In this document: positions 1-64,000 of the stretch, in pieces | Layout: the number at the start of each line of letters is the position of its first letter | How positions within the stretch are numbered: position 1 is the first letter of the stretch | Origin: a virus | Strand: one strand, 5' to 3' | IMG/VR virus record: IMGVR_UViG_2919005990_000001 | Location: 1-64,000 of that record | DNA: 64,000 bases | Program-made: the position numbers and the translations under genes | Notes under the pieces: generated by a model | Told to the model about the DNA's origin: nothing | Databases searched by the model: none | The model's input: only the letters and a program-made list of their open reading frames with translations

Positions 1-113
1 TGGCCCACAATCAGGCCCTGGATTGGATAGGCACCTGTACCACCACTGGCATCGTTTACGCCCTGGTATTGAATCCCGGACTCGTTAAATAAAATCTCTG
101 TTTCATGTGGCAT
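1..113 (-). CDS. N-terminal 37 codons of a fifth member of the sheath-N-like/fibre paralog family (gene body continues left of the window)
   Basis: Reverse complement reads MPHETEILFNESGIQYQGVNDASGGTGAYPIQGLIVG. This is near-identical to the N-termini of ORFs 2024-2569, 2671-3822 and 3932-4915. ATG at 111-113. Confidence 0.8.
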   Translation of the reverse strand, partial: MPHETEILFNESGIQYQGVNDASGGTGAYPIQGLIVG

Positions 114-139
114 GGCTTTACGCTCTCTGTTGAATAGAT

Positions 140-180
140 TTAGTTTACGGATTTCAACGGCGGGACCTGGGCCATATTCC
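140..180 (-). promoter_or_regulatory. 41-bp upstream element (family variant)
   Basis: Minus strand GGAATATG-N26-AAACTAA, 26 nt upstream of ATG 113. Confidence 0.6.
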
Positions 181-187
181 AGGTATG

Positions 188-216
188 AAAAAGCCCGCGT
201 ATTGCGGGCCTTTTTT
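188..216 (-). terminator. intrinsic terminator (GCCCGC-N5-GCGGGC, flanked by A and T runs)
   Basis: aaaaagcccgcgtattgcgggcctttttt, downstream of the gene ending at 231. Confidence 0.7.
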
Positions 217-230
217 GGAAAAACTTGGGT

Positions 231-1724
231 TTATGCTGTTGGTGCCGGTACACTACGAATCCAGACAAAGCCGGTGCCCATTTTCGTCAAATCGTATGCG
301 TTGGAATAACTAGACTCTAAATGAGGAACCTCAATATCAATCCGAATTTGTATCGGTTCCAAGAAATGCATGATTTTAGAAATAACTAGCTCTGCACTAT
401 TACCACCATTAAGGTACGAATAGTATCCGGTCGAATCAGGCCCTTTATTGACCTCAATTGCCTCTTTAAAAATGTATTTTAGGGCGGTATCTGGTTCATG
501 ACCAAATTTTTCACTCCATCCCCCTTTACCGATCAAATTACTTGAGTTTAGTCCATCAGCAGAAAATTCATGATGCCACCCGCTTTTCGGCGCACTGCCA
601 ATAATTCGTTCCTCTGTTAAAACTCGCGTAACGATTGCTTTAAATTCACGCATTGAGTTCCCCGGGTCCGTGTACTTCAAGCCGGAACATGCCATTCGAT
701 AGTAGCCTGGCTGAAGGGTGATGGTTTGCGATTTGGTATATAAGGTTCCATCGGTCACACTAAAAGGATAATAGCCTTCGCCGCCTTTATCAGACACATT
801 GCTATCGGAATGCGGGGCCCCCAACGTGTTCAATTGACTTTGAAGCTTTGCAAGAGCTAGTAATAGGGTGTCATTCTGAGTGATTGGCCCACTCGCACCG
901 CTTATATTCAAGCCGGAAAGTGTAGTCTTTGATAAATCGCCACCACCAACAACTTTAAGGGATGCAAGCCACTGTGCTTCAGTGCCTACAAAGCCATTTC
1001 TAACGGCTACTTGATAGGCTGATAATCCGTCACTTCCTTTTAAGCCTATTCCATCCTTCCCGTTTAATCCTGGCTGACCCTGAAGAGATAAAAGCCATTG
1101 CGCTTCAGTGCCTGTAAAGCCATTTTTAACCGCAATTTGATAGGCTGATAAACCTGCAGCATCATTCCCTTTAAGGGATGCAAGCCATTGGGCTTCAGTA
1201 CCGATAAAGCCATTATTACGCGCAATTTGATAGGCCGATGAACCTGGTGCACCTACGCCGTCAAGCCCTTTTATCGATTCAAGCCATTGGGCTTCAGTAC
1301 CGACAAAGCCATTATTACGCGCCACTTGATAGGCGGACAGGCCCGGACTTCCATTGGCACCTTTAAGCGATGCAAGCCACTGTACTTCAGTGCCGATAAA
1401 GCCAAAATTTACTGCTATTTGATACGCTGATAAACCATCCACGCCTCGTTCCCCTTCATTCATTAAACGCATCACCTGGACGCTTGGCACACCTTCATTC
1501 AGAACGTCTTGCACGACTCTGTAATAAGGATTATTAAAATCAAAACCCAAAATCCCGCGGATATTGTCCTGGGTGATAGTCATCGGCTTGTCATAACGCC
1601 CTCGCATGAAATAACCAAAGATCACCCCCTGCACGGGGTAGGATTCTGTTTCGTCATCTTCAGCATCAATGCCCTGGTATTGAATGCCAGGCTCATTCTG
1701 CAAAATCGAAGTAAGTTCTGTCAT
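231..1724 (-). CDS. tail-fibre-like protein; diverged member of the paralog family with five fibre-type repeats
   Basis: MTELTSILQNEPGIQYQG... aligns with MPHETEILFNEPGIQYQG of the neighbours. It has five copies of SAYQ-x-A-x2-(N)GF-x-GTE-x-QWL-x-SLKG (nt 954-1436). The ORF-track start at 1796 is a TTG inside the upstream 41-bp element, so ATG 1722-1724 is preferred (ATG 1755-1757 is an alternative). Confidence 0.7.
   Translation of the reverse strand: MTELTSILQNEPGIQYQGIDAEDDETESYPVQGVIFGYFMRGRYDKPMTITQDNIRGILGFDFNNPYYRVVQDVLNEGVPSVQVMRLMNEGERGVDGLSAYQIAVNFGFIGTEVQWLASLKGANGSPGLSAYQVARNNGFVGTEAQWLESIKGLDGVGAPGSSAYQIARNNGFIGTEAQWLASLKGNDAAGLSAYQIAVKNGFTGTEAQWLLSLQGQPGLNGKDGIGLKGSDGLSAYQVAVRNGFVGTEAQWLASLKVVGGGDLSKTTLSGLNISGASGPITQNDTLLLALAKLQSQLNTLGAPHSDSNVSDKGGEGYYPFSVTDGTLYTKSQTITLQPGYYRMACSGLKYTDPGNSMREFKAIVTRVLTEERIIGSAPKSGWHHEFSADGLNSSNLIGKGGWSEKFGHEPDTALKYIFKEAIEVNKGPDSTGYYSYLNGGNSAELVISKIMHFLEPIQIRIDIEVPHLESSYSNAYDLTKMGTGFVWIRSVPAPTA
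954..1436 (-). repeat. five tandem coding repeats of about 96-102 nt (fibre-type repeat)
   Basis: They encode (L/S)SAYQ(I/V)A..(N)GF.GTE.QWL.SLKG five times (aa 121-281 in ORF-track numbering). Confidence 0.8.
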
Positions 1725-1753
1725 GAAGACACTCGATAATTTTTTAATTACAG

Positions 1754-1794
1754 CCATTTTGACAAAATTAAAGGCGGACCCTTTTTGATATTCC
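1754..1794 (-). promoter_or_regulatory. 41-bp upstream element
   Basis: GGAATATC-N26-AAAATGG, 29 nt upstream of ATG 1724. Confidence 0.6.
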
Positions 1795-1981
1795 AATTAA
1801 AAAAACTGTCAATTTTTTTGGCCGGATCTATTTTTGATATTTATCTAAATTTCTAGTTTTTCTTATAAATTTGGCGCTTTTATTATTCTTATGCTTTTTA
1901 TATCAATAGTGTGCGATTGCGCATAACTTTCAAACGTAAACCGACCGGATGGTCGGTTCACATTGGTTAAGTCGCTTATTT

Positions 1982-2008
1982 AAAAACCCGCCTAAAAAAG
2001 CGGGTTTA
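1982..2008 (-). terminator. intrinsic terminator
   Basis: The minus strand reads AAACCCGCTTTTTTAGGCGGGTTTTT, after the gene ending at 2024. Confidence 0.6.
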
Positions 2009-2023
2009 TATCGGTTTTTATGA

Positions 2024-2569
2024 TTACCAATTGGCGTCTGGTAAAAGCATAAATGGAATCGGTGCACATACTGTAATTGTAGTTCGATCTACATAACCAT
2101 TATTTTCATAATTTACATAGATCCAACCAGAACTGCGCCCGGAATAATAGTCAGCGATTCTTAGCTTATCTCCCTCAATTGTAAATTCACCTTGCTCTTC
2201 AAGCTGATCATACAAATGCTGATCTGGCGCGAAATCATCAGGCGTGATCGGCCGGATATAAAACCCATGCTGTCGCGTTTGTAATTGCTGACACATGCTG
2301 CCACCTCCAATACGCAATACCTGGACGTTGGGCACACCACTCCCTAATACGTCCTGGACGGCGGTATAACACGGGTTTTTTGGGTCATAACCTAGCATTG
2401 CCTTGATGTTGTCCCGGTGAATGGTCATAGGCTTATCCAGGCGGCCACGTTTAAACTGGCCTACAATCAGGCCCTGAATGGGATAGGCGCCAGTACCTCC
2501 ACTGGCATCATTTACACCCTGGTATTGAATCCCGGGCTCGTTAAATAAAATCTCTGTTTCATGCGGCAT
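2024..2569 (-). CDS. paralog-family protein: conserved 88-aa N-module plus a 90-aa unknown C-terminal domain
   Basis: 181-aa ORF with an ATG start. It has its own upstream element (2596-2636) and terminator (1982-2008). Confidence 0.75.
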   Translation of the reverse strand: MPHETEILFNEPGIQYQGVNDASGGTGAYPIQGLIVGQFKRGRLDKPMTIHRDNIKAMLGYDPKNPCYTAVQDVLGSGVPNVQVLRIGGGSMCQQLQTRQHGFYIRPITPDDFAPDQHLYDQLEEQGEFTIEGDKLRIADYYSGRSSGWIYVNYENNGYVDRTTITVCAPIPFMLLPDANW

Positions 2570-2595
2570 GGCTTTATGCTCTGTGTTGAATAGAT

Positions 2596-2636
2596 CTAGT
2601 TTACGGATCTAAACGGGGCCACTTGGGCCAGATTCC
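2596..2636 (-). promoter_or_regulatory. 41-bp upstream element (family variant)
   Basis: GGAATCTG-N26-AAACTAG, 26 nt upstream of ATG 2569. Confidence 0.6.
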
Positions 2637-2642
2637 AGGCAT

Positions 2643-2671
2643 AAAAAAGCCCGCATATTGCGGGCCTTTTT
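2643..2671 (-). terminator. intrinsic terminator
   Basis: aaaaaagcccgcatattgcgggccttttt. Confidence 0.7.
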
Positions 2672-3822
2672 CATAGATCTTCTGGATATTGTACTTTGTC
2701 TTCAGTCCATGCTATTTCACCACATGAATGCAGCACAAAATCACCACCAAAGGCTTTAGTCACCAAGCAATTGTCTACGCCTGGTTTAGCCCAAAGCTCC
2801 ATTGTCATCGGGCTACCATTACCAGACGGCGCCCCCTGGATTGGGTGATCATAACTGGTTAAAAAATTTGCTCTATTCCCGTTAGTATTATTTGTTGAAT
2901 ACCTATTAATAACGCCAGGGCTATAATAAAGATTATTCACCAATACAGTCTGTACCGATGCATCCCTACTTGTATTCTCTCTATGTGTATATCTTGGGCC
3001 GCCATTAATACTATATTCAAATACTAAATCATCCATTCCCATTTCTTGGCCCAGGAATGGAACAATAGTTGGGGTGCACGATATGACTTCGGGTTCCTCA
3101 ACGTATGGCGATAGACAGAAGTTAATTACATTATTCTGGTCTTTAGATATGGTCGGATTTTCGTTGCTTGCATGCTCTGAAAAATCAATGGTACTGGCCC
3201 ACGGGGCTAATGTGATGCGCAAATCACGGCTTGTTAGATTCTTAAATATAAACTTTGTGCCATACCCGTTTCCTTCTGCCGTGACCTCTAAAACACCTTG
3301 AAGCAATTGCTCTGCAACGTCCAGGATATAAGACTGACCACTACTGTTTTCATCATATTCAAAGATGCGATAGTTATAATTGTTTATGAGTAGGTTATAG
3401 GCTGAATTTAGGCTTCGCATGCCTGACGATTGAAAAATGACTTTATGTGTTGCTCCGGCACAACTAATAAATGCACCACCACCATTACCGCCGCCGCCAC
3501 CATTACCGCCACCGCCACCATTACCGCCGCCGCCTGGGTTCCAGTCTGGCCCACCATCACCTAAACGCAATACCTGGACGTTGGGCACACCCGTCCCCAA
3601 TACATCCTGAACGGCGGTATAACACGGGTTTTGCGGATCATAACCAAGCATTGCCTTGATATTGTCCCGGTGAATGGTCATAGGCTTGTCCAGGCGGCCA
3701 CGTTTAAACTGGCCTACAATTAAACCTTGCACCGGATAGGCACCAGTACTGCCACTGGCATCATTTACACCCTGGTATTGAATCCCGGACTCGTTAAATA
3801 AAATCTCTGTTTCGTGGGGCAT
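2671..3822 (-). CDS. paralog-family protein: conserved N-module, GGGGN linker and a 260-aa unknown C-terminal domain
   Basis: 383-aa ORF with a Gly/Asn linker at nt 3475-3561. It has its own upstream element (3854-3894) and terminator (2643-2671). Confidence 0.75.
   Translation of the reverse strand: MPHETEILFNESGIQYQGVNDASGSTGAYPVQGLIVGQFKRGRLDKPMTIHRDNIKAMLGYDPQNPCYTAVQDVLGTGVPNVQVLRLGDGGPDWNPGGGGNGGGGGNGGGGGNGGGAFISCAGATHKVIFQSSGMRSLNSAYNLLINNYNYRIFEYDENSSGQSYILDVAEQLLQGVLEVTAEGNGYGTKFIFKNLTSRDLRITLAPWASTIDFSEHASNENPTISKDQNNVINFCLSPYVEEPEVISCTPTIVPFLGQEMGMDDLVFEYSINGGPRYTHRENTSRDASVQTVLVNNLYYSPGVINRYSTNNTNGNRANFLTSYDHPIQGAPSGNGSPMTMELWAKPGVDNCLVTKAFGGDFVLHSCGEIAWTEDKVQYPEDL
3475..3561 (-). 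repeat. 15/18-nt tandem coding repeats (GGGGGN linker)
   Basis: ccaccattaccgccgccg-type units encoding GGGGNGGGGGNGGGGGNGGG. Confidence 0.75.
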
Positions 3823-3853
3823 AACAGCTGCTTCAATCGATAAAATAATATTG

Positions 3854-3894
3854 ATATTTTACGGATCTCGCCGGCGGGACCTGGGCCAGATTCC
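3854..3894 (-). promoter_or_regulatory. 41-bp upstream element (family variant)
   Basis: GGAATCTG-N26-AAAATAT, 31 nt upstream of ATG 3822. Confidence 0.6.
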
Positions 3895-3900
3895 AGGCAC

Positions 3901-3929
3901 AAAAAAGCCCGCTATTTGCGGGCCCTTTT
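3901..3929 (-). terminator. intrinsic terminator
   Basis: aaaaaagcccgctatttgcgggccctttt. Confidence 0.7.
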
Positions 3930-3931
3930 AC

Positions 3932-4915
3932 TTAGCCATTATATTGACTTAACGGTCTGTAGCTTTCTTTGCTTGCTAAATTCCAAAGTGGCACTTCATA
4001 CTCATTAATAAGGTGATCTGGCACATAAATATACTCAGGATCTGTGCCGCCTGATGATCCGTTACCGTAGGCGTAGCCTTCTGCAGTGAACGGCGTATTT
4101 GATCTAAAAACGATAGTATGTAATTGATATAGATTCACCAGGGCCCAAGCTTTAATGAGTTTTAAATTTGCACCAAAATCTAGGACTTCTAGGGCGTTAC
4201 AATCTCCCAGGGCATTAGCTTCTAATATTTCAAGTGAATCTGGTAAATCAATGCTTTTTAGCCTTGTACAGTTTTCAAAAGAATAATAACCCAGACTTGT
4301 GACAGAATTTCCCAACTTTACACTGATTAAAGCATTCCAGAATCTAAAGGCAAAGAAACCAATTTTAGTCACGTTATCACTAACCACAAGCTCTGTTGCG
4401 GAAAGTCGATATTGCTCATTACGACTTTCTGACTGCTCAACTGTCTGACCTGTGATTTCATAGATCCATTGCCCATTTACTTTATATTTAATGTCCCACT
4501 CTGGTTCCTGTGGTATTTCTGGCCCAACACCACCACCACCATCACCGCCACCATCACCGCCACCACCATCACCGCCACCACCATTACCGCCACCACCATT
4601 ACCGCCACCACCATTACCACCGCCGCCTGGGTTCCAGTCTGGCCCACCTTCACCTAAACGCAATACCTGGACGTTGGGCACACCCGTCCCCAACACGTCC
4701 TGAACGGCGGTATAGCACGGATTTTGCGGATCATAACCAAGCATGGCCTTGATATTGTCCCGGTGAATGGTCATAGGCTTGTCCAGGCGGCCGCGCTTGA
4801 ACTGGCCCACGATCAGGCCCTGGATGGGATAGGCGCCAGTACCTCCACTGGCATCGTTTACGCCCTGGTATTGAATCCCGGCCTCGTTAAATAAAATCTC
4901 TGTTTCATGCGGCAT
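3932..4915 (-). CDS. paralog-family protein: conserved N-module, long Gly linker and a BspA-type leucine-rich-repeat domain
   Basis: 327-aa ORF. Residues 172-275 read VSDNVTKIGFFAF..LISVKLGNSVTSLGYYSFENCTRLKSIDLPDSLEILEANALGDCNALEVLDF, which is the LRR_5/BspA pattern. Confidence 0.75.
   Translation of the reverse strand: MPHETEILFNEAGIQYQGVNDASGGTGAYPIQGLIVGQFKRGRLDKPMTIHRDNIKAMLGYDPQNPCYTAVQDVLGTGVPNVQVLRLGEGGPDWNPGGGGNGGGGNGGGGNGGGGDGGGGDGGGDGGGGVGPEIPQEPEWDIKYKVNGQWIYEITGQTVEQSESRNEQYRLSATELVVSDNVTKIGFFAFRFWNALISVKLGNSVTSLGYYSFENCTRLKSIDLPDSLEILEANALGDCNALEVLDFGANLKLIKAWALVNLYQLHTIVFRSNTPFTAEGYAYGNGSSGGTDPEYIYVPDHLINEYEVPLWNLASKESYRPLSQYNG
4523..4654 (-). repeat. 15-nt tandem coding repeats (GGGGN/GGGGD linker, longer allele)
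   Basis: accgccaccaccatt-type units encoding GGGGNGGGGNGGGGNGGGGDGGGGDGGGDGGGG. Confidence 0.75.
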
Positions 4916-4941
4916 GGCGTTTCGCTCTCTATTGAATAGAT

Positions 4942-4982
4942 CTAGTTTACGGATCTAAACGGCGCCACCTGGGTCAGATTCC
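4942..4982 (-). promoter_or_regulatory. 41-bp upstream element (family variant)
   Basis: GGAATCTG-N26-AAACTAG, 26 nt upstream of ATG 4915. Confidence 0.6.
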
Positions 4983-4988
4983 AGGCAT

Positions 4989-5016
4989 AAAAAAGCCCGC
5001 GTACTGCGGGCCCTTT
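4989..5016 (-). terminator. intrinsic terminator after the endolysin gene
   Basis: aaaaaagcccgcgtactgcgggcccttt. Confidence 0.7.
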
Positions 5017-5025
5017 GAATGGATC

Positions 5026-5886
5026 TTAAAAAATCGTATTCCATAATTTTTTATGCAGAATATTGCGTTCATCTAGCCCATTGGTGCCGCCGTTTACAAT
5101 GCGGCATACCTGTTCAAAATCCCCATAATTAGCATGACGGCTACATAAGTTTTTGCGCCAAAACCACATTGCGGACTTCATTGCATATTCTGGCTTGGTG
5201 ATCATGTCCGGGTCATTAAGCAGGGCATTGCCCAGGCCAATACCAATACTGCACAGCTGATAGTTTTCTTTGCCGGTAAGGTGGATCGTGCCACCGCCAC
5301 GGTACTTAAACCCATCGCCGTTGTTCTTGCCATTGCCCATACGGCCACCGTACACAATATCGCATAGGGCCACTTGGCCGGCATTGATTGCGGCTTGTGC
5401 TGCAGCAACACTGCTAAAGTATTTTTTAAAGGTTTTTTGCAGATTTGGAGCGCGATAATTCATATTTTCGCGTAATTTTTTAAAGCCTTGCGACTCATGA
5501 ATATTGTTTGCCAGGAACGCCAATAGATCCGCTTTGGTCTTGATATGAAAGGCTTCGGCATGCTGATTAATGTATTGAGCAAAGCCTGGGGCACAGCCTT
5601 TATAAGCCGCTTGTAGCAGGGCATCTGTGATTTTAGGTGCCGGCATTAAACTATTCAGGCCAGACATGGAGCCGCCGCCAAAATCGCCATCAATGGCGCC
5701 AAAATAAACGCGCTGATCAGCCAAGATTTGCTGAATCTCTTTAATGGTCTGTTTGTTCTTGCCTTTAGCCTTAGACAGCTCAATTGCGGCATTATAGCTG
5801 TTCCACCCGAAAATCCCGTCAATGGAACCGCTATAAAGCCCTGTGCTTTTTAATGCAGCTTGAATCGTTTTAAGTACTTCTTTCAT
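5026..5886 (-). CDS. endolysin: two PG_binding_1-like repeats plus a glycoside hydrolase family 19 domain
   Basis: LYSGSIDGIFGWNSYNA and VYFGAIDGDFGGGS match peptidoglycan-binding repeats. NNIHESQGF and GDGFKYRGGGTIHLTGKENY match GH19 signatures. The start makes an ATGA overlap with the upstream membrane protein gene. Confidence 0.8.
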   Translation of the reverse strand: MKEVLKTIQAALKSTGLYSGSIDGIFGWNSYNAAIELSKAKGKNKQTIKEIQQILADQRVYFGAIDGDFGGGSMSGLNSLMPAPKITDALLQAAYKGCAPGFAQYINQHAEAFHIKTKADLLAFLANNIHESQGFKKLRENMNYRAPNLQKTFKKYFSSVAAAQAAINAGQVALCDIVYGGRMGNGKNNGDGFKYRGGGTIHLTGKENYQLCSIGIGLGNALLNDPDMITKPEYAMKSAMWFWRKNLCSRHANYGDFEQVCRIVNGGTNGLDERNILHKKLWNTIF

Positions 5887-6149
5887 GGATCACTTTTCCA
5901 ATTAAATGCCGTTAGGACATTTAAAAGGAATGGAAAAGCGTAATTTATGAAAATTCCTAAAAGTAAAAGGGCACAGCAAAACCAGGCGGTGCCTGGGAAA
6001 TCGGCCAGGTAAGCCAGACAGGTTAGAAACGTCATGATCGCGGCCCAATTGCGCTTACATGATGTGGTATCGATCACCTTATTAGATATAAACAGTGCGA
6101 CTAGGGCACCTAAAAGGACGATTAAAGCGATAAGCATGTGTAGAGTCAT
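5883..6149 (-). CDS. small membrane protein (about 3 TM), holin/antiholin candidate
   Basis: ATG 6147-6149 is preceded by a strong AGGAG SD. The product is hydrophobic and sits directly upstream of the endolysin, to which it is coupled. Confidence 0.6.
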   Translation of the reverse strand: MTLHMLIALIVLLGALVALFISNKVIDTTSCKRNWAAIMTFLTCLAYLADFPGTAWFCCALLLLGIFINYAFPFLLNVLTAFNWKSDP

Positions 6150-6150
6150 G

Positions 6151-6681
6151 TTATTTCTCCTGACCTCGACCAAAGCTTTTAATAATTCGCTTTAAATCTT
6201 TGTCGGTGATCATTAACTTCAGGCCCGTAGCTTTGATAGCAGCGGCATGAATCAAGTGAATAATTGCGGGGAATACAAAGGAAACACCGGCCACCCACCA
6301 AATGACGGCGGGCGTGATTGTGTTTTTAACTTCCAGGTAGTAGACAAAGGCCAATAGGCCACCACCTACTGAGATTAAGACTTTCACCCACTTGGGGTAG
6401 GGTTTAAGTCCGTATTGCGGCGTTGGGTAAAAATAGCCGACCGTGGAACCAATGATTAAAAAAATCAGGCTGCCAAGAATCACTACTGAATAGCTGTAAG
6501 TGGTCGCAAAATTACTTAAAGACTCGTTGCTTAATACGCTTGGGCCGATAGGTAACGCTTTGACTTTTATTGCAGCCTTTGCATATTCTGTGACAAAGGG
6601 GAACATGCACCACAAACATCGCCAAAACAGACTAAATATAAAACCGATTTTTTCATTCATTGCTTCGCACTCTGTTGGCAT
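6151..6681 (-). CDS. membrane protein (about 4 TM), holin candidate
   Basis: 176 aa with four hydrophobic segments. Its start overlaps the upstream stop as TGATG. The ORF-track start at 6684 is TTG. Confidence 0.55.
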   Translation of the reverse strand: MPTECEAMNEKIGFIFSLFWRCLWCMFPFVTEYAKAAIKVKALPIGPSVLSNESLSNFATTYSYSVVILGSLIFLIIGSTVGYFYPTPQYGLKPYPKWVKVLISVGGGLLAFVYYLEVKNTITPAVIWWVAGVSFVFPAIIHLIHAAAIKATGLKLMITDKDLKRIIKSFGRGQEK

Positions 6682-6956
6682 CAACGAAGATTGCGCAAGT
6701 TGCTATTAATGTTTGCAAGCAGCTGCACAATATTCTTGTCCATTTGATCACGGTTATCGTTATAGGCTTTTTTGATATTCCAGGCGCCTTGCTTGTAAAA
6801 GTCATCAACTAACCAACTGGGCATCGATAAAACCTGATCAAAAGGCACTTCAGCATCAATGCTGAATTGCATTGTCTTTTCGAGTTGCGATTGATAAGAG
6901 TTCTTTGCAATAGCCTGTGAATGCGATAGAAGGGCGAAATCGTACTGGCGCGTCAT
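6681..6956 (-). CDS. hypothetical protein (91 aa)
   Basis: ATG 6954-6956 has a strong SD (AGAGGTG, 4-5 nt spacing). It overlaps the 3' end of ORF 6856-7605 by 101 nt in another frame. A shorter alternative start is ATG 6870-6872. Confidence 0.5.
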   Translation of the reverse strand: MTRQYDFALLSHSQAIAKNSYQSQLEKTMQFSIDAEVPFDQVLSMPSWLVDDFYKQGAWNIKKAYNDNRDQMDKNIVQLLANINSNLRNLR

Positions 6957-7605
6957 CTGCACCTCTTTTTCCGATTTTTTCCAAAACAATGCCATTGTCA
7001 AAAGTGATATTAACCAAGTGGTCTTGCTGCAATTGAAGATCCAGGTACTGATCCATGAGCTCGTTAAATTCTACGGTGCTCAGGCTTAACAATGTATCGA
7101 TCCGGGTGGCAATCATGCGGGCGGTAAATTCAACCGAAGTTTGCATATCCAGGGCCGGTAATTGATCGCCGTATTCAATGGTGATTGCCATCGCGCCTAA
7201 GATCCAATCTTCAGTATGTTCACAGCCAGATTCCAGGGCTTCAGCCTCCAAGCCTGTTAGGTGCCGGATACTTACGCCACGCTCATTACGCTGACGTTCT
7301 TTAGAAAACTGATCCAGGTTTTCAGCCAGATATTCAGCCGGATTAATACTGACACTTAAATCATTCTGGTCACGGGTCACGTCCAGATAATGCAGAAAAA
7401 TGGCATAGCGTTCTTCACATGTTAAAGCCTGAACATTGACTGAATTGCCTGTAATGGTAGCCAAAACACGGCTTAACTGACTCTCAAGATGATTCTTGTC
7501 GATCTTGGCAACTTCCAACACATCAGCCATCAATACATTTTGCGGGGCATAACTTTGCCCCCCGATAGATACTAGGGAATGGGCCACTTTAGCCTCCATA
7601 TACAT
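6856..7605 (-). CDS. hypothetical protein (about 250 aa)
   Basis: Long ORF. The ORF-track start at 7662 overlaps the upstream gene by 74 nt, so ATG 7603-7605 or 7597-7599 (MYMEAKV) is preferred. Confidence 0.6.
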   Translation of the reverse strand: MYMEAKVAHSLVSIGGQSYAPQNVLMADVLEVAKIDKNHLESQLSRVLATITGNSVNVQALTCEERYAIFLHYLDVTRDQNDLSVSINPAEYLAENLDQFSKERQRNERGVSIRHLTGLEAEALESGCEHTEDWILGAMAITIEYGDQLPALDMQTSVEFTARMIATRIDTLLSLSTVEFNELMDQYLDLQLQQDHLVNITFDNGIVLEKIGKRGADDAPVRFRPSIAFTGYCKELLSIATRKDNAIQH

Positions 7606-8362
7606 GAGTGATATTTGCTGCATCCCAGGCGGTACGGGACACAAAATTAACTTGAACTTCAAGTTGCATGCGATTGCCGGCCCTATCCATTGGCACCACC
7701 AACGGCGCCGATACGGATTGAATCAACAACGGTAAATAGCGTTTGCCGCCGTAGTACAAGGCCACATACGGCGGGACTTCAGACGGGAAAAGCGATTCCA
7801 ATGAAGCGTCTTTGGTAAACTCGGCCACAATACTGCCTTCAGCCAGGCTTTTAGGCAGGGCCCACTGCTGCAGTAAGCGGATCTGATCTTCAACCTCGAC
7901 CTTTGCACTTTCCCAGGCACCAAAATAAAGGGTCACGGGAATCGTGATGGGTGCTGAAGATACAAACACCTGGGTCGAATTGGTTTTGGTTAAGTTACTG
8001 CGTCCTTCAAGCTTATTCAGGGCTTCTTTTTTATCCCCGGACAGCTCAATACCGAACACATTGGACATGGCAGAATCCAGGGTATTTACCCAGTCCCCGG
8101 TTTGTAGCATCCCCATTAAAGTCGGCAATTTGTGCTCAGGATTGGATTGTTCAAACGGCGTGGAATACTGGCTCTCGACTGCCAATTCGGCATTAACTGC
8201 AATGCCCACAACTTGCTCGGTGCCCTGTTCGGCCCCGGTCTTGTCACATAAACGAATACGCATCTGGTACAAGTTGCTTAACTTGCCCATGTTGGATGCA
8301 TTATTAAATTTTGGTTTGGCTTGAGGCTTGTTTGCCACCACCTTAGTCGGATCAAAAGCCAT
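7589..8362 (-). CDS. structural protein with a tube-family-like C-terminal signature
   Basis: MAFDPTKV start at ATG 8360-8362 (the ORF-track start at 8380 is TTG). The C-terminal PPYVALYYGGKRYLPLLIQSVSAPLVVPMDRAGNRMQLEVQVNF resembles the tube/tube-initiator motif. The 41-bp element lies 25 nt upstream. Confidence 0.4.
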   Translation of the reverse strand: MAFDPTKVVANKPQAKPKFNNASNMGKLSNLYQMRIRLCDKTGAEQGTEQVVGIAVNAELAVESQYSTPFEQSNPEHKLPTLMGMLQTGDWVNTLDSAMSNVFGIELSGDKKEALNKLEGRSNLTKTNSTQVFVSSAPITIPVTLYFGAWESAKVEVEDQIRLLQQWALPKSLAEGSIVAEFTKDASLESLFPSEVPPYVALYYGGKRYLPLLIQSVSAPLVVPMDRAGNRMQLEVQVNFVSRTAWDAANITHVYGG

Positions 8363-8387
8363 AAAAACGCCCCATATCAATATGAGG

Positions 8388-8428
8388 CTATTTTGAGGGC
8401 TTTAAAAATACCGCTTTTTGGATATTCC
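8388..8428 (-). promoter_or_regulatory. 41-bp upstream element
   Basis: GGAATATC-CAAAAAGCGGTATTTTTAAAGCCCTC-AAAATAG, 25 nt upstream of ATG 8362. It abuts the upstream stop codon. Confidence 0.65.
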
Positions 8429-8715
8429 TATTCTGGTTCGGGCGCCTGTTCAATGGGGATCAGTTCCGGCTTGAATCCCAGGTTACGATAAAAATCGACC
8501 ATGCGGTCCAGACTGTAATGATGGCTGTTACTCCATGTATTTAATCGCTGATCCATGAACACCATATACAACCAACAATTGCGAACTGACATATCCCCCT
8601 TTTTATAGAACTGGCGAAATTCATCATTCAGGAAAAAAGCCAATTCGGCATCAACGGATCTGCCCTGGGCTTGAATCCGTGCCATCTGGCCCTTGTGATT
8701 CTTGAACTTTGCCAT
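8428..8715 (-). CDS. hypothetical protein (95 aa), moron-like unit
   Basis: ATG start. A terminator (8770-8791) and a palindrome array (8736-8762) precede it. Confidence 0.6.
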   Translation of the reverse strand: MAKFKNHKGQMARIQAQGRSVDAELAFFLNDEFRQFYKKGDMSVRNCWLYMVFMDQRLNTWSNSHHYSLDRMVDFYRNLGFKPELIPIEQAPEPE

Positions 8716-8735
8716 GCATCACCTTAAATCAACAT

Positions 8736-8762
8736 TGTTCAATTGAACATGATGTTCATTTA
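8736..8762. promoter_or_regulatory. palindrome array (1.5 units of TGTTCAWWTGAACA, 17-bp period)
   Basis: tgttcaattgaaca at 8736-8749 and the half-site tgttcattt at 8753. It lies between terminator 8770-8791 and ATG 8715. Confidence 0.55.
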
Positions 8763-8769
8763 AGCACGT

Positions 8770-8791
8770 AAAAAAAGGGCCATAAGGCCCC
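8770..8791 (-). terminator. intrinsic terminator
   Basis: The minus strand reads GGGGCCTTATGGCCCTTTTTTT. Confidence 0.65.
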
Positions 8792-8815
8792 ATTCCTGGC
8801 TTTACGTCCAGGCCC

Positions 8816-9160
8816 TCAATAATTGCGGTGAATCACTTTTGAATCATGCAAAATTTTATAAAGTAAAAATACGGCAACTGCAGCATGTACCAGGCCCAGG
8901 CTGACATTAACAAAAAACTCGATTGATTCACTCTTAAAAGTAATCATTCCCAGGCTGATTGCCTGTCTAAATAAGACAGTCATCAATGAGTAAGCGATTA
9001 AAAAGAAAAGCGGCTTAAATATTTTACTATTGGCCTGGCGCTCGAAAGTTAAGGCCAGAATGCCCACGGCTTTGTACATCAAAACCACACCTGAAAAAAC
9101 AAATAGTGATAGCAGAACGAATAAAGAAAACGGCAAAGCACCTACCCAATGCAGACTCAT
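8816..9160 (-). CDS. small membrane protein (3-4 TM)
   Basis: 114 aa and strongly hydrophobic. It follows the 57-aa ORF with a 5-nt gap, and a terminator lies downstream. Confidence 0.6.
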   Translation of the reverse strand: MSLHWVGALPFSLFVLLSLFVFSGVVLMYKAVGILALTFERQANSKIFKPLFFLIAYSLMTVLFRQAISLGMITFKSESIEFFVNVSLGLVHAAVAVFLLYKILHDSKVIHRNY

Positions 9161-9165
9161 GACTT

Positions 9166-9339
9166 TTACTCCGAACGATCTGGCTTAACAGGCTCTATTT
9201 TTTCAGCATCAGCCAGGCTGATACTCCCCGCAATATGACTAAATAGCTTGTACTCGGCAATATATGTTGCTTCTACGCAATCCTGGCCCTGATTGAAAGT
9301 CACTAGATATCGAGCGCCGTCACTTAAATCTTCTTTCAT
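9166..9339 (-). CDS. hypothetical small protein (57 aa; below the ORF-track cutoff)
   Basis: My own translation is MKEDLSDGARYLVTFNQGQDCVEATYIAEYKLFSHIAGSISLADAEKIEPVKPDRSE. An AAGGA SD lies 8 nt upstream, and the palindrome array is immediately upstream. Confidence 0.5.
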   Translation of the reverse strand: MKEDLSDGARYLVTFNQGQDCVEATYIAEYKLFSHIAGSISLADAEKIEPVKPDRSE

Positions 9340-9366
9340 TTTATAATCCTTTTAAAGTTCTATATT

Positions 9367-9409
9367 TGTTCATTTGAACATTATGTTCAAATGAACATCA
9401 TGTTCAAAT
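9367..9409. promoter_or_regulatory. palindrome array (2.5 units)
   Basis: Units start at 9367, 9384 and 9401. On the minus strand TTGAAC-N16-CATAAT gives a sigma70-like arrangement upstream of ORF 9166-9339. Confidence 0.6.
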
Positions 9410-9464
9410 ATTACATGAATTTCATTTCATGTGTAAGTATTTTCTGCATAAAGCCTGGGGCAGT

Positions 9465-9487
9465 AAAAAGCCCGCATGGCGCGGGCT
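9465..9487 (-). terminator. intrinsic terminator
   Basis: The minus strand reads AGCCCGCGCCATGCGGGCTTTTT. Confidence 0.65.
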
Positions 9488-9500
9488 TCTCAACTGGATC

Positions 9501-9941
9501 TTACAGGGCTTTCAGACGGTTTTCATATTCATACAGATTAATGAAATACTGTTCATCCTCATTCAAACACCATTCGCCGGTATTCTTCAGCACGGTTTGC
9601 TTATGCATCTGGCTGTACTGATCGGCGGCAAGCAAAGTGGCTAAATCATCACCTGGGACGCTATAGGCTTCGACCACGTTCACCGGGTACTGTGTGCGGG
9701 CTAAAAAATCCTCTTCAGTTTCCCCGCCATGCAAGGCAATTACACGTTCTACCGCCGGCAAATAAACACCATAGCTTAACCAGGCATCTATGCCCTGTTT
9801 TGCTTGCATTTGCGCGTTAATGTGCATGTTCTTGATCACTGCTGCTACGGGGTCAGTTTCGCCATTCTGCTCCAATACGGCGCGTACATGCGCCATAAGT
9901 GGGGCTAGTTGCTCTGCATCTGGCACAAGCTTGGTTATCAT
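9501..9941 (-). CDS. hypothetical protein (146 aa)
   Basis: ATG start 5 nt after the stop of the 2130-aa gene. A terminator lies downstream at 9465-9487. Confidence 0.65.
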   Translation of the reverse strand: MITKLVPDAEQLAPLMAHVRAVLEQNGETDPVAAVIKNMHINAQMQAKQGIDAWLSYGVYLPAVERVIALHGGETEEDFLARTQYPVNVVEAYSVPGDDLATLLAADQYSQMHKQTVLKNTGEWCLNEDEQYFINLYEYENRLKAL

Positions 9942-9946
9942 TGTTC

Positions 9947-12900
9947 TTATTCCTCGTAAAATTCAGTTTCAGACATATTAAACCAGTCTTGTTTCAGCAT
10001 CCATAGCATCACTTCCGGTTCCACGATCCAACGGGTTCCGCGTGAATCCCAGGCGCATTTCTTGCCGATACTTTCCGCGTACTTTTTCATGTCATCTTTG
10101 TAAGTGTCCTTAAACTCACGGCCAAATGACCCCAAGCCCAGGAATGCCACGCCGGTGACTTTGATGTTTTTGAATCGGCCCATGCCACCATGCACTTTAG
10201 TATATTTTTTCACTAAAGCTTCAGGACTATCGGCATCCAGGGCAAAGTTTTTCATAATGCTGACAAAGTTACCCAGGCCGCGGGTTTTGGCCTTGAATGG
10301 TTCCACACTTGTGACCTGGTGCCCAATAGCAGACGTCAAAATAAATTCCAGGACTTGTTCGCGTAGGTCATCACTCAAAATGGTGTCATAGCTAAATGGC
10401 AGTACCAGGGAACCGCCGATCACTTTGCCAAACTCCCCATTGATCCGGTTTCTAAATTCATCTTCAAAGGCTTCGACATAACGCACGTCTACCCCATCAA
10501 AGTTGATCTTCAGCTTTTCGGTTTGAGCAAAGTAAAATACGTCATCGAGCACGTCCATCATGGTTGTTCTGGCGTACTGCATCTTGTCCATATTGCGGTT
10601 ATCGATCTCGGCCACCGTGTTTAAGATGCTTTCTTTCTCAACACTCAGCACGATTCCATCAAATACGGCGTTATAGGCTTTGACTAGATCCGGGTTATTG
10701 GCTGCCAGGCTTTCAAAGAAATTCGGCGCCCAGTAAAAGCGTTTTGTGTCTTTGTGGCGGATCTCAGTAATACGCACCCGGGTTTTACCACTCAGCCAGT
10801 TTTCCTGTACCCCTTTTAACTTGGATTCTACCGCCTCGCGTACTTCAGGGAATACCGAACTAAAGCGGGCAATATCACGGTAATCAGACGTTGATAACAA
10901 GCCATAATCAAAGACTTTCGCGCTTTCCATGCGTTCCAGTTCAAAGTCTGCAAAAGCTTGAATAGCAGCTGCTCGTTCATTCGGTTGAATGAACTCAAGA
11001 TTGCCGACTGACGAATTAAAGGAATTGGCGTATTGATAGAAAATACTGCCATTATTCACAGACACAATGCCGTAAAACATGGCGCCTTTTTCTGGATTGC
11101 TTGTCTTGACAATATCGCCATTACGCGCCAATTTCTGATTTTTAATGACGGCGGTGCCATCAAATAACATGGCCCGATCATTGGCTGAATATGGACTGTC
11201 TTCATATTTAAGCAGCTGCTCTTTGGTGCTGACTGCCATGCGCTGAATAGACTTGTACTGTTCTTTGGCACGGCCATGAATTACGCCCTTATTTTCAGCC
11301 AGAACATTTTCTACCAGGTCACTTGATTTAAAGCCTTCGCCAAATGCATAAGATGAAAAAGAGCCGACATAACTGATTTCACCGCCACGGGGTTCGGCAA
11401 AGCGGCTTAGTGCACGGTCCCAGTTTTCAGCCGTGTTATTTGGAATATAGCCATCATACTGCTGCACAATTGCGGCCTTACGCTGCTGTAGATCTTCCAG
11501 GGTTTCGGCTTTTTTGGTTTTGCCTTCAGTCTTCAACAAAGCAACATACTTGGTGAAATCACTCACAATAATTTCTTCAGTGATCGCCGTTTCAGATTTC
11601 GCGGCCTTCTCTGCTGATCGTTGTGCAATGGTCAAAAGCATGTCTGTTTGCTTGGTTGCACGGTCTAAACGGGCCTGGTTCTCGCGCTCGGTACGTTGCT
11701 GTAACAGCTGCTCAATGGCTTCTTGACTGTCCGCCTGGATCAATGAATCTAAATCATCATCTGACAGTTCACCTGTCACCGTCAAAGTACCGCCGGCACT
11801 GCTGTCCTTGTTCATCAGCTTGGTAATCCAGTCTGACTTGCCGTTAATGATGCTTAGCTTGTATTCATCAAATGAACCGTTGGCGTTGTACATGTACACA
11901 CGCACTTTGGCCTGTTGGTTGCCCTGACGTACACCACGGCCATTACGCTGCTGCAAGCTGTCTGGCGTCCATCCTGTCGTTAAATGGTGAATGGCCTGGG
12001 TGCCACGTTGCAAGTCGATCCCGGTGTCTGCCTTTTTGTTGGCAATGACTACGGTGTACTTGTCCGATGCAAAGCCGTCCTGGATATCCTGGACGTCATC
12101 TGTCCCGACCTTGCCTGAAGAGCCATCTGGCTTGATTGCTGCGTTTAAGATCGCAATTTTTGAGGCATCAATGCCGCAATACTGGATCAAAGCCTGTTTA
12201 ATCGTATGGTGCATCGCCAGGGTGTCACAGAAAATGATTTGCTTGGCATGGCCGTTATGCATTGGATTGGTTTGTTCAATCTTAAAGTTTTCAATCATCG
12301 CCTGAAGTTTGGCAGATAATTTAGGCTTTAGATCCAGGCCGAACTTGGCCGCAATTTCAAATAAAATAGCAATGGCTTTGGTATCGTTCGCCGTCAAAAA
12401 TAAACGGTTCTGATCTTCATCCACATAGGCCCGTACAGTGATTTCATATTCATCCGCATCACCAAAGCTTTTCCCGCGGTTTTTGATTTTGATATCCGCC
12501 TCTTCGACCAACGGATAAGTACGCTTGGTTGTAAATTTAGGCGGCTTTTTGTTGAAGGCTTCAACGACCTGTTGGGTCAAAGTATCGTCTTTAGGTGAAA
12601 TATAATCGATGTAGTAACCACGCTCCATAACGGCGCTTTCACCCATCAAAATCAAGTCCTGCATCTTCATGATCAAGTTGAATGGATGGGCAATCAGTTC
12701 AACCGGTTCCCCTAGTTTTTCGCACATGTCCTCTAAAAACTTCACATCGTCTGCATCGCCCTGGACTGAACCTCTACTGGCTGCCTGACGGGCCAGGCCA
12801 TAAGCGCGTTTAAGATCGGTCAAAGTGGCACGGTCTGCCGGTGATAAATCAATATTGGTTTTGACTGGCACCGCTTCAGGGATTTTTAAATCATTTTCCG

Positions 12901-15900
12901 CTGCAGTCTGGATATTGCCGATACTGTGCAAGGCATTTTTCAGCAAGGCCACGTTCTTAAAGCCGGTAAAGGTTTCATCCGAACGCAAGCCGCCGGTGAT
13001 ATCCATGCCTTCGATGGACTCGGTATTGGCAAAGGTACTCAAGAAATCGTCTACGGTTTCAATCGATGCACCGCCCAGGATATTCTTAGCCTTATCCTCA
13101 CCTACGGCCAAAGACAGCATGGTTAGGATCTCAGACGGGCTATTGGTGATTGGGGTCGCACTTAGCAGTACTACGCCATCGCCTAGATCATTGGTTTTTC
13201 GTACATAGTCTGATTTTACTTTGGCTGAAATCGCACGTTTAGACAGCTGCTTTTCGGCCAATAAAGACAAGCCCCGGATGGTATTAAAGTTACCGGTTCC
13301 TTCACTGGCATCGCCGTTTTTAAACATTTGTGCTTCATCAAACACAATCGAATCAATGCCCAGGTCCTCAAAGTAAGGCAAGCGGCCTTTTTCACTGCCC
13401 TGTAGATCTGCAATCTTGTCGGCCATGAAAGCCTTATAAGCCTGGTTGTCCTTGTCCTTGCTGCGGTCATACTTCGATAATTTACGCTCGTAATATTTTT
13501 CAATGGTCGAATCTTTTAGCGGCAACATGGTAAAGGCATCACTGGTCATTACAATCATGCGCCAGGCTTTTGACTGGATCAGCAAGTTAAGATCCGCGCC
13601 GTAATGGCTACTATTGACTGCCTCCAATGTATTGCCTTTTGAACCAATTACCAGAACATCACTTGAGTCTGATTTGGTCATGGTAATGTCACGATACCAT
13701 TTAGAAATCGTATGCGATGGCACCACAAATACGGTTCTTTTCTTGATCCCGATATTGTGTAGGTTGATCGCTGCTGCAATCGCGGTCATGGTTTTACCCA
13801 AGCCCACGTCAAATCCGGTAATCCCTTCAAAACGGCGCGACAATCGGCGGATCTCGGCATTCTGGTAGGTCTGTAATGATTTGAACCCTTCAAATTTTGG
13901 CGCAAAGCCGGCAATTTCAATTGGGGATTCATCCAGTTCTGTGACCATTTCCTTGTTCATTGGATCATTTAATTTTTGATCCAGTTCGGCCATAAACGCT
14001 TCATTGGCATTCAGGTATGAACCAAAAGTCGCATCAATTTCCTTGCAGTACTTCAAAAAGGCATTCATCACCACATCATGATCTTGGCGATTCACGGTTT
14101 TTGCTACACCCAACGATAAACGCTGATTGTTATTGATCGATACCAACAAGCGGTTTAAGAAATAGATGCGCAATTCATCACTACGATAGCCATTATTTTG
14201 ATAACGCAATGCATCCTCAAAAGGAATCACTTTCGCCAGGACTTCGACCTTGCCTTCGGTATTGATAAAGACTTCATTACCGCCGTACATGCTTAAAAAT
14301 TCAGTTTTGATTTTTAAATCGATGTTGGTAGCACGTAGGCTCAGGCTCAGTGAACTCGCATCCACAAAATTAACGTAGCTTTGGCCCTTCTCGCGCTGTG
14401 CAAGCAGCTTTGCCCGTACTTTCGGATCTGTCGCGGCTTCGATTTCAGCGTCAATACGCTTTAAAAATTCGCCATAGTTGCCGGCGTAGTAATCACGGTT
14501 TAACGATACCTTTGTACCATCAGCATTGATTGCATAATCTGGATTGGTTAATGGGTCGAAATCTGGATCTGAAGCCCGGATATCATTCACGTCCACCATG
14601 AAGTTATCGGCACGTCCTGCATATACGGCGTTTTCATACGCGGATTTGGCATCCAGGCTTACTGCCAGGTCTACCGCGGTGCCATACCAATAGGCAGATA
14701 AATCAGCCCCATCAAATGCCTTTGCGTTAAAAGTGAGCATGGTTCGCAAAGCACTGGACTTGTATTTTTTGGCCTTCACATCGGCGGCAATGCCCTGCAT
14801 GGCACTGCTTAACTGGCTATAACGCTCTGCATATTTGCCGTTAATCTCGGTCTGTAACGCCTGGTATAAAGCAAACTGTACTAACCAGTAGCCATAGCTG
14901 TCTGCATTCTTTTTCACAGCGTCCAGTAAACTTGCGGCCCAGGTTTCAACCTTTTGCCCGGATGCGATGCAATACGCCTGATACTGCTGCAAATCGCTTA
15001 GGGTCATGCCGGTATGGAATGCCATCAAAGCATCGCCAAAATTATCGGCATGATTAAAAGCTGCATCCTGTTTAATCGCATGCCACTGCCCCGCTTTATA
15101 TTCAAATGTGGTGCCACCCATCACGCGAATATCACCATCGTTTAAGCCTGGTACGTCCTGCATTTCTGCCAGGTCGAGCATGGCTAAATCAATACGGCTG
15201 TCTGGAAAACGGCGAATCATTTTGATGATATTGGGCAAGCTTTCATCACTGATCACAGCTTCAATTTCACGGGCTTTATTGCGCCAGTCTGGCACCTGTA
15301 CCGATTGGCCCAGGACGTTCTTAATGCCTTCGGTTTTGAAGTACTTGCCGGCAATAATGTCAGCATCCAGAACACGGGATTCCTGCAATAATTTGATCTG
15401 GCCGTTTTGATAGAGATTTTCTAGTTTTTCGGTCAATTCCTGGCTGTGCTTGCGGTACACAATGATATCGGTGACAACATCGGCGCCGGTCGGGTGAAAT
15501 ACTTTGTTTGGCAAACGATATGCCCCGACCATTTCAGCTTTCAGTGAAATCTGTTGGCGGAATTTACGACTCGAAGCACCCGTCATTAACTTGGTACTGG
15601 CAAGGAATACGCCCAATTTGCCATATTTCAATTTATCAATCGAACGCTTAACGAAATAGCTGTCTAAGTCATCGTCTGCGTAAATATCCAGGCGCGGATT
15701 ATCGCCACGGTCTTTACGGGAACCAAAGGGCACGTTAGTAATGACAGCATCATAACTATTGTCTTCAGTTCGGGCCGCTACGGCCTCAAACGGGCTCACA
15801 ATCACATTATGGTTATTCTGGTCATTCACTTTGGCATTAATAGATCCAGATACGCCGTCCAGTTCTACGCTTTGCATCACCACATTGGCCGGGCGTCCTG

Positions 15901-16339
15901 CTGCAAAAATACCGGTTCCCGCGCATGGATCTAAAACGGCGCCGCCCTCAAAGCCTAGATCTTGCATCAAGGCCCACATCGCGTCCGCCAGGGGTAACGG
16001 CGTGTAGTACTCGTACTGACTCCCCTTCACACCTTCGACTTCCAGGTTTCCGCCCTTGCCCGTGTAGCGTGACAAAATCAGCTTTTCATCTTCAGTGGCT
16101 TTACGGCTTGGATCAGCGTCTAATTCACGCAATAATTCAACGGCGGCATTATTGGCCTTTTGACGGATGGCCGGGGTGATTTTAGTGTCATGGAACTGAA
16201 ACGCCCCGCTTGGCATATCTGAGGGTGATAACTTGCTTTTAAGGGTGTCTATCGCACTTAAAAAAATGCTTAGTCCCCGTTTGGCCGTTTGATTCACTGG
16301 CATAGCCATTTTCTCTATTGATAAAAGGTACACCGCCAT
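9947..16339 (-). CDS. giant N6-adenine-type methyltransferase / SNF2-DEAD-like helicase fusion (P1 DarB-like)
   Basis: Methyltransferase motif I VLDPCAGTGIFAAG and motif IV ITNVPFG lie at aa 135-206. Helicase motifs are GFDVGLGKTMTAIA (I), FDEAQMFKN (II), LLSATPITNS (III) and QQRNGRGVRQGN (VI), spanning nt about 11900-13830. The start could also be ATG 16301-16303. Confidence 0.8.
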   Translation of the reverse strand: MAVYLLSIEKMAMPVNQTAKRGLSIFLSAIDTLKSKLSPSDMPSGAFQFHDTKITPAIRQKANNAAVELLRELDADPSRKATEDEKLILSRYTGKGGNLEVEGVKGSQYEYYTPLPLADAMWALMQDLGFEGGAVLDPCAGTGIFAAGRPANVVMQSVELDGVSGSINAKVNDQNNHNVIVSPFEAVAARTEDNSYDAVITNVPFGSRKDRGDNPRLDIYADDDLDSYFVKRSIDKLKYGKLGVFLASTKLMTGASSRKFRQQISLKAEMVGAYRLPNKVFHPTGADVVTDIIVYRKHSQELTEKLENLYQNGQIKLLQESRVLDADIIAGKYFKTEGIKNVLGQSVQVPDWRNKAREIEAVISDESLPNIIKMIRRFPDSRIDLAMLDLAEMQDVPGLNDGDIRVMGGTTFEYKAGQWHAIKQDAAFNHADNFGDALMAFHTGMTLSDLQQYQAYCIASGQKVETWAASLLDAVKKNADSYGYWLVQFALYQALQTEINGKYAERYSQLSSAMQGIAADVKAKKYKSSALRTMLTFNAKAFDGADLSAYWYGTAVDLAVSLDAKSAYENAVYAGRADNFMVDVNDIRASDPDFDPLTNPDYAINADGTKVSLNRDYYAGNYGEFLKRIDAEIEAATDPKVRAKLLAQREKGQSYVNFVDASSLSLSLRATNIDLKIKTEFLSMYGGNEVFINTEGKVEVLAKVIPFEDALRYQNNGYRSDELRIYFLNRLLVSINNNQRLSLGVAKTVNRQDHDVVMNAFLKYCKEIDATFGSYLNANEAFMAELDQKLNDPMNKEMVTELDESPIEIAGFAPKFEGFKSLQTYQNAEIRRLSRRFEGITGFDVGLGKTMTAIAAAINLHNIGIKKRTVFVVPSHTISKWYRDITMTKSDSSDVLVIGSKGNTLEAVNSSHYGADLNLLIQSKAWRMIVMTSDAFTMLPLKDSTIEKYYERKLSKYDRSKDKDNQAYKAFMADKIADLQGSEKGRLPYFEDLGIDSIVFDEAQMFKNGDASEGTGNFNTIRGLSLLAEKQLSKRAISAKVKSDYVRKTNDLGDGVVLLSATPITNSPSEILTMLSLAVGEDKAKNILGGASIETVDDFLSTFANTESIEGMDITGGLRSDETFTGFKNVALLKNALHSIGNIQTAAENDLKIPEAVPVKTNIDLSPADRATLTDLKRAYGLARQAASRGSVQGDADDVKFLEDMCEKLGEPVELIAHPFNLIMKMQDLILMGESAVMERGYYIDYISPKDDTLTQQVVEAFNKKPPKFTTKRTYPLVEEADIKIKNRGKSFGDADEYEITVRAYVDEDQNRLFLTANDTKAIAILFEIAAKFGLDLKPKLSAKLQAMIENFKIEQTNPMHNGHAKQIIFCDTLAMHHTIKQALIQYCGIDASKIAILNAAIKPDGSSGKVGTDDVQDIQDGFASDKYTVVIANKKADTGIDLQRGTQAIHHLTTGWTPDSLQQRNGRGVRQGNQQAKVRVYMYNANGSFDEYKLSIINGKSDWITKLMNKDSSAGGTLTVTGELSDDDLDSLIQADSQEAIEQLLQQRTERENQARLDRATKQTDMLLTIAQRSAEKAAKSETAITEEIIVSDFTKYVALLKTEGKTKKAETLEDLQQRKAAIVQQYDGYIPNNTAENWDRALSRFAEPRGGEISYVGSFSSYAFGEGFKSSDLVENVLAENKGVIHGRAKEQYKSIQRMAVSTKEQLLKYEDSPYSANDRAMLFDGTAVIKNQKLARNGDIVKTSNPEKGAMFYGIVSVNNGSIFYQYANSFNSSVGNLEFIQPNERAAAIQAFADFELERMESAKVFDYGLLSTSDYRDIARFSSVFPEVREAVESKLKGVQENWLSGKTRVRITEIRHKDTKRFYWAPNFFESLAANNPDLVKAYNAVFDGIVLSVEKESILNTVAEIDNRNMDKMQYARTTMMDVLDDVFYFAQTEKLKINFDGVDVRYVEAFEDEFRNRINGEFGKVIGGSLVLPFSYDTILSDDLREQVLEFILTSAIGHQVTSVEPFKAKTRGLGNFVSIMKNFALDADSPEALVKKYTKVHGGMGRFKNIKVTGVAFLGLGSFGREFKDTYKDDMKKYAESIGKKCAWDSRGTRWIVEPEVMLWMLKQDWFNMSETEFYEE

Positions 16340-16359
16340 TTTAGATAAGTGAAATTGGC

Positions 16360-16376
16360 CTATTTTTGAGTATTCC
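16360..16376 (-). promoter_or_regulatory. short variant of the upstream element (no 26-nt spacer)
   Basis: GGAATACTCAAAAATAG, 20 nt upstream of ATG 16339. It follows terminator 16384-16406. Confidence 0.4.
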
Positions 16377-16383
16377 AGGTATT

Positions 16384-16406
16384 AAAAAACCCGCTTTCGC
16401 GGGTTC
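16384..16406 (-). terminator. intrinsic terminator after the HicB-like gene
   Basis: The minus strand reads AACCCGCGAAAGCGGGTTTTTT. Confidence 0.65.
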
Positions 16407-16411
16407 ATTTT

Positions 16412-16648
16412 TTATTCATTAAATAAGTAAAATGGCAAGGATAGCATCACTTCACCATCCTGGAGTTCTGAGGGTTTAGGAATCGGTTTACAGTCATCCC
16501 GGTAAATAATCAATGCAGTTTCAAAGGCATCTAAGGCTTCAGACAGCGCCGCATCATAATTATCAGCAATAGCGTTTAACTCAGGGATATCACGTGAACT
16601 CACTAGATATTCATTATTAGTTTTTTTAATTAGAATTGGGTATTCCAT
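16412..16648 (-). CDS. HicB-like (UPF0150) antitoxin-fold protein with no DNA-binding domain and no HicA partner
   Basis: MEYPILIKKTNNEYLVSSRDIPELNAIADNYDAALSEALDAFETALIIYRDDCKPIPKPSE fits the HicB N-domain pattern. It has an AAGGA SD and terminators on both sides. Confidence 0.5.
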   Translation of the reverse strand: MEYPILIKKTNNEYLVSSRDIPELNAIADNYDAALSEALDAFETALIIYRDDCKPIPKPSELQDGEVMLSLPFYLFNE

Positions 16649-16693
16649 AGCATATCCTTTCTAATGTGTAGGTTAGCTTAAATGAATTTTACC

Positions 16694-16722
16694 CAAAATA
16701 AAGCCCGCATGACGCGGGCTTT
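16694..16722 (-). terminator. intrinsic terminator after the PPase-ParB gene
   Basis: The minus strand reads AAGCCCGCGTCATGCGGGCTTTATTTT. Confidence 0.6.
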
Positions 16723-16736
16723 ACTAAAAAGGTGAA

Positions 16737-18080
16737 TTAAACCAGGTCGGCTTCTAGTCTTTGCCCGGCACAGATTTCAATCATCCCGCCCAGGGCTTCA
16801 GCATGCACAATATTGCCACAACGGCGGATCGCTTTTTCAATATCCCCCATGCTGTAATCCTCGGCTGAATCAAAGACAATGGCCGGCACATACTTCTCAG
16901 CATGGCTTGAAGCGATTGCCAGGCGATTACGGCCATGTACAACAAAATACTTGCCTCTGGCCTGAAAAACTACAATCGGCTCTCTAATGGTCGCTTTGGC
17001 CTCTTTTAAGCTAGGACTTAGCTTGCTTTGATCCAGTTTGCTAACAGGCAATAAATCAAATTTCCCATCAGCGGCCCATGAATCCAACATCATGCCGCGG
17101 ACGCTATCGAATAACGCCGTTTGGCCGGTAAAGATCCGGGCTTTAAACTGCTCAAGACTGAGTTCGATAATCTGGCCGATACCGCTGAACTTTTCATCAT
17201 AATGCGCCTGGTACAGCTGCTGCGCTTCATTATTCGAGTTCACACCTAAAATGACCTTATGTTCGTCAAAATCACCACGTTCATCCAACTGATTCATGAT
17301 GAATACTTTGCCGTCATAGTCATGTGGGGTATTCGGTGCAATAAACACGTCCAGTTCATCACCATCTGCGCCCAGGGTATTTTCAAAGTAGCCATAGTGA
17401 GCGGTCATTGTGGTTTCCCAGTCCTGGCCGTTCTTATCCGTGCCCTTTCGGGTACTGCCAATCGGGTTTTCGATAGCGATATCCATGCCGGCAATATTGA
17501 CCTTCGCCGTTTTATAGTCATTCGCTATCAGCTGCTCTTGGGTTTGGGTTTCCCCTTCATGCAGCGGACTTGTGGCGGCCGCTTGGGCCAGTGCATCAGG
17601 TAGTTGCACCACCTTAGATCCATTGACCAATTGATTGAACCACTCCGGCCCTGGAATTTCACCCTTGACGCTATCAAGCATCAAGTGGGCAAGTTGCCCA
17701 ATCAATAAAGCACCATCAGCGCCCAGGCTATCAAGTAGGGCTCCGCTTTCAACCTTTGCTGATACCGCTTTGACGGCATCTAAAAAGATCGGTGGCACCG
17801 TAGCGCTGTTTAACAGCATCTTGGTCGATGTAACGGCGCCCTGTAGGGTTTCCAAAGTGATTTCATTGTTCTGCACAATGCGCTCAAATGGGGATAGATC
17901 CACACTGATTTCAGGCACTGCGGCCTGGGTGGCGGCAATGCCACCACCCAATAAAGCCACAATGTCATTCACCCGGCGCGATGCCTTAAACTTTTCCATG
18001 CCCTTGATGGCGCCGGAATTAACCTGGGCCACCAGGCTATTAAGTTCACGCGATAATTTAAATTTATCAGCTGCTTTCAT
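16737..18080 (-). CDS. fusion protein: unknown N-terminal region, inorganic-pyrophosphatase-like domain and ParB-like nuclease domain
   Basis: IAIENPIGSTRKG..HYGYFENTLGADGDELDVFI..VFIMNQLDERGDFDEHKVILGV parallels E. coli PPase (IEIP.., [39 protein letters not shown]), nt about 17181-17498. The C-terminal PIVVFQARGKYFVVHGRNRLAIA is ParB-like (nt about 16820-16988). Confidence 0.6.
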   Translation of the reverse strand: MKAADKFKLSRELNSLVAQVNSGAIKGMEKFKASRRVNDIVALLGGGIAATQAAVPEISVDLSPFERIVQNNEITLETLQGAVTSTKMLLNSATVPPIFLDAVKAVSAKVESGALLDSLGADGALLIGQLAHLMLDSVKGEIPGPEWFNQLVNGSKVVQLPDALAQAAATSPLHEGETQTQEQLIANDYKTAKVNIAGMDIAIENPIGSTRKGTDKNGQDWETTMTAHYGYFENTLGADGDELDVFIAPNTPHDYDGKVFIMNQLDERGDFDEHKVILGVNSNNEAQQLYQAHYDEKFSGIGQIIELSLEQFKARIFTGQTALFDSVRGMMLDSWAADGKFDLLPVSKLDQSKLSPSLKEAKATIREPIVVFQARGKYFVVHGRNRLAIASSHAEKYVPAIVFDSAEDYSMGDIEKAIRRCGNIVHAEALGGMIEICAGQRLEADLV

Positions 18081-18089
18081 GTTGGCACC

Positions 18090-21000
18090 TTATGCGATGG
18101 TTTGTGCATTTTTCAATGCAGCTTGTGAATAGGCTTCAATGGCTTGTTCAAACAGGGCCTCATGCGCCGGTTCCAGATTCTCGCCAATCTGTTCAATTCG
18201 GTTTGCCGTGTCTTCAGACAGTAGATCCACATTGCCGGCAATCACATCATTTAAGAATTGCTGATCCTGGTTCGCCTCTGTCGGCTGCTCTGCTGCATTC
18301 ACCTGGTTCCATCGATCAATCGTTTCGTTTGCACGTTTAATTGAATCTTCAATTTCAGCACGATACTTTTCATCACGGAATTTACGCTGTAGTACTGCTT
18401 CAGCCTTTTCAATCCAGGGCTTGAACTTGCCTGGTACATCGGCATTCTTAAATTCAGACGGCGTATGGCCCTGCAAATCTAAAATGATGTGGTCAAGCAT
18501 GCGGTAGGCGTCTTCGGCTTCTTTCTTCAGCACAATACCGGCCGGGGCTTCATTGTTCATTTGAACATTCTGTTCATTCTCGACCTGGGCCGGAACTGCG
18601 TTATTAATTAAACCTGCCAAGTCCTGTGCGACCAGGCTTAAATCATCGCGTAGATTGAACGCGGTGCCAGGGATGCTATAGGTCACGCCGACCAGATTGG
18701 CCCCACCGCCGACCTGTTTAAGATCCATCTTCAGCGTATAACCATTCTTGCTTAGATCCTTAAAGCGTTCACCAGTCCATCCCAGGTCACGCAAAGCATT
18801 GCGGGTATCGATTAAACGGCTTTGGAAAAATGAATCAAGCGGATCTTGCCATTCCTTCAGCTGCTCTTCATCGTTCATAATTTTTGCATAGTCACCGGCC
18901 TGGGTCGCGTCCGTGATTTCATCCACTGGCGCCGCCGTTGCATAGCCCTGGACAAACAACATGATCTCTTTGGCTTTGGTTTTAATGCCTTGCTCTGAGG
19001 CTTCAGGCAGGGTGAAGGTCTGAATGTCTTCATCCGCGGTATTGTTTAACGCAATTTCGCCACTCTTACGGAATGGATCAAATTGCAGTTTTAAACGGTC
19101 TGATTGGCCTTTTACTTGCACTTCAATAACCGCGGTACTGCCCGCTTTCTCCCATCCATTTGCATGTAACTCAGCAATCAATGCTTTCACTAAATCAATT
19201 GCGCCGGCGTTCTCATACGGATTGTCTGAAGCCACGATCCCCAGGACGTCTGCACCGATCACCAGGCTTAATTTAACGGCCATATCAGCAAAGGTATAGG
19301 ACTTATCCCCCATTGCTTCACCCATGCCCATCATGCGATGTGTTAGCCAGGCTTTCGTTCCTTCTAAGTCCCCTGCATATTGACCGCCTACGCCGTCCAG
19401 ATTAATCAGTACTTCATAGAGTCCGCCCTCTACTGGCTGAATTGTTACGGTTCCGGCTGCCTTACGTGCACGTGGATTCGCGGATTTAATTGCATAGACT
19501 GATTTCTTTAATTCAGCTTGATCATTGTTCATTTGAACATTCTGTTCATTTTGTTCATTTTCCAGAACTTTAATAAACATATTCAACACTTCGCCATCAG
19601 CACCAACACTATCCAACATGGCATTGACATTGTTTTGTTCAGTTTCTATACTGTCATTAAGGCGGTAACTGCCGATGTGGGTCAGCGGATCAAGCTTGTC
19701 TTGAATGGCTCCCGCCGTTAGAAGTGTTACTGCATGAAGCCCGTCTAATAGCGGGCTTTTTGCATTTTTGAACATATTAGGACTAATCGTGTGATCATAG
19801 TGATAATGTCCTTTGTCATCCTCACGAATTACAAAACGCACTTCCACTTTTTCTTCTTTTAGAACTAAAGGCGCTGTCAAAATATGATAAGCCTTGATGT
19901 TGCTTTCACCTGCATCATACGATGGCATTGATTCAGCCAGTTCTGCATTAGCCAATAGATCTTTAAGCGCCGCAAGGGCCTGTAATTTACGCGCATCGCT
20001 ACTGAGGCTCAGGATCTTTTTCACGCCGTTTTTACGAATTTCAACATCGGCATTAAGGGCCGGGCATGGGTAGGCATTACCAATCATTTCAGACAAAGCG
20101 GTTTTTACTACTGCACGTAGTTCCTTCTTGTCTTCAGGTAAATTAAACTCCCCAAATTCATCGCCGGTCAGTTCTGGCACCTGGGCGGCTTCAGCAACTA
20201 ATTTTTGCAAAATCTCAGCAATATTCACCTGGGTCGCTTGGTCTGTCGTGAATGCTGCAATAGATTCGGAACCGCTGTTACCCTTCAATAGATCCAGATT
20301 CCCGTCAAAATCGACTGAAGCGCGGGCCAATACATTGCCGTCTTTGCCAATTTGTGCGGTGATGCCATAAATTAACTGGCCTTGATGATCGATAGAATCA
20401 AATAAGCCGGCTGTGGCTTCGGTCTGATTGAAATCAGCGAATACAATGTCCAGGCCACATGCTACGGCGGCCTTTTTCAGCTGCTCGACCGTGAACGCAT
20501 AATCGCCAGTTTTGCCCAAATAGGGTGATGTTTCGTCTTCAATTTCGCCTTCATTGCTAAAATCGAAATCACGTTCAAAGGCCCGCTGTGCAATGGCTTT
20601 AACAATGTAGTCCACGCTTTCAGTGGTATCGATAGTATCTACGATTAAACGCATTGAACTAAGTTCAATCTCTGGATTCTCTTCATCTTCATCTGTGGCG
20701 ATTTCCAGGTCATAGCCATTGTCAGACTCAAGTTCGACATGCCATTCGGCTTGTGTTGATCCTTCAGGCTTGCTAAAGCCATGCTCATTGATCAGGCGCA
20801 TGACGATTTCATTCAGCTTGGCAATAACGGCCGTTTTTGCCTCCTGGTTTTGATCTAAATCGGCTTTTAGTCCTTCGTGGAACTTGTCTGCACCTGCTTT
20901 GGCTTCATCCTCAAGTGATACCGGATCTACGGCGTCCTTTTGCTGCATTGCCAGGGCTTCGGTTTCTTGCTGCTTGCGGATCATTGCGCCGTCAATCTGC

Positions 21001-22088
21001 TGCTGAATCTCAATACCTTGCTGCTGCAAAGTACGCAATTCAAGCTGTGCTGCTTCGACCTGTGCGACCAATTCATTCAGTAAGAGTTCATCTTTATTTT
21101 TGAGGGCCTGGGCGCGTTTAAAACGATCATGGTTCTTTGCCAGTACCTTGAACATACGGGCCGCAATTTGCGGGTATTTACGCGCATCTACGGCGCGTGG
21201 CTGAAGGATGGCCGTTACATCACGTTTATTTAAAATCCATTTCCATGACGTTAGGACGTCTGTTCCGGTCAGTTTGCCTGGCGTAGTATCTGGATTATTA
21301 AACAGCACAGTGATGGTCTGTGAATCGCTCATTTCAAAGATGGCACCGACATTCACCACGCCTTGACGCTTGAACGGTTCAATCGGGGTTACGGTCTTAA
21401 CAAAAAACTCTTCAGTGTCTGTTGCTTTCAGGGCTTCAGCCAGTTTTTGTGTGACCATTTCAAGCTTGTTGTACTTGATAATCATGGCATCAAGCATCAC
21501 GCCTTCACTGTCTTCATCAACCAACATGGCAATAATGTCACGCGGACTGACTTGCTCAAGCAATGTGCCTTGAATGTCACAGCCGGCCATATCAAACATG
21601 ACCTGGCTTAAACGGCCGCCATGCGATACAAGCTGATCATTTTCATCCCAAATCACCGGGCTTACTGTGCCCTGGGCATCGAGTAGCATGGCATCAGCAC
21701 CCAAGAAATACGCCGTTTTATGCGGCAAGGTGGCACTGTCCAGGAAAGTCTTTAAACCGTTGTCCGTAACGGGGATCTGGTTTTTCACCACGCCTTTACG
21801 GGCCTCGGTCAAGTACTTCTGACATAAACGATGTGCCTGTTCATCACTGACAGCGCCCTTAATGGCGACATGATCCAGGAACATGCCCGAACCATTCACG
21901 ATATTAAGGATTTTCCATTGGTCATCTGCAGTGGCACCATCGCATAAAATCGCGGGGACAGTACGCACTTTGCCTTGCAGCACACCAATATTGGCATCGC
22001 ATGAGTCCAGTAACACACCGTCCGCTGTATTTAAGCGGATGGTCTGCCCTGTGGTGAATTGTGCTTTAAAAAGCATTTGGTCTAACAT
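18090..22088 (-). CDS. 1332-aa multi-module protein, probably a packaged/ejected virion protein; no catalytic motif recognised
   Basis: Uninterrupted ORF with an ATG start and AAGG SD. The 41-bp element lies 32 nt upstream. Two in-frame palindrome arrays and many h-h-D-S/A motifs are present. Confidence 0.7.
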   Translation of the reverse strand: MLDQMLFKAQFTTGQTIRLNTADGVLLDSCDANIGVLQGKVRTVPAILCDGATADDQWKILNIVNGSGMFLDHVAIKGAVSDEQAHRLCQKYLTEARKGVVKNQIPVTDNGLKTFLDSATLPHKTAYFLGADAMLLDAQGTVSPVIWDENDQLVSHGGRLSQVMFDMAGCDIQGTLLEQVSPRDIIAMLVDEDSEGVMLDAMIIKYNKLEMVTQKLAEALKATDTEEFFVKTVTPIEPFKRQGVVNVGAIFEMSDSQTITVLFNNPDTTPGKLTGTDVLTSWKWILNKRDVTAILQPRAVDARKYPQIAARMFKVLAKNHDRFKRAQALKNKDELLLNELVAQVEAAQLELRTLQQQGIEIQQQIDGAMIRKQQETEALAMQQKDAVDPVSLEDEAKAGADKFHEGLKADLDQNQEAKTAVIAKLNEIVMRLINEHGFSKPEGSTQAEWHVELESDNGYDLEIATDEDEENPEIELSSMRLIVDTIDTTESVDYIVKAIAQRAFERDFDFSNEGEIEDETSPYLGKTGDYAFTVEQLKKAAVACGLDIVFADFNQTEATAGLFDSIDHQGQLIYGITAQIGKDGNVLARASVDFDGNLDLLKGNSGSESIAAFTTDQATQVNIAEILQKLVAEAAQVPELTGDEFGEFNLPEDKKELRAVVKTALSEMIGNAYPCPALNADVEIRKNGVKKILSLSSDARKLQALAALKDLLANAELAESMPSYDAGESNIKAYHILTAPLVLKEEKVEVRFVIREDDKGHYHYDHTISPNMFKNAKSPLLDGLHAVTLLTAGAIQDKLDPLTHIGSYRLNDSIETEQNNVNAMLDSVGADGEVLNMFIKVLENEQNEQNVQMNNDQAELKKSVYAIKSANPRARKAAGTVTIQPVEGGLYEVLINLDGVGGQYAGDLEGTKAWLTHRMMGMGEAMGDKSYTFADMAVKLSLVIGADVLGIVASDNPYENAGAIDLVKALIAELHANGWEKAGSTAVIEVQVKGQSDRLKLQFDPFRKSGEIALNNTADEDIQTFTLPEASEQGIKTKAKEIMLFVQGYATAAPVDEITDATQAGDYAKIMNDEEQLKEWQDPLDSFFQSRLIDTRNALRDLGWTGERFKDLSKNGYTLKMDLKQVGGGANLVGVTYSIPGTAFNLRDDLSLVAQDLAGLINNAVPAQVENEQNVQMNNEAPAGIVLKKEAEDAYRMLDHIILDLQGHTPSEFKNADVPGKFKPWIEKAEAVLQRKFRDEKYRAEIEDSIKRANETIDRWNQVNAAEQPTEANQDQQFLNDVIAGNVDLLSEDTANRIEQIGENLEPAHEALFEQAIEAYSQAALKNAQTIA
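18554..18578. repeat. palindrome array (1.5 units) inside the 1332-aa CDS
   Basis: tgttcatttgaaca at 18554-18567 and tgttcatt at 18571. It is translated as ENEQNVQMNNE. Confidence 0.6.
19526..19559. repeat. palindrome array (about 2 units) inside the 1332-aa CDS
   Basis: tgttcatttgaaca at 19526-19539, and tgttcatt at 19543 and 19552. It is translated as NEQNEQNVQMNND. Confidence 0.6.
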
Positions 22089-22120
22089 GATAAGCGCCTT
22101 TGCTATTCAGCTTGTTTTCC

Positions 22121-22161
22121 CTATTCTGACTGAATGAAAAAGGCGGCTTTTTTATTATTCC
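22121..22161 (-). promoter_or_regulatory. 41-bp upstream element
   Basis: GGAATAAT-AAAAAAGCCGCCTTTTTCATTCAGTC-AGAATAG, 32 nt upstream of ATG 22088. Confidence 0.6.
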
Positions 22162-22826
22162 ATGAAATTTCTAAGCACGGTGAAGGTGGCCGGGACATAC
22201 GCCAATTCACTGACGCCATTGGCACTCAATGCATCAATGCTTGCCAGGTTCGGGGCAACAATCCAGGTACGTTCCACCGGCTTAAAATCCAGGCCCAAAT
22301 CTTTAGAAAATAAGCCCACGGTCATGCGCACTGCATAGGAGGCGGGCGGGTTTACTGTTCCATCCTCATTCACCATCAATTGCCCCCAAGCTAACATGCT
22401 GTTGCAAATCCATGCCTGGGCGGTTTCCAGGAAAGTAAGCTGCAAATCTGGCTCAGTCATGCCCGTTAAATGGCTAATCTGGAAAGGCCCGGCCTTTACT
22501 TGCTCAAATTCAGCCTGAATAATCGGTAAGTTGGTTTCCGTCACCAGATAGCGGCAATTGGCCTGGCTTACAATTGGCAGTCCTTTGGTCGCATTGTTCC
22601 GGTATGCCTGGAACTTCACAAAATAATTGCAATTGAGGATCTGGCCCAGGTCATGCAATTCCACATATAGCTGCTGAAACTCATCTGCAGCATGCCCAAA
22701 ATGCCGCTTGAGCCGCATTTGTTTAGTGCCAAATTCTGCGGACAGGTCCTTTATTTTCAGTTCCGGGATCTGGGGGATTTTCCCGATCAGGATATTTTCA
22801 TCGAACTTTCCCAGTTTAAAGCTCAT
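22155..22826 (-). CDS. structural protein with a tube-family (T4 gp19-like) pattern
   Basis: PDLQLTFLETAQAWICNSMLAWGQL and TWIVAPNLASIDALSANGVSELAYVPATFTV resemble gp19-type tube motifs. The start abuts the upstream stop (TAAATG). Confidence 0.35.
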   Translation of the reverse strand: MSFKLGKFDENILIGKIPQIPELKIKDLSAEFGTKQMRLKRHFGHAADEFQQLYVELHDLGQILNCNYFVKFQAYRNNATKGLPIVSQANCRYLVTETNLPIIQAEFEQVKAGPFQISHLTGMTEPDLQLTFLETAQAWICNSMLAWGQLMVNEDGTVNPPASYAVRMTVGLFSKDLGLDFKPVERTWIVAPNLASIDALSANGVSELAYVPATFTVLRNFME

Positions 22827-24425
22827 TTAGATCCCCTCTTCATCATCATCGGGTGCACCACCACCAAAACCACCATCACCACCAGGGCCGCCATTTTCAG
22901 CGTCCTTGTCCTCTTTTTTGGCTTTGGCTAGATCCTCTGCAATCATTTCAGCATGACTATCATCCATCCCTAAGATTTCAGTCAGTAGCAAGGTATTTGA
23001 ATCTTTGCCCAGGCCGACTTCTTTTAAGCTCAAAATAGACGTTGTGGTAATGGCTAAAGTATTGGCTCGGGTACTCTTATTATTCAGGGATTCGGTCGCG
23101 GCTGCGCTGATATCGCTATAGAACTCAATCTTGAAAGGCAAATCACCACGCTTAAAGACTTTGCCGTACTTGTAGGCAAAATGCATGATGATGATATCAA
23201 TAATTGGCTCAGTCACAGCCTGGCGGATCAATGAACTGTTTTGCATCACCTGGGCCGATGTATGAAACGCCGCCCCATCGCCTAAGCCCCCGCTAATGAG
23301 CTCCATCCATCCGGTAAGGCTTAAATCCAGGCCCAGGGCACCTACCCCACGCTTTAAGTGTGTAAGGGCCAATTCCATCGTTAGAGGCGCCGAACGCTTG
23401 GTGATATCCCCCAGGGAATTAAGGATCTGTTTTTCACCCCATGACGGCAAAAACAGATAATTGGTGGCCCAAAGTGGATCACCCCCGGACAGGGCTTTTT
23501 TGGTCTTTTCATGCAGCTGCAGTAATGAGGCTTGTAGGCCCTTTTTATATTTCTGGCGTGATGCTTCAGGCATCCCGGACATATCCACCGACATGACCTG
23601 GTTATTCACTGAATCGGCAATTTGTTGGCTGTTTAATGCGGCAAAGCTTAACACCCATTCTTTCCAGGCCGGTTCTACCGCTTGAAGGAATGAACCACCG
23701 ACCGGGGACGGGATGATTGGCACCTGGCTTAAATCATTTTCATCCAGGATCTGCTTATACAGCACATGATCAATTCGGAACTGAGGCAACGGCGTAATAC
23801 GCTGCATTTTCATGCGTACCATTTGGTGCTTGTTCAGTTTGGTAATCCGGCGGATCTCAAAATCATTCACTTCTAAAACGTGATAGCCGACTGTACGCCC
23901 GGCCTGTTCAAATGCCTGGATATTGGGCGGGTCTACGGTTTCAGCACATGTAATATGCACCACGCCTAAGCCCTTTTGCGGATATACCCGGGCAAAGCTG
24001 TCACCATATCCAATCCCGTTGCGGGCAAAGGCAAAAATCATATCATTGATCAGGCTTTGTAAGTGCTCGGCCTCTTTTTCAACCAGTTCCCGTAACTCTT
24101 TGGCCCGGATGCCATCACCCTTCACTTTTTCTGAAGGTCGAATGAAGATCACTTCGCCACGGGTTTCATGTCCGCCCAGGGCCGCCGTCACAAGCAAGTT
24201 TAAACAAGCATGAATAGTCGGATCTTGCATCATGATTTTGTACGTGGTGTAAATCTCTTTACGTTCACGCCGTTTTAAGGCTTCACCGTAGTAAACACCC
24301 AGGGAAAACGGCTCATAATTCTCATACACCCCATCAATATCATCCACGCCGGCGGTCATGGTCATGCTTTGTTCTAGGTGTCGTTCTGACCAAATGTTAG
24401 ATAAAAACTTTCCGACCTTGCTCAT
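22827..24425 (-). CDS. portal-like protein (Mu gp29/DUF935-like N-terminal pattern, acidic C-tail)
   Basis: RKEIYTTYKIMMQDPTIHACLNLLVTAALGG fits the portal N-terminal pattern. It is 532 aa with a DDDEEGI tail. The 41-bp element lies 32 nt upstream. Confidence 0.45.
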   Translation of the reverse strand: MSKVGKFLSNIWSERHLEQSMTMTAGVDDIDGVYENYEPFSLGVYYGEALKRRERKEIYTTYKIMMQDPTIHACLNLLVTAALGGHETRGEVIFIRPSEKVKGDGIRAKELRELVEKEAEHLQSLINDMIFAFARNGIGYGDSFARVYPQKGLGVVHITCAETVDPPNIQAFEQAGRTVGYHVLEVNDFEIRRITKLNKHQMVRMKMQRITPLPQFRIDHVLYKQILDENDLSQVPIIPSPVGGSFLQAVEPAWKEWVLSFAALNSQQIADSVNNQVMSVDMSGMPEASRQKYKKGLQASLLQLHEKTKKALSGGDPLWATNYLFLPSWGEKQILNSLGDITKRSAPLTMELALTHLKRGVGALGLDLSLTGWMELISGGLGDGAAFHTSAQVMQNSSLIRQAVTEPIIDIIIMHFAYKYGKVFKRGDLPFKIEFYSDISAAATESLNNKSTRANTLAITTTSILSLKEVGLGKDSNTLLLTEILGMDDSHAEMIAEDLAKAKKEDKDAENGGPGGDGGFGGGAPDDDEEGI

Positions 24426-24457
24426 TAAAAAAGCCCAATTATGCGAATAACTAGGCT

Positions 24458-24498
24458 CTATTTTCGGCTTTTAAAAAAGCCCTCTTTTTTGATATTCC
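24458..24498 (-). promoter_or_regulatory. 41-bp upstream element
   Basis: GGAATATC-AAAAAAGAGGGCTTTTTTAAAAGCCG-AAAATAG, 32 nt upstream of ATG 24425. Confidence 0.65.
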
Positions 24499-25454
24499 TA
24501 TTTTGTCAGTAACGGCGGCAACTCAGGCAAATCAATACAAATGGTCGGAAACTGAATCCCCAACATGCTCAAAACCGACTTCACAAAGCTGACAATTTTA
24601 TCAATCACAAAGGTCATCACGCTTTGCATAAAGATCTGCATGGCTTCACGTAACTCCACGGCCAGACAGCTAAAGTCTGGAAAAAACGGCGATGGAAACT
24701 TGATAATCGGCAAGCCTGGGAACTGGATAAGGGCAAAGATGGCGTTAATGTCCATTTTCAGCACCTGGACCGCATGTACAATCGCGGCATATTCGTCCTT
24801 AAAGTCCTGGATCAACTCCCCGGCAATGGCCTGGGCCTTTGCCTTGAGGATCTGCATGATCATGTTTTGCAGTTCTTTTAAGGTCGGTAATTTAGGCAGG
24901 GTCAATATTGCAGACAATTTCAACTTGTCCAGGACCTGTCCGATCAAGTTGGTCACAATCTCAATTAAGCTGTTCACCGCCTGGCTATAAATGGCCTTGA
25001 AGATGGCATTAATTTCAAAGGATGGGATGCTTAAACCGAAATAAATCGGCAAGGGCAAAAAGGCAGAAATGGCACTTAAAAAGGCTTGGCCGTGCTCTTT
25101 TAACGCCGTGGCAATCATCTGCTTGACCGTGTTGGCATCCATTGCAATCAAGTCCAGGATGGATATATTTAAAAACGGGATCTTGGGTAGCAGACTATCC
25201 AGGGCCAGGCCCAAAAGGCTGACCATTGGCTTAATCATGGCTAACAGGGTTTGCACGGATAACATGCTGCGCCAGTACTGTACCAATTGCGATAATTCGT
25301 TGCTGTAGTGACTAAAATCAATATAGATCGGGATCGGCAAGCCAATCACCGGGATCAGGTTTTTCAGCTTGGAAAAGTCCGGCTTTAAATGCTTGATCTG
25401 GTCGAAAAGTTCCTGGTAGCTTGGCGGCGGAAAGGAAATACAAAACTTTGCCAT
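24498..25454 (-). CDS. hypothetical Leu/Ile/Pro-rich protein downstream of the spike gene
   Basis: 318-aa ORF with an ATG start 1 nt after the upstream stop. Confidence 0.6.
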   Translation of the reverse strand: MAKFCISFPPPSYQELFDQIKHLKPDFSKLKNLIPVIGLPIPIYIDFSHYSNELSQLVQYWRSMLSVQTLLAMIKPMVSLLGLALDSLLPKIPFLNISILDLIAMDANTVKQMIATALKEHGQAFLSAISAFLPLPIYFGLSIPSFEINAIFKAIYSQAVNSLIEIVTNLIGQVLDKLKLSAILTLPKLPTLKELQNMIMQILKAKAQAIAGELIQDFKDEYAAIVHAVQVLKMDINAIFALIQFPGLPIIKFPSPFFPDFSCLAVELREAMQIFMQSVMTFVIDKIVSFVKSVLSMLGIQFPTICIDLPELPPLLTK

Positions 25455-25455
25455 G

Positions 25456-25908
25456 TTATGCCCCGTTCATGCTGATCATTGGGGCATTTAGACTAATTTT
25501 TGCCTCAGACGTTAAATTGATTTGTGTGGCGCCGTGGATATTCACCACCTCGGATGCACTCACATCAATGGTTCGGGCTTTGGCCGTGATTTTGGCCCGG
25601 GCCAATAGTTCAATGTTTTCCTGGCGAATACGGCGCACGTCCACTACGGCCCCGGAACCATGTGAACGATAGGACCAAATCACCGGGCTACTCGGCACTC
25701 CCTGCAAAAAGAACACATAGCATTCTGCACCTGGCAGGATCTCGATTTCAGTGTCCTTGTCATCATGGCCGACCGGATAGGCAAAGGTGGCGGTAATGCC
25801 ATCATCCAGGCCATCTGTAACGGTCGGAATGCTGACCCGCGCCGTTCTGGCCTTCTTGTCATAACTTAAAATCGTAGCGGGATAATCGCCAAAAAAGCCC
25901 TTATTCAT
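25456..25908 (-). CDS. baseplate central spike (gpV/gp5 OB-fold-like)
   Basis: MNKGFFGDYPATILSYD...ILPGAECYVFFLQGVPSSPVIW fits the gpV pattern. ATG 25906-25908 makes an ATGA overlap with the hub gene, so the ORF-track N-extension is rejected. Confidence 0.5.
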   Translation of the reverse strand: MNKGFFGDYPATILSYDKKARTARVSIPTVTDGLDDGITATFAYPVGHDDKDTEIEILPGAECYVFFLQGVPSSPVIWSYRSHGSGAVVDVRRIRQENIELLARAKITAKARTIDVSASEVVNIHGATQINLTSEAKISLNAPMISMNGA

Positions 25909-26801
25909 AGACTGACCACCTCTGCAAGCCAAAATTTTGAAGCGGATACTGTGGGCCCACCCAGAACACCTGTATCAAAACGATGGGCCGCGGTTAAAAT
26001 TACATATTTCTTGTCTTTGACCTTGACCACATCACCGGCCATAAAATCCGGGTTATAGGTACGCATGACGGTGCCCCGGGTCACTAAAACGGTACTGAGA
26101 TTCTTTAAGCGTCTGGAATCCAGATTGGGATAAAAGGCCGTTTTTGCGCCTACTTTCAGCTCCCCTTCAATGGTCGAGCCGTCTGCATTTACGGTCTGAT
26201 AACTTGGGATTACATGATTTAAATGGGTTTGGTTTTTAATCCACTTGACTGCAGTGTCATCGAGCTCAAGTGCCGGATCTTGGTTCAGGATTTGTGACAG
26301 ACGTTTGACGATAATCTTGCCTTCATCTGAACAATAAATAACAGCGGCCTCTTCACCACATTTACGCGCAATTTCATAAGATGGGGTGGCCCCAACGGCG
26401 CAAAAATAATGATAAAGCGGGACGTCTTCCTTGACCTTTAACTTGTTACCACTGGCACGTAATGCTGCGCCAATCGTGGTTCCTTCCAGGTACGTTGCTT
26501 TTCTGGCCGGCTCGATTAATCGTTCACAGCCATTGAGCACCGCAATATAAGCGCCAATCGATAGCAGCTTATCATCTTTTAAAAATCCGGCGGTATCCAC
26601 AACACGTTTAACGATGATCAGTTCAAGATAATTATCACCGATTCGGATCACGCTTTTTTCTTGCAATTGCGCATCTATTTCCGGGGTTAATAACGTCTGA
26701 AATTCAAGCGTTACCGGGATCGGCAATAGATCAGAACGCAATACGCCACTGATAAACCGATCTGTACCAATGAACTGACCATCCGCTAACATGATGCGCA
26801 T
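25905..26801 (-). CDS. baseplate hub (gpD / Mu gp44-like)
   Basis: 298 aa, directly upstream of the spike and coupled to it. The assignment rests on size and position and is weak. Confidence 0.35.
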   Translation of the reverse strand: MRIMLADGQFIGTDRFISGVLRSDLLPIPVTLEFQTLLTPEIDAQLQEKSVIRIGDNYLELIIVKRVVDTAGFLKDDKLLSIGAYIAVLNGCERLIEPARKATYLEGTTIGAALRASGNKLKVKEDVPLYHYFCAVGATPSYEIARKCGEEAAVIYCSDEGKIIVKRLSQILNQDPALELDDTAVKWIKNQTHLNHVIPSYQTVNADGSTIEGELKVGAKTAFYPNLDSRRLKNLSTVLVTRGTVMRTYNPDFMAGDVVKVKDKKYVILTAAHRFDTGVLGGPTVSASKFWLAEVVSL

Positions 26802-26804
26802 CGA

Positions 26805-27245
26805 TTAACCCCCAAAATCTATAAAAAACGGCTCTTCGATAAATGCCTTTTTTTCGGCCTCAAGCTTGGCATCACTGTACTTTTGCGATGCTTCACTGAC
26901 GCTTAACCCGAACCGTTCACCACCCAGGGATGCGGTAGCCTCCATGCGCTGTGCCTGAATCAGTTCACAATGCGCCCGGATCACGGTTTCAAGTATGGCC
27001 CACTCTCCAAGTTCTACGCTCTGTGTACCGTCTAACGTGGTGCCTTGCCCTCGCGCCTGGGTAGCAGTAGTCACCCATCCCGCATACACCTTAAAATCAG
27101 CAATTAACGCCGTTTCAATGTCAGACGGCGTTAATGAATAACCGGATAGGCCATATTCATTGAACAATTGATCGGACAATGAAGCGATGGTGCCCGCTTC
27201 ACTGTCTTGATATTGTCCATGTTGATCAACTGGACTTAATCGCAT
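26805..27245 (-). CDS. hypothetical tail-module protein (146 aa)
   Basis: Coupled to the tube gene by a TAATG overlap. Confidence 0.6.
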   Translation of the reverse strand: MRLSPVDQHGQYQDSEAGTIASLSDQLFNEYGLSGYSLTPSDIETALIADFKVYAGWVTTATQARGQGTTLDGTQSVELGEWAILETVIRAHCELIQAQRMEATASLGGERFGLSVSEASQKYSDAKLEAEKKAFIEEPFFIDFGG

Positions 27246-27868
27246 TAGAAAATACCTTTCAGCGCATTCACTAAGGTATTGCCTGCAACCACGGTATTAA
27301 GCAGCTGCTGTGCTTTGCCCAGGATATTGTTTGCACCTGCAGCGGCACCAACGATCTGACCGATTTTATTAACGCTACCCAGGTCGCCATTTAGGCCGTA
27401 ATAGTTGTATTTCACAGACACTTGAACGCGCTGAATAGTGCTCACACCCTCAGAATCCACATCAATTGGCTCAAAGGTCAAAGCCACGTTGGTTAGGCGA
27501 TGGGCATGCATATAACGCCCCTGGCGGCCATCATAAACCCAACAATCAGTCTGGCCGCCGCGGGCCATGATCAATTCAGCAAATGCAGTGGCTTGTCCGA
27601 AATCGGTTTCAATGATCTGCCATTGCCCTTCGTAACGGGTTTTTGGTGCACCAGGCACGTGAAGCTGCGCACCACCGGCCAGGTTGAAGTCGGCGGCGTC
27701 ATTATTGGTAATAATGGGACGGTTGAAGTTACTAATCAGCAAGGCGATTTCTGGCATTGCATCCGGCACGATCATGCCGTTACTTTGCAGCATTGCTGCG
27801 CCTAAGCTTTGTGCTGCAATTGCATCGCCAGTAAAGTCGGCAACTGTGTTGATAAAGTTTTGCTGCAT
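27245..27868 (-). CDS. tail tube protein candidate (gp19-like)
   Basis: HRLTNVALTFEPIDVDSEGVSTIQRVQVSVKYNYY resembles the C-terminal tube motif. The 41-bp element lies 27 nt upstream. Confidence 0.45.
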   Translation of the reverse strand: MQQNFINTVADFTGDAIAAQSLGAAMLQSNGMIVPDAMPEIALLISNFNRPIITNNDAADFNLAGGAQLHVPGAPKTRYEGQWQIIETDFGQATAFAELIMARGGQTDCWVYDGRQGRYMHAHRLTNVALTFEPIDVDSEGVSTIQRVQVSVKYNYYGLNGDLGSVNKIGQIVGAAAGANNILGKAQQLLNTVVAGNTLVNALKGIF

Positions 27869-27895
27869 GGCTATAAATCCAGGTTTGGTTTATAG

Positions 27896-27936
27896 CCATT
27901 TTGAAGGGAAAAAAACGGCGGGTTTCTTGATATTCC
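27896..27936 (-). promoter_or_regulatory. 41-bp upstream element
   Basis: GGAATATC-AAGAAACCCGCCGTTTTTTTCCCTTC-AAAATGG, 27 nt upstream of ATG 27868. Confidence 0.65.
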
Positions 27937-27943
27937 TGAATTG

Positions 27944-30595
27944 TTAAACCAGGGAACGGTAAACTTTTCCTGCCTCAAACTGTGTGCTTAATTCAGATAC
28001 TTTCACAAGCTGATCATTTGCACCTGGTAGAAAAATCGATTCGGCCACTTTGCTTAAAAATGCCCGGGCCGATGCTTTATACGTGGCATTGCCCTCCTGG
28101 AAATTGGTAAAGATCTGATTGACCACATCAGCGAAAGGCACTTCGATAAAGTACTGTGCATACAGATTATTGGTCGTAGTCCACACCTTATCCCGCTTAT
28201 AGGCACTGATTACAGCATTATCAATTTGATCCAGTAGCTCTGCACTGTTATTGGCAATCGCTTTAACACGTGCATTCACAAAGATATTGGTTAATTTGTC
28301 TGCTTCAACGGGTATGCCGGTTACAGCATCTTCACCCCTAAAATTGGGGTTTTCCTCCCGGATCACAATGAACTCATATATTCGATTAACTGCGACTGGC
28401 ACCGGTGGCAAATCAGAATCGCGCAAGATCTTATTTTCCTCAAAGCGGCCAATAAAATCGTCCACCTTGATCAGCTGCTTTTCTGTATCGGCATGAAAAG
28501 CAGTCATAGCAACGGCGTCCAGGTAATCTTGTGCATGATCATCCGCTGCAGCCTGGGTAAACAGCTGCTCAAGCACATCGGCAAAGCTGATAAATTTCTG
28601 TAACGGTGGCTCAAGTGCAAGTACTTTGGCCCGGCCAAGCAACACACCCTCATAGCTGACTCCGCCCAGGTCATCCAGACAGGTCATACTTTCAAGATCT
28701 AAAGTACAAGTTACGCCGTTGGCAGTTTCATAAGCCCGTTTGGCTAGTTCTTTGGTTGCGTAGTACTCCCCGCCTTCGGTATGGGCCCAGTCCTGACCGT
28801 CTAATTCACCAATATCATCAGCGTCTTGTTCCGGATCAAGCGCAAGTACTTTGGGCCGGCCAAGTAAAGGCCCTTCAAAAATCACCGCATCCAATGCATC
28901 GATGCATGTCATGCCGTCAAGATCCAGGGTGCACGTTACGCCGTTGGCAAGCTCATAGGCACGTTTGGCTAGATCTTTGGTGGCGTAGTACTCCCCGCCT
29001 TCAGTATGGGCCCAGTCTTGATCGTCTACTTCACCAATCTCCACGCTTTGCCAGTAACTGACCTGCTTGTTATCTGTATCAATTGTCCAGTCTGTTGTTC
29101 CGGCCATCTGATTGACGGTATTTTTAAAGCCCTGCAGCTGCTGCATATCTGGATCTGACAGGGAACGATAGGCCGCATCGGACAAGTCCATATCAACCAG
29201 GCTGTCATAATAATCGGTGCCGTTGGTCTTGATCCCGCTATAGGCCACCTGGCGGCCAATCACCATGACTTGCGGCTGTGCCTTCCAATCATCAAACGGC
29301 GCGTTCGGGGCACGTAAATGCGGGCCGTCTGGTACTTCCATCGCTACATATTTTTGCATGAAAGTATCCAGGCTATCTTCAGATTCGATAAGCTCCTGTA
29401 GGGTATATTTAGCCCATAAAGGGTCACGGGCCACCAGGTCAGCAATATGCTTTTTCGCGGCATCGCTGTAGCTTGTAAGGCTTAGAGTGTCGGCAATCTT
29501 GTACAGGTAGGGTGCACGTTCATTCTGTGGCGATGCTACGTTATATTGAAGTACGCCGTCCTTTAAAAACCATTCCAAATAGCGCAAAACCGATGGCATA
29601 AACTCATTGCCGGTATAGTTGCCCCCGTTACTTAATCGCACCCGGTTTAGCATTACCTGGCCCGCTGCTACCATATCCCGAAACTCTGGCAGGAATGAGG
29701 CTGTAACCACTTTTAACGGGATCTCTGCCTCACTGGCAACCGCTGTGGGGTGAATGGCAAGAATCGCGTCATGAACCGCGGATAACACGCTGTATTCAGC
29801 AATCAGCATGGCTTTAGCCGCTGCCGCTCTGAGATTATGTGTTGCCGGGCCGTGATACATTTCCTGATAATTGGTCTTATACCCGGTATAACGGGCCGTA
29901 TCATTGGACAGGGTGTAATTTTTCAATACTCCCCACGGCGTCCAGGGAATGATCAATGATGATATTGATTCAAATTTCTGAAAATTGGCAACCATATAAG
30001 GCATGGCAACTACGGCCAAATCCATCGGACTGATTTCACCCAGGTCAAGGCCCGTGGCTACCCGGGCCACGATGTTCGCCGGCACAAGTTTTGCTACCAC
30101 CGGGGCAATTTCCAGGGCTTCATCGACATTGATATTCTGGCCCAGGGTGATGAAGATCCGGGACGTTAGGAATGAATTACGGGTGGGGCCTGTGGTGATC
30201 AGTCTAGGATAGTCTTTAGCCCGGTCAATACTGTGATAAAGCCGCTGAATTTGCCACTGATCACCCCAAATCATGCGCAATACAAACTCTACAAAAGCCA
30301 GGCCGCGCTTGGAGCCAATCGACTTCCAGTTCGCATAAATCACCCGCATGATGGCATCACTTGAATTGGCCCGCCGTAGTACGGCTAAACCGTCTTGCTT
30401 GGTAAAGCGTTCCACGACACTCGGACTGCCCAAATGTGGCATGCCATAGTGATGAATATCTTTGATCTGTTCGGCGAATAATTCATTAAAGACGTCCAGA
30501 AAAAGGCTTTTTAAGGCTTTTTCATCATCGCCAAAAGTCCATGACTGCTCATAAGGTGCAAGCAGGTTCATGTCTTGATTTACAGGATCGCCCAT
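27944..30595 (-). CDS. large baseplate/wedge-associated protein with an internal tandem duplication
   Basis: 883 aa. Two roughly 70-aa repeats (QDWAHTEGGEYYATK.LAKRAYE.ANGVTCTLDL..MTC) lie at nt 28607-29036. It overlaps the J-like gene by 16 nt. Confidence 0.55.
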   Translation of the reverse strand: MGDPVNQDMNLLAPYEQSWTFGDDEKALKSLFLDVFNELFAEQIKDIHHYGMPHLGSPSVVERFTKQDGLAVLRRANSSDAIMRVIYANWKSIGSKRGLAFVEFVLRMIWGDQWQIQRLYHSIDRAKDYPRLITTGPTRNSFLTSRIFITLGQNINVDEALEIAPVVAKLVPANIVARVATGLDLGEISPMDLAVVAMPYMVANFQKFESISSLIIPWTPWGVLKNYTLSNDTARYTGYKTNYQEMYHGPATHNLRAAAAKAMLIAEYSVLSAVHDAILAIHPTAVASEAEIPLKVVTASFLPEFRDMVAAGQVMLNRVRLSNGGNYTGNEFMPSVLRYLEWFLKDGVLQYNVASPQNERAPYLYKIADTLSLTSYSDAAKKHIADLVARDPLWAKYTLQELIESEDSLDTFMQKYVAMEVPDGPHLRAPNAPFDDWKAQPQVMVIGRQVAYSGIKTNGTDYYDSLVDMDLSDAAYRSLSDPDMQQLQGFKNTVNQMAGTTDWTIDTDNKQVSYWQSVEIGEVDDQDWAHTEGGEYYATKDLAKRAYELANGVTCTLDLDGMTCIDALDAVIFEGPLLGRPKVLALDPEQDADDIGELDGQDWAHTEGGEYYATKELAKRAYETANGVTCTLDLESMTCLDDLGGVSYEGVLLGRAKVLALEPPLQKFISFADVLEQLFTQAAADDHAQDYLDAVAMTAFHADTEKQLIKVDDFIGRFEENKILRDSDLPPVPVAVNRIYEFIVIREENPNFRGEDAVTGIPVEADKLTNIFVNARVKAIANNSAELLDQIDNAVISAYKRDKVWTTTNNLYAQYFIEVPFADVVNQIFTNFQEGNATYKASARAFLSKVAESIFLPGANDQLVKVSELSTQFEAGKVYRSLV
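28607..29036 (-). repeat. tandem duplication of about 226 nt inside the 883-aa gene
   Basis: gtagtactccccgccttc(g/a)gtatgggcccagtc occurs at 28761 and 28987, and the flanks are conserved. Confidence 0.75.
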
Positions 30596-32037
30596 AAACT
30601 TTCCCCCATGCCTTTTGATGTTTTGATATCAAAGGTGATACTGCCATCGCCGATATAAAGCCATTGGTTCGGCTTGATCGGGTTCTTGTCCAGGTCTTCA
30701 ATGTCAATTTTGAAATCAGATTGACGGTCTTGAAAGGCCAGGATAGAGCGGTTCATCAGCTTGTTAATTTCTTGCAAGTTAAAGCCGTTCGGTAGGTGAT
30801 AACTGGATGCCATCTGCTCTTTACCGTAGTTACTCAGTAACAGGCTTTTAATCTGCGCTTTCACGGTTTCCACATCATGCACCGGGGCCAATGTGCCTTT
30901 AATAAAGATCTTGAATTGACGCTGTTCCACGGCTACCAGGCGGGTACGCTCTCCGGCATACAGGCTGTCGGCCTTGCCAATATGCTGCCGGATCTCTTCA
31001 CCCATCAGGCTATATTCACCACCATTTTTAGGCACAAAGCTGACAAATAAATGATTGATATTTTCGACATTGGCGCCAAAGTACTGCTCATGGATGGATT
31101 CATTCCATACGTTGATATAGTGCGTTCGAGCCATAAACTTTTTACGGATCAGAAAGTCAAAGTTACCCAAAAAGACGGCGTTATCATCATGGGTCGGATA
31201 AGAGGCAAGTAGGCGCATTTGCTCAACACTCAAAGGATTGGCCCCCATACGCACCAAGCCGCCGATATCAAAACGCAAGCGCAAGCGGCTTTCTTGTGGG
31301 GTTAAAATCTCCTGGAAACTGGCCTCTTTTAAAATATTCGGATCAATATAGCCGTAGCTTTCTCGAATATTGATTGTCAGCACGGTATTGGCGGCCAGGG
31401 TACGGCCATACAGGCTTGAATCACCAAATTCTAAAGTAATGTCGCGTAATGAGTCGGTCTTTAAAATAATCGCATGATCCCCGGCCAGGGTATTCATCCA
31501 ACGGGTGACAAAGTTATAAATATTGTCATCCTGGTCGCGGACGTTGAGGGATACTAAAGACATATCCTCTTCAATCGGCAAGGTGAACTGATAAAACGGC
31601 GCACTTTCAACAATGGTACGCTCGATCTGGCGCACCTGGGATTGTTCGGCCAATACTCGGGTTTCTTTTCCGGCCAGGATCTCGGCATTTTGTAAAAAAC
31701 GCCACGGTCGGCCCTGCCCGTCTTCAAAGGTACGCCCTGACGCAATGGTCATCCGGCTATTGCCGTTATTCAGAATCGTGACATAGTGCTGACAAGGTTC
31801 GGCCAGGGGTAAAATTCCTTTATTACTGGCATCGGCCAAAATGGTCGCTTCACGGCTTTTAACAAAGGGCTCAAGCTCTGACACGTCCACATCGCGGCTC
31901 AGTTCGGCAAGCATGTGCTGCATGGCCTGAATGGGCGCCGTCACGGTCGGATCTCCGGCATTGTAACGTGCTGCGATTTCCGGGTACTGCTGCAAGGCAA
32001 TCGCGGTAACTTGTTGGATCTTACTTAATGACGGCAT
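30580..32037 (-). CDS. baseplate wedge protein (gpJ / gp6-like)
   Basis: REATILADASNKGILPLAEPCQHYVTILNNGNSRMTIASGRTFEDGQGRPWRF fits the Baseplate_J pattern. It follows the gp25-like gene. Confidence 0.5.
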   Translation of the reverse strand: MPSLSKIQQVTAIALQQYPEIAARYNAGDPTVTAPIQAMQHMLAELSRDVDVSELEPFVKSREATILADASNKGILPLAEPCQHYVTILNNGNSRMTIASGRTFEDGQGRPWRFLQNAEILAGKETRVLAEQSQVRQIERTIVESAPFYQFTLPIEEDMSLVSLNVRDQDDNIYNFVTRWMNTLAGDHAIILKTDSLRDITLEFGDSSLYGRTLAANTVLTINIRESYGYIDPNILKEASFQEILTPQESRLRLRFDIGGLVRMGANPLSVEQMRLLASYPTHDDNAVFLGNFDFLIRKKFMARTHYINVWNESIHEQYFGANVENINHLFVSFVPKNGGEYSLMGEEIRQHIGKADSLYAGERTRLVAVEQRQFKIFIKGTLAPVHDVETVKAQIKSLLLSNYGKEQMASSYHLPNGFNLQEINKLMNRSILAFQDRQSDFKIDIEDLDKNPIKPNQWLYIGDGSITFDIKTSKGMGESLWAIL

Positions 32038-32039
32038 GA

Positions 32040-32357
32040 TTAAGCCCCTAAAATATTGTCATCAACTCGGGTGGGAATCGGGATCAAAATGCTCGAAAGC
32101 TGAATAAAAAAGGCTTTCTTGTCATAACCCAGTTCTTGTTCAACCACACTGAAATCCGCATCGCTCAATTGTCTTAAAATCGGCATATCCTCACGCATCC
32201 ATTCAAGCAGTGTGTTGGCTGAATCCTCAGTCATGGGCTTATGCAGTAATTCGCGTAAATTGCGGCCATAGGTCACGCCGATATAGCCATTGGACGGGGT
32301 ATTCATCCAATGTTCGATCATGCGTTCTATGTCTGAAATCTTGAAAATGTAGTTCAT
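32040..32357 (-). CDS. gp25/GPW-like baseplate wedge protein
   Basis: PSNGYIGVTYGRNLRELLHKPMTEDSANTLLEWMREDM fits the GPW pattern. ATG 32355-32357 makes an ATGA overlap with the upstream gene. The ORF-track extension to 32531 is rejected. Confidence 0.45.
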   Translation of the reverse strand: MNYIFKISDIERMIEHWMNTPSNGYIGVTYGRNLRELLHKPMTEDSANTLLEWMREDMPILRQLSDADFSVVEQELGYDKKAFFIQLSSILIPIPTRVDDNILGA

Positions 32358-32707
32358 TCCTGGTTCACCCGTGTCACCACAAAAATGGCCGTGATGTAAT
32401 GCACCCTTTCCCGCGCCAGAAAGGACATGAGCACCAAGCCCACAATGGCCGTTTCCCATGACCATAAATTTGCCAGGTAGAGCAAACGCCCTGCAGCAAA
32501 GCCGACCAAAAGCACATACAGCGCGACCCATACCATTGCTTTGATATACGGCGTACTGTGTTTATTGAAAAAAAACTGAAAGCCCGGACGTTGCCGCTGT
32601 TTTAAGAATGCGGCACTCAGGCCACGGAATAAGGCAAAGCGGTTTAGGCCCCAATTAAGCAGGGCCATGCCGACAATGAAGGCATATAACATCATTAGAT
32701 CAATCAT
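32354..32707 (-). CDS. membrane protein (3-4 TM) embedded in the baseplate operon
   Basis: 117 aa and hydrophobic, with ATGA overlaps at both ends. Confidence 0.55.
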   Translation of the reverse strand: MIDLMMLYAFIVGMALLNWGLNRFALFRGLSAAFLKQRQRPGFQFFFNKHSTPYIKAMVWVALYVLLVGFAAGRLLYLANLWSWETAIVGLVLMSFLARERVHYITAIFVVTRVNQE

Positions 32708-33228
32708 GCGGCCATCCCTTCGATCTTGGTCAATTCTGCTGCTTTCTGCGCCGTATGGGCCCGGTGCTGTGCAATCTGATCGTCTAGCTCTTTTAGGACT
32801 TCACGGGCCTGTTGAATGCGTTTTTTCACCGTTAATGACGGCGCTTTCGTTTTCGGGATCATGACCCGGGCAGATTGACGTTTAATATTGAATTTTTCCT
32901 GATTGGCTTTAAGTTTTAAGCCCAAATCTTCCAGGGCCGCATTAAAGTCACTCATTTTGTCGTAATCCATCACTTTTGATAGCGGGATATTCTTGCCATT
33001 TAAAGCATGCTGAATTACATCGCCATCGGTACGAAATACCAGGGCAAGTGTCTGGCCCTCTTCAAAGGTGAATGTGACCTTTTTCGTGGCTACATCAGCC
33101 TTTTTAATCAGCTTGTCCACGGCAATATAAGCCACGGTCTGCTTGGTGGCTTTTTGCAAGGTTTCCTTAATTTCTAAAACAAAGGCATGTTGTTCACTTA
33201 ATTCGCCCAGTACAAACTTTTTCGCCAT
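32704..33228 (-). CDS. hypothetical Lys-rich protein (174 aa)
   Basis: ATG start. The 41-bp element lies 29 nt upstream. Confidence 0.6.
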   Translation of the reverse strand: MAKKFVLGELSEQHAFVLEIKETLQKATKQTVAYIAVDKLIKKADVATKKVTFTFEEGQTLALVFRTDGDVIQHALNGKNIPLSKVMDYDKMSDFNAALEDLGLKLKANQEKFNIKRQSARVMIPKTKAPSLTVKKRIQQAREVLKELDDQIAQHRAHTAQKAAELTKIEGMAA

Positions 33229-33257
33229 GAGATAGCACTCTGATTCAATTCATAGCC

Positions 33258-33298
33258 TCATTTTGACGGATTCATAAACGGCACTTTTTCGATATTCC
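33258..33298 (-). promoter_or_regulatory. 41-bp upstream element
   Basis: GGAATATC-GAAAAAGTGCCGTTTATGAATCCGTC-AAAATGA, 29 nt upstream of ATG 33228. Confidence 0.6.
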
Positions 33299-33301
33299 AA
33301 T

Positions 33302-33328
33302 AAACAAAACCCGCTTTATGCGGGCTTT
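33302..33328 (-). terminator. intrinsic terminator
   Basis: The minus strand reads AGCCCGCATAAAGCGGGTTTTGTTT. Confidence 0.6.
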
Positions 33329-33345
33329 GTTTAAATACCTGGTAT

Positions 33346-33376
33346 TGTTCATTTGAACATAATGTTCAATTGAACA
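33346..33376. promoter_or_regulatory. palindrome array (2 units)
   Basis: Units at 33346-33359 and 33363-33376. It starts 3 nt after the stop of ORF 33380-34123 and is followed by a terminator and then a 41-bp element. Confidence 0.55.
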
Positions 33377-33379
33377 ATT

Positions 33380-34123
33380 TTACAGTTTACGGGCTTTCGC
33401 CATAGAGCGTACACGCTTGCTGATCGCACTTGAAGATCCGGCCTTTTGACGCGCCTTGTTCAAAGCTGCACGTTGTTTCGGGCTTAGTTTTACCTTGCCT
33501 GACACACGTTTATTCACAATCGAAATTTTACCGTTACGGATCGCTTTCACGGCTTTATAAACCACTTTACCGAACTTGCCGGATTTGGTTGTGGTTTTGC
33601 CCAGGGATACGCCGTCCATAAACAGCTCATCGTCTTCAGCTTCACCATAAACAAACAGGTCAATCAGCTCGTCCAGGTCTTCACCTGTTGGCGTGTTGGA
33701 TTCTACAATTTCAGCGGCTGCTTCAATGGCTTCATCTGCCTCGGCACCTGCACTAAACATGGCTGAAATCATGCCGTCATCCACGCCCAAAGTTGCCAGG
33801 GCATCTTGCATGCATGCGATTACGATATCCAGTGATGTTGTATCAAGCTCAAGCTCTTCACCATCGCTATCTGTTGAAATACCGGCAATCAGTGCATCCA
33901 GGCGGTCGCTTGGCAATTCATCTTCAGCAAGATCATTTTCAATCACCGAACCTGCCAGGACAAAGATTGCGGCCAAAGCGGCTTTGCGTAGACTCTGGAT
34001 CTCAGAATTTAAAGCCGTAGCATTGATCGGGGATGCCTGTTCTACTGCAGCTGCTGCCTGGGCCGCCACGCTATCAAGCATCGGCTGATTCAATGGGTTT
34101 AAAAAATCGAACAATTGGTTCAT
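33380..34123 (-). CDS. acidic Ala/Asp/Glu-rich protein with a basic C-tail; internal/scaffold-type candidate
   Basis: 247 aa with an AAGGA SD. The N-terminal MLDS motif lies at aa 15-18. Confidence 0.55.
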   Translation of the reverse strand: MNQLFDFLNPLNQPMLDSVAAQAAAAVEQASPINATALNSEIQSLRKAALAAIFVLAGSVIENDLAEDELPSDRLDALIAGISTDSDGEELELDTTSLDIVIACMQDALATLGVDDGMISAMFSAGAEADEAIEAAAEIVESNTPTGEDLDELIDLFVYGEAEDDELFMDGVSLGKTTTKSGKFGKVVYKAVKAIRNGKISIVNKRVSGKVKLSPKQRAALNKARQKAGSSSAISKRVRSMAKARKL

Positions 34124-34140
34124 AACAAAAAATCCTTAAA

Positions 34141-35535
34141 TTATTGTGGCGCTTGAGGTTGCGGCCCTTCAGGCTGTGAGGTCATGCCACCAGAACGGCT
34201 TGCGCCTTTGGTGACAGTGGTATCTAGGTAGGCGGCACGTACTGCGCCTTGTGGATGATATTTACACTTCACGTCTACGGCGTCATAAGGACGGTCTTCA
34301 CGTGGAATGATCGAAAGGCTATAGAATCCGCTGAACTCGCTCGATTTCTTCAATAGCGGACGTTCTTTGGTTGTACACGCATCCAGAAAGCGGCCACATT
34401 CTTCCAAAGCATCTTCGATAAAGGTATCGGTCGGCTTGAGTAGATGGCGGTGAATGATCATCTTCAAGCGATTATCAATGAACATCGAAATATCACTGAC
34501 ATTGCTCAGCTTTAAGGCACTGGTATTATCGCCGTTTGCAGTCAAGCAATCGCCAATCACAAAACGTACACCGTTCGCTGACTTCATGCGTTCCACAACA
34601 TTCAGCTGACATTCGGCTAACATTTTGCGGGTGAAATCGTTAAGGATCACACCTGGGTTTTGTTCAATGCCTAAAAATGGAATCGGATAATCAAAACCGG
34701 CAATTGGAATATGCAAAGGCGGCACACCCTGGCTATTGGTTTGTGCACGGCGTTTTAACAATTGCCCCAATACATAGCCGCCCACATGACGCGGGATCTT
34801 CTTGCCTTTTAAACCGACTGCATCCAGGGGGCGTGCACGAATAGGCGACCAAAGCAAGCGTACATGATGATCAAACGGCGCTAGATCCTGGGCAAGCATC
34901 ATGGCTTCATCTGTAGTTAAGCTTGGGTCAAGCTCTACCCATAGATCCACATTGATCTTATTGGCAATCTGCAATAACTCGGTAAATAGCCCGAAATCAT
35001 TGGTAAATTGCATATACATGCTGCTTGGCTCAATATCCTGATTGGTCACAATATCAAAGACAGATTCAGTCATTGGCATTGGGCCCGATGGGATACTGAT
35101 CACTTCCTTATTACGTCCTAATGTGCCGTATTCATTAAAGCAAGCTAGATCGCCCACATCAGACGATTGCGACCGGTAGACTTCCATTGATACATCGCTG
35201 AAATCGTCCATTGCCTCCATAATTGACGTGATCGAACTATTGCCAAGCATGAAGTTCATTTGGTCATTGTCATCAGCAATGATCGCGCCGTTTGCTGCAT
35301 AGACGATATCGCCTGTTGCCTGATCAATGAATTTAAGATCCAGGTTCAAGCCTTCAATCGGGCCCACTTGTGGCAAGGTTGATTTCAGGGCTATTTCAAG
35401 TGCAACACTTTCGTCTAGGTGATTGGCTAAATCAAAACTCAGGGCAAAAAAGTAGTCATTATCATTGCCATCGTATTCATCGGCCAGGTACATATCCAGG
35501 CCGTTATAACCTACTGCTAATACATAACGTGTCAT
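34141..35535 (-). CDS. contractile tail sheath, C-terminal body only (canonical N-terminal arm absent)
   Basis: LLWSPIRA, IPRHVGGYVLG..GVPPLHIPIAG and QLNVVERMKSANGVRFVIGDCLTAN, together with the terminal strands, fit the sheath C-domain pattern. The protein starts at MTRYVLAVGY. Confidence 0.6.
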   Translation of the reverse strand: MTRYVLAVGYNGLDMYLADEYDGNDNDYFFALSFDLANHLDESVALEIALKSTLPQVGPIEGLNLDLKFIDQATGDIVYAANGAIIADDNDQMNFMLGNSSITSIMEAMDDFSDVSMEVYRSQSSDVGDLACFNEYGTLGRNKEVISIPSGPMPMTESVFDIVTNQDIEPSSMYMQFTNDFGLFTELLQIANKINVDLWVELDPSLTTDEAMMLAQDLAPFDHHVRLLWSPIRARPLDAVGLKGKKIPRHVGGYVLGQLLKRRAQTNSQGVPPLHIPIAGFDYPIPFLGIEQNPGVILNDFTRKMLAECQLNVVERMKSANGVRFVIGDCLTANGDNTSALKLSNVSDISMFIDNRLKMIIHRHLLKPTDTFIEDALEECGRFLDACTTKERPLLKKSSEFSGFYSLSIIPREDRPYDAVDVKCKYHPQGAVRAAYLDTTVTKGASRSGGMTSQPEGPQPQAPQ

Positions 35536-35540
35536 GGCAA

Positions 35541-36068
35541 TTAGCCCTCCACTTCAAAACGCTTCGTACCTTTTAAAGCATTGATTTGCGCAAAGTTGCC
35601 TTTCGCCAAAGCCTTGTCTTGCATGCTCTTATACGTGATCACAGTGCTTGCATTGGCCGGGATTAAGGCATGCGTTACATGACACATCGCACGGGCGCCT
35701 TTATTGGTCACACGTAGCTGCATCGCCGTCAATTCAGGTACGGCATTGGCTTGTGCTGCTGCCTGGGCTTCAGCTGCTGCCTTTGCCGCTACCTCTACTG
35801 CTGCCTTTGCCTCTGCTACCTTTGCCTCTGCATATTCATCGGCCTGGGCCTTTAATGCGGCATCGATACGGGCTTGTACGGCCGCTTCAGCTTCTGCTGC
35901 TGCTTTTTCTGCTGCTTCGGCTTCTGCCTGGGCTTTGGCCTCGGCCTCTGCTGCTGCCTTTTCCGCGGCTGCCTGGGCTTTCGCTTCAGCTTTCTTTTCA
36001 GCTGCGGTTTTTTCTACCGGTGCTTCAGGTTCGCTTGGCGCTTGTGGGGTTCCGTTTAGTTCGGTCAT
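35541..36068 (-). CDS. Ala/Glu/Lys-rich low-complexity protein with a 65-aa C-terminal globular part
   Basis: 175 aa. It lies between the capsid and sheath genes, with a stop 5 nt before the sheath ATG. Confidence 0.6.
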   Translation of the reverse strand: MTELNGTPQAPSEPEAPVEKTAAEKKAEAKAQAAAEKAAAEAEAKAQAEAEAAEKAAAEAEAAVQARIDAALKAQADEYAEAKVAEAKAAVEVAAKAAAEAQAAAQANAVPELTAMQLRVTNKGARAMCHVTHALIPANASTVITYKSMQDKALAKGNFAQINALKGTKRFEVEG

Positions 36069-36100
36069 AAGAATTTACCTAAGTGAATATTTAAGAAGGT

Positions 36101-36125
36101 AAATGGCGTGATGAACACGCCATTT
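36101..36125 (-). terminator. 10-bp stem-loop after the capsid gene (weak U-tract; possible attenuator)
   Basis: aaatggcgtg-atgaa-cacgccattt. Confidence 0.4.
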
Positions 36126-36138
36126 ATGGGTTGTTTTC

Positions 36139-38031
36139 TTATGGCGTTACTGCAGTAGTCATAGACTTAGGCAGGTTAAGAATGCGCAATACGCTTGACT
36201 GGCGACCGAAACGCTTGTTTTTGTTCAATTCAGCGGCTTGACGGGTATAGAACGTCACACCCTGTTCAAATGCCACGGCTTGCACATCACCGGTCACAAC
36301 TGGAACCGCGACATGACCTAAGAACATTGATTTCGCTGCCACTTCGTTACGGGCAATCATCATCATTTCCGCAAAAGTCACTACGGTATCCACACCACCA
36401 ACATCGATAATGTCTTCACCTTCATCCAGAACGCCGGCATTTGAAGGTAGGTAGTAGTAATTGTCAGTACCACGTGAACCCAGGCGCACCATGCTATTCG
36501 GGGCACCTAACGTAATACCTGACGGTACAAAGTTGGTGTCATCAGCCAAAGAGCGCATTAACGTGCTTAGTGAGCCAGTCACATACACATCAAAACCAGA
36601 CGGCGCATGCGCGGTATCTTCAATCATTCGGCGTTTTTGTTCTTCAACGGCCGGGATGATTTCAGACGCAATATCTGAAGTTTTGTTGAATGCAACGGTC
36701 ATGCTTGAACCGCGGCTAAGATCCAGTTCACGTACCGAACCAATACCAACGGCGCGGTCTTTCGCTTCAGCCAATAGACGGCAATTCTGCTCAAACATCA
36801 GCTTGGCAATCACTACGGCTACAAATGCAGCTCGCATGTCCACACCCAATTCATTCTGCATCTGAGTGATGGCATCAATTGAAGCGGTATAAATGGCACG
36901 GATCGCACGGGCAGTTACGCTTTGATATTCAATCTTCGCTTCAACACCAGGCGGCACTAAAATGAAGTTGCTGTTTGCGTCTTTTGCTTCGTAGTTCGCC
37001 ACCACGTTTGCAATGACTTTCACATCAGCCGGCAATGCTTTGTCTAAAGTGATCGATACTTCATCTTTATCAAGATCCACGTAACCGCTGATCAGCTTGT
37101 AAGCCACACCATTTAAGGTCACGCCGTCTTGATCAAATGCCAGTACTGACAATTTGCCGGTAGTCGAACCACTTGTTGCATGGGTTTGTTCATCACCTGC
37201 GAATGCCAAGCCACCTACATTGATCGTAGTCGCGCCGGCAACCAATGGCAGACGGCCAGACGTTGCATCTGGCGTTAAGGTGCCAGGCTCTACACAACGA
37301 TGGGCTTTCACGGTGAACGTGGTTTGATCTGCTGAAGTCAGTTCTAAACGGTGCACAGAATCGAAATACTGATTTGCCGCTTTTTCACCATCCAGGAAAT
37401 CACCTTTTAGGGTTTGGCCGTAATCGCGGTTAGCAACTTGACGGACATACACCATCGGTACAGTCTGCGAACCTTTAGGGTTTGGCAGGTAAGAAACAAT
37501 CGGCATTGCATTGGCAATAGTCGTTGCAATCGTCACCATCGCCAGGGTCGGCACTTCAGCGGCATGCGCTGAATTATGCGAACTCACGCTGTCCATGAAA
37601 AATTCTTTTGCAGCTGCACCGTTTACGCTTGCTGAATCGTACAGGCCGCCTGTTGCTGAAGACGATAGGCCATCATGCAATAGGGCCGCATTTGACAATG
37701 CAGACGCTACCAATGCAGCCGATGGCATATCACCGCCATGACGGTTACGGTGAGCGGTTACACCGGTGCCGATAGAGTCAAGTAATTTGCCGAAATTGGC
37801 TTTATCGTTGATTTTTTCTTGAAGGCTCAGCAATGCAGCCGGTACAAATGAAGCCACATTGATATTTTGCTCTGCTGCATTGGCAACCAGGCTATCGTAC
37901 TGACCTGAAAAAGATACGGCGCCACCTTGCAACGGCTGACCAAAGCCCATAAGGCCCATAAATTTTCCAGTTACAGCGATATCTTGTGCCTGTTGCTTAG
38001 CTAGGGCGGCTAACTGATCTTTATTGAACAT
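36139..38031 (-). CDS. major capsid protein candidate (630 aa precursor)
   Basis: It has a strong AGGAAA SD, the 41-bp element upstream and a stem-loop downstream. It has a spine-helix-like segment (AAFVAVVIAKLMFEQNCRLLAEA). The N-terminal 225 aa carry five Y/L/M/F-D-S motifs. Confidence 0.55.
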   Translation of the reverse strand: MFNKDQLAALAKQQAQDIAVTGKFMGLMGFGQPLQGGAVSFSGQYDSLVANAAEQNINVASFVPAALLSLQEKINDKANFGKLLDSIGTGVTAHRNRHGGDMPSAALVASALSNAALLHDGLSSSATGGLYDSASVNGAAAKEFFMDSVSSHNSAHAAEVPTLAMVTIATTIANAMPIVSYLPNPKGSQTVPMVYVRQVANRDYGQTLKGDFLDGEKAANQYFDSVHRLELTSADQTTFTVKAHRCVEPGTLTPDATSGRLPLVAGATTINVGGLAFAGDEQTHATSGSTTGKLSVLAFDQDGVTLNGVAYKLISGYVDLDKDEVSITLDKALPADVKVIANVVANYEAKDANSNFILVPPGVEAKIEYQSVTARAIRAIYTASIDAITQMQNELGVDMRAAFVAVVIAKLMFEQNCRLLAEAKDRAVGIGSVRELDLSRGSSMTVAFNKTSDIASEIIPAVEEQKRRMIEDTAHAPSGFDVYVTGSLSTLMRSLADDTNFVPSGITLGAPNSMVRLGSRGTDNYYYLPSNAGVLDEGEDIIDVGGVDTVVTFAEMMMIARNEVAAKSMFLGHVAVPVVTGDVQAVAFEQGVTFYTRQAAELNKNKRFGRQSSVLRILNLPKSMTTAVTP

Positions 38032-38072
38032 AACTAGGTTTCCTATACTGCCGAAATGGCGAACCGATAAGC

Positions 38073-38113
38073 CTATTTTTTCAGAATAAAAAACCCCTCT
38101 TTTTCGATATTCC
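38073..38113 (-). promoter_or_regulatory. 41-bp upstream element
   Basis: GGAATATC-GAAAAAGAGGGGTTTTTTATTCTGAA-AAAATAG, 41 nt upstream of ATG 38031 (capsid gene). Confidence 0.65.
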
Positions 38114-38128
38114 TAGTTTTGAAATGGC

Positions 38129-38155
38129 AAAAAAAAGCCCCCGGCAAGGAGGCTT
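38129..38155 (-). terminator. intrinsic terminator
   Basis: The minus strand reads AGCCTCCTTGCCGGGGGCTTTTTTTT. Confidence 0.65.
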
Positions 38156-38191
38156 GAAAAATTAAGTTAAAAAGTTGCCCGACCAGGCTGC

Positions 38192-38785
38192 TTATGGCGG
38201 ATTGGTGCCAGGATCTGACGGCGTTTTTAAGCGTTCTTCCTGGCTGATAAATGGCTCAAGATGCATCAGACTGTCACGGATATTTAACGCATAGCGTTCG
38301 CCATGCTGCGCATGAAGGCTCTGCCCTGGAATGCCGACCACTTCCACCCATTTAAGGACGTCTTCACTGATCACCATTGCCAGGATATCGCCCTTTTTGG
38401 GTTTCCAGTCTGGCGTATTGCGTAGCATTTGGGCCTTAGATTCATAATCCGCATAATCAAAGGGCTCAATCTGCGCATAAAACATGGCTTCACCGGAATT
38501 AATGCCCTCGCCGTCACTATGGATTGATCCACCGGTGAACTTGTCCAGTAGCATCATGGCATAGCCTTGTTCTTTGTACTCTGTGGCATGCTCTTCATGC
38601 TCACTGAGTAGCATGCCGCCTTCCCATATGGTTTCCTCTCGGCTCTCCCCTTCTACGGCGGGCAGTACTTCACGCCGAAATACCAGGCATTCGATGGATG
38701 ATAAATTGGTAATAACCACCGAACGCGATGCAAAACGGCGTCCTTCAGCAACTCGATTGGCGACACTATTGATTGGCTTTAACAT
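38192..38785 (-). CDS. hypothetical head-module protein (197 aa)
   Basis: AAGGTG SD. A terminator lies downstream at 38129-38155. Confidence 0.6.
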   Translation of the reverse strand: MLKPINSVANRVAEGRRFASRSVVITNLSSIECLVFRREVLPAVEGESREETIWEGGMLLSEHEEHATEYKEQGYAMMLLDKFTGGSIHSDGEGINSGEAMFYAQIEPFDYADYESKAQMLRNTPDWKPKKGDILAMVISEDVLKWVEVVGIPGQSLHAQHGERYALNIRDSLMHLEPFISQEERLKTPSDPGTNPP

Positions 38786-38793
38786 GCTTCACC

Positions 38794-39873
38794 TTATTTT
38801 TTGCTTAAAATTTCAAATTCGCTATCAGTTAAAAGTCCCATGCTATGCAGTGACTTTAGTTTCTGTATGGCCTGTGCTTTCGTCTGTGTGGCCTTTTGCT
38901 TCTTGAGTAGGGCATTTGCTGCTGCCTGGGCCTTTCGTTCGATCTTGGCGACTTCACGCATCAAATTTGGCTTGATTTCATTGCGCTTGGTATTGGCCCG
39001 CACAATCTGCTCAGACAATTGGCGTATATTTTCATTTTTGCCGACCCGGTGGCGCTGTCCGACCTGCTTGGTCCGCTCTTTGGCAAGGGCCTGGGCTAAA
39101 TAGTGCTGTCCAGGCTGTGACTTCACAAAATGCATCACCCGCAAAATATGCTTGCATGCGATACCGGTTAAGCCAGGGTTTTTCTCTTTTGGAAAGCCGC
39201 CTTCTTTACGGCCCACAACGGTGCCGGCCACGGTATTTAAATAGCGAAGCCAATATTTAAAACGGCCACAATCACACTCAATTTTCACCTTGCCTTTGGC
39301 TAGGCGGTTTTGCACTGTCGTGGTTTTGATCTTATCCGGGTTAAATACCAATTCATTAAAGGCCAGGAACTCGACATTCACATGATGGAACCGTGGGGCC
39401 CGCGGGTCTTTTTCCGTGGTTTGCCGACTGGCGTTTGTAATGAAATGAACCACGCCGTCTTTCTGGCCCTGGGGCAGTGCCACATGGATCTGCTTATTGG
39501 CCCGGTCAATATCGTCCTGGGTACTGAGGGAAATGACCTGTTCAACGGTAATGCCGCCTTTGTAGGCTTGCTGCATCTGCTCGATATTGGCGGCAAAGGC
39601 CCTTAGATCTTCCTGGGTCATGATCCGGGTTTGCCCTTCTGGCATTCCTAGCGTAGTACGCAAGGCCCGTTTAAAATCATAATCCCCGGAAATATCCTGG
39701 GGCCGTAAAAACATGGGTCTACTGCCCTTTTTATCGTCTTTACTTTCCCGTTCCTGTTCGGCCCACTTACGTTGTGAGCGGTCATCTTTCAAACGTAGTT
39801 TTAGATCCTTGCGGACATTGCCACTTAGCAGGGCTTCACGGAACTTATCCGGGTCAAACTCACCATTAAGCAT
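38794..39873 (-). CDS. SWIM zinc-finger-containing protein with a basic coiled-coil C-terminus
   Basis: The CxC-x(n)-CxH pattern is present: ECDCGRFKYW...GIACKHILRV. Confidence 0.5.
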   Translation of the reverse strand: MLNGEFDPDKFREALLSGNVRKDLKLRLKDDRSQRKWAEQERESKDDKKGSRPMFLRPQDISGDYDFKRALRTTLGMPEGQTRIMTQEDLRAFAANIEQMQQAYKGGITVEQVISLSTQDDIDRANKQIHVALPQGQKDGVVHFITNASRQTTEKDPRAPRFHHVNVEFLAFNELVFNPDKIKTTTVQNRLAKGKVKIECDCGRFKYWLRYLNTVAGTVVGRKEGGFPKEKNPGLTGIACKHILRVMHFVKSQPGQHYLAQALAKERTKQVGQRHRVGKNENIRQLSEQIVRANTKRNEIKPNLMREVAKIERKAQAAANALLKKQKATQTKAQAIQKLKSLHSMGLLTDSEFEILSKK

Positions 39874-40150
39874 GTTTTACCCCATATTTCTTAGACAGCT
39901 GCACAATGGCATTCAGGCTTGGCAGTAATACGATTCTTTGAGGCAAAGGCTCATGTGCAAAGGACACACCACACGCCAGGCGCACAATATCGCTATGTAC
40001 CCGGGTTTGATAGACGCGCAAACTGACCAATGAAGCATCATGGATCTCGTCTTCCCCAATCTGGTACGCCGTCAATGAACCACCAAAACCGGTCTTGTTG
40101 GCACTGATTTCAATATGACGGCGAATCGCGTTATAAAATTCATTTCGCAT
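39866..40150 (-). CDS. hypothetical protein (94 aa)
   Basis: ATG 40148-40150 is preferred, because the ORF-track start at 40162 is GTG. The 41-bp element lies 30 nt upstream. Confidence 0.5.
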   Translation of the reverse strand: MRNEFYNAIRRHIEISANKTGFGGSLTAYQIGEDEIHDASLVSLRVYQTRVHSDIVRLACGVSFAHEPLPQRIVLLPSLNAIVQLSKKYGVKHA

Positions 40151-40163
40151 CAGGCAAAGCACA

Positions 40164-40198
40164 TAAAAAAAGGACTAAACCTATTATGGTTTAGTCCT
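40164..40198 (-). terminator. intrinsic terminator after the tail fibre gene
   Basis: The minus strand reads AGGACTAAACC-ATAATA-GGTTTAGTCCTTTTTTT. Confidence 0.7.
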
Positions 40199-40221
40199 TT
40201 TGTGGCTTTTCTGGATATTCC
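40181..40221 (-). promoter_or_regulatory. 41-bp upstream element overlapping a terminator hairpin
   Basis: GGAATATC-CAGAAAAGCCACAAAAGGACTAAACC-ATAATAG, 30 nt upstream of ATG 40150. Confidence 0.5.
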
Positions 40222-40241
40222 TTAAAAGCCTGGGGGCTGCC

Positions 40242-41819
40242 TTATAGTTTCACATAGTTGGTATGAATACCGCCTACATAGTCATTCGGGAACACGCCCA
40301 GTTTTGCAGTTTTGGCATTGGTGTAATAGGCAACCTTAAACACCATACGTTCATCATCAATTACAGAAATATCACGCATAGACAATGGAATCTGCGTAAT
40401 TGCAATACCATTTCCATCCGCCCCGGCGCGTAATAACTGCTGCTCTACTGCAACATAAGCACCACCTGGGGCCTGTTTGCCGACTTCCACCAATACCCAT
40501 AGTTCGGTATTAACTGCAGTTAATACTTTACGATGGAAATGGGGCACTTCATTCACCGGCGCTGCCAGGGTGCCTAAGTGGACTTGCAAGTATTGGTTTG
40601 AACTCATTTCAAAGTAGAACCACTCGAAGGCCGGGAATATTGAATAATCGGTTTCCTCTGCCTCAACACGGCCCTTAATAAAGCTCGATCCATCGACAAT
40701 AGAGCTATAACTCACTGGGACAAAGCGTTTTACCCGGTCATCCACATAAATCGACCCCTTAATCGATCCCTTATGCTTATTCCAGACACGCCCATTATAG
40801 TAAATTTCGGCATAACCCTCTTCAGGCAATTCAAACACGTACTTAATCGGATCTTCAAATTGGTTATATCCGGCACGGCTAATATTGGCGACTTGTACAT
40901 TCTTTAATAATTTTTTGGTTTTATCGTAGGTTCGTATCCATAATTCACCAAAACCCTGCGGCTGATAGTTCACATACAGCAAGAATTTACCAAAGCTTCG
41001 ATACGGCGTAAAAGTTACAGTCCCGTTGTAATATTTCCACCAGGTTATCGAATCAATACCAAAATCAGCGTCACCGCTTTCGCCGTTCCAGTTATATACC
41101 CGGTTTTCTGGCTTGATTGCTGTATTTAGTGTGGCATTCATCAAGATCTGCACACCAAAAGTAGAGGCAAGCAAGTACTGTGGATGCGGGTTATTGGCAT
41201 TTTTATGCAAGCCCAATTCAGACATTAAATAACTAATGCTTTGTTCTAACGCCGTCTTGGTTGCAAGTATTTCTTGCAGCTTAACCACACGTTCTTCAAC
41301 TGCCGCTGCCAGGGCTAAAACGTCCAGGTCTGTTGCATATTGTGGATGGGGGTCGGCATGTTTTTCATGCTGATAGATCAGTGAAGCAGCCAGGGCCGCG
41401 GACGGATCGACCACCACCTTAATATTATCCAAAAGGGCCGCTTGCAATGTCATCCCGAAGGACATAACAAAGCTGATTTTTGGCAGGATTTTAAGCAGTT
41501 CGCCTGTTGGTGCACTAGCTACGGCGAACAAGATGCCATCACGGGTAAATAGGCCCACTGAGGCAATGCTTAGCAATGTTGGGGAATCGACCACCGCATG
41601 ACAGCGTAAAGTATTCTGCCCGATAGACGTGCCGCCGGCGGCAATTGCCGATTCATATACCACGTTAGGCAATGTTGTGCGCGGATCATTCATTACAGAC
41701 GTAAAATTAGCTGTACTGAATTTAACCTTATCCAGTTCAATCAGAATACCGTTCACTTCAGCATTTAAAGCCGCTTCAATACCGGCCTTTGTGATTATTA
41801 ATTTGACTGGCTCTGTCAT
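40242..41819 (-). CDS. tail fibre protein (P2 gpH/Mu-type N-terminal domain)
   Basis: MTEPVKLIITKAGIEAALNAEVNGILIELDKVKFSTANF, plus two H-x4-(D/N)PHPQY motifs. ATG 41817-41819 lies 26 nt below the 41-bp element. Confidence 0.7.
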   Translation of the reverse strand: MTEPVKLIITKAGIEAALNAEVNGILIELDKVKFSTANFTSVMNDPRTTLPNVVYESAIAAGGTSIGQNTLRCHAVVDSPTLLSIASVGLFTRDGILFAVASAPTGELLKILPKISFVMSFGMTLQAALLDNIKVVVDPSAALAASLIYQHEKHADPHPQYATDLDVLALAAAVEERVVKLQEILATKTALEQSISYLMSELGLHKNANNPHPQYLLASTFGVQILMNATLNTAIKPENRVYNWNGESGDADFGIDSITWWKYYNGTVTFTPYRSFGKFLLYVNYQPQGFGELWIRTYDKTKKLLKNVQVANISRAGYNQFEDPIKYVFELPEEGYAEIYYNGRVWNKHKGSIKGSIYVDDRVKRFVPVSYSSIVDGSSFIKGRVEAEETDYSIFPAFEWFYFEMSSNQYLQVHLGTLAAPVNEVPHFHRKVLTAVNTELWVLVEVGKQAPGGAYVAVEQQLLRAGADGNGIAITQIPLSMRDISVIDDERMVFKVAYYTNAKTAKLGVFPNDYVGGIHTNYVKL

Positions 41820-41845
41820 ATCGACCACCCATAATGAAATTATGC

Positions 41846-41886
41846 AAGTTATAACCTGCTTCAAAAGGGTGGCTTTTTCATATTCC
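41846..41886 (-). promoter_or_regulatory. 41-bp upstream element (weak heptamer)
   Basis: GGAATATG-N26-ATAACTT, 26 nt upstream of ATG 41819. Confidence 0.45.
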
Positions 41887-41889
41887 AGG

Positions 41890-43875
41890 TTATGCGAATA
41901 GGTCTGCTACCTGGTCTGCCTCTTCCATTGGACTTGACGGAATAACTTGCATTGCATTGATTTCGTCATTCATAGCTTCATGGTTCGCGCTTTCGCCGTC
42001 CTGGGCCGGGGTATAGTTGGTGCCTTCCAGGAAAATGAAGGCAAAGGTATCTGCAATATCGGGTGATGTAATGCCCTTGCGCTTCATGTCTTCTTTAGAC
42101 AGGATCTTAAAGCGGGCCTGATCATCAAACGTATAAGGGATACGGGTCAGCTGCTCTTTTACTTTACCTTGCAGATAGTAGGTCTTGATCTTGAAGCGGC
42201 CCTGCTGAATGGCACGTGACATGCAGACATAGGCTTGGGCACGTTTATTCACGTACTCTTTTTTGTTCTTATTACTAAAGCATGCCCCGCCCCAGTGAAT
42301 CGGCTTAAAGTAGACGCCAATTGACTTCAAATGCTGTGCCAGGCCCGTACCGGCGCCGTTGGCATCTAGCAGAATTGTGGCATTAGAATATTCAGTCAAA
42401 CAGTCATTAATGACGGCGGTTAATTCATGAATATTGTCATTGTTCTTACATAGTGGAATACGGGTCAATTCAGCACGTCTGGCCGATGGCCCCCACTGGG
42501 CATTCCCCCATACCTTCGCAATGGTAATAGTCGAGTCATCACGGCCCACACCGCCGCCCACGTCCACCAGGATAAAGTAGCCATAGTTAGCATGCTTAAC
42601 CTTGTGCAAAGCTGCGCCCTGGTAAACCTTATCCGCCATTTTCTGCGTAACCAGAAATTCACCGGCCAGGTCTGGGAACTCACCCCGGATACGCACCATA
42701 TATTGCGGATCATCACGGGAACCATACTGCAGTAATGATTCTCGAATCTTGGACTCGGATACCAACGGCGAATCTTCAGAATTGAAAATGAGCGCGTTCC
42801 AGACGCCCCCGGCTTTCATCGATAGCTTGTGATGGGTGTCAAAAAAGAATCCCGCGGGCCGGGCCGGCTGTGAAGTCAGACACATGCGGTTATCTGGATG
42901 CGTCAAAGCACCTGTTAGAACGTCAAACACCCCGTCATCTACGGCGGCGGCCTCGTCCACCCAAATCATTAAATAATCACCGTGGTTCCCTGCTAGGGCC
43001 TGGGGATTACCTTTTGGTGCTGTTTTGGCATAAACATGCCAGGTCTTTTGATGGCCCTTGATATAAACGCTTTCTGCCAGAACGGTAATGTAATCTGCAA
43101 GCCAGGCCAGGCGCCCATTGCGCATCAGGCTTAAACAGATTTCGATTTCCTTCCACACCAGTTTCCGCAATTGCTGAATCTGCGGGGCGGAAAACATCAT
43201 CACGGAATGCGGGAAAAAACAAAGGTGCCAAAGGGCCACAACACCGGCCGAACGGGTTTTACCGGTATTGTGAAAAACCGTGCCATCTGCGGCTAGAAAT
43301 TTATGATCGCCCGATACTAAAAAGCCGTAATACTTGCCTTCCCCCAGGTTTTCCGTCTGGGTGATTCTAAAGACGTGATAGGCCCCCATAATCAGCTTGT
43401 AAACGCCGTAGCGGGACTTTTCAAAGGCAGTGAGCCTGTTCCACTGTCTAACCGTTAATTCCCGTGTAATGCGCGTTTCTACGTGCATTAAGCATAGGAT
43501 ATGGGATTCATTGAATGTATGGCCTGTCCCGTCTTCATAGGTGAAGCGGTGCATGGTTTCCTTACCACGTTCCAGGTACAGTACTTCGCGGCTCGATTTA
43601 CCATCAGCACCCATAAGGTGATGATTAATCGTGACCTCTTCCACGTTAATGCTTTGCCCATTGGCAAGCATAATTTGCGTACCCTTCGCAAAGCATCCAT
43701 GTCCTGACGATACGCTTGTACGCGAACCGTCCATTGCAATACTGTTAAATAGCTCGTCCTGTTGCCAGGTATAGTCCATTCCTAACGCTTCAACGGAAAA
43801 GCGGCCAATGTCATAGCGGTATCTTTGACAGGCGGTTTTCCATTCTGGCAACTGTTCTAAGCTTTTTAACGCCAT
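41890..43875 (-). CDS. terL: terminase large subunit interrupted by a mini-intein
   Basis: The exteins join as SSGHG/TGKTRSAG, restoring a Walker A motif. AAGGAG SD. The C-terminal half fits a nuclease-type terminase pattern. Confidence 0.75.
   Translation of the reverse strand: MALKSLEQLPEWKTACQRYRYDIGRFSVEALGMDYTWQQDELFNSIAMDGSRTSVSSGHGCFAKGTQIMLANGQSINVEEVTINHHLMGADGKSSREVLYLERGKETMHRFTYEDGTGHTFNESHILCLMHVETRITRELTVRQWNRLTAFEKSRYGVYKLIMGAYHVFRITQTENLGEGKYYGFLVSGDHKFLAADGTVFHNTGKTRSAGVVALWHLCFFPHSVMMFSAPQIQQLRKLVWKEIEICLSLMRNGRLAWLADYITVLAESVYIKGHQKTWHVYAKTAPKGNPQALAGNHGDYLMIWVDEAAAVDDGVFDVLTGALTHPDNRMCLTSQPARPAGFFFDTHHKLSMKAGGVWNALIFNSEDSPLVSESKIRESLLQYGSRDDPQYMVRIRGEFPDLAGEFLVTQKMADKVYQGAALHKVKHANYGYFILVDVGGGVGRDDSTITIAKVWGNAQWGPSARRAELTRIPLCKNNDNIHELTAVINDCLTEYSNATILLDANGAGTGLAQHLKSIGVYFKPIHWGGACFSNKNKKEYVNKRAQAYVCMSRAIQQGRFKIKTYYLQGKVKEQLTRIPYTFDDQARFKILSKEDMKRKGITSPDIADTFAFIFLEGTNYTPAQDGESANHEAMNDEINAMQVIPSSPMEEADQVADLFA
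43267..43695 (-). mobile_element. 143-aa mini-intein (HINT domain, no homing endonuclease) inserted in the terminase P-loop
   Basis: It starts CFAKGTQIMLANGQSINVEEV (block A) and ends DGTVFHN, followed by Thr (block G). Codons were checked on the sequence: Cys at 43693-43695 and Asn at 43267-43269. Confidence 0.75.
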
Positions 43876-43887
43876 TCAAGCAGCTCC

Positions 43888-44439
43888 TTAAACCGTGAAC
43901 GGAACATCAAAGCTGTCTATATCCTGCTGTGTCGGTTCAAGCCCCTCTTCATGCAGTACTGCGCTGTTACGCATGCGAATCACGGCCCAACACACCAATA
44001 AGACGGCGATATTGCCATTGGTTAAGTCTTCGCTATTCAGCTCGTAATCTTTACCTTTCACGTCCATTTTGCGCACCTGCAGAATGGCTTTAGGGTCATA
44101 ACGCTGTTTGACTTCATCGCTTAAAATCAGGCAATGCGTGGTGTCCAGTAATGCGTAGGCTTTGACGGCATCAGCCAAGTGCTCAGTTTCACTAAAGCTC
44201 AGGTCCCATTTTGGAAACACCAGGGCGTTATCCACTACGATTACAGTATTGCGCTCAATTTCCTTCATTATCTTGATTTGCTGCGCCGTCTTGCCCTTGT
44301 ATGGATCTTTAGACGGGAAATAAGGCAAAGACTTTGAAATTGTCACCTGGTCATTTTGCGTATCGAACGTGGCAATCATCCGCAATGGATCTTCACCAAA
44401 GGCACCAACACGACAATCGATATACATTTTTTGCTTCAT
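43888..44439 (-). CDS. hypothetical protein upstream of the terminase (183 aa)
   Basis: The ATG is preceded by TAAGGAATATCAGC. Its position suggests a small terminase subunit, but no motif supports that. Confidence 0.55.
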   Translation of the reverse strand: MKQKMYIDCRVGAFGEDPLRMIATFDTQNDQVTISKSLPYFPSKDPYKGKTAQQIKIMKEIERNTVIVVDNALVFPKWDLSFSETEHLADAVKAYALLDTTHCLILSDEVKQRYDPKAILQVRKMDVKGKDYELNSEDLTNGNIAVLLVCWAVIRMRNSAVLHEEGLEPTQQDIDSFDVPFTV

Positions 44440-44450
44440 GCTGATATTCC

Positions 44451-45260
44451 TTATTTCTGCACTTGTTCTTCAGTACGTTCACCGGTGATCGGATCTGCTT
44501 TTAAGCGGGTGAACTCTGGCCCTGGTTCATCCTTGTTCATGTCAGCTTCAACCACCACGTTCCACGCTTCAGGCGTCTTATCTGAACCATTGCCGGGGCC
44601 ATTTGGGTCATCAACATCGCTAAATTCATCCCCATAGAGCGGCGGTAAACCGGCAACCACACGCGGCACCAGTCCGGCCAGGTCAAATTCGACCAGGCCC
44701 GCGACCAGATTGCTTTCGTCCAGGTCGGCTTTATCCGGGTAAAGGGAATTGTCAAAAATGGTTAAGTGGTATTCCTGGCGCACATCAGGCGATAGAAAGT
44801 AATTCGCCATAATTCGGCGTTTTTCCATCAGGCGCACATAGCTGCAGAACTGTGAAGTAAAGGCATTGGCGCTGTCGGGATCATTTGCCAGGAACACAAA
44901 CTGCACGTGATAACTGCGCGGCTCTGTGCGTAGGTGCACTTTGCGCTTTAGTGGATCTGTAGGAATGGTGCACTTCAACTCAAAAGGAATGCCGATCACC
45001 TGGGATAGATCCGGCGGCGCTGCCACTTGCTGCACAGCAATCAGCAACATCGGTACATCGTTTTCTTTTTTGCGATAGCTATCCACCATCGCATTAAAGT
45101 CATTCACCAAGCGGCCTTCCGCTACGGCGTAGGCAAAGCGTTGGGATTTCCACCGGCTTAGCAGCTTGGTTTCAGCTTGCATCCACAATCTAAAATCCAG
45201 GATTAATTTTGCTATCGCTTGCTGTGCGCATTCGCGTGGGGTCAATACTCTGGTAGACAT
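44451..45260 (-). CDS. hypothetical structural-module protein (269 aa)
   Basis: AAGGGGG SD. Confidence 0.6.
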   Translation of the reverse strand: MSTRVLTPRECAQQAIAKLILDFRLWMQAETKLLSRWKSQRFAYAVAEGRLVNDFNAMVDSYRKKENDVPMLLIAVQQVAAPPDLSQVIGIPFELKCTIPTDPLKRKVHLRTEPRSYHVQFVFLANDPDSANAFTSQFCSYVRLMEKRRIMANYFLSPDVRQEYHLTIFDNSLYPDKADLDESNLVAGLVEFDLAGLVPRVVAGLPPLYGDEFSDVDDPNGPGNGSDKTPEAWNVVVEADMNKDEPGPEFTRLKADPITGERTEEQVQK

Positions 45261-45269
45261 ATAACCCCC

Positions 45270-46130
45270 TTAAAACCAGTCAAACATGCCGCCGACTTTG
45301 CGGGGCTGAATGTCTTTTTTATCGGCTTCTTTTTCCAGGCTTGCGACCACTTTGGCACTGTCAAAAAACTTGCCATCTTGAATGTAGTCATCCAGGGGAA
45401 CTGTTGGGCAAAGTAGACTGTCCAAAAGGCAGTTTTGCTTTTGCTGTTGCAGCTCTGCCCGGCGCTCTTTTTTGGCCTGGATCTCAAGCAATGCATTTTC
45501 AGCATTTACGGCCCGGATCAGGTTCTCATCAGCAACATGCACGGCGTAATTGGTGGCGTGAATGCTGTCGTACATTTGGAGCACACTAGCTTCGAGTGTT
45601 GCTTTTACCAATCCATCATTTACGGCGCTGTGGACGCTATCGAGCAACATGCCATCCCCGATGTTGGTGGCATAGTTCGGCTGTAACACGTAGTCAGTTC
45701 CACAACACTCGGTCGGGTAGACAATGCCGTTTGCTTTTTTATAGTCATGTGCCGCTGAAAAGCCGCCAATTTTGGCCTTGTACTGACGCATGGCATGCTC
45801 CCCTTCCGGGGTTTCTAAAAACTCCTGGCGATGGGTTACGTTGCCGTCTTTATCGGCCCGCATATATACCGTGCGCAATGCCGGACTGATATGAATTTGT
45901 TTGCCGTCTAAAATGGCAGTTTCAGGCGGGTTTAAGCCAAATAGCATGCGGATTTGATGCCCGTAATAACCAAGCATCGAACCTGTGTTAATCATTTCTT
46001 GCGTGGCCGGTGAATTGATTAGATTAATCCACTGCTCATAATCCACATTAGTCCGATTCTGCCCGGTAAACTGGCGCCCTCGATCCTTCAGATTAAAAGT
46101 AATTTCTCGCGTTTTTCGACCTGTAGACAT
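45270..46130 (-). CDS. candidate prohead protease/scaffold fusion
   Basis: The N-terminal domain has GYYGHQIR and IGGFSAAH, which could supply the His and Ser of a protease. The C-terminal part is a coiled coil carrying four h-h-D-S motifs. The 41-bp element lies 29 nt upstream. Confidence 0.35.
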   Translation of the reverse strand: MSTGRKTREITFNLKDRGRQFTGQNRTNVDYEQWINLINSPATQEMINTGSMLGYYGHQIRMLFGLNPPETAILDGKQIHISPALRTVYMRADKDGNVTHRQEFLETPEGEHAMRQYKAKIGGFSAAHDYKKANGIVYPTECCGTDYVLQPNYATNIGDGMLLDSVHSAVNDGLVKATLEASVLQMYDSIHATNYAVHVADENLIRAVNAENALLEIQAKKERRAELQQQKQNCLLDSLLCPTVPLDDYIQDGKFFDSAKVVASLEKEADKKDIQPRKVGGMFDWF

Positions 46131-46159
46131 GGAAAAGCCCCAACGATTTGCATTTGGGG

Positions 46160-46200
46160 CTATTGTGAAGGCTTTAAAAATGGGCCTTTTTTGATATTCC
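46160..46200 (-). promoter_or_regulatory. 41-bp upstream element
   Basis: GGAATATC-AAAAAAGGCCCATTTTTAAAGCCTTC-ACAATAG, 29 nt upstream of ATG 46130. Confidence 0.65.
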
Positions 46201-46216
46201 TGGTTTTGCGCCGTCC

Positions 46217-46717
46217 CTATTCCCGTTTATGCGGATCGATGGCAGGGATTGGGCCTGGGCAAGCTGCTATTACTCTTTCAATTTCGGCGTCATAGAGTCT
46301 AGCAGTATGTTCAACTCTTCCAAGAAGGGCTGCACCTCGGACAAGGGTGTCTGTTGCGGCCGTGGCGTAATCCGTACAGGCTGACTGGGTAGCGTTGGGC
46401 AAATATTTAATGACGGCTTGGGCGCTGTGCTGCACCCTGCTAAGCTCACTGATACGCACAGCATGCATAGCGTTAAGGTCTTCAATCTTCCTGGCAAAAT
46501 TTTCATTCGCTTTTGACTCCGCTTTGGCCCACTGGGCCTCTTTGGCTTTGGCTTCAGCCGTGAACTTTTGGATCTCGGCCTTGTGCTCTACTGCTGCAAG
46601 CTGATTTGCCGCCTGTAACTGCTTCACTTCATCACTGTGATATGAGCATGTTTTGGTAGCAAAAAAGCTCCATAGGATCAGCACACCAAAGCAAATAATT
46701 TTGAACTCGGTAAACAT
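46217..46717 (-). CDS. i-spanin (Rz-like)
   Basis: An N-terminal TM segment (FKIICFGVLILWSFFA) is followed by a coiled coil. It fully contains the o-spanin ORF in another frame. Confidence 0.7.
   Translation of the reverse strand: MFTEFKIICFGVLILWSFFATKTCSYHSDEVKQLQAANQLAAVEHKAEIQKFTAEAKAKEAQWAKAESKANENFARKIEDLNAMHAVRISELSRVQHSAQAVIKYLPNATQSACTDYATAATDTLVRGAALLGRVEHTARLYDAEIERVIAACPGPIPAIDPHKRE
46270..46506 (-). CDS. o-spanin (Rz1-like lipoprotein) embedded in the i-spanin gene
   Basis: It has a signal peptide with an SLAGC lipobox and a Pro-rich mature part. It lies in the +1 frame, entirely inside 46217-46717. The start could be the internal Met (MLCVSVSLAGC). Confidence 0.7.
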   Translation of the reverse strand: MKILPGRLKTLTLCMLCVSVSLAGCSTAPKPSLNICPTLPSQPVRITPRPQQTPLSEVQPFLEELNILLDSMTPKLKE

Positions 46718-46742
46718 GGCTTATCACCTATTGGGGATAAGC

Positions 46743-46783
46743 TCATGCTAAACGGCGCTCCAAAGCGGATTTTTCAGTATTCC
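46743..46783 (-). promoter_or_regulatory. 41-bp upstream element (weak heptamer)
   Basis: GGAATACT-N26-AGCATGA, 25 nt upstream of ATG 46717. Confidence 0.4.
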
Positions 46784-47334
46784 TAGAAATCTGGAATAGG
46801 ATTTATATTTTCAGGATCGGGCCAGTTCATTAAGGCCCGGGCTTTTTTGGTGATATAGAAATAGCCACCGCGATTCATGGAATCTCTGAAGCAATCCAAA
46901 TAGCCGTTTTGTACCAGGCTATCTGTGTGCCGCTGCACGGATCGAATACTTAGATCCGGCATCACTGCATTTTTAAGCCTGGCATTGTCTACCTGCACAT
47001 AAGTATTCACAAAGCGTAAAATAGCCACCATACGCTCAAAGCCGGCTACCATGCCTTGATCCTTCTCGACCAATACCCGCTCGACTTTCAGCTTGGGTTT
47101 TTTCTTCGACTCAAGTTCTAGGCGCCGTGGTAGGTCCACTTCAAGCATGAGTAAATGAAAAGCTGCACTCTTCTGAAATAATCGGTCTGGTGTACGGCGT
47201 TCGATAAAACAGCGTTTAAGGCGATGGTCTATTTTTTTAACAGTCCAGATTTGCCCCTGCTCTGCCTTTTCACGATATACAACCTTATCCCCGGCCTTGT
47301 AAGTAATATTTTCAGTCACTCTATTTATTCTCAT
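46783..47334 (-). CDS. winged-HTH (MarR-like) DNA-binding protein candidate
   Basis: C-terminal SIRSVQRHTDSLVQNGYL...YFYITKKA. The ATG lies 5 nt below three TGTTCAATTGAACA-type palindromes, and no SD is present. Confidence 0.5.
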   Translation of the reverse strand: MRINRVTENITYKAGDKVVYREKAEQGQIWTVKKIDHRLKRCFIERRTPDRLFQKSAAFHLLMLEVDLPRRLELESKKKPKLKVERVLVEKDQGMVAGFERMVAILRFVNTYVQVDNARLKNAVMPDLSIRSVQRHTDSLVQNGYLDCFRDSMNRGGYFYITKKARALMNWPDPENINPIPDF

Positions 47335-47338
47335 TAAT

Positions 47339-47386
47339 TGCTTAATTGAACAAAATGTTCAATTGAACACTTTGTTCAATTGAACA
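47339..47386. promoter_or_regulatory. palindrome array (3 units, two perfect)
   Basis: tgcttaattgaaca at 47339, and tgttcaattgaaca at 47356 and 47373. It ends 5 nt above the ATG of the winged-HTH gene. Confidence 0.6.
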
Positions 47387-47397
47387 TTTTAAGGCTG

Positions 47398-47595
47398 TTA
47401 AGCCTTATTCTGCGCGGCTTGCTTGTGATGCGCCGTAATGGCTGCCCGTAGTTCTGCATGGGTAAAGCCGACTGAACTTCTAGTCCACATACCGTTAATT
47501 ACGCTGATTTTCCAGTCTTCAGGAATGCCATGTTTTCTTAACATGTCATCCAGGGCTTGTGCATTCAAAATGCCTAGATCTTGAATAATGTTCAT
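47398..47595 (-). CDS. hypothetical protein (65 aa)
   Basis: ATGA overlap with the upstream gene. Confidence 0.55.
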   Translation of the reverse strand: MNIIQDLGILNAQALDDMLRKHGIPEDWKISVINGMWTRSSVGFTHAELRAAITAHHKQAAQNKA

Positions 47596-48023
47596 GCTAT
47601 AGCCTCGACTGAATAAGCGATACCACCCATACGAGTCAGATAGGCAAAAAGAATACCAACAATATTCACCTGGGCCTGATCCGGTCTTGCCTGGCAGTCA
47701 TAAGCCATTGCGATTTTATAGCCTGGTGGAAATGGGTTATCTGTCAGCAACTCAATTTCATACATCCAAGTTTGATCATCAAATGACGTCACCAAAAATT
47801 CAGCCACATTGAGCTCTTCAAGCCTTAAGTAAGGATCTTCATGATCTGGACTAAAGGCCATCCGGGCAACATCGTAGACGCCTTTAATCGGGCCATTCTC
47901 ATTTAAGAATTGCTTTATAGCTTCTACACGTTGCTGATTGGTAATGATCTTGCCACTTGCCTCTTTTAAGTACGCCTCAGACATAAAGTGGCCTTCAATT
48001 TGGATAATTCGATTCTGGTTCAT
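47592..48023 (-). CDS. hypothetical protein (143 aa)
   Basis: ATGA overlaps at both ends. Confidence 0.6.
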   Translation of the reverse strand: MNQNRIIQIEGHFMSEAYLKEASGKIITNQQRVEAIKQFLNENGPIKGVYDVARMAFSPDHEDPYLRLEELNVAEFLVTSFDDQTWMYEIELLTDNPFPPGYKIAMAYDCQARPDQAQVNIVGILFAYLTRMGGIAYSVEAIA

Positions 48024-48442
48024 GCTGTTGCCTGTGGTCGGTATTTAGTTGATTTCAGCTTTTTGATTTTCTTCACAGCCAGGCTTGGGCTTCTTAGCCA
48101 TTCTTCCAAAATTAATTGAGTGGCATAACGATACTCGCCATTTTCGGCCTTGCTCACATAGCCGCCGTTGTTGATTACGAAATCTTCAAAGGCTTGAATA
48201 TTCTTGCACTGCAAAACGGCGTCACGGATATTCTGAATCAATACCAGGTCGGCTTTACTCCACCCGGCCCCCGGGTTAATGATATGTCCAGGCCCTGTGT
48301 ATAGATAAAAGCCTTTCTCGCCAAAGTCACAAAAAAAGGTATCGCTTGATGGATCGCAATGTGTGGTATTAGATCCGTATTGCGCCGCCAAATGTAGCAA
48401 GGCGATGCATTTACCCAGGCCCAAAGTGTCGATTAAGTTCAT
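48020..48442 (-). CDS. hypothetical protein (140 aa)
   Basis: The ATG is preceded by GGAATAATAAA, which supplies an SD and also carries the upstream stop. Confidence 0.6.
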   Translation of the reverse strand: MNLIDTLGLGKCIALLHLAAQYGSNTTHCDPSSDTFFCDFGEKGFYLYTGPGHIINPGAGWSKADLVLIQNIRDAVLQCKNIQAFEDFVINNGGYVSKAENGEYRYATQLILEEWLRSPSLAVKKIKKLKSTKYRPQATA

Positions 48443-48446
48443 TTTA

Positions 48447-48656
48447 TTATTCCAGGTCAGTTAATTTGTATTTCAAAGCATCTGCCAGTTCAAAGATCAT
48501 GGCCGTTGCAATATTTAAGTTAATGTTGAGGATTAGCCCATCGATCTTGACCTGAACTAACTCCTTTCCCTCTACAATTTCGGCGCTTATATCAAGGTGG
48601 CCGTACCCTGTGTCTTCTATCGTTAATTCTGATATTTCTGCTTCAAAATTTGCCAT
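48447..48656 (-). CDS. hypothetical protein (69 aa)
   Basis: ATG start in a tightly packed region. Confidence 0.5.
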   Translation of the reverse strand: MANFEAEISELTIEDTGYGHLDISAEIVEGKELVQVKIDGLILNINLNIATAMIFELADALKYKLTDLE

Positions 48657-48659
48657 GCT

Positions 48660-49163
48660 TCACTTAATCCAGTCCGTCACTTTCAAAGTTTTAACTGGAT
48701 TAAGGGCCGCTTCACAAAAAGCAACGGCGACTGCATCAATGGGACAATCATGCTGTTTCTTCTCAGGCAACCATGTGCCGATATATGTCCGCTCAAACTC
48801 TTCTTTGCTCATTGTGATCTGGATCGGCTTGGTCATTGCTTCAAGCATTACCATTTCAAATAGAGATTTTCGTACTGGGTGGCCGTTCAAATGGTCTTGA
48901 ATACGGCGCGGTAATCGATAACCAGGTTGAGTAAATTGAGCCATGCCGACTTCCTGCAATTTGCTATTTAGGCGCTGAAAAAAATCAGCATCCAAGCGCT
49001 TTAGCCAATCTGAATAGCACTCCCCTGCCCCTTGCGGGGCGAAATCCCAGTACACCCCTGCCAGGCTTGAAACATACGCCGTTTGGGCACCTTGCGGTTC
49101 GGTTACAGCACTTTGCTGTATCTCCGGGGCAATCAATTCATGATAGGAAAACTTCTTTTTCAT
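48660..49163 (-). CDS. hypothetical protein (167 aa)
   Basis: ATG 49161-49163 with an AGGAA SD is preferred. The ORF-track start at 49184 is a TTG inside the palindrome array. Confidence 0.6.
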   Translation of the reverse strand: MKKKFSYHELIAPEIQQSAVTEPQGAQTAYVSSLAGVYWDFAPQGAGECYSDWLKRLDADFFQRLNSKLQEVGMAQFTQPGYRLPRRIQDHLNGHPVRKSLFEMVMLEAMTKPIQITMSKEEFERTYIGTWLPEKKQHDCPIDAVAVAFCEAALNPVKTLKVTDWIK

Positions 49164-49177
49164 TTTAATGTTCCTAT

Positions 49178-49225
49178 TGTTCAATTGAACATACTGTTCA
49201 TTTGAACATTCTGTTTATTTGAACA
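49178..49225. promoter_or_regulatory. palindrome array (3 units) overlapping the 3' end of CDS 49181-49666
   Basis: Units at 49178, 49195 and 49212. It lies 15 nt upstream of ATG 49163. Confidence 0.55.
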
Positions 49226-49666
49226 TTGTGCCGGGTTTTGACTCTTCCATTCTTCTTTTACCGTCTTAATCGCCTTACGATATTTGCGGTAATAATCTGG
49301 CTTGCGTTCAATGGCTTTGATGCCCGCTTCAATACGGGCCCAATCTGATTCATTCAATCCGATCCGCCCACATAAGATATTGTTCAAGTACTGTGTTTCC
49401 ATATTTGCAGCAACGGCCAATACGTTTGTCATGCCATAGCCTCGGGTGATCATCTTGGCTTCACGAATGCGCACGTCATACTGCGACATAATGGCTTGTG
49501 CGCTGACCGGCTCACTCATGACGGCGCTTTTAAGGTGATGATGTTGCCCGGTACGAAATGCGTCAATGACGGCGCGTTGCACGATTAAGCTGTAATGCGG
49601 GTAGCCGTTACGTTCTGCGATTTGAATCAATGCTTGACGGATATGCTGCGCGGTTAAAGTTCCCAT
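49181..49666 (-). CDS. hypothetical protein (161 aa)
   Basis: GAGGAA SD. The last 15 codons (..KQNVQMNSMFN) are encoded by palindrome array 49178-49225. Confidence 0.6.
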   Translation of the reverse strand: MGTLTAQHIRQALIQIAERNGYPHYSLIVQRAVIDAFRTGQHHHLKSAVMSEPVSAQAIMSQYDVRIREAKMITRGYGMTNVLAVAANMETQYLNNILCGRIGLNESDWARIEAGIKAIERKPDYYRKYRKAIKTVKEEWKSQNPAQCSNKQNVQMNSMFN

Positions 49667-49682
49667 TTGTTTTCCTCAATAT

Positions 49683-50396
49683 TTATACGGTGGCGCTGTT
49701 TTCGATCACAGCAAATTCAATAACCCATACCCAGGGATTAGATGCCCAGGCACCTTCACCGCGTAAAAAGTCCCAGGTCTGTGCAAAGAAGGAACGCGAC
49801 CAATCTGGATAGCCAAATTTACGGGATTGTCTGTCTATGGTCGGATGGCTCTTTGGGCCACCTTCAGCAATGGCATCTGCCTGGGAAATATCCTGTAGAC
49901 GCTCAATACGAATGCCGGTGATTTCCAGTAAAAGGCGGCTATAGGCTTTTGGCATGCATGCCGGTGATGAATAACGGTTGTTCCAGTACTGACCTTCAGC
50001 AAATCGACCATCAGCCAGATAAACGACACACGGCTGAAAATGCGGGTAGGCCGGAACGCCCCAGGTTCCGCCCATCTTGCGCGGGTGGCCTTTTGGGACC
50101 TCATGCGCGAACGCCGTCCCCCAGGACTCACGCACCCAAAGCCGTTGACCAATATGGCCGATAGGGCAAGCTGCTTGCTCTAATAACGCCGTTTTAAAGC
50201 TTTCTACATCAGGGAAACTAGATAAAGAAAACCTGTCTTTGGGATCTTGATAGCTCCATCCGGGGCTAATCATTGAGTTATCACTTTCCTGCCAGATAGG
50301 CTGTGTTTTGGTGACACGGCGTAACTGTGATCTTTTGCCAGAAAGAATCCCCTGGATCTCTTCAGTCTTTAAATTGATTGTGCGTTCTTTTTTCAT
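49683..50396 (-). CDS. ASCH-like phage protein
   Basis: GILSGKRSQLRRV, LWVRESW, YLADG and MPKAYSRLLLEITGIRIERLQDISQADAIAEG fit the common phage ASCH-type family pattern. Confidence 0.5.
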   Translation of the reverse strand: MKKERTINLKTEEIQGILSGKRSQLRRVTKTQPIWQESDNSMISPGWSYQDPKDRFSLSSFPDVESFKTALLEQAACPIGHIGQRLWVRESWGTAFAHEVPKGHPRKMGGTWGVPAYPHFQPCVVYLADGRFAEGQYWNNRYSSPACMPKAYSRLLLEITGIRIERLQDISQADAIAEGGPKSHPTIDRQSRKFGYPDWSRSFFAQTWDFLRGEGAWASNPWVWVIEFAVIENSATV

Positions 50397-51268
50397 GCGG
50401 CTTTATTCCATTTCTTTTTATATTCGGCCATAAACTCAGCATCAATTTCTGATACCCATCCACACATACAATGGAATTGACCATCTTTATACTTAGTTCG
50501 GGGCATTCCAAATAAGCACCGATCACTGCCGCAATACGGCGTATAACCTGGATCACTCATTAGATTCTGTTTAACGATGCTCACATCATTCTCCTTGTAC
50601 CATTCCAGGCGCCGTTGCATCAGTGAATGATCACGCTCTAATTGGGTATGCTTATGTTCCAGGGTCTGCAGCTTGGATAGTTTGTTATTAAACTCGCGCT
50701 GCATATACAAGATGGCTTCAGCATCGCCCAGGCGGGCCAGGGCCATTGTGAGCAAGTTCATTTCATTGGCTAGATTGCGCTCATGAAAGGCATGCGCTTC
50801 AAAGCTTTCAATCAGTTTTGTGCTATTTCTGAAGTACTGCGCCGGCCGCTCTTTTCCGCGCCATTCACTTACATAACGCTCTTTAGGTACTGCCATAGCA
50901 CCGGCCACAATCTTGCAGTGTCCGCGCTCATTCACGTAGATCAGGCCCCACTTTTCCGGTAGATCCGTCACTTTGATCAAGTCGGTCGGGCAAATGTAAT
51001 AACGCCATTTGCCCATGCCTGTTGCCGGGTCGGTTCGATGGGGCTTTTTACGGTCAATCAGAAAGTCAGAACGGCTTGTTTTGGCTTCTAGCAATATCGT
51101 GCCTACGTCATGCCCTCTAAGGCCGTGGCGAACTCCGAACACATCAGGATTCTCGCCGTAGCATGCAGCCTCAATCACAGTGAAATGACAGCCGTGACCA
51201 TTGCCAGATTCAGGACGCTTTAAAAACTTGGCCCCGATTTCACAAAGCCTTTTATGCGCATCGTTCAA
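50393..51268 (-). CDS. MmcB-like PD-(D/E)xK nuclease with a coiled-coil and Cys-rich C-terminus
   Basis: ENPDVFGV...GTILLEAKTSRSDFLIDRKKP gives the D...ExK motif. It has a TTG start with a GGGGAATATC SD. Confidence 0.5.
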   Translation of the reverse strand: MNDAHKRLCEIGAKFLKRPESGNGHGCHFTVIEAACYGENPDVFGVRHGLRGHDVGTILLEAKTSRSDFLIDRKKPHRTDPATGMGKWRYYICPTDLIKVTDLPEKWGLIYVNERGHCKIVAGAMAVPKERYVSEWRGKERPAQYFRNSTKLIESFEAHAFHERNLANEMNLLTMALARLGDAEAILYMQREFNNKLSKLQTLEHKHTQLERDHSLMQRRLEWYKENDVSIVKQNLMSDPGYTPYCGSDRCLFGMPRTKYKDGQFHCMCGWVSEIDAEFMAEYKKKWNKAA

Positions 51269-51554
51269 TTGATATTCCCCGGCCTGTTTTGATATCCCGC
51301 ATGATGGTGCTCATGCGTTTTTTTGATGCTTTGCTCTTTGCTTTAAGCAAGTGGGCCAGAATCGCCACATTGATAAATTGCTTGTCTGGATTGCTTGAAT
51401 AAAAGCGATTTGAACGCGGGTCATAGAATGCCTGGTGAATACCGACCGGCTGCTGTGCCACGATTTGACTGATACTTTCACGCGGTCTGGATTGCCAAAA
51501 CTGCATTGTGATTTCTTCAGCATGAAAGAAATTAACCACGGCGGAATCATTCAT
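51252..51554 (-). CDS. hypothetical protein (100 aa)
   Basis: ATG start, with an 8-nt overlap on the upstream gene. Confidence 0.55.
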   Translation of the reverse strand: MNDSAVVNFFHAEEITMQFWQSRPRESISQIVAQQPVGIHQAFYDPRSNRFYSSNPDKQFINVAILAHLLKAKSKASKKRMSTIMRDIKTGRGISIERCA

Positions 51555-52221
51555 GATCGATCACCATATTGCTCACGGTCAGACGATCCAGGCCGCGTTC
51601 GCGGTTAAGGTGAACGTGCTCCAAATAACGCTCTAAGGTCGCTACATATTCATTGGCTTCGAGTAGTTTGGAATTGCGCTTATATTCAGTCAGCAACGGC
51701 GCGTAATGCTCATGAACGGCTGAAGGCATGATGTACACCACATCCTTACTATCCCTGCCCAGGATGCGCAAACTACTCCATTGAAAGCCTTGATTCTCAA
51801 TAGAGCGGACTGCTCTAAATTGAATGTGGCCTTTTGCTAGTAAGTCCACATTAGAGCCCCGTTGATTTAATAGCGGCTTTAGATCACCGACCAACTTAAA
51901 AAAGAGCTCCTGCATCAGTCTGGCTTGATCAGAATTGTGACAAATCACTATTACCCATTTGCCTTTCAGGCGCTGTTCGATAGCCGACAATAAAATACGG
52001 CGCTCCTGGGTAAACTCTTCTTGCTTGGATAGGCGGTAATTACTCTGGATCTGATCTGCGGCTTTTAAAGCCTGGTAGATCGTAATAAAGGTCTGATCAA
52101 TATTTTCAGTCTGGCCCGCCGTTATGCGGTCATAAATATTGGCCCAAAACTCATGACTGGCCGTAAATACGGTCTTACTGTCGGCCATGCTCAGCATGGT
52201 TTTAATGAATAACTGTTTCAC
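51547..52221 (-). CDS. hypothetical protein (about 224 aa)
   Basis: GTG 52219-52221 follows ACACAATAGGGAAAC, the same leader as gene 56053-56823. The ORF-track start at 52257 is TTG. Confidence 0.55.
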   Translation of the reverse strand: MKQLFIKTMLSMADSKTVFTASHEFWANIYDRITAGQTENIDQTFITIYQALKAADQIQSNYRLSKQEEFTQERRILLSAIEQRLKGKWVIVICHNSDQARLMQELFFKLVGDLKPLLNQRGSNVDLLAKGHIQFRAVRSIENQGFQWSSLRILGRDSKDVVYIMPSAVHEHYAPLLTEYKRNSKLLEANEYVATLERYLEHVHLNRERGLDRLTVSNMVIDHE

Positions 52222-52314
52222 TATGCGTTTCCCTATTGTGTATGAATTTATATTCAAAATCGCATAATATACATATTACTTTATACTTTAAAGCATAATT
52301 TATAGTTAGTCATA

Positions 52315-52345
52315 AAATAATATGCGCATATAGCGCATATTATTT
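52315..52345 (-). terminator. AT-rich perfect palindrome (13-bp arms); terminator or operator
   Basis: aaataatatgcgc-atata-gcgcatattattt, 17 nt after the stop of ORF 52362-52925. Confidence 0.4.
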
Positions 52346-52361
52346 AAACTTTAAAGCATCA

Positions 52362-52925
52362 TCAATTAAACATAGCTTCTCGTTCATCCAGGCTTTGCAC
52401 CAGGTTTGAGCCATCTAAACGCTGCTGTGGGGCCGATTGATCAAATAAGCTGTACTGACCAGGGGCATTGCTCCCACTGCACGGCATGCGATGATTCTGG
52501 GCCTGTGGACAGCGTTTATTGCCGCACTCCCGGCATAGAATCATGCGGCTCTGTATATCATCGGCATCTTTGCAGCACTGCACACAATCATATTCAGCAC
52601 CGGTGCCAAAAAAGGAACGTACCGGCTTAGCCTCGGCACCGGCCCGGGTCAGTTCCTGGATCTTATTGGGCTTTAAAAATTTCAGTTTGCTTAGCGTATT
52701 TTTAGCGAATGCGCCGTTGTCCTGATCCTCTGGATCTCGCAATACATCAGGCAAGCCATTGAACGGGTTATCCCGTGTAGTCACCAGGCAACTAAAGTCA
52801 TATTCATTTAAGCTAAAGCCGCCTTTTGTTAGGCATTGATCTGCACAATACAAACGGCCCGCATGAAATCCCGCGCCTAACGCCAGGACAAAAATAATCA
52901 GTGCTGCAACGATATAGAACATCAT
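52362..52925 (-). CDS. membrane-anchored Cys-rich protein (187 aa)
   Basis: An N-terminal TM segment is present. CVQCCKD...CRECGNKRCP forms a zinc-ribbon-like cluster. Confidence 0.6.
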   Translation of the reverse strand: MMFYIVAALIIFVLALGAGFHAGRLYCADQCLTKGGFSLNEYDFSCLVTTRDNPFNGLPDVLRDPEDQDNGAFAKNTLSKLKFLKPNKIQELTRAGAEAKPVRSFFGTGAEYDCVQCCKDADDIQSRMILCRECGNKRCPQAQNHRMPCSGSNAPGQYSLFDQSAPQQRLDGSNLVQSLDEREAMFN

Positions 52926-52959
52926 CTTAAAACCCTTCGTTTTTTGTTATCACATGGGC

Positions 52960-53000
52960 TTATTAAAAGGGATCAGACGGCGCCGTATTTTCGATATTCC
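52960..53000 (-). promoter_or_regulatory. 41-bp upstream element (variant)
   Basis: GGAATATC-GAAAATACGGCGCCGTCTGATCCCTT-TTAATAA, 34 nt upstream of ATG 52925. Confidence 0.5.
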
Positions 53001-53018
53001 TGGTTTTAATATTGACCT

Positions 53019-53060
53019 TGCTCATTTGAACATTTTGTTCATTTGAACATACTGTTCATA
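53019..53060. promoter_or_regulatory. palindrome array (2.5 units)
   Basis: Units at 53019, 53036 and 53053. It lies between terminator 53068-53092 and the 41-bp element at 52960-53000. Confidence 0.55.
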
Positions 53061-53067
53061 TCGGCAT

Positions 53068-53092
53068 GAAAAAGCCCGCATATTGCGGGCCT
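53068..53092 (-). terminator. intrinsic terminator
   Basis: The minus strand reads GGCCCGCAATATGCGGGCTTTTT. Confidence 0.7.
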
Positions 53093-53105
53093 GGACTATT
53101 GGGAT

Positions 53106-53291
53106 CTACCAACGGCGCCTACGGTCTTCCTTGTCATGTCGTTCGAGCGTTTCATCTGCTATACGTGCCTGGCGCTTAATATCTTCAGCCAATTCGATCA
53201 GCTGCTTAATTGGTACGTCTTTAGGGCTCACACCAGATTGCAGCATTGCCACTGCATAAGCCTGGGTCATTTCTTCTAGGGGTTGGCTCAT
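53106..53291 (-). CDS. hypothetical protein (61 aa)
   Basis: The ATG follows TAAGGAATCTC (an SD). Confidence 0.5.
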   Translation of the reverse strand: MSQPLEEMTQAYAVAMLQSGVSPKDVPIKQLIELAEDIKRQARIADETLERHDKEDRRRRW

Positions 53292-53299
53292 GAGATTCC

Positions 53300-53866
53300 T
53301 TATAAATCGATCTTATGTGAAGTGAGGCTTGCACCTTGTTTTATTTTTTCATCCGCCTGGGCCCGGGCATCCAGGTAGGCAATATAAGCCGGATCTGCCA
53401 ATAGCTTTAAAGGGTCATAAACAGGCATAGACAAGGCGTTTTCATCCAGATAAAGGCTGATAATCTCGGTGCCGGCTTCATAGCGTAAATATTCACCCTC
53501 GGCATGGTGCTGCTCTGTCACGACTTCATCAACGGCGTGGGCACCTTTGCCGGCTACAATGCCATAGCACAGTTCGTTAAATTCGCCATAATTCTCGATA
53601 TGACTGCCATCGGCTACACGATCCCGATACCAATCCAGGCTATCTTCAGCCGCGGCCTTTGCCTCGTCTAAGGTGTCATGGTACTTAAAGCCATTACCAT
53701 TAAAATCATGGCTAAAATATTGATCTGTTCCAGGCATGGTATGGGCTTGGAGTAACGCCCGGGCAAAGTCATACACATACGGGTTTAAGTCTTCTGCGCC
53801 GTCTGGCTGTGTTTTTAATTTAAAGCCATGTGCAAGCGCAAGCTGCTTAATCTGTTCATTGGTCAT
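53300..53866 (-). CDS. hypothetical protein (188 aa)
   Basis: ATG 53864-53866 with a GAGGAA SD is preferred over the ORF-track start at 53893. Confidence 0.6.
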   Translation of the reverse strand: MTNEQIKQLALAHGFKLKTQPDGAEDLNPYVYDFARALLQAHTMPGTDQYFSHDFNGNGFKYHDTLDEAKAAAEDSLDWYRDRVADGSHIENYGEFNELCYGIVAGKGAHAVDEVVTEQHHAEGEYLRYEAGTEIISLYLDENALSMPVYDPLKLLADPAYIAYLDARAQADEKIKQGASLTSHKIDL

Positions 53867-53870
53867 GTTT

Positions 53871-54077
53871 TTATTCCTCTCCTGGGGCGCCACACATTAA
53901 GCAATGGGTATAAACCCCCATACCTGGCTCTGTTTCGTGAAAATTAGTCGGATGATTTGATTTTGGCAATATTTCAGTATCCGTGAAGCCATTGTGGTGA
54001 ATATGCGGGGCCAGGCCCATATAAGGGAAAACACATTCACCATTACCATCATGGCAATGCTCACAATAACGACTCAT
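53871..54077 (-). CDS. small Cys/His-rich zinc-ribbon-like protein (68 aa)
   Basis: CEHCHDGNGEC ... HCLMCG. Confidence 0.5.
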   Translation of the reverse strand: MSRYCEHCHDGNGECVFPYMGLAPHIHHNGFTDTEILPKSNHPTNFHETEPGMGVYTHCLMCGAPGEE

Positions 54078-54781
54078 GACAGCACCTCTGGCGTTTCAAC
54101 AAAAATGCCATTTCCAAAAGTTACATTGGTCTGCTTCACATTGGCAGGGCACTTCAATTCTTTGATTAGAAAATCGATATATCCATTCAATTCAACCTTA
54201 CTGACTGCACTAATAAAGGCTGTATCCACAAAGATCTCATGGACCTGTTTTACTGCTGTCTTATACGGCGCCAGGTCCGCAAATGACCACATGTGTGTAT
54301 GGTTAATGAAATGCGCCGTCACACCGCAAGGCATTTTGACTGAAAACTTGTCACGGTCACAGATAATCAGCACATCACCATCCTGGTACTTTTTCAGGTA
54401 TAGATTGATATCGATGCCCTGGGCCGGATCTACGGCGCACTCTGGCTCTGTTTTAGGTTCCTGGTACTTCGAGCAAATAGGCGTATAGGGTGGCATTTGA
54501 TGCACAGTGCCCGGCTGATCCATTGCAATACGCTTGGCCTTGTTTAAGCGGTTTGCCGCTTGCCACACCTTAAATTCATTTTCTCGCGCCGTCATATTGT
54601 CTGGCAGGGAAAACATAGCGATATAAAGCGGCTCCCGATCAACTTGCTTTGATAAAAGCCCCATCGTGGTTTCACAAAAGTTCTGATAGTGCCAATCCAT
54701 AAAGTCCTTTCGCTCGGCTTTAAGTTCTGCCAGGGTGCCTTCACTTAGGGCGCGGTCAATTACTAACGATTTATTGTTCAT
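54074..54781 (-). CDS. hypothetical protein (235 aa)
   Basis: ATG start with an AAGGATAT SD. Its stop overlaps the next gene's start. Confidence 0.6.
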   Translation of the reverse strand: MNNKSLVIDRALSEGTLAELKAERKDFMDWHYQNFCETTMGLLSKQVDREPLYIAMFSLPDNMTARENEFKVWQAANRLNKAKRIAMDQPGTVHQMPPYTPICSKYQEPKTEPECAVDPAQGIDINLYLKKYQDGDVLIICDRDKFSVKMPCGVTAHFINHTHMWSFADLAPYKTAVKQVHEIFVDTAFISAVSKVELNGYIDFLIKELKCPANVKQTNVTFGNGIFVETPEVLS

Positions 54782-54791
54782 GGTTATATCC

Positions 54792-55157
54792 TTACGCTTC
54801 CGCTTCTTTTATTTCTTCATCAGTCGCATGACGAAAGCCGCTTACTGGGCCGTAATACATTCCCCAACAAGCATCTGGTACAGGAAAGCCATGTATTGCT
54901 GTTTTAAGCTCCACACGACCATCATCTAATATATTTGTGATCAGCCACATATCAGGAAAATTTGGATCTTCAAGAAATACCCGATCCCCAAGTTCATAAA
55001 GTGTATGTTCTCTGCGGTACTCAAGTAGGGTGGCATCTTTCACATTTTTCCAGTTCTCTCCATGATTAACCAACCACGGAAATGAACTATTTTTTGCAGA
55101 CTCATAGCCACCAAGCCCTTTAATGTACTGAGTCACTAATGATTCATTATTCATCAT
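54792..55157 (-). CDS. hypothetical protein (121 aa)
   Basis: ATG 55155-55157 (MMNNESL) is preferred. It overlaps the upstream stop by 11 nt. Confidence 0.55.
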   Translation of the reverse strand: MMNNESLVTQYIKGLGGYESAKNSSFPWLVNHGENWKNVKDATLLEYRREHTLYELGDRVFLEDPNFPDMWLITNILDDGRVELKTAIHGFPVPDACWGMYYGPVSGFRHATDEEIKEAEA

Positions 55158-55629
55158 GATCAGGCTCTTGTTCTGCAGCTGCTTGGGCTTCGCTTTGGCT
55201 GTTATAAAATTCAATGGTGTCACGACTACGACCAAGCGTTAAATGGGCATAGCATTCAACCTCTTCTAGCTCAATCACAGTCATCTTTTTCACTGGCACC
55301 ACGGCGTTTAGATCATAGTCACTATGAATTGCATCCCTTACGCCGTCTATATCTCCCCATTCATCCCAATCACTCAGCTTAAAATATTCCTTAGTGTTGG
55401 ATTCGGTCTTCAGCACAATACCTTCTGAAGATTGCTTCATTTCCTTTAATCCTTCCCGGGCCAGGCGGATCAAATCCGAAAGTGCAAATTGCGGGCTCTG
55501 ATAGTTTTCTTTCTCATTGCCGACCTGGAACTTGGCATTTAATAAATCAATCCCTTCTTTTTCTGCCAGGGCTATCAATGACTCAATGACAAAGCCGGCT
55601 GTCATGGCGGTTTGTTTAATCTGGTTCAT
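55147..55629 (-). CDS. hypothetical acidic protein (160 aa)
   Basis: ATGA overlap with the upstream gene. Confidence 0.6.
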   Translation of the reverse strand: MNQIKQTAMTAGFVIESLIALAEKEGIDLLNAKFQVGNEKENYQSPQFALSDLIRLAREGLKEMKQSSEGIVLKTESNTKEYFKLSDWDEWGDIDGVRDAIHSDYDLNAVVPVKKMTVIELEEVECYAHLTLGRSRDTIEFYNSQSEAQAAAEQEPDHDE

Positions 55630-56072
55630 GCTGCTATTTCCTTAATAAAAAGCTGAAAGCCTTGTGTGATGCATAGTTGACACGTACAACCAAATGAATA
55701 GGCTTCTGCTGTGCCACACTCGCGCTGCTTTTCAGGGCTTAGTTCTGGCCCTTTCTTACGGATAATTTTGTTTTCTTTCTTCGGTTTGTTAGCAACCTTT
55801 TCGGCTCGTTTTTTCTCTCTCTGCTTTTTACGATAGGCGCGGATGAAAGTGACACAAATATCACAGCTGCATCCGTGATAGTTAAAGGCGGCCGGGGTGC
55901 CGTGTGTAATTGGCTTAGGGCCTACAAATACAAAGCCTGTGCGCCGTTTATGCCGCCATTCTCTTTCAGCTTCCTTCACTGCTACCTTGCACAAAGTACA
56001 GCGGCACCCGTAATGCTTATATCCACTAATAGTCCCATGCGTTATAGGCTTTCTAAGGTGCTGATTTTTCAT
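55626..56072 (-). CDS. basic protein with three HGT-x2-(G)Y-x2-GC-x-C-x2-C repeats (zinc-ribbon-like, probably nucleic-acid binding)
   Basis: THGTISGYKHYGCRCTLC, THGTPAAFNYHGCSCDIC and ECGTAEAYSFGCTCQLC, separated by Arg/Lys-rich linkers. The start is uncertain (ATG 56070-56072 preferred). Confidence 0.5.
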   Translation of the reverse strand: MKNQHLRKPITHGTISGYKHYGCRCTLCKVAVKEAEREWRHKRRTGFVFVGPKPITHGTPAAFNYHGCSCDICVTFIRAYRKKQREKKRAEKVANKPKKENKIIRKKGPELSPEKQRECGTAEAYSFGCTCQLCITQGFQLFIKEIAA

Positions 56073-56823
56073 TTTCTTGACCGCGTATATATTGAACAAT
56101 GGCCTTGTAGCCTTCTTTGAATCGCTGTGCCGTATTGCCACCCTCAGACAAATTGAATGCATCATAAAAGGCCCGGAATATTTCCTGGGTAGGTTCCATA
56201 GGCATAAGGACTTGATCCGTCACTACGGCGCTTTTTGGGGCCTGTGCTTTGATCGTTTCCCTTAATGCAGATAAAACGCCTTCCATGATGCGCTTTACTT
56301 CCTGGTAGCGTGGATTTGGCTTACTCAAGTTCAACTCAAAATACCAATCATCGCCGTATATGTTGCTGACAGTAGTAAATAGATCTGTTTCCAGGCATTC
56401 AACCAAGTGCCGGGCACTATCGAAGTCACGGCCATTTAAAAACTCATGGAGTTTGCGCAATTCTCTTTTGCTGACTACGCCACTATGACGGGCCTCCTTC
56501 AGCTGCTCCATGCCTTGTTCGCGCACCCATTCAAATACATCATTTGAATCCTCAAGCGGTATTGAAGATTCAATCTTAAATAACTTATCCATTAAATACG
56601 GCGCATCACAACCGGCAATAAATTCGATCAGGGTGTCTGGCCCAACGTGGGAAAAAAAGTGTGTGCCGATCACATCATGCTCAGGAATAGCGATATTGAT
56701 ACGGCCGCCACCTTCGCTATAGCGGTTATTCGGTTCTAAATACACGTGCGCTGTACAGTTATGTCTACCCAGGTTAGGTATGGAAAAAGATTCGACCTGT
56801 TTTGTGCTGATCTGGTTTTGCAT
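56053..56823 (-). CDS. hypothetical protein (256 aa)
   Basis: ATG 56821-56823 follows ACACAATAGGGAAACTACA. The ORF-track extension to 56898 runs into the palindrome array. Confidence 0.6.
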   Translation of the reverse strand: MQNQISTKQVESFSIPNLGRHNCTAHVYLEPNNRYSEGGGRINIAIPEHDVIGTHFFSHVGPDTLIEFIAGCDAPYLMDKLFKIESSIPLEDSNDVFEWVREQGMEQLKEARHSGVVSKRELRKLHEFLNGRDFDSARHLVECLETDLFTTVSNIYGDDWYFELNLSKPNPRYQEVKRIMEGVLSALRETIKAQAPKSAVVTDQVLMPMEPTQEIFRAFYDAFNLSEGGNTAQRFKEGYKAIVQYIRGQENEKSAP

Positions 56824-56864
56824 TGTAGTTTCCCTATTGTGTAAAAAAGCGACTGCCCGCTTTT

Positions 56865-56926
56865 GACTTATTTGAACATAATGTTCATTTGAACACAATG
56901 TTCATTTGAACATTATGTTCAATTTA
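56865..56926. promoter_or_regulatory. palindrome array (4 units)
   Basis: Units at 56865, 56882, 56899 and 56916. It lies between terminator 56932-56957 and the leader of gene 56053-56823. Confidence 0.6.
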
Positions 56927-56931
56927 GGCAT

Positions 56932-56957
56932 TAAAAAGCCGTGATATGCCACGGCCT
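56932..56957 (-). terminator. intrinsic terminator
   Basis: The minus strand reads GGCCGTGGCATATCACGGCTTTTT. Confidence 0.7.
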
Positions 56958-56961
56958 TAAA

Positions 56962-57516
56962 TCATTTACTTAATGTGATGTTCATTTCATTCAAACATGC
57001 TGCTAGGGCGGGTTTGATTATAATGGCTTGCTGCTGTTGCTCTGGTTCATGGACAGGCTTCACAAAGCACACTTGGCCTTTCTTATTTGCCAGGGCTTCA
57101 CGGTACGCCGTCACCTGGGCCGGGTTTTCCTGGCGCCATTGTTCCCAGGATGGATCTTTAAGGACGTGCTTTAACCAGGCTGCACTTTCCTTACCTGGTT
57201 CAATCGGTTCATGCTTACAGCGGACAATTTCACAATCATCGATAGCGTCTTGAACCGCGGATTCATTCGGGTCTATGCCCAGGGCCTCAAGTTCATCTTC
57301 GTCCATGTCTTCAACTTCATCGCCATAGACATAATTTTCCCGATGTTCAGCACAGTAAAATGCTCCGCATGTGGCATTGTGATTAATATTTTCACAGCAT
57401 ATATAGCCCAGGCCGCGGTCGATCTCTACGGCGCACCCAGGATGATCACAGATAGCGGAAACGCTATAGCCCACATCACGGTTCTGATTCTTACTAAATC
57501 CAATGGCCCAACTCAT
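56962..57516 (-). CDS. Cys/His-rich protein (184 aa)
   Basis: CDHPGC ... CCENINHNATCGAFYCAEH. A terminator lies downstream. Confidence 0.6.
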   Translation of the reverse strand: MSWAIGFSKNQNRDVGYSVSAICDHPGCAVEIDRGLGYICCENINHNATCGAFYCAEHRENYVYGDEVEDMDEDELEALGIDPNESAVQDAIDDCEIVRCKHEPIEPGKESAAWLKHVLKDPSWEQWRQENPAQVTAYREALANKKGQVCFVKPVHEPEQQQQAIIIKPALAACLNEMNITLSK

Positions 57517-57517
57517 A

Positions 57518-57850
57518 TTATTTCCCTTTCGCCTGATTGGCTTTATCGAACAACATGCTTTGCACGTATAAGCTGCCTACTTCCTTATGCTCTTCATCAT
57601 CAACTGAAAAATACAGATTGGCATCATGTGAGGCATATAGATATTCAGGCAATACGCCGTAATACAGCTGTTTTTGTGTGTCTTTGTCATCACTCCATGC
57701 ATAGCCCAGGGCAAATAGCCAGGACAAAACCTGCTTGAAGTTTTCATGATCCAGAATGCGAATCTTTAAATCTTTAAAGGGTGAAATGCTGCGATGATCT
57801 AATCCAGATATCCCGCCAATCATTAACCCGTCTTTTACCGCTACATTCAT
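57518..57850 (-). CDS. hypothetical protein (110 aa)
   Basis: ATG 57848-57850 is preferred, because the ORF-track start at 57862 is TTG. Confidence 0.55.
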   Translation of the reverse strand: MNVAVKDGLMIGGISGLDHRSISPFKDLKIRILDHENFKQVLSWLFALGYAWSDDKDTQKQLYYGVLPEYLYASHDANLYFSVDDEEHKEVGSLYVQSMLFDKANQAKGK

Positions 57851-57862
57851 GCATGGCCCCAA

Positions 57863-58324
57863 TTAGATATATTTTTGAATTACAAGCTGTAAAGTTTCCA
57901 AAAGGTCATATTGCCCCTGCCAATAGCCGTCCTTGTCTTTTTCATATAGACGGCGGGCATCCACCCTGGCAAATTGAGTATCAATGACTGATTTGATCTC
58001 TAGGATCTGGTTACGCTCTAATTGCACCTCATGGCCGTTTAATACGGCGTCTAAGGCACAACTTTCAACAAGTACAAATGAACATGCGGCCAGGTTCTCG
58101 GTCAGCTTTGCCAGGCTTTGCTTGCGCTGCTTTTCCCATCCCCGGCCGTTACAATAATCGGCATAGAAATAGTTGTTTTCAGACTTGTAGAAAATCAAAG
58201 CAGATTTGTACCGGTTTACGGCGACCAGACTGGCATCGCTTGGCTTTAACAGTAATAACCGGGCTATTGTCTTGGGCCCGTGTAGCTTTACCATTGCTTC
58301 CGCGTTCACCTTCGATGTACTCAT
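57863..58324 (-). CDS. hypothetical protein (153 aa)
   Basis: ATG start. Confidence 0.6.
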   Translation of the reverse strand: MSTSKVNAEAMVKLHGPKTIARLLLLKPSDASLVAVNRYKSALIFYKSENNYFYADYCNGRGWEKQRKQSLAKLTENLAACSFVLVESCALDAVLNGHEVQLERNQILEIKSVIDTQFARVDARRLYEKDKDGYWQGQYDLLETLQLVIQKYI

Positions 58325-58393
58325 GCTTGTTTCTACCTTGTCCCGTTAATCCTTCAATCCAATCAGCTGTAAAGTGATCAGACTCGTCTTGCA

Positions 58394-58717
58394 TTAGTGT
58401 CGTGTGTAGCTCATTTCAGTGAAGCCGCTTAGGTCTACGGCTTCAAATGGCTCAGGCAGAATCTCAGTGCCGAAACATTCTTCCTCAAGCTCTGTGGTAA
58501 TCCCTGAAAGCTCATGAATGGCGTCATAACCGGCCATCAATACACGCTCCTTGCCCAGTGCATAAATCAGGTTAAAACAGATTTGAGCCGCCAGGGCTTC
58601 ACCTTCATGGGCTTGCTTCTGACGGATCAAAGGCTTGATTAGCTTTTCAATTAAATTGCTAGAGATTTCTTCAGGACTTTGACTAGCTAAAAACACTAAA
58701 TCTTCCGTTTTGCTCAT
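58394..58717 (-). CDS. hypothetical acidic protein (107 aa)
   Basis: ATGA overlap with the upstream gene. Confidence 0.55.
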   Translation of the reverse strand: MSKTEDLVFLASQSPEEISSNLIEKLIKPLIRQKQAHEGEALAAQICFNLIYALGKERVLMAGYDAIHELSGITTELEEECFGTEILPEPFEAVDLSGFTEMSYTRH

Positions 58718-59130
58718 TGTGTTACACCCGATTTATAAAATTTCATTTGAGCGGTTAGGCCGCTAAGAATAAAAATACGGCATAAACATTCACGCTCTAA
58801 TCCGATATTCCTAGCTTTGCAATCCAACCTGATTTCCCAGTAGTACGTGACCTCTTCACCTTCGATCATCTTCATAAACTCAAAAAAGATGCCCAGGGTC
58901 TTTGATTCTCCGTAGTGAAATAGACGCCAGGCATTAAACGCATTCTTAATATCCGACCCCTCATCAGCCAAACGGATATGTAGATAAACCACATAGGCCC
59001 GTTCAACTGTGCCGGATATAAAAACGCCGTCTAAGTGGCTTAGATCGCTATATGCTGCGTCATGTGCCTGGTACTTGGTGGCGATGCCAATAAACTCATT
59101 TAAAGTGCTTTCGCTTCGGTTTAATGGCAT
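58714..59130 (-). CDS. hypothetical protein (138 aa)
   Basis: ATG start. It overlaps the upstream ORF by 35 nt. Confidence 0.55.
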   Translation of the reverse strand: MPLNRSESTLNEFIGIATKYQAHDAAYSDLSHLDGVFISGTVERAYVVYLHIRLADEGSDIKNAFNAWRLFHYGESKTLGIFFEFMKMIEGEEVTYYWEIRLDCKARNIGLERECLCRIFILSGLTAQMKFYKSGVTQ

Positions 59131-59431
59131 CTTTTAATCCAAAGGTTTTATGTGTGATAGATAAGCCTTGATGCGTTCCATCAATGAATACCTCGCCTTG
59201 ACTTACACGCGCTCTTATCTGGTTATAGGTCATAAATCTGCCTTGCTTTAATACGCCATACTCAAAGTTTCGGCGCTCGCAATTACTGCAAACGCCGCGG
59301 ATTTGAAAGGCCATTTTCGCAATTAGGCAGTGTTTACATAAAACATAACCACTAAACACTAAATTACTGTCTTTCATACAACTAACCAACTTTATAACAT
59401 ATCTTAACATTCTATTTATGCTAAATCGCAT
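59096..59431 (-). CDS. small zinc-ribbon-like protein
   Basis: CKHC ... CSNC. The start is uncertain: ATG 59431 lacks an SD, and the internal MKDSNL start is an alternative. Confidence 0.45.
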   Translation of the reverse strand: MRFSINRMLRYVIKLVSCMKDSNLVFSGYVLCKHCLIAKMAFQIRGVCSNCERRNFEYGVLKQGRFMTYNQIRARVSQGEVFIDGTHQGLSITHKTFGLKDAIKPKRKHFK

Positions 59432-59446
59432 AAAAGCAATTGGTTT

Positions 59447-61558
59447 TTATACATTATGTTGGGTATATCCAATTCCTCCGCTAATTACGTGCGCTAAAGA
59501 ACGATCACCGACTGTTTGACTGATTCCAGAATCAGACGGCGCGGCACTTGCTCGGGTAGGATATTTAGAGCCAATCTTGGTGATCTCAGGCGTAATAGCA
59601 GGTACTTTGACTGGGGCAGGGCGGGCAATGGTTTGAGGAATAGCAGCCTTTTTCTGTGATGCTCCCTTTGCAGCCGGAACTGACTTAGGCGCGTCCTTTT
59701 TAGCGGGAACCGGTGCTACCTGATCCGGGTTCGGATTATTGCGGATCTGCTCACTGATTGCGGCAATCTCATTTAAGCCACCGTGGCGGGCTTTATTCAG
59801 GCCATCACCATCATAATTTCCCCGGCCATTCGCATTTTTCATAGAGGCCCATTGCTGCGCCGTCTTATTGGTTAATGCTTTATGGTTCCCAGTTTCAATC
59901 CATTTATCGACCTGCTTCTGGCCGCCGGCATATTCAATAGCAAGCCTGTCCTGTGTTTTGGCATCGAAAACATCAGTATCCTTGATCCCGGCCTTATTCA
60001 GCATTTCACCAAAGGCGCCCTTGTTATGAATAAACTGATAGCGGCCCACGGCGGTTGATTTCGCGCCAGACTTCAATAGCTGCTGCTGATATGCCTTTAC
60101 TTCGCCTACGGTCATTTTGGAAATGTCTTTACCTGGTTTGACTGTGGCACCACTGTAAACTGCATCATATCCAGACGTACCAAAGGCCCCGCTACGGGCT
60201 TCACCTGCTGCAATAGCATCTAGTAACGGCGCATAGCGGCCTGTAGCTTTTGCCCCATCACCTAAGCCCATTTTTTCCGATGCCCAATTTTTAGCACCCT
60301 GCCAGGCACTGACAGCGGCACCGCCGGCATTGGCAAATGGAATAAAGGCTTTCTTGCCGACCTCCAAAGAACTACTCATAAGCTCTTTAAACAGGCCACC
60401 AAAATCAATCTTTTTCAGGCTATCCGTCCAGGTTCCGACTTTCTCCCCAAAAATACCGCCTAAATAAGCCCCCAGGCCACCACCGGCCAAAGTTCCGACC
60501 GGGCCAAAGAATGAACCCAACAAGCCGCCGACCGTGGTGCCGATAATTTGGCCGATGCCTTCACCCTTACCGCCAGAACTGAGGCTACTCCATTCCTTCG
60601 CTAGAAATCCGCCACCAATCAAAGCCCCTAAGAAGGGGATCTTTTTCAGTAGTCCTTTGCCTAGTTTGCCCGCATTGCCAGGATTAGTAGGATTGCCAGG
60701 CTTCTTGCCGCCGTCCTTGCCTTTTCCACCTGGCAGAACAACACCATCGCCACCGCCAAGCAAGCCACCTAACAGGCCACCTTTGCCCAATAGGCCGCCG
60801 CCGTCCTTAGCCCGGATGGCACTCAGGATCGATTGCAGTAACTTGTTTTGTTTCTTATCCGCTTTGGCTGTGTCCTTATTGGCCTTAATCTGCTCTTCAG
60901 GCAGGATTTCTTCACTTTGCTTGCGCTTCAGACGTCCACGGAATAAACCAATCGCCCGGGCACTCATACCCTTAAATACATTCTTGACCGGGGCAACGGC
61001 GTCATTTAACTCCCGAACCGCATCTACTGTTGGATCAATCCCACCAATATCAGCACCGCCGGAACTAATCCCGTTTAGGCTCAGAATGCGCTTGATTTGC
61101 CCTAGAATGCCTTTCTTTTCCGACTCAGCACCATCACCACCCGTAAAGCGTCCATTTGCGTCACGTTCGCGCTGTGCGGCTGCACGGCTACCCGTTCCCG
61201 GCACACTGGACTGACCTTGTATGCCGGTTTCAGCATCTACGGCTTTTTTCTTGATCCGCTTGGCCGATTGAATAGCATCCTGGGCCACGTCTACCGCCTC
61301 GGCCACTGTGCGTAGGGCACGTGTGGTCATTGGGGTGGCCGATGGATCTACCGATTGAATAGTGCGACTCTGGCGCTTAACCATATCCCGGATACTTGAA
61401 CCGGTGTCAGTATTGGCCTGGTGCAATTCCTTTAGGTGCTCAGTCAGTACGTCCAGGATCTGCTTGGTATTGTCCTCGGTCTGATTAATACCTTTTTTGA
61501 TTTCTTCCAGGCGCCGCTCCCCAATCAGGAACCCCCTAGAATCGTATTGAATAGCCAT
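59447..61558 (-). CDS. tape-measure-like / ejection protein with Gly-zipper hydrophobic segments and a C-terminal lambda-R-type (GH104) lytic transglycosylase domain
   Basis: PLLDAIAAGEA, GYDAVYSG and AVGRYQFIHNKGAFGEMLNKAGIKDTDVFDAKTQDRLAIEY parallel lambda R (LDMLAWSEGT, GYDVIVGG, GAGRYQLLSRWWDAYRKQLGLKDFSPKSQDAVALQQI). An RDANGRFTGG motif and GGLLGKGGLLGGLLGGG segments are also present. Confidence 0.65.
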   Translation of the reverse strand: MAIQYDSRGFLIGERRLEEIKKGINQTEDNTKQILDVLTEHLKELHQANTDTGSSIRDMVKRQSRTIQSVDPSATPMTTRALRTVAEAVDVAQDAIQSAKRIKKKAVDAETGIQGQSSVPGTGSRAAAQRERDANGRFTGGDGAESEKKGILGQIKRILSLNGISSGGADIGGIDPTVDAVRELNDAVAPVKNVFKGMSARAIGLFRGRLKRKQSEEILPEEQIKANKDTAKADKKQNKLLQSILSAIRAKDGGGLLGKGGLLGGLLGGGDGVVLPGGKGKDGGKKPGNPTNPGNAGKLGKGLLKKIPFLGALIGGGFLAKEWSSLSSGGKGEGIGQIIGTTVGGLLGSFFGPVGTLAGGGLGAYLGGIFGEKVGTWTDSLKKIDFGGLFKELMSSSLEVGKKAFIPFANAGGAAVSAWQGAKNWASEKMGLGDGAKATGRYAPLLDAIAAGEARSGAFGTSGYDAVYSGATVKPGKDISKMTVGEVKAYQQQLLKSGAKSTAVGRYQFIHNKGAFGEMLNKAGIKDTDVFDAKTQDRLAIEYAGGQKQVDKWIETGNHKALTNKTAQQWASMKNANGRGNYDGDGLNKARHGGLNEIAAISEQIRNNPNPDQVAPVPAKKDAPKSVPAAKGASQKKAAIPQTIARPAPVKVPAITPEITKIGSKYPTRASAAPSDSGISQTVGDRSLAHVISGGIGYTQHNV

Positions 61559-61588
61559 AATTAGCCCATGTAATAGAATTTACATGCT

Positions 61589-61629
61589 CATTATCAGACG
61601 GCGCCGTATGGGCCCTTTGCGCATATTCC
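61589..61629 (-). promoter_or_regulatory. 41-bp upstream element (variant)
   Basis: GGAATATG-CGCAAAGGGCCCATACGGCGCCGTCT-GATAATG, 30 nt upstream of ATG 61558. Confidence 0.5.
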
Positions 61630-61632
61630 AGG

Positions 61633-61668
61633 CAAAAAAAAGCCTGGCTACCTCTCCCAAAGTAGCCA
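61633..61668 (-). terminator. intrinsic terminator
   Basis: The minus strand reads GGCTACTTTGGGAGAGGTAGCCAGGCTTTTTTTT. Confidence 0.6.
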
Positions 61669-61691
61669 AGCCAAACTCGCACAATTGAATC

Positions 61692-62828
61692 TTATTCCAT
61701 TTCCTCAAACTCAACGTCCGTAATTCCTGAATCTGCCTCGGCCATACGGCGTTCCATTTCGGCATCAGTGTCTTCTTGAAGGCCACCAGAATCGATATAA
61801 CGTCTACGGGCCGCAATACGTTCACGCTCTGCTGCCAGGCGCTCACGTTGGGCATCATAGGCAGTATTATCATTCAAATCATTCACGCGCTTAGCATCAT
61901 CAACGTCTTTCAAGTCTTCCATCTGTACGCCGTATAACGACAACTGGAACTTAATGTTTTCCCGCTTGTTGAAGGATAGGTCACTGTAAATTGCGGACAC
62001 TTCACGCAATGCATTCAATTGGTCCTTCAGCTCCTTAATCATGGGCTTGGTGAAATTGCGCCGTACTGCATCTGACAGCAATAAGGAATACACCATAATC
62101 AAATTATCAGACAGCCGATCCCCAAAATCGTTATTCAACTCCATGCGCTTGCGGGCCTTCACAATGACTTCGGCCTGTTTTTTACGCCGTACTTGTGAGC
62201 CCATAAGGAGATTTTTGATATTACTTTTTTCGTTCTCTACGATCTCGGCAATAAAGTCAAAATCATAGGCCCGTGTATCTAGTTCCCCGTGCTCATGGTC
62301 TTGTTCTTCCTCAGTATTTATAGAGGCAATGAAGTTTTTAAAGTCCTGCTCTGAAGTCAATTTATTGACACTGCGACTCATTTTTTTTAATACAGTGTCA
62401 CTTTTTTTTATGAGCAAATCGGCCCGCTGCCATCCTTCGTGTTCAGCCTTGATAGCAATGCTTTGCTGTGATGGAAAGTCGTTACACTGCAGCTCATTTT
62501 GGACTTGTTCCTTGAGGCGCTTATAACTCAGCTTCGGATTGGCCTCATAGATACTACGAATACATAGCCAAAGGTCATCACTATATTTGTTCGGTGCAAC
62601 TCTTAAAGTGTCTTCACTTTCAAATCTTTCCCATTTTTCCTTTGTTGCCCGGCGGTGCACAGTGCTCTTAGATGGGAATTTATCCAGGTTAAATTCAGCA
62701 CATAACAGGTCTTTAATCTTGTCATACGGCGGCTGTGATCTGGATTCATAACACGTGCGAATTTCTTTCCATAAATCAGTATCATGGCGTTTACTTATCC
62801 CCGTATTTAAATCCATTTCTTTGCTCAT
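61692..62828 (-). CDS. protein with two tandem 70-aa helical (HTH/Myb-like) repeats and an acidic coiled-coil C-terminus; DNA-binding candidate
   Basis: DLWKEIRTCYES..FPSKSTVHRRATKEKWER and DLWLCIRSIYEA..FPSQQSIAIKAEHEGWQR. Confidence 0.4.
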   Translation of the reverse strand: MSKEMDLNTGISKRHDTDLWKEIRTCYESRSQPPYDKIKDLLCAEFNLDKFPSKSTVHRRATKEKWERFESEDTLRVAPNKYSDDLWLCIRSIYEANPKLSYKRLKEQVQNELQCNDFPSQQSIAIKAEHEGWQRADLLIKKSDTVLKKMSRSVNKLTSEQDFKNFIASINTEEEQDHEHGELDTRAYDFDFIAEIVENEKSNIKNLLMGSQVRRKKQAEVIVKARKRMELNNDFGDRLSDNLIMVYSLLLSDAVRRNFTKPMIKELKDQLNALREVSAIYSDLSFNKRENIKFQLSLYGVQMEDLKDVDDAKRVNDLNDNTAYDAQRERLAAERERIAARRRYIDSGGLQEDTDAEMERRMAEADSGITDVEFEEME

Positions 62829-62831
62829 ACA

Positions 62832-63494
62832 TTAAACTTTTTCAGGCTTTCTAAATTCAATGTTATGTGTCAGTTTTAAACTCGACATTTCATCACCGCT
62901 GTTTTCACTTTCGAGCAAGCTCATCATGGATAATTCCATTTGACGCATCTGCTTAGCAAAAAACATTTCAAACATAGCAACATTTTTTTCGAGTTCTTTG
63001 GCCGCTTCCAACACATCGGCATATTCAGCTTTAAAAACCAGGTCATGCGAATGCTTTTTAATAACCTCTGTAAGCTGCTTAGAACTGTTTTTTAATAACT
63101 CTCCCTGGAACGGCGGCAAATGACTAATAGACTTACTGACGTTCATGCACAGCTGCTCTGTTGCTTCCAGTACCGAACCGCGGATCGATTGAAATACCAT
63201 GCCTGAATATTTTGCAGCCAGGTTATTACGCTCAAATTCATCACTAAAGCCCAGGATAAAGTCCGCGCTGCAGCCGTAGACTTCACACATTTTAAAAACG
63301 GTCTTTAATTCAATTTTCTTTTCACCACATTCGAGCTCACTAACTCGATTGGCGAACATTTTGTCATTTCGATACGCCCAAATGAGTTGCATCGCCTCTT
63401 TGCGATTTAATCCGGCAATCTCACGGGCCAATTTGGCATTATGCCCAACGACCTTATAAAGCTTACGATCAAACGTAATATTCTCTTCACTCAT
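62832..63494 (-). CDS. XRE/Cro-C1-type HTH regulator
   Basis: AKLAREIAGLNRKEAMQLIW...VSELECGEKKIELKTVFKMCEVYGCSADFILG. ATG 63492-63494 makes an ATGA overlap with the VRR-NUC gene. Confidence 0.6.
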   Translation of the reverse strand: MSEENITFDRKLYKVVGHNAKLAREIAGLNRKEAMQLIWAYRNDKMFANRVSELECGEKKIELKTVFKMCEVYGCSADFILGFSDEFERNNLAAKYSGMVFQSIRGSVLEATEQLCMNVSKSISHLPPFQGELLKNSSKQLTEVIKKHSHDLVFKAEYADVLEAAKELEKNVAMFEMFFAKQMRQMELSMMSLLESENSGDEMSSLKLTHNIEFRKPEKV

Positions 63495-63970
63495 GCTGAT
63501 ATACCCAAGTATTTGAAAATTTCTGTCAAAGCACTGTTTACACTGCGACAAATCACAACTTTATGCCCTTGCTCTCTTAACATCGGAATCACGATTTCCT
63601 GTGAATCGGTTAGATCCCCGGTTTCTGTTTTCATTTCAATGTACAAACTGTGATACGGCGCTTTCGCAATAAAACAGTGAATATCTGGAATGCCAGGCTT
63701 TAGCCCTTCAGCCTTCAAATTTTTCCCCGTCTTTTTGGTTCGATAGCCGCCGTTCGGTACTGCATAAAAGAAATCAACTAAAAAACGGCCCTGGTATGGA
63801 GTAGACGCCAGTACTTCAATTAATTTTTTTTGAATGTCAGTTTCTTGCAGCTTCTTTTCCGTAACCTTTTTGAACTGTGTGACATTCATCTGACCAGGCA
63901 ATTGCTTCTTTTTAGCCTTATCTATGTCGGATTGCGTCCATCTGGAACCACGTGAAAATCTATTAGACAT
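63491..63970 (-). CDS. VRR-NUC domain nuclease
   Basis: GIPDIHCFIAKAPYHSLYIEMKTETGDLTDSQEIVIPMLREQGHKVVICRS fits the VRR-NUC PD-ExK pattern. Confidence 0.65.
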   Translation of the reverse strand: MSNRFSRGSRWTQSDIDKAKKKQLPGQMNVTQFKKVTEKKLQETDIQKKLIEVLASTPYQGRFLVDFFYAVPNGGYRTKKTGKNLKAEGLKPGIPDIHCFIAKAPYHSLYIEMKTETGDLTDSQEIVIPMLREQGHKVVICRSVNSALTEIFKYLGISA

Positions 63971-64000
63971 ACAAAACCCGCATTATTATGCTTTTTCGCA

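Follow-up and report, generated by a model that had tools for sequence, protein, structure and literature searches.

Locus of the portal gene

The window, a stretch of 64,000 nucleotides of viral DNA analysed over its full length, carries on its minus strand a portal gene that starts with an ATG at 24425. Upstream of this gene, at 24460–24498 (minus strand), lies a bipartite element consisting of a box, GGAATATC (24491–24498), and a hexamer of -10 character, GAAAAT (24460–24465), with a predicted transcription start near 24452–24453. A hairpin followed by a T6 run, terminator-like on folding, occupies 24427–24457 (minus strand) between the hexamer and the portal ATG.

The window encodes homologs of the P1-type proteins DarB, DarA and PacB (terminase) as well as the portal protein, and, judged by sequence, it comes from a P1-like temperate element of Acinetobacter, a myophage or phage-plasmid only distantly related to P1 itself. 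Its relatives are circular Acinetobacter plasmids of 71–83 kb; the family, made up of 70–90 kb Acinetobacter phage-plasmids and temperate phages, also includes the published and cultured ABMM1 and elements in clinical A. baumannii. Megablast searches of phage and plasmid collections returned no near matches to the window.

Distribution of the element

A first-pass annotation of the window had described a 41-bp element, built from an octamer, a 26-nt spacer and a heptamer, and had listed 17 copies of it; we found all of them on the minus strand where it had placed them. What it had taken for a spacerless variant at 16360–16376 is the 5′ part of a complete copy (16338–16376) with the -10 hexamer TAAAAT, so that the full set comprises 18 copies, all on the coding strand and ahead of start codons.

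In transcription order, the first copy (61590–61629; coordinates in this paragraph are on the minus strand) stands before a 703-aa lysozyme-like gene and combines the box GGAATATG with a gap of 26 nt and the hexamer GATAAT; a terminator precedes its box, and its orthologs in L135, L137 and L136 retain the box together with GATAAT or GACAAT. There follow copies before a 187-aa gene (gene at 52362–52925, copy at 52962–53000, box GGAATATC, -10 TTTAAT), a 166-aa gene (46745–46783, GGAATACT, TAGCAT), a 286-aa gene (46162–46200, CACAAT), a tail-collar fibre gene (41848–41886, TATAAC, directly after the stop codon of the terminase large subunit gene) and a 94-aa gene (40183–40221, CATAAT). The copies at 38075–38113 and 33260–33298 (CAAAAT in the latter), ahead of a 630-aa gene for a probable major capsid or head protein and of a 174-aa gene, each have a terminator before the box. 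Beyond the copy of a 207-aa gene (27898–27936) and the portal copy, the element recurs before genes for a DarA-like 1332-aa protein (22123–22161, GGAATAAT, CAGAAT), a DarB-like giant protein (16338–16376, GGAATACT) and a 257-aa protein (8390–8428, CAAAAT). A tandem fibre-gene cassette holds the copies first listed from 4942, 3854, 2596 and 140 (4944–4982, box GGAATCTG, -10 TAAACT, terminator before the box; 3856–3894, TAAAAT; 2598–2636, TAAACT; 142–180, TAAACT, whose gene runs beyond the window), which are paralogs and therefore not independent, and a further copy (1756–1794, CAAAAT) serves a gene of ~500 aa ending at 231. The true start of the DarB-like gene probably lies 30–36 nt below the first ATG of the listed 2130-aa open reading frame (ORF); in relatives the gene is called at 2118 aa.

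The motif is far commoner than expected by chance. A search for GGAATMTS-N26-ANAATAG with at most one mismatch gave 10 matches against 0.09 expected from shuffled sequence, and none of 100 shuffles reached 10. The coding strand has 13 occurrences of the octamer GGAATATC, the opposite strand none. With a gene model based on ATG starts, the coding strand has 28 intergenic gaps of at least 60 nt, and the motif is present in 17; such gaps carry it in 15 of 20 cases in the late region (1–47 kb) and in 2 of 8 between 47 and 64 kb. As first described, the heptamer lies 25–41 nt above the ATG, and the element often adjoins the preceding stop codon or terminator. Another copy, GGAATAAA-N25-CATAAT, lies just past the end of the window, upstream of an operon for a VRR_NUC nuclease, an XRE-type helix-turn-helix (HTH) protein and a 378-aa protein (L010 9948); the early operon upstream of the window (L010 1–9900) contains no motif.

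The genome also holds a second dispersed, operator-looking repeat in the form of TGTTCA-WW-TGAACA arrays. A palindrome, ACGGCGCCGT, is common to the copies at 52960 and 61589; as a conserved operator it was rejected, since the orthologous promoters of L135 and L137 do not keep it.

Conservation of box, gap and hexamer

Orthologous sites in L016, L017/L140, L141 and L013, among them those of the portal copy, retain the box and the -10 hexamer at a fixed gap, and the central spacer is variable. Across the window phage and its relatives this gap measures 25–27 nt. The box differs between them: close relatives have GGAATAT or GGAATAA, ABMM1 has GGAAC(T/C), and Xanthomonas phage Rb1 has GGAAAAAC. 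In ABMM1 the late-gene strand carries ~15 copies of TGGAACY-N26-hexamer, the two strands giving 17 and 2 matches. In Rb1 there are 13 matches to a GGAAA[A/C/T] box plus hexamer on the plus strand and 0 on the minus strand; the gap is exactly 27 nt in 9 of the 13, and the box reads GGAAAAA in 7. The class is absent from a Pseudomonas fluorescens phage-plasmid with a portal protein of 30% identity, and the motif is thus not universal across the wider lineage. A pattern scan of IMG/VR with the degenerate motif gave, among the matches listed, scattered single ones only.

The original description of the element needs qualification in three further respects. In the copy at 61589–61629 the -10 lies one base farther from the box (gap 26, not 25). 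The octamer GGAAT(A/C)T(C/G) is not invariant, as the boxes GGAATAAT at 22161 and GGAATACT at 46783 and 16376 illustrate. The spacer pattern, an A5G run, GC-rich bases and a T5 run, is real in this genome; its centre varies among orthologs, and the pattern is missing from ABMM1 and Rb1, so it does not represent a conserved hairpin. A conserved hairpin or cruciform formed by A5G...CT5 was accordingly rejected, the central changes also breaking the pairing.

Proposed promoter layout

A weight matrix of 14 copies defines the -10 hexamer as N-A-N-A-A-T, which comprises the last base of the spacer as first delimited and the first five bases of the heptamer; A2, A4, A5 and T6 are each present in 12–13 of the 14 copies. 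The first base is mostly C, with T in a minority, which is weak for sigma70. Among 46 copies from five genomes, the seventh base after the hexamer is A in 36, and a pyrimidine precedes this position in 36; the A is therefore the likely, predicted start. Counted from it, GGAATAT occupies -45 to -39 with its centre near -42; for gaps of 25, 26 and 27 nt the centre falls at -42, -43 and -44, respectively. Positions -35 to -30 consist of an A-tract and G in the weight matrix, are not TTGACA-like and provide no -35 box. The late region contains fewer canonical -35/-10 matches than expected (17 against 31), and none of them falls on a copy of the motif. The two conserved blocks are indeed too far apart for a -35/-10 pair, as the first-pass annotation had argued. 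A layout with GGAATA as the -35, the T-tract or TTTAAA (positions 23–29) as the -10 and a start within AAAAT was rejected; information content there is low, and the sequence is not conserved in ABMM1 or Rb1. A sigma54 promoter, which has GG at -24 and GC at -12 exactly 10 nt apart (TGGCAC-N5-TTGC), was likewise rejected, as an A-tract rather than GC follows 12 nt past the GG, and TGGAAC of ABMM1 has no conserved TTGC next to it.

Alternatively, the two blocks might together form the promoter of an alternative sigma factor or an RNA polymerase that the phage itself encodes, in which GGAAT or GGAAC would act as a -35-like block, TCAAAAT or AAAATAG would be its own -10 or initiation element, and host sigma70 would play no part. 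The E. coli sigmaE consensus is GGAACTT-N16-TCAAA, which GGAAC/GGAAT plus (G/T)TCAAA resembles, and the blocks of ECF sigma promoters look alike in general (GGAAC/GGAAT, (G/T)TCAAAAT). ECF promoters have a spacer of 15–18 nt, whereas ~27 nt separate the end of GGAAT from the TC of TCAAAAT here, the ORF searches described below yielded no ECF sigma gene, and the likeness is probably fortuitous. The 25–27 nt that lie between the 8-mer and the hexamer exceed any sigma70-family spacer by ~10 bp, the region 16–18 nt below the box is not conserved in ABMM1 or Rb1, and the hexamer profile together with the start signature 7 nt on fits sigma70.

The first-pass annotation had proposed a search of the rest of the genome for a phage RNA polymerase, a gp55-like sigma factor or a late activator. 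Among 40 ORFs none matched a sigma factor or RNA polymerase family of Pfam, Sigma70_r2 and Sigma70_r4 included, none of ~60 ORFs scanned against PHROGs was so annotated, and the annotation tables of the complete ABMM1 and Rb1 genomes list no such gene. No RNA polymerase-like ORF was found; the large unassigned ORFs of 883 and 630 aa have no Pfam match, and PHROGs matches among those of 883, 630 and 703 aa are unknown or of lysin or tail-lysin type. On the other side, the sequences of phage sigma factors frequently lie beyond the reach of Pfam, the window has many small ORFs that lack annotation, and ~7.2 kb of the contig lie outside the searched sequence, where a sigma factor or an activator could be encoded. 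Nor are the particular kinships first proposed supported. The consensus (C/T)A(A)AAT followed by (A/G)G, and the lack of a sigma-like protein among the ORFs searched, speak against T4 gp55 late boxes (TATAAATA), and the CTATAG end of single-subunit RNA polymerase promoters is a poor model, as 25–27 variable nt separate the blocks here, unlike in the contiguous T7- or N4-type promoters of ~20 bp that end at +1, and no RNA polymerase ORF was found. On balance we consider a dedicated phage sigma factor or polymerase unlikely. Given the sigma70-like hexamer, the start signature, the variable spacer and the failure of these searches, host sigma70 polymerase is probably still used, contrary to the first impression.

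We therefore favour, with a probability of about 0.7, the reading that the 41-bp element is a late-gene promoter of a P1-like Acinetobacter phage-plasmid, served by host RNA polymerase with sigma70 and by an activator that the phage encodes. This agrees with the original proposal of a class of late-gene promoters whose upstream recognition site is specific to the phage; its late status we infer from the genes served. The box, an asymmetric GGAAT(A)(T), would presumably be bound by the activator, which would recruit or stabilize the polymerase, and transcription would start at the A 7 nt below the N-A-N-A-A-T hexamer.

Hairpins across the predicted starts

At the portal gene, the 5′ arm of the hairpin (AGAGCC) follows the -10 and precedes the predicted start, and the 3′ arm contains GGGC right before the ATG. 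Its fold energy amounts to -13.6 kcal/mol when the sequence begins at the end of the -10 and to -1.1 kcal/mol when it begins at the predicted start, and the hairpin is kept in orthologs. Similar structures accompany other copies on the minus strand. Upstream of the 286-aa gene (46131–46160) and the 257-aa gene (8363–8387), hairpins with a T-run and a T5 run, respectively, pair the discriminators CCCC and CCTC with GGGG; in the L013 ortholog of the latter, a hairpin of different sequence takes the same position. A hairpin at 46715–46747 pairs with the start codon of the 166-aa gene, and in one at 27867–27899 the start codon of the 207-aa gene is paired with the discriminator and the last part of the -10, with compensatory changes in 4 of 13 pairs among five orthologs. 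At the 94-aa gene, a terminator scan placed the hexamer CATAAT in the loop of a 14-bp terminator hairpin (40168–40201) that is followed by a T7 run. The position of the hairpin relative to the hexamer varies accordingly: the hexamer may come before the 5′ arm, form part of an arm, fall in the loop or belong to the 3′ arm. Folding revealed no convincing downstream hairpin for the copies at 22161 and 38113 or for the fibre cassettes.

Over 75 copies, which include orthologs and are thus not independent, the mean fold energy is -12.4 kcal/mol from -32 to the ATG versus -1.6 from +1 to the ATG, a loss on truncation that is in part unavoidable for short untranslated regions (UTRs). Of 900 pairs involving the 5′ UTR, 738 (82%) have their partner upstream of the predicted +1. 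Real upstream sequence folds more stably than shuffled sequence (-12.7 versus -7.6, mean z -2.2, Wilcoxon p 2e-9), with the orthologous copies again not independent. Downstream hairpins are strong (-8.3 kcal/mol) where no terminator precedes the box and weak (-3.3) where one does.

In the arrangement suggested by these folds, the 5′ arm would be formed by the sequence from the -10 to just above the start, sometimes with the -10 itself in the arm or loop, and the 3′ arm in the 5′ UTR would hold a Shine–Dalgarno-like G-run or the start codon, often next to a T-run. Read-through RNA from upstream would then terminate or have its translation start masked, and RNA initiated at the promoter would lack the 5′ arm and hence be unstructured and translatable. 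Hairpins acting as terminators or start-site masks thus seem to straddle the predicted late starts, as in T4 gene e, and this is the new feature here.

The same hairpins could be taken to mean that the element acts as RNA, as a processing or antitermination site (nut- or put-like) or an attenuator leader, with transcription coming from far upstream and an antiterminator overcoming the hairpin and T-run terminators. Many copies precede terminator-like hairpins directly before the ATG, several boxes adjoin the prior stop codon with no terminator between, so that read-through RNA would contain the element, and P1 is itself suspected to encode antiterminators (PMC10695390). Yet the box and hexamer are short and unpaired, the spacer is freely variable, and no conserved RNA structure takes in the box. 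Eight copies lie directly behind a strong terminator, and little read-through RNA would therefore carry them. The -10 character of the hexamer and the pyrimidine-then-A at the right distance point to initiation instead, and a start inside the hairpin or beyond it fits in every case, wherever the hairpin lies. We regard a function in RNA as very unlikely.

A positional candidate for the presumed activator

An activator-dependent promoter calls for an activator, and neither Lpa nor a Mor/C protein was detected. Tblastn gave no credible match to Lpa in the window, L010, L013 or the complete ABMM1 genome, none of the ~60 ORFs scanned against PHROGs matched phrog_1704 (Lpa), and the 40 ORFs searched against Pfam contained no Mor/C-family match. 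The early operon encodes a Fis-like HTH_8 protein of 83 aa, and a zinc-ribbon protein of 135 aa is also among the early gene products.

Gene order singles out an XRE-type HTH protein of 220 aa (62832–63494, minus strand) as a positional candidate for the late activator. In the window phage, L135, L137 and ABMM1 (gp68) these genes keep one order, from the resolvase through the HTH protein to the TerS-like protein, and Rb1 (gp2) shows the same order except that a single small ORF separates its HTH gene from the TerS-like gene; a GGAA-box promoter stands ahead of this operon in all three lineages. The best matches to the fold of the N-terminal domain are controller C proteins of restriction–modification systems and Xre regulators, and its profile aligns to Lpa with an hhalign probability of 0.1. 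XRE proteins usually bind dyads, and the box here is asymmetric. The adjacent 378-aa protein (61692–62828, minus strand) has two HTH-like repeats and long coiled coils in an AlphaFold2 model, for which there was no significant match in the PDB, the best weak one being the I-gamma domain of MuA. It was rejected as the activator: its HTH repeat matches the N-terminus of the annotated terminase small subunit of Rb1, and a PacA/TerS-like function is therefore the likelier assignment on sequence grounds.

That the box is instead a repressor operator, a replication, partition or packaging site, or that the repeat is a small mobile element with an incidental position in front of genes, is most improbable: the TGTTCA-WW-TGAACA arrays do attest to dispersed protein-binding sites in use and the XRE family is rich in repressors, but the box sits ~26 bp above the -10 and not over the core promoter, the usual place of repressor action, its orientation and its distance to a -10-like hexamer and start codon are constant, orthologous sites have unrelated flanks and neither target duplications nor terminal repeats, and these operons have no alternative promoter-like sequence.

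Implications and comparison with known late promoters

Under the activator-dependent reading, P1-type late regulation seems to persist in distant relatives with a different box, a different geometry and probably a different activator, which makes the identity of the activator a well-defined question. A wider proposal, to which we give somewhat less than even odds, is that a widespread lineage of P1-like phage-plasmids of Acinetobacter (A. baumannii, A. pittii and A. lwoffii among the hosts) and related Xanthomonas phages use a new late activator, neither Lpa nor Mor/C, whose target at -42 is a short asymmetric box, GGAA(N); the clades would have come to differ in the box that is recognized (GGAATAT, GGAACY, GGAACAA, GGAAAAAC), and promoters would be built into terminators or masking hairpins genome-wide. 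The best positional candidate for such an activator would be the XRE-HTH protein, with its coiled-coil tail, between the resolvase and the TerS-like gene. If this is true, each late operon would be insulated from read-through and strictly dependent on activator-driven initiation. The motif also provides a predicted transcription map, with ~18 late operons and their starts, for a large and mostly unannotated family of 70–90 kb in Acinetobacter, and it may be useful for start-codon annotation, as at the DarB-like gene, and for late-phase reporters in Acinetobacter.

In P1, the late genes are transcribed from 11 activator-dependent promoters, each of which combines a -10 with a box further upstream (PMC10695390; annotation of P1, AF234172). 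For comparison we used LPs, LPsit, LPdar, LPpro, LPpac and others, with the boxes taken from the AF234172 annotation. The window phage shares with P1 its lineage (DarA/DarB, PacB and portal homologs) and the plasmid-prophage lifestyle. Both have many dispersed late operons, each with its own promoter; here the 18 copies stand before portal, capsid-like, DarA-like, DarB-like, fibre and lysozyme-like genes, and ~18 such promoters would split the late region into many short operons, much as the 11 Lpa-dependent promoters do in P1. Common to both is a promoter with a sigma70-type -10 (CAGAAT, TACCAT or TACCCT in P1), no -35 and a short upstream box. At P1 late promoters the host protein SspA acts along with Lpa (gp10). 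The difference lies in the box, which in P1 is the 9-bp AAGTKACTT (the '-22 region') 4 bp above the -10, whereas GGAAT(AT) is located 25–26 bp above the -10 here.

In position, a box with its predicted centre at -42 to -44 would resemble the sites of class II activators and of Mu C and Mor. In phage Mu the Mor/C activator site overlaps the -35 region, with its centre at -43.5 (PMC2582627), and Mu promoters likewise have a recognizable -10 and no -35. In Mu, however, a dimer binds to an imperfect dyad of 16 bp, in contrast to the asymmetric box of 5–7 bp found here, which has no dyad symmetry even when its flanks are included.

Masking of the translation start in early read-through RNA, by a hairpin whose 5′ arm contains the late promoter, has been established experimentally for the T4 genes e and I-TevI, with soc and 49 also listed (PMC3014915). 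The predicted arrangement here is shared with T4 gene e, namely a start inside or beyond the 5′ arm and a 3′ arm with the Shine–Dalgarno sequence or the AUG. In T4 it concerns gp55-type TATAAATA promoters of few genes, whereas a large share of the late promoters would adopt it here, often with a T-run as in an intrinsic terminator. Hairpins also straddle the start at two P1 late promoters, LPdar and LPsit. The promoter-in-hairpin design would extend from a few T4 genes to what looks like use across the genome. Taken by analogy, the element may best be read as an activator-dependent late promoter that works like those of P1 Lpa or Mu C and is a member of neither family.

Sequence and anatomy of the element

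All sites listed in the first-pass annotation begin with GGAAT and, 26 nt past the octamer, have an A-rich heptamer, read on the minus strand to which all genes of the window belong. With at most one mismatch allowed, the strict pattern matches 10 times in the window compared with 0.09 expected, and none of 100 shuffled sequences reached this count. On the coding strand GGAATATC is found 13 times, compared with 0 on the opposite strand. The motif is present in 17 of 28 coding-strand gaps of at least 60 nt, namely 15/20 in the structural region and 2/8 between 47 and 64 kb. The 10-kb early-operon stretch that lies upstream of the window lacks it, except for one weak copy right in front of the last early operon. 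The four copies at the fibre genes are paralogous to one another. A reported 'spacerless variant' turned out to be the first half of an ordinary copy (16338-16376), and the copy at 61589 is present, but with its distal block one base further out than described. A possible 19th, degenerate copy (GGAATTTT-N25-TTAAAT, 5917-5957, minus strand) precedes the 286-aa gene at 5026-5886; its matrix score is low (18.6) and its hexamer lacks A at position 2.

In a weight matrix of 14 copies, an invariant GGAAT is followed by A, T and (C), then by a spacer whose GC-rich centre lies between an A-tract and a T-tract. One base 5′ of the described heptamer lies a hexamer with the profile N-A-N-A-A-T (for example, CAAAAT, GAAAAT, CATAAT, GATAAT, TAAACT and TAGCAT), which is the information pattern of the sigma70 -10 box. 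Across 46 copies from five genomes, the 7th base after the hexamer is A in 36 (15/18 in the window), and a pyrimidine precedes this base in 36/46. Taking this A, 7 nt past the hexamer, as the predicted +1 places the hexamer at -12 to -7, GGAATAT at -45 to -39 and the A-tract at -36 to -32; with this numbering, no -35 hexamer-like sequence is found in the element. The late region contains fewer canonical -35/-10 pairs than expected (17 versus 31), and no such pair coincides with a motif copy.

Conservation in related phages

Box, gap and hexamer are kept at orthologous intergenic sites in four relatives with 60-75% identical portals, and the spacer centre changes freely there. Between 8-mer and hexamer, the window clade has a gap of 25 nt and the relative L013 one of 26 nt. 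In more distant relatives the architecture is kept and the box is changed. Several copies each were found in L142 and L143 (GGAATAA/GGAATTT, gap 26-27) and in L144 and L145 (GGAACAA, gap 25). Acinetobacter phage vB_AbaM_ABMM1 has TGGAAC(T/C) with a gap of 26 about 15 times before annotated late genes (matches by strand, 17 versus 2); the published ABMM1 paper does not mention promoters. Xanthomonas phage Rb1 (66% GC) uses GGAAA[A/C/T], mostly GGAAAAA, with 13 matches on the + strand, 0 on the other, and a gap of 27 in 9/13. The GGAA-box class is absent from a Pseudomonas phage-plasmid whose portal is 30% identical.

The 17-mer ATACGGCGCCGTCTGAT (palindromic core ACGGC-GCCGT) has two exact minus-strand copies, at 52972-52988 and 61593-61609, within two motif copies but at differing distances from the box. 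It is not kept in the orthologous promoters of the relatives L135 and L137 and is therefore probably not essential. Acinetobacter albensis (JBJXCW010000015, 9568-11140) has an isolated remnant among the restriction-modification and transposase genes of a chromosomal island: a promoter copy, GGAATATT-N25-GACAAT, together with a 75-aa ORF and a 379-aa protein homologous to the TerS-like one.

A putative activator-dependent late promoter

A -10 box without a -35 box, combined with a lineage-specific box at about -42, is the layout of activator-dependent late promoters. We thus read the element, from its sequence, as a late promoter that the host sigma70 polymerase would use together with a phage activator, which would bind the GGAA box with a predicted centre at about -42. 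This supports the core of the first-pass reading, in which the element was a phage-specific promoter or activator site of late genes; its T4 and T7 analogies are unsupported.

Recognition by a phage sigma factor or RNA polymerase is disfavoured, because the 25-27 nt of the spacer are variable, hexamer and start signature are sigma70-like, and the search that the annotation had recommended revealed no such gene in the scanned ORFs or in the annotations of two complete relatives. A function at the RNA level is likewise disfavoured, since the conserved blocks do not pair and a terminator directly precedes eight of the copies. Fixed orientation and geometry, as well as conservation at orthologous sites, speak against an operator or mobile repeat.

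Predicted hairpins across the start site

At copies whose box adjoins the end of the preceding gene (8428, 24498, 27936, 40221, 46200 and 46783), a strong hairpin starts 1-3 nt past the hexamer of the putative promoter. The 5′ arm of this hairpin, often CCUC or CCCC, occupies the discriminator region, and the 3′ arm contains GGGG or GAGG, or pairs with the AUG; often a T-run and then the ATG follow. In some relatives the hexamer is itself part of the 5′ arm, loop or 3′ arm. Where a terminator precedes the box, downstream structure is weak (-3.3 versus -8.3 kcal/mol). Across 75 copies from 11 genomes, the mean fold energy is -12.4 kcal/mol from -32 to the ATG versus -1.6 kcal/mol from +1 to the ATG, and 82% of UTR pairs have their partner upstream of the predicted +1. 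Folding is more stable with the real upstream sequence than with a shuffled one (mean z -2.2, p 2e-9, orthologs not being independent), and five orthologs display compensatory changes in 4/13 pairs of one hairpin.

With pairing that reaches upstream of +1, RNA reading from upstream would terminate or be untranslatable, and promoter-started RNA would be open. As a start upstream of the hairpins would be self-defeating, these predicted structures independently support the start-site assignment. Such an insulating promoter-in-hairpin design would be a second layer on a variant of a known promoter type.

The host genome of the element

PHROGs and Pfam identify a DarB-like methylase/helicase (~2120 aa), a DarA_N protein, an InPase-domain protein, portal, sheath and baseplate proteins and a tail-collar fibre; a PacB-like terminase shares 35% identity with P1 PacB. 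Portal identity is 25% with P1 Prt, 40% with ABMM1 and 32% with Rb1. The source contig measures 81.8 kb, an identical protein is on record from Acinetobacter lwoffii, relatives are circular Acinetobacter plasmids of 71-83 kb, and contigs of ~70-90 kb occur in many Acinetobacter species. Given the P1-type gene set and the plasmid relatives, the genome is a distant P1-like phage-plasmid.

At 16309-16343, the first ATG of the DarB-like ORF (16339) is embedded in the -10 hexamer of the promoter that precedes this gene. The true start is probably 30-36 nt downstream, at the ATG at 16309 or 16303; the gene is called at 2118 aa in relatives, matching the downstream start. Between the InPase-domain and DarB-like genes, a 78-aa HicB-like antitoxin ORF (16412-16648) has no GGAAT promoter of its own.

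Window positions 1-4982 hold four tandem fibre-like genes (ending near 113; 2024-2569; 2671-3822; 3932-4915) with the common N-terminus MPHETEILFNE, each with its own upstream terminator and GGAAT promoter copy. They appear to be a cassette array of alternative receptor-binding proteins, where P1 instead has the invertible C segment.

The palindrome TGTTCA-WW-TGAACA is a second dispersed repeat (34 strand-matches versus 1.3 expected), mostly as head-to-tail arrays in which 2-4 units follow one another every 17 bp. Arrays lie at 8735-8767, 9366-9398, 33345-33377, 47355-47387, 49177-49226, 53018-53050 and 56881-56913, single units at 18553-18568 and 19525-19540, and the repeat is also present at 9224-9256 and 17061-17093 of L010, a sequence that reaches past the window end. 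Most arrays occupy intergenic gaps without the GGAAT motif; two are just upstream of GGAAT copies 33298 and 53000. The repeats look like distributed repressor operators, comparable to the P1 C1 operators, or like iterons.

A candidate activator

Just upstream of the first late promoter, the gene order Holliday-junction resolvase, XRE-type HTH (~220 aa; 62832-63494 in the window) and TerS-like is common to three lineages: the window phage with L135 and L137, ABMM1 (gp67-69) and Rb1 (gp1, gp2, TerS), the last with a small ORF between the HTH and TerS-like genes. All three have a GGAA-box promoter before this operon or the HTH gene itself. The weak copy GGAATAAA-N25-CATAAT (L010 9948-9987, approximately window 63984-64023 and mostly beyond its end) is directly upstream of the VRR_NUC/XRE-HTH/378-aa operon; corresponding copies are found in ABMM1 (59517) and Rb1 (690). 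The modelled N-terminal domain of the XRE-HTH protein best matches restriction-modification controller proteins and Xre regulators. From gene position alone, this protein is a tentative and rather doubtful choice for the late activator; its 378-aa neighbour (61692-62828) is more likely PacA/TerS-like. If the HTH protein were the activator, the copy before its own operon could provide positive feedback.

Comparison with P1, Mu and T4

In combining a -10 with a putative activator box upstream, the element resembles the 11 late promoters of P1, where a 9-bp Lpa-binding box accompanies the -10 (PMC10695390), and those of Mu, which lack a -35 and whose -10 is preceded by a site for C protein with its centre at -43.5 (PMC2582627). 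It was nevertheless not assigned to the P1 class, because the P1 box (AAGTKACTT, 4 bp from the -10) differs from the GGAA box and homology searches detected no Lpa homolog, nor to the Mu class, because neither a dyad nor a Mor/C protein was found. P1 lpa precedes pacA, the position of the XRE-type HTH gene here. The hairpin logic predicted here has been shown experimentally in T4 for genes e and I-TevI, with soc and 49 listed as further cases (PMC3014915). In P1 itself, the annotated late promoters LPdar (31183-31230) and LPsit (46576-46626) have a hairpin 5′ arm over the -10 or discriminator and a 3′ arm with the Shine-Dalgarno sequence (CCUCCU/AGGAGG in LPdar), and for RNA starting at +1 the fold energy changes from -10.7 to -1.7 and from -9.0 to -0.9 kcal/mol, respectively.

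Follow-up and report, generated by a model that had tools for sequence, protein, structure and literature searches.

The palindromic repeat arrays scattered over the viral DNA analyzed here (a stretch of 64,000 nucleotides, hereafter the window) are probably the cognate sites of the element's own type Ib partition adaptor, i.e., copies of a centromere/operator that head mostly accessory transcription units and overlap weak sigma70-like promoters. This assignment draws on sequence comparison and on predicted protein models, from which we infer binding, repression and centromere activity of the arrays. The repeat that makes up the dispersed arrays also fronts parA, for which reason the small partition protein of the plasmid is its most likely binder. 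The window covers the greater part of an approximately 82-kb, distantly P1-like phage-plasmid of Acinetobacter (lwoffii-type). Phage-plasmids have two lifestyles to reconcile, and, to our knowledge, how plasmid maintenance connects to the expression of phage genes has mainly been learned from P1 and N15. If our interpretation is true, one maintenance protein would also control many phage transcription units, and the adaptor, residing on arrays that head a dozen of them, would link segregation, silencing in the plasmid state and possibly lytic timing.

Arrays of alternating half-sites at the heads of transcription units

With TGTTCAWWTGAACA as the query and up to two mismatches allowed, 21 matches were obtained in the window, against a mean of 1.41 and a maximum of 5 in shuffled sequences. 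All nine sites at which a preliminary description had noticed arrays of a 14-bp palindrome were recovered, and only four isolated matches with two mismatches each lay outside them. The 17-bp period given there is indeed exact, as the distance from the start of one unit to the start of the next is identical in all multi-unit arrays. The arrays are better described as a series of alternating half-sites, TGTTCA, 2 nt, TGAACA, 3 nt, and so forth, the centers of which are 8 and 9 bp apart (Table 1).

Intergenic placement had been noted for six arrays; the placement holds and the count in the window is seven of nine, including the array at 49178-49225 that reaches into the upstream gene. The other two are located inside a single ORF of 1332 aa. 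In the whole element, 7 of 11 arrays are intergenic compared with 7% of the DNA (binomial P = 2e-6, calculated with a deliberately generous ORF set). The position after a terminator and above the starts at 8715, 9339, 47334, 49163 and 56823 also stood, although the distances from array end to start codon, previously put at 5-70 nt, were measured as about 12-50 nt. In general, the order is mostly terminator, array and start codon, with the array overlapping any possible -10 region. The earlier impression that the arrays look like cooperative protein-binding operators is supported; they head transcription units and in many cases come right after a terminator. Two arrays (33346 and 53019) adjoin GGAATATCGAAAA at 33298 and 53000, in agreement with their reported location upstream of a 41-bp element. 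This element is a separate signal, as had been suggested; it is specific for the coding strand and precedes structural genes. The 95-aa gene starting at 8715 has its own terminator on its 3' side and thus resembles a moron-like cassette.

Table 1. Half-site arrays and the adjoining partner gene. Positions are those of the window, except for those given with L026, which lie outside the window.
Feature	Position	Half-sites	Context
Array	56873..56921	6, exact (TGAACA-3-TGTTCA-2-...)	Between terminator (about 56962-56930) and gene starting at 56823; terminator-like hairpin 56845-56864 next
Array	53019..53058	5 (last is TGAGCA)	Post-terminator; 18 nt upstream of late-type element GGAATATCGAAAA at 53000-52988; gene start 52925
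Array	49178..49225	6 (one TAAACA)	Overlaps last ~15 codons of gene 49666..49181; 14 nt to start codon 49163
Array	47347..47386	5, exact, plus degenerate sixth (TTAAGCA, down to 47339)	12 nt to start codon 47334
Array	33346..33376	4, exact	Directly 3' of stop of 247-aa gene; then hairpin, late-type element 33298-33286 and Hdf-like gene at 33228
In-ORF array	19526..19548	3	Within 1332-aa gene; encodes NVQMN
In-ORF array	18554..18576	3	Within 1332-aa gene
Array	9367..9406	5, exact	Post-terminator; 27 nt to start 9339; holds TTGAAC-16-CATAAT (9407-9380, minus strand)
Array	8736..8758	3, exact	Post-terminator (8791-8776); 20 nt to start 8715
parA-proximal array	L026 12253-12309	7 (largest in element)	Between strong terminator and Shine-Dalgarno sequence of parA; array end 16 nt before ATG
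Partner gene	L026 12985-13332		115 aa; starts 11 nt 3' of parA

Relatives of the element were found solely by protein search; a megablast search with 12 kb against 50,697 phage records returned no match. The part of the element outside the window was reached through a homology search with the repressor, and the whole-genome motif scan that had been recommended revealed two more arrays there, such that the element contains at least 11. The concern that the motif might be a host-wide repeat was dispelled: among 185,579 species-representative genomes, a two-unit array is present in a single contig, and this contig is a related 83-kb Acinetobacter element. Two-unit arrays also occur in four viral contigs, three of them belonging to the same family; in the unrelated viral contig L023, the array has no par genes nearby, which counts against the partition reading. 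The position of the array at 33346-33376 is kept in WCHA55 (with motif M1) and in A. defluvii (with motif M2, see below). Both in-ORF arrays are kept in WCHA55, the one at 19526-19548 at the homologous linker position, and both are missing from the homologue of the M2 lineage. Mosaic breakpoints between near-identical relatives showed no clear association with the arrays.

The same motif in front of parA

The succession of terminator, array, Shine-Dalgarno sequence and parA is the canonical slot for a type Ib centromere/operator. ParA of the window lineage consists of 215 aa, lacks an N-terminal HTH and matches CbiA, AAA_31 and VirC1 only, i.e., it has the type Ib form. A short ParA together with an adjoining gene for a small adaptor (the partner) is a layout common to nine further lineages. 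Analogous arrays upstream of parA were present in all lineages checked, and each related element examined has the same motif before parA as in its dispersed sites, while the motif itself varies among elements. No other repeat arrays flank parAB; the remaining repeats are Rep3 iterons and rep operator palindromes near rep. An identity of the arrays with Rep3-type iterons was rejected, as the iterons differ in sequence (eight copies of AACTGYATAAAACTATCTTTTAA, L026 14476-15118), and a Cys-rich 56-aa ORF before parA was dismissed as a candidate, as it is missing in the window lineage.

The partner is a predicted ribbon-helix-helix protein

The partner family is small (41 representatives in 1.84 billion). 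Its members comprise 88-119 aa, or 172 aa in tandem forms, and have no ParB/Sop domain, and on these grounds dispersed centromeres of the N15 type (type Ia) were discarded. The partner did not match Pfam families, gave no significant match to PDB sequences and is not significantly similar in sequence to ParG, omega or the Pfam ribbon-helix-helix (RHH) families. An hhalign comparison with ParG was not significant either (probability 1.7%), but nonetheless aligned the two RHH domains in register. In AlphaFold models, which are of moderate confidence (mean pLDDT 67-69), a conserved N-terminal motif that includes an invariant Arg is succeeded by a disordered linker, an extended strand and two helices, the strand and helices reaching a pLDDT of about 88. 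The monomeric model did not yield an informative match in Foldseek and the natural tandem form was needed, which models as beta-alpha-alpha twice and has its best PDB matches in the tandem RHH protein F TraY (E about 1e-4, probability 1.0, TM about 0.65-0.7). The models thus predict that the partner is an RHH protein with a flexible N-terminal tail.

Motif and partner vary together

The motif of GAACA type (M1), which is that of the window lineage, is also found in WCHA55, schindleri, ANC 3813 and the P0033 lineage and, in a looser arrangement, in soli. TATGA (M2) is characteristic of defluvii and L015, ATGA direct repeats of L032, and GAGTA (M3) of oleivorans and L031. All related motifs are arranged on an 8–8.5-bp lattice, be their orientation inverted or direct, and the direct-repeat forms are three to four copies of TTTTATGA in L015, eight TTAATGAY in L032 and ATGAGTA repeats in oleivorans. 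Across 11 lineages, which are only partly independent phylogenetically (the window lineage and WCHA55 are sisters, defluvii and L015 are probably related), the beta-strand of the partner goes along with the motif: RENFD or RENWD with GAACA, REVFD or GEVFN with (T/A)ATGA, and RLNCD with GAGTA. When this pairing was set as a prediction in three new lineages, it proved correct in all three. Motif class does not follow the phage backbone: soli is a sister of defluvii in portal, TerL and ParA, yet it combines a GAACA half-site with RENWD. It counts against our assignment that the partners of M1 and M3 both present R-x-N-x-D at alternate strand positions yet would recognize different boxes.

The putative natural specificity series RENFD/REVFD/RLNCD with GAACA/TATGA/GAGTA would lend itself to studying how RHH proteins read DNA and may provide orthogonal operator/repressor pairs. 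For the annotation of phage-plasmids in Acinetobacter, a genus in which they matter for gene flow, a practical rule would follow: the dispersed regulatory sites of an element can be predicted from the motif ahead of its parA.

Possible promoter elements within the arrays

It had been proposed that the period of the arrays creates sigma70-like -35/-10 pairs. This is correct for TTGAAC-16-CATAAT at 9407-9380, which was called by the scanner, and for the parA-proximal array, in which the same pair is embedded and which also reaches the threshold, but not generally: 9/12 consensus is attained by just one of the seven intergenic window arrays scanned, and the remaining arrays offer ATGAAC/CAnnnT-grade matches only. 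Sigma70-like sites are depleted in the region (12 found, 23.5 expected). In an array outside the window (A0), the first spacer of the array is the -10 element and the -35 element lies upstream of the array. The step that places promoters within the arrays is uncertain, because most arrays are weak sigma70 matches.

Alternative explanations

The preliminary description had suggested that the arrays are early/middle promoter-operators, which in lytic growth would serve as start sites for host sigma70 RNA polymerase and to which HTH dimers of a window-encoded regulator would bind cooperatively. Palindromic units at fixed spacing, the location between terminators and start codons and the pair called at 9407-9380 are all in line with such a role, and the product of 62832-63494, one of three binders that had been put forward, is an XRE-like HTH protein by alignment with RefSeq homologues annotated as HTH regulators. 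In this 220-aa family, however, the predicted recognition helix (NRxSELE) is almost unchanged while the motif switches between M1, M2 and M3, and the other two proteins (46783-47334 and 49181-49666) have neither a Pfam HTH signal nor a full-length homologue in WCHA55 despite the shared motif. None of the three candidates is both present together with the motif and endowed with a recognition helix that changes alongside, which speaks against an operator of this kind. A dimeric HTH protein is an unlikely binder also in view of sister lineages that have the equivalent half-site as direct 8-bp repeats, an arrangement not explained by such a dimer on a palindrome. Nor does the early/middle label fit, because the same array heads parA (in other lineages also erf) in the lysogeny/maintenance module and is absent from the repressor/early-operon control region, and the rarity of 9/12 consensus matches likewise speaks against the model, which we regard as very unlikely. 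The divergent repressor/early region of the window lineage, WCHA55, schindleri and ANC 3813 contains no TGTTCA or TGAACA and carries TTATGC/GCATAA-type repeats. As its own control region is devoid of the motif, the CI-like S24 immunity repressor was excluded as the binder, and so were immunity-repressor operators of the lambda CI, P1 C1 or mycobacteriophage L5 stoperator type as an identity of the arrays. A small ORF between repressor and erf was dropped as well, since its product is a membrane protein.

Binding by the partner could also mean that the arrays are dispersed centromeres only, without any role in transcription, and are intergenic because that is where non-coding elements fit; segregation would then benefit from having several partition sites. 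They are identical to the parA-proximal centromere candidate, eight of them contain at least four contiguous half-sites, the number that omega needs to activate its ParA (PMC9499535), and N15 sets a precedent with four dispersed IR centromeres in a phage-plasmid (PMC7205306). We nevertheless consider this unlikely in view of the very specific placement, mostly post-terminator, 12-50 nt before a start codon and over any possible -10, and of the finding that RHH partition proteins repress promoters overlapping their sites (PMC9499535, PMC3130281); moreover, ten additional centromeres far exceed the need of any described system. It appears quite unlikely that another element-encoded regulator, e.g., a lytic-cycle activator or a second repressor, binds the arrays and controls parA and the dispersed units while the partner of ParA binds elsewhere. 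The element encodes many small ORFans without an assigned function, our assignment of the partner to the arrays comes from sequence, and R-x-N-x-D is common to M1 and M3 partners in spite of their different boxes, all of which leaves room for such a protein; on the other hand, the lysogeny module yielded no further small DNA-binding candidate of universal occurrence, parAB has no second repeat nearby that could be its centromere, and it was the strand of the partner that foretold the motif class in the three new lineages. Structures of the nucleic acid itself, e.g., cruciforms in the DNA or long hairpins in the RNA with a role in termination, processing or replication, are extremely improbable as an explanation. 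The transcript of 56860-56930 does fold into a long hairpin (-26.3 kcal/mol, z = -7.65), but it does so because palindromic repeats fold automatically; the stems are AT-rich and not followed by a T-run, there was no match in Rfam, and the arrays of sister lineages (L015, L032, oleivorans) are direct repeats without hairpin potential.

Proposed function of the partition adaptor on its arrays

Our favored explanation, in which the arrays are sites of the partition adaptor, would work as follows. One RHH dimer would occupy each 6-bp half-site (TGTTCA or TGAACA) of the 8/9-bp lattice, and adjacent dimers would bind cooperatively, like ParG on ACTC boxes and omega on heptads. The largest array, at the head of the parA operon, would be centromere and auto-operator at the same time. 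Copies of it head about eight further transcription units and, in two cases, lie within ORFs, and the sites may in addition act as extra centromeres. Lying between terminator and Shine-Dalgarno sequence, the arrays would supply a -35-like TTGAAC and a -10-like CAnnnT. As these hexamers have the right spacing, the arrays probably contain or overlap weak sigma70 promoters, and with such an overlap the bound partner would repress or tune the respective units in the plasmid (lysogenic) state. Repression in lysogeny would in turn need a mechanism of relief in lytic growth, which counts against this explanation.

A more far-reaching version, which we find doubtful, would see in the adaptor the master regulator for the plasmid state, with the arrays as a copy-number-sensing switch that mechanistically couples partition and lytic timing through one RHH protein of ~100 aa from a previously undescribed family. 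In lysogeny, a limited adaptor pool on about 11 arrays would silence accessory/lytic units while segregating the plasmid. Upon induction, runaway replication would multiply the arrays and titrate the adaptor, and the units would be derepressed in step with genome copy number.

Comparison with known systems

A single element-encoded protein for many scattered sites, as proposed here, has counterparts in KorB of RK2, which acts at OB and doubles as the ParB of that plasmid, and in C1 of P1, each of which is found on about 12-17 dispersed palindromic sites and is a repressor of many operons. Unlike the predicted partner, KorB is a large HTH ParB and C1 is an immunity repressor, and their sites are single and not lattices of short boxes. 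In a further difference from P1 C1, the control region of the immunity repressor lacks the array motif in the element studied here. As regards N15, Ravin, Rech and Lane reportedly found in 2008 that Sop has an effect on the expression of late genes as well.

In plasmid pSM19035 (Inc18), the small RHH protein omega is the partner of a Walker-type ParA and binds with one dimer per sub-site. Its contiguous direct or inverted sub-sites form several arrays per replicon, which overlap promoters, including that of parA (delta), and act as centromere and operator, such that one protein is partition adaptor and global regulator (PMC9499535). The element analyzed here resembles this system in the small, predicted RHH-type partner of ParA and in having several arrays of half-sites per replicon, one of them before parA. 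It differs in that 6-bp half-sites on an 8/9-bp lattice with a 17-bp period take the place of 7-bp heptads, and in that at least 11 arrays are spread over a phage genome of ~82 kb, mostly before accessory units, whereas omega serves three promoter regions of maintenance genes. The two proteins have no detectable sequence similarity, and a Firmicute plasmid contrasts with a Gram-negative phage-plasmid.

In the type Ib system parFGH of TP228, ParG acts on short boxes, direct or inverted on an 8-bp lattice, that are located just upstream of the ATPase gene (parH/OF) and serve as operator and centromere (PMC3130281). The RHH fold, predicted in our case, and the flexible N-terminal tail with an arginine are common to both proteins, and half-sites in inverted or direct orientation on a lattice of ~8 bp are shared with ParG as well as omega (PMC3130281, PMC9499535). 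In contrast to the dispersed arrays, the 20 ACTC boxes of ParG form one locus, and the box sequences differ. In the linear phage-plasmid N15, the partition protein SopB binds several sites (IR1-4) scattered in the phage genome (PMC7205306), which makes N15, like the element described here, a phage-plasmid with dispersed sites, the ones reported here being candidates. While partition in N15 is of type Ia, with SopB as a large ParB of the HTH kind and with single palindromes of the 16-bp type at four sites, not arranged in arrays, the present element combines type Ib partition with a predicted RHH adaptor of ~90-120 aa and multi-unit arrays.

The repeat arrays and their surroundings

The 14-bp palindrome TGTTCAWWTGAACA has 21 matches in the window at up to two mismatches, whereas dinucleotide-preserving shuffles average 1.41 and never exceed 5. 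The scan recovered each of the nine arrays that the preliminary description had taken for early/middle promoter-operators of a dimeric helix-turn-helix (HTH) protein, and the strict period holds as well, since successive units start exactly 17 bp apart. As all genes of the window lie on the minus strand, the arrays are better read in coding orientation, in which half-sites TGTTCA and TGAACA alternate, separated by 2 and 3 nt in turn, their centres being 8 and 9 bp apart. The two middle nucleotides of the palindrome are invariably A/T, the 3-nt spacer is variable, and each of the nine arrays places three to six half-sites on this lattice.

Seven of the nine arrays are located between genes, one of them overlapping the final codons of the upstream gene, and two reside within a 1332-aa ORF; in the whole element, 7 of 11 arrays are intergenic compared with 7% intergenic DNA (P = 2e-6, computed on a deliberately generous ORF set). 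Four arrays are preceded by a terminator-like hairpin. The two arrays within the ORF recur at homologous positions in the plasmid of strain WCHA55, while the motif is absent from these positions in the Acinetobacter defluvii homologue; they suggest selection at the DNA level inside coding sequence. A search of 185,579 species-representative genomes for a two-unit array found it in a single contig, which is 83 kb long, from Acinetobacter and of the same family as the window element; of four viral contigs with such an array, three belong to this family as well. This extreme rarity rules out a host-wide repeat, the alternative against which the original reading had been set. An exact two-unit array lies in a long AT-rich intergenic region of an unrelated phage contig (IMGVR_UViG_2791355504_000004), with neither homology to the window element nor par genes within the locus.

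The start codon at 56823 is separated from its array by a terminator-like hairpin that has A-runs and T-runs on its flanks. Lying in what would be the 5′ leader, this hairpin could serve in attenuation or terminate transcription in both directions. Three arrays, those at parA and at the 56823 gene and A0 (an array outside the window), are followed by a shared box CAATAGGGA(A/G) that contains the Shine-Dalgarno sequence, and a shorter box, ATAGGAA, is present at 49163; array and ribosome-binding site may move as a single cassette.

A phage-plasmid with an array at parA

Judged from its phage structural genes and from the repressor, par and rep content of the part missing from the window, the element is a distantly P1-like myoviral phage-plasmid. 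PHROG matches in the window comprise portal, terminase, tail sheath and baseplate as well as Hdf-, DarB- and DdrA-like antirestriction proteins. With the P1 portal, the window portal shares 25% identity; with the portals of four complete 71-83-kb Acinetobacter plasmids, it shares 72% (WCHA55), 62% (A. defluvii), 62% (A. soli) and 50% (A. oleivorans). An 81.8-kb JGI contig matches the window nearly exactly and a 78.8-kb NCBI relative is near-identical. JGI contig Ga0672995_0000330 (L004), which encodes the proteins of the window, differs from it by a few substitutions over the initial ~6.4 kb of their overlap, followed by an indel; the window is a very close variant of this contig, not identical to it. 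One source labels the repressor of the window lineage Acinetobacter lwoffii. Segments of the large terminase match three different PHROGs; its WCHA55 and A. soli homologues bear the annotation 'Hint domain-containing homing endonuclease', and the terminase may contain an intein.

In the missing part, represented by locus L026, the gene of a CI-like HTH/S24-type repressor and the early operon diverge. Next in line are genes for a small membrane protein, ERF, ParA (215 aa), its partner of 115 aa, a resolvase and a Rep3 initiator, the last with iterons. Eight iterons AACTGYATAAAACTATCTTTTAA adjoin rep and palindromes AAGATAGTT...AACTATCTT lie upstream of it, probably representing origin and rep auto-operator. 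Every lineage has the gene of the small membrane protein between repressor and erf; the protein consists of one hydrophobic segment followed by a D(I/A)E...Q-rich tail and may be a superinfection-exclusion or lysogeny factor.

Two further arrays outside the window bring the total to at least 11. One, of six half-sites, stands in front of the transcription unit that comes next to the early operon. The other, with seven half-sites the largest of the element, is situated between the erf terminator (10-bp stem) and the parA Shine-Dalgarno sequence, ends 16 nt 5′ of the ATG and holds a scanner-called TTGAAC-16-CATAAT directed at parA. It occupies the classical centromere/operator position of a type Ib partition system. 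The flanks of parAB contain no other repeat array, the remaining repeats being only the Rep3 iterons and rep operator palindromes, and the repressor/early-operon control region has no array and carries different TTATGC/GCATAA repeats. In some lineages a small Cys-rich ORF (about 50-56 aa, C-x-C-x2-C), sometimes unannotated, lies between array and parA; the window lineage lacks it.

Coordinates of features in the window and in loci from related records (L-numbers)
Feature	Record	Position	Remarks
Arrays within ORF	window	19526-19548; 18554-18576	1332-aa virion-type protein; encode (N/D)VQMN, linkers otherwise diverged
Arrays within ORF	WCHA55 (NZ_CP032280.1)	63205; 62545	L002 13205; 12545
Array before 56823 gene	window	56873-56921	
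Hairpin	window	56845-56864	
CAATAGGGA(A/G) box	window	~56838-56828	
CAATAGGGA(A/G) box	L004	~8799-8808	
CAATAGGGA(A/G) box	L026	~12310-12319	
Two-unit M1 array	L023	6525-6555	unrelated phage contig
95-aa gene	window	8715-8428	between terminators 8791-8776 and 8388-8369
GGAATATC signal	window	53000-52988, 46783-46771, 46200-46188, 41886-41874, 40221-40209, 38113-38101	minus
GGAATATC signal	window	33298-33286, 27936-27924, 24498-24486, 8428-8416, 6781-6769, 1794-1782	minus
Large terminase	window	41890-43875	minus; 661 aa
Iterons and rep palindromes	L026	14476-15118 (iterons), 16279-16400	outside window
Small membrane protein	L026; L001; L009; L013	10970-11290; 39015-39356; 298-477; 16158-16385	
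Cys-rich ORF	L016	4203-4373	
Cys-rich ORF	A. defluvii (NZ_CP029389.2)	~51390-51525	L009 ~1390-1525
Cys-rich ORF	A. soli L010	~4860-5010	

Motif switches and the candidate binder

Related elements carry arrays at equivalent places, ahead of lytic/accessory units, parA and often erf, and the motif differs by lineage. Upstream of the Hdf-like gene, M1 (the GAACA type) is present in the window and WCHA55 and M2 (TATGA) in A. defluvii; upstream of the DarB-like gene, WCHA55 has M1 and A. defluvii M2. With different motifs at orthologous positions, the binder must be encoded by the element, and its specificity must evolve fast; neither a sigma factor nor a regulator of the host fits such switches.

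Array motifs and partner segments by lineage
Lineage	Motif	Arrangement	Partner segment
WCHA55, A. schindleri NIPH 900, ANC 3813, P0033 lineage	M1, TGTTCAwwTGAACA	17-bp period	R-E-N-F/W-D (GAACA boxes; also window lineage)
A. soli	same half-site as M1	looser	R-E-N-F/W-D
A. defluvii	M2, aTCATAwwTATGAt	period 16	R-E-V-F-D or G-E-V-F-N ((T/A)ATGA boxes)
L015 lineage	TATGA	direct TTTTATGA repeats and inverted pairs	as A. defluvii
L032	TTAATGA(T/C)	eight direct repeats	as A. defluvii
A. oleivorans, L031	M3, ATGAGTA/GAGTA boxes	8/16-bp lattice, direct and inverted	R-L-N-C-D (GAGTA boxes)

Among the proteins of the lysogeny/maintenance module, the ParA partner appears to be the sole small, universally present potential DNA binder. 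Its C-terminal ~48 residues can be aligned across lineages, and three classes can be told apart by the segment that precedes the first helix, each paired with one motif class in partly related lineages. For L031, L032 and L033 the pairing was predicted before the DNA was inspected, correctly in all three cases. Although portal, TerL, sheath and ParA (69-73% and 64% identity) make A. soli and A. defluvii sisters, the former combines the GAACA half-site with RENWD and the latter TATGA with REVFD, which argues that the pairing is not simply phylogeny. M1 and M3 partners share R-x-N-x-D at alternate positions despite their different boxes.

None of the other candidates holds up. Three HTH binders had been proposed: the products of 46783-47334 and 49181-49666 give no HTH signal and have no full-length homologue in WCHA55, and the 220-aa HTH protein (62832-63494) keeps its NRxSELE helix almost unchanged across motif classes. 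The CI-like repressor has a control region of its own without the motif, and the ORF between repressor and erf encodes a membrane protein.

Searches with the partner sequence against Pfam and PDB gave no match, and hhalign placed its domain in register with the ribbon-helix-helix (RHH) domain of ParG, not significantly. In the single-domain AlphaFold model, a conserved DRF..A..FA motif, which includes an invariant arginine, forms a short helix at the N terminus; a disordered linker leads to an extended stretch covering RRENFDI, after which come two confident helices. P0003 and P0006 are natural tandem forms of the partner; the P0006 model shows strand-helix-helix twice (pLDDT about 72-88 in the folded part). 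Its best PDB matches (E 1e-4 to 1e-2, probability 1.0, target TM about 0.65-0.7, rmsd about 3 Å over about 105 columns) are chains of F-plasmid TraY, as checked by sequence. TraY is a tandem RHH protein. From these models of moderate confidence, an RHH fold is predicted for the partner, whose family is small, accounting for 41 clusters (50% identity) in a set of 1.84 billion representatives.

Putative copies of the parA centromere/operator

RHH partition adaptors bind cooperatively, one dimer per short box, on a 7-8-bp lattice of direct or inverted boxes, and their sites overlap promoters, so that the same complex is centromere and operator (PMC3130281, PMC9499535). Functionally closest are ParG/parH-OF of TP228, with 8 + 12 ACTC boxes and 4-bp AT spacers upstream of parF (PMC3130281), and omega/parS of pSM19035, whose six parS sites comprise 7-10 heptads and overlap PcopS, Pdelta and Pomega, where at least four contiguous repeats are needed for ParA activation (PMC9499535). 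By the same logic, the nine window arrays can be read as extra copies of the parA centromere/operator. The bound adaptor would repress or tune array-headed units in the plasmid state, and the arrays could add centromere capacity. For dispersal, the closest biological precedent is the phage-plasmid N15 with four scattered SopB sites (PMC7205306), although N15 itself is type Ia with a large HTH ParB. The window element shares gene organisation, array architecture and predicted fold with type Ib systems; in sequence, the partner matches no described adaptor family. Among the papers searched, none mentions the motif or the arrays. What sets the element apart is a predicted, undescribed RHH adaptor family whose candidate sites occupy no fewer than 11 positions along a phage genome of ~82 kb.

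Because the arrays sit between terminator and Shine-Dalgarno sequence with only 12-50 nt to spare (array end to start codon at 8715, 9339, 47334, 49163 and 56823), any promoter of the downstream gene would have to overlap the array. Sigma70-like pairs had been described within the arrays. Their spacing is indeed present, as the lattice supplies TTGAAC, 16 nt, CAnnnT and the last spacer before the gene reads CAT(A/T)AT in five of nine arrays, but only one window array, together with the parA array, reaches at least 9/12 in a consensus scan. Embedded promoters are thus weakly indicated. The region 46000-58000 is depleted in sigma70-like consensus sites (12 versus 23.5 ± 4.8 in shuffles).

Genes directly 3′ of arrays are mostly lineage-specific ORFans without Pfam or PHROG function, several bracketed by terminators. 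Conserved operons for structure and lysis have another signal, in which GGAATATC(G/A)AAAA is followed after about 21 nt by (A/C)AAAT(A/G)G, and the arrays are therefore not 'the' lytic promoters. This signal, the 41-bp element from which the arrays had rightly been set apart, has 16 matches versus 2.5 expected, 15 of them on the coding strand, mostly 60-80 nt upstream of start codons (portal, 630-aa protein, tail fiber, Hdf-like gene and others), and probably represents a late-promoter class. Arrays are found at parA, at the first post-early unit and at several accessory cassettes, and also at two late units, in which the array lies just upstream of the late element.
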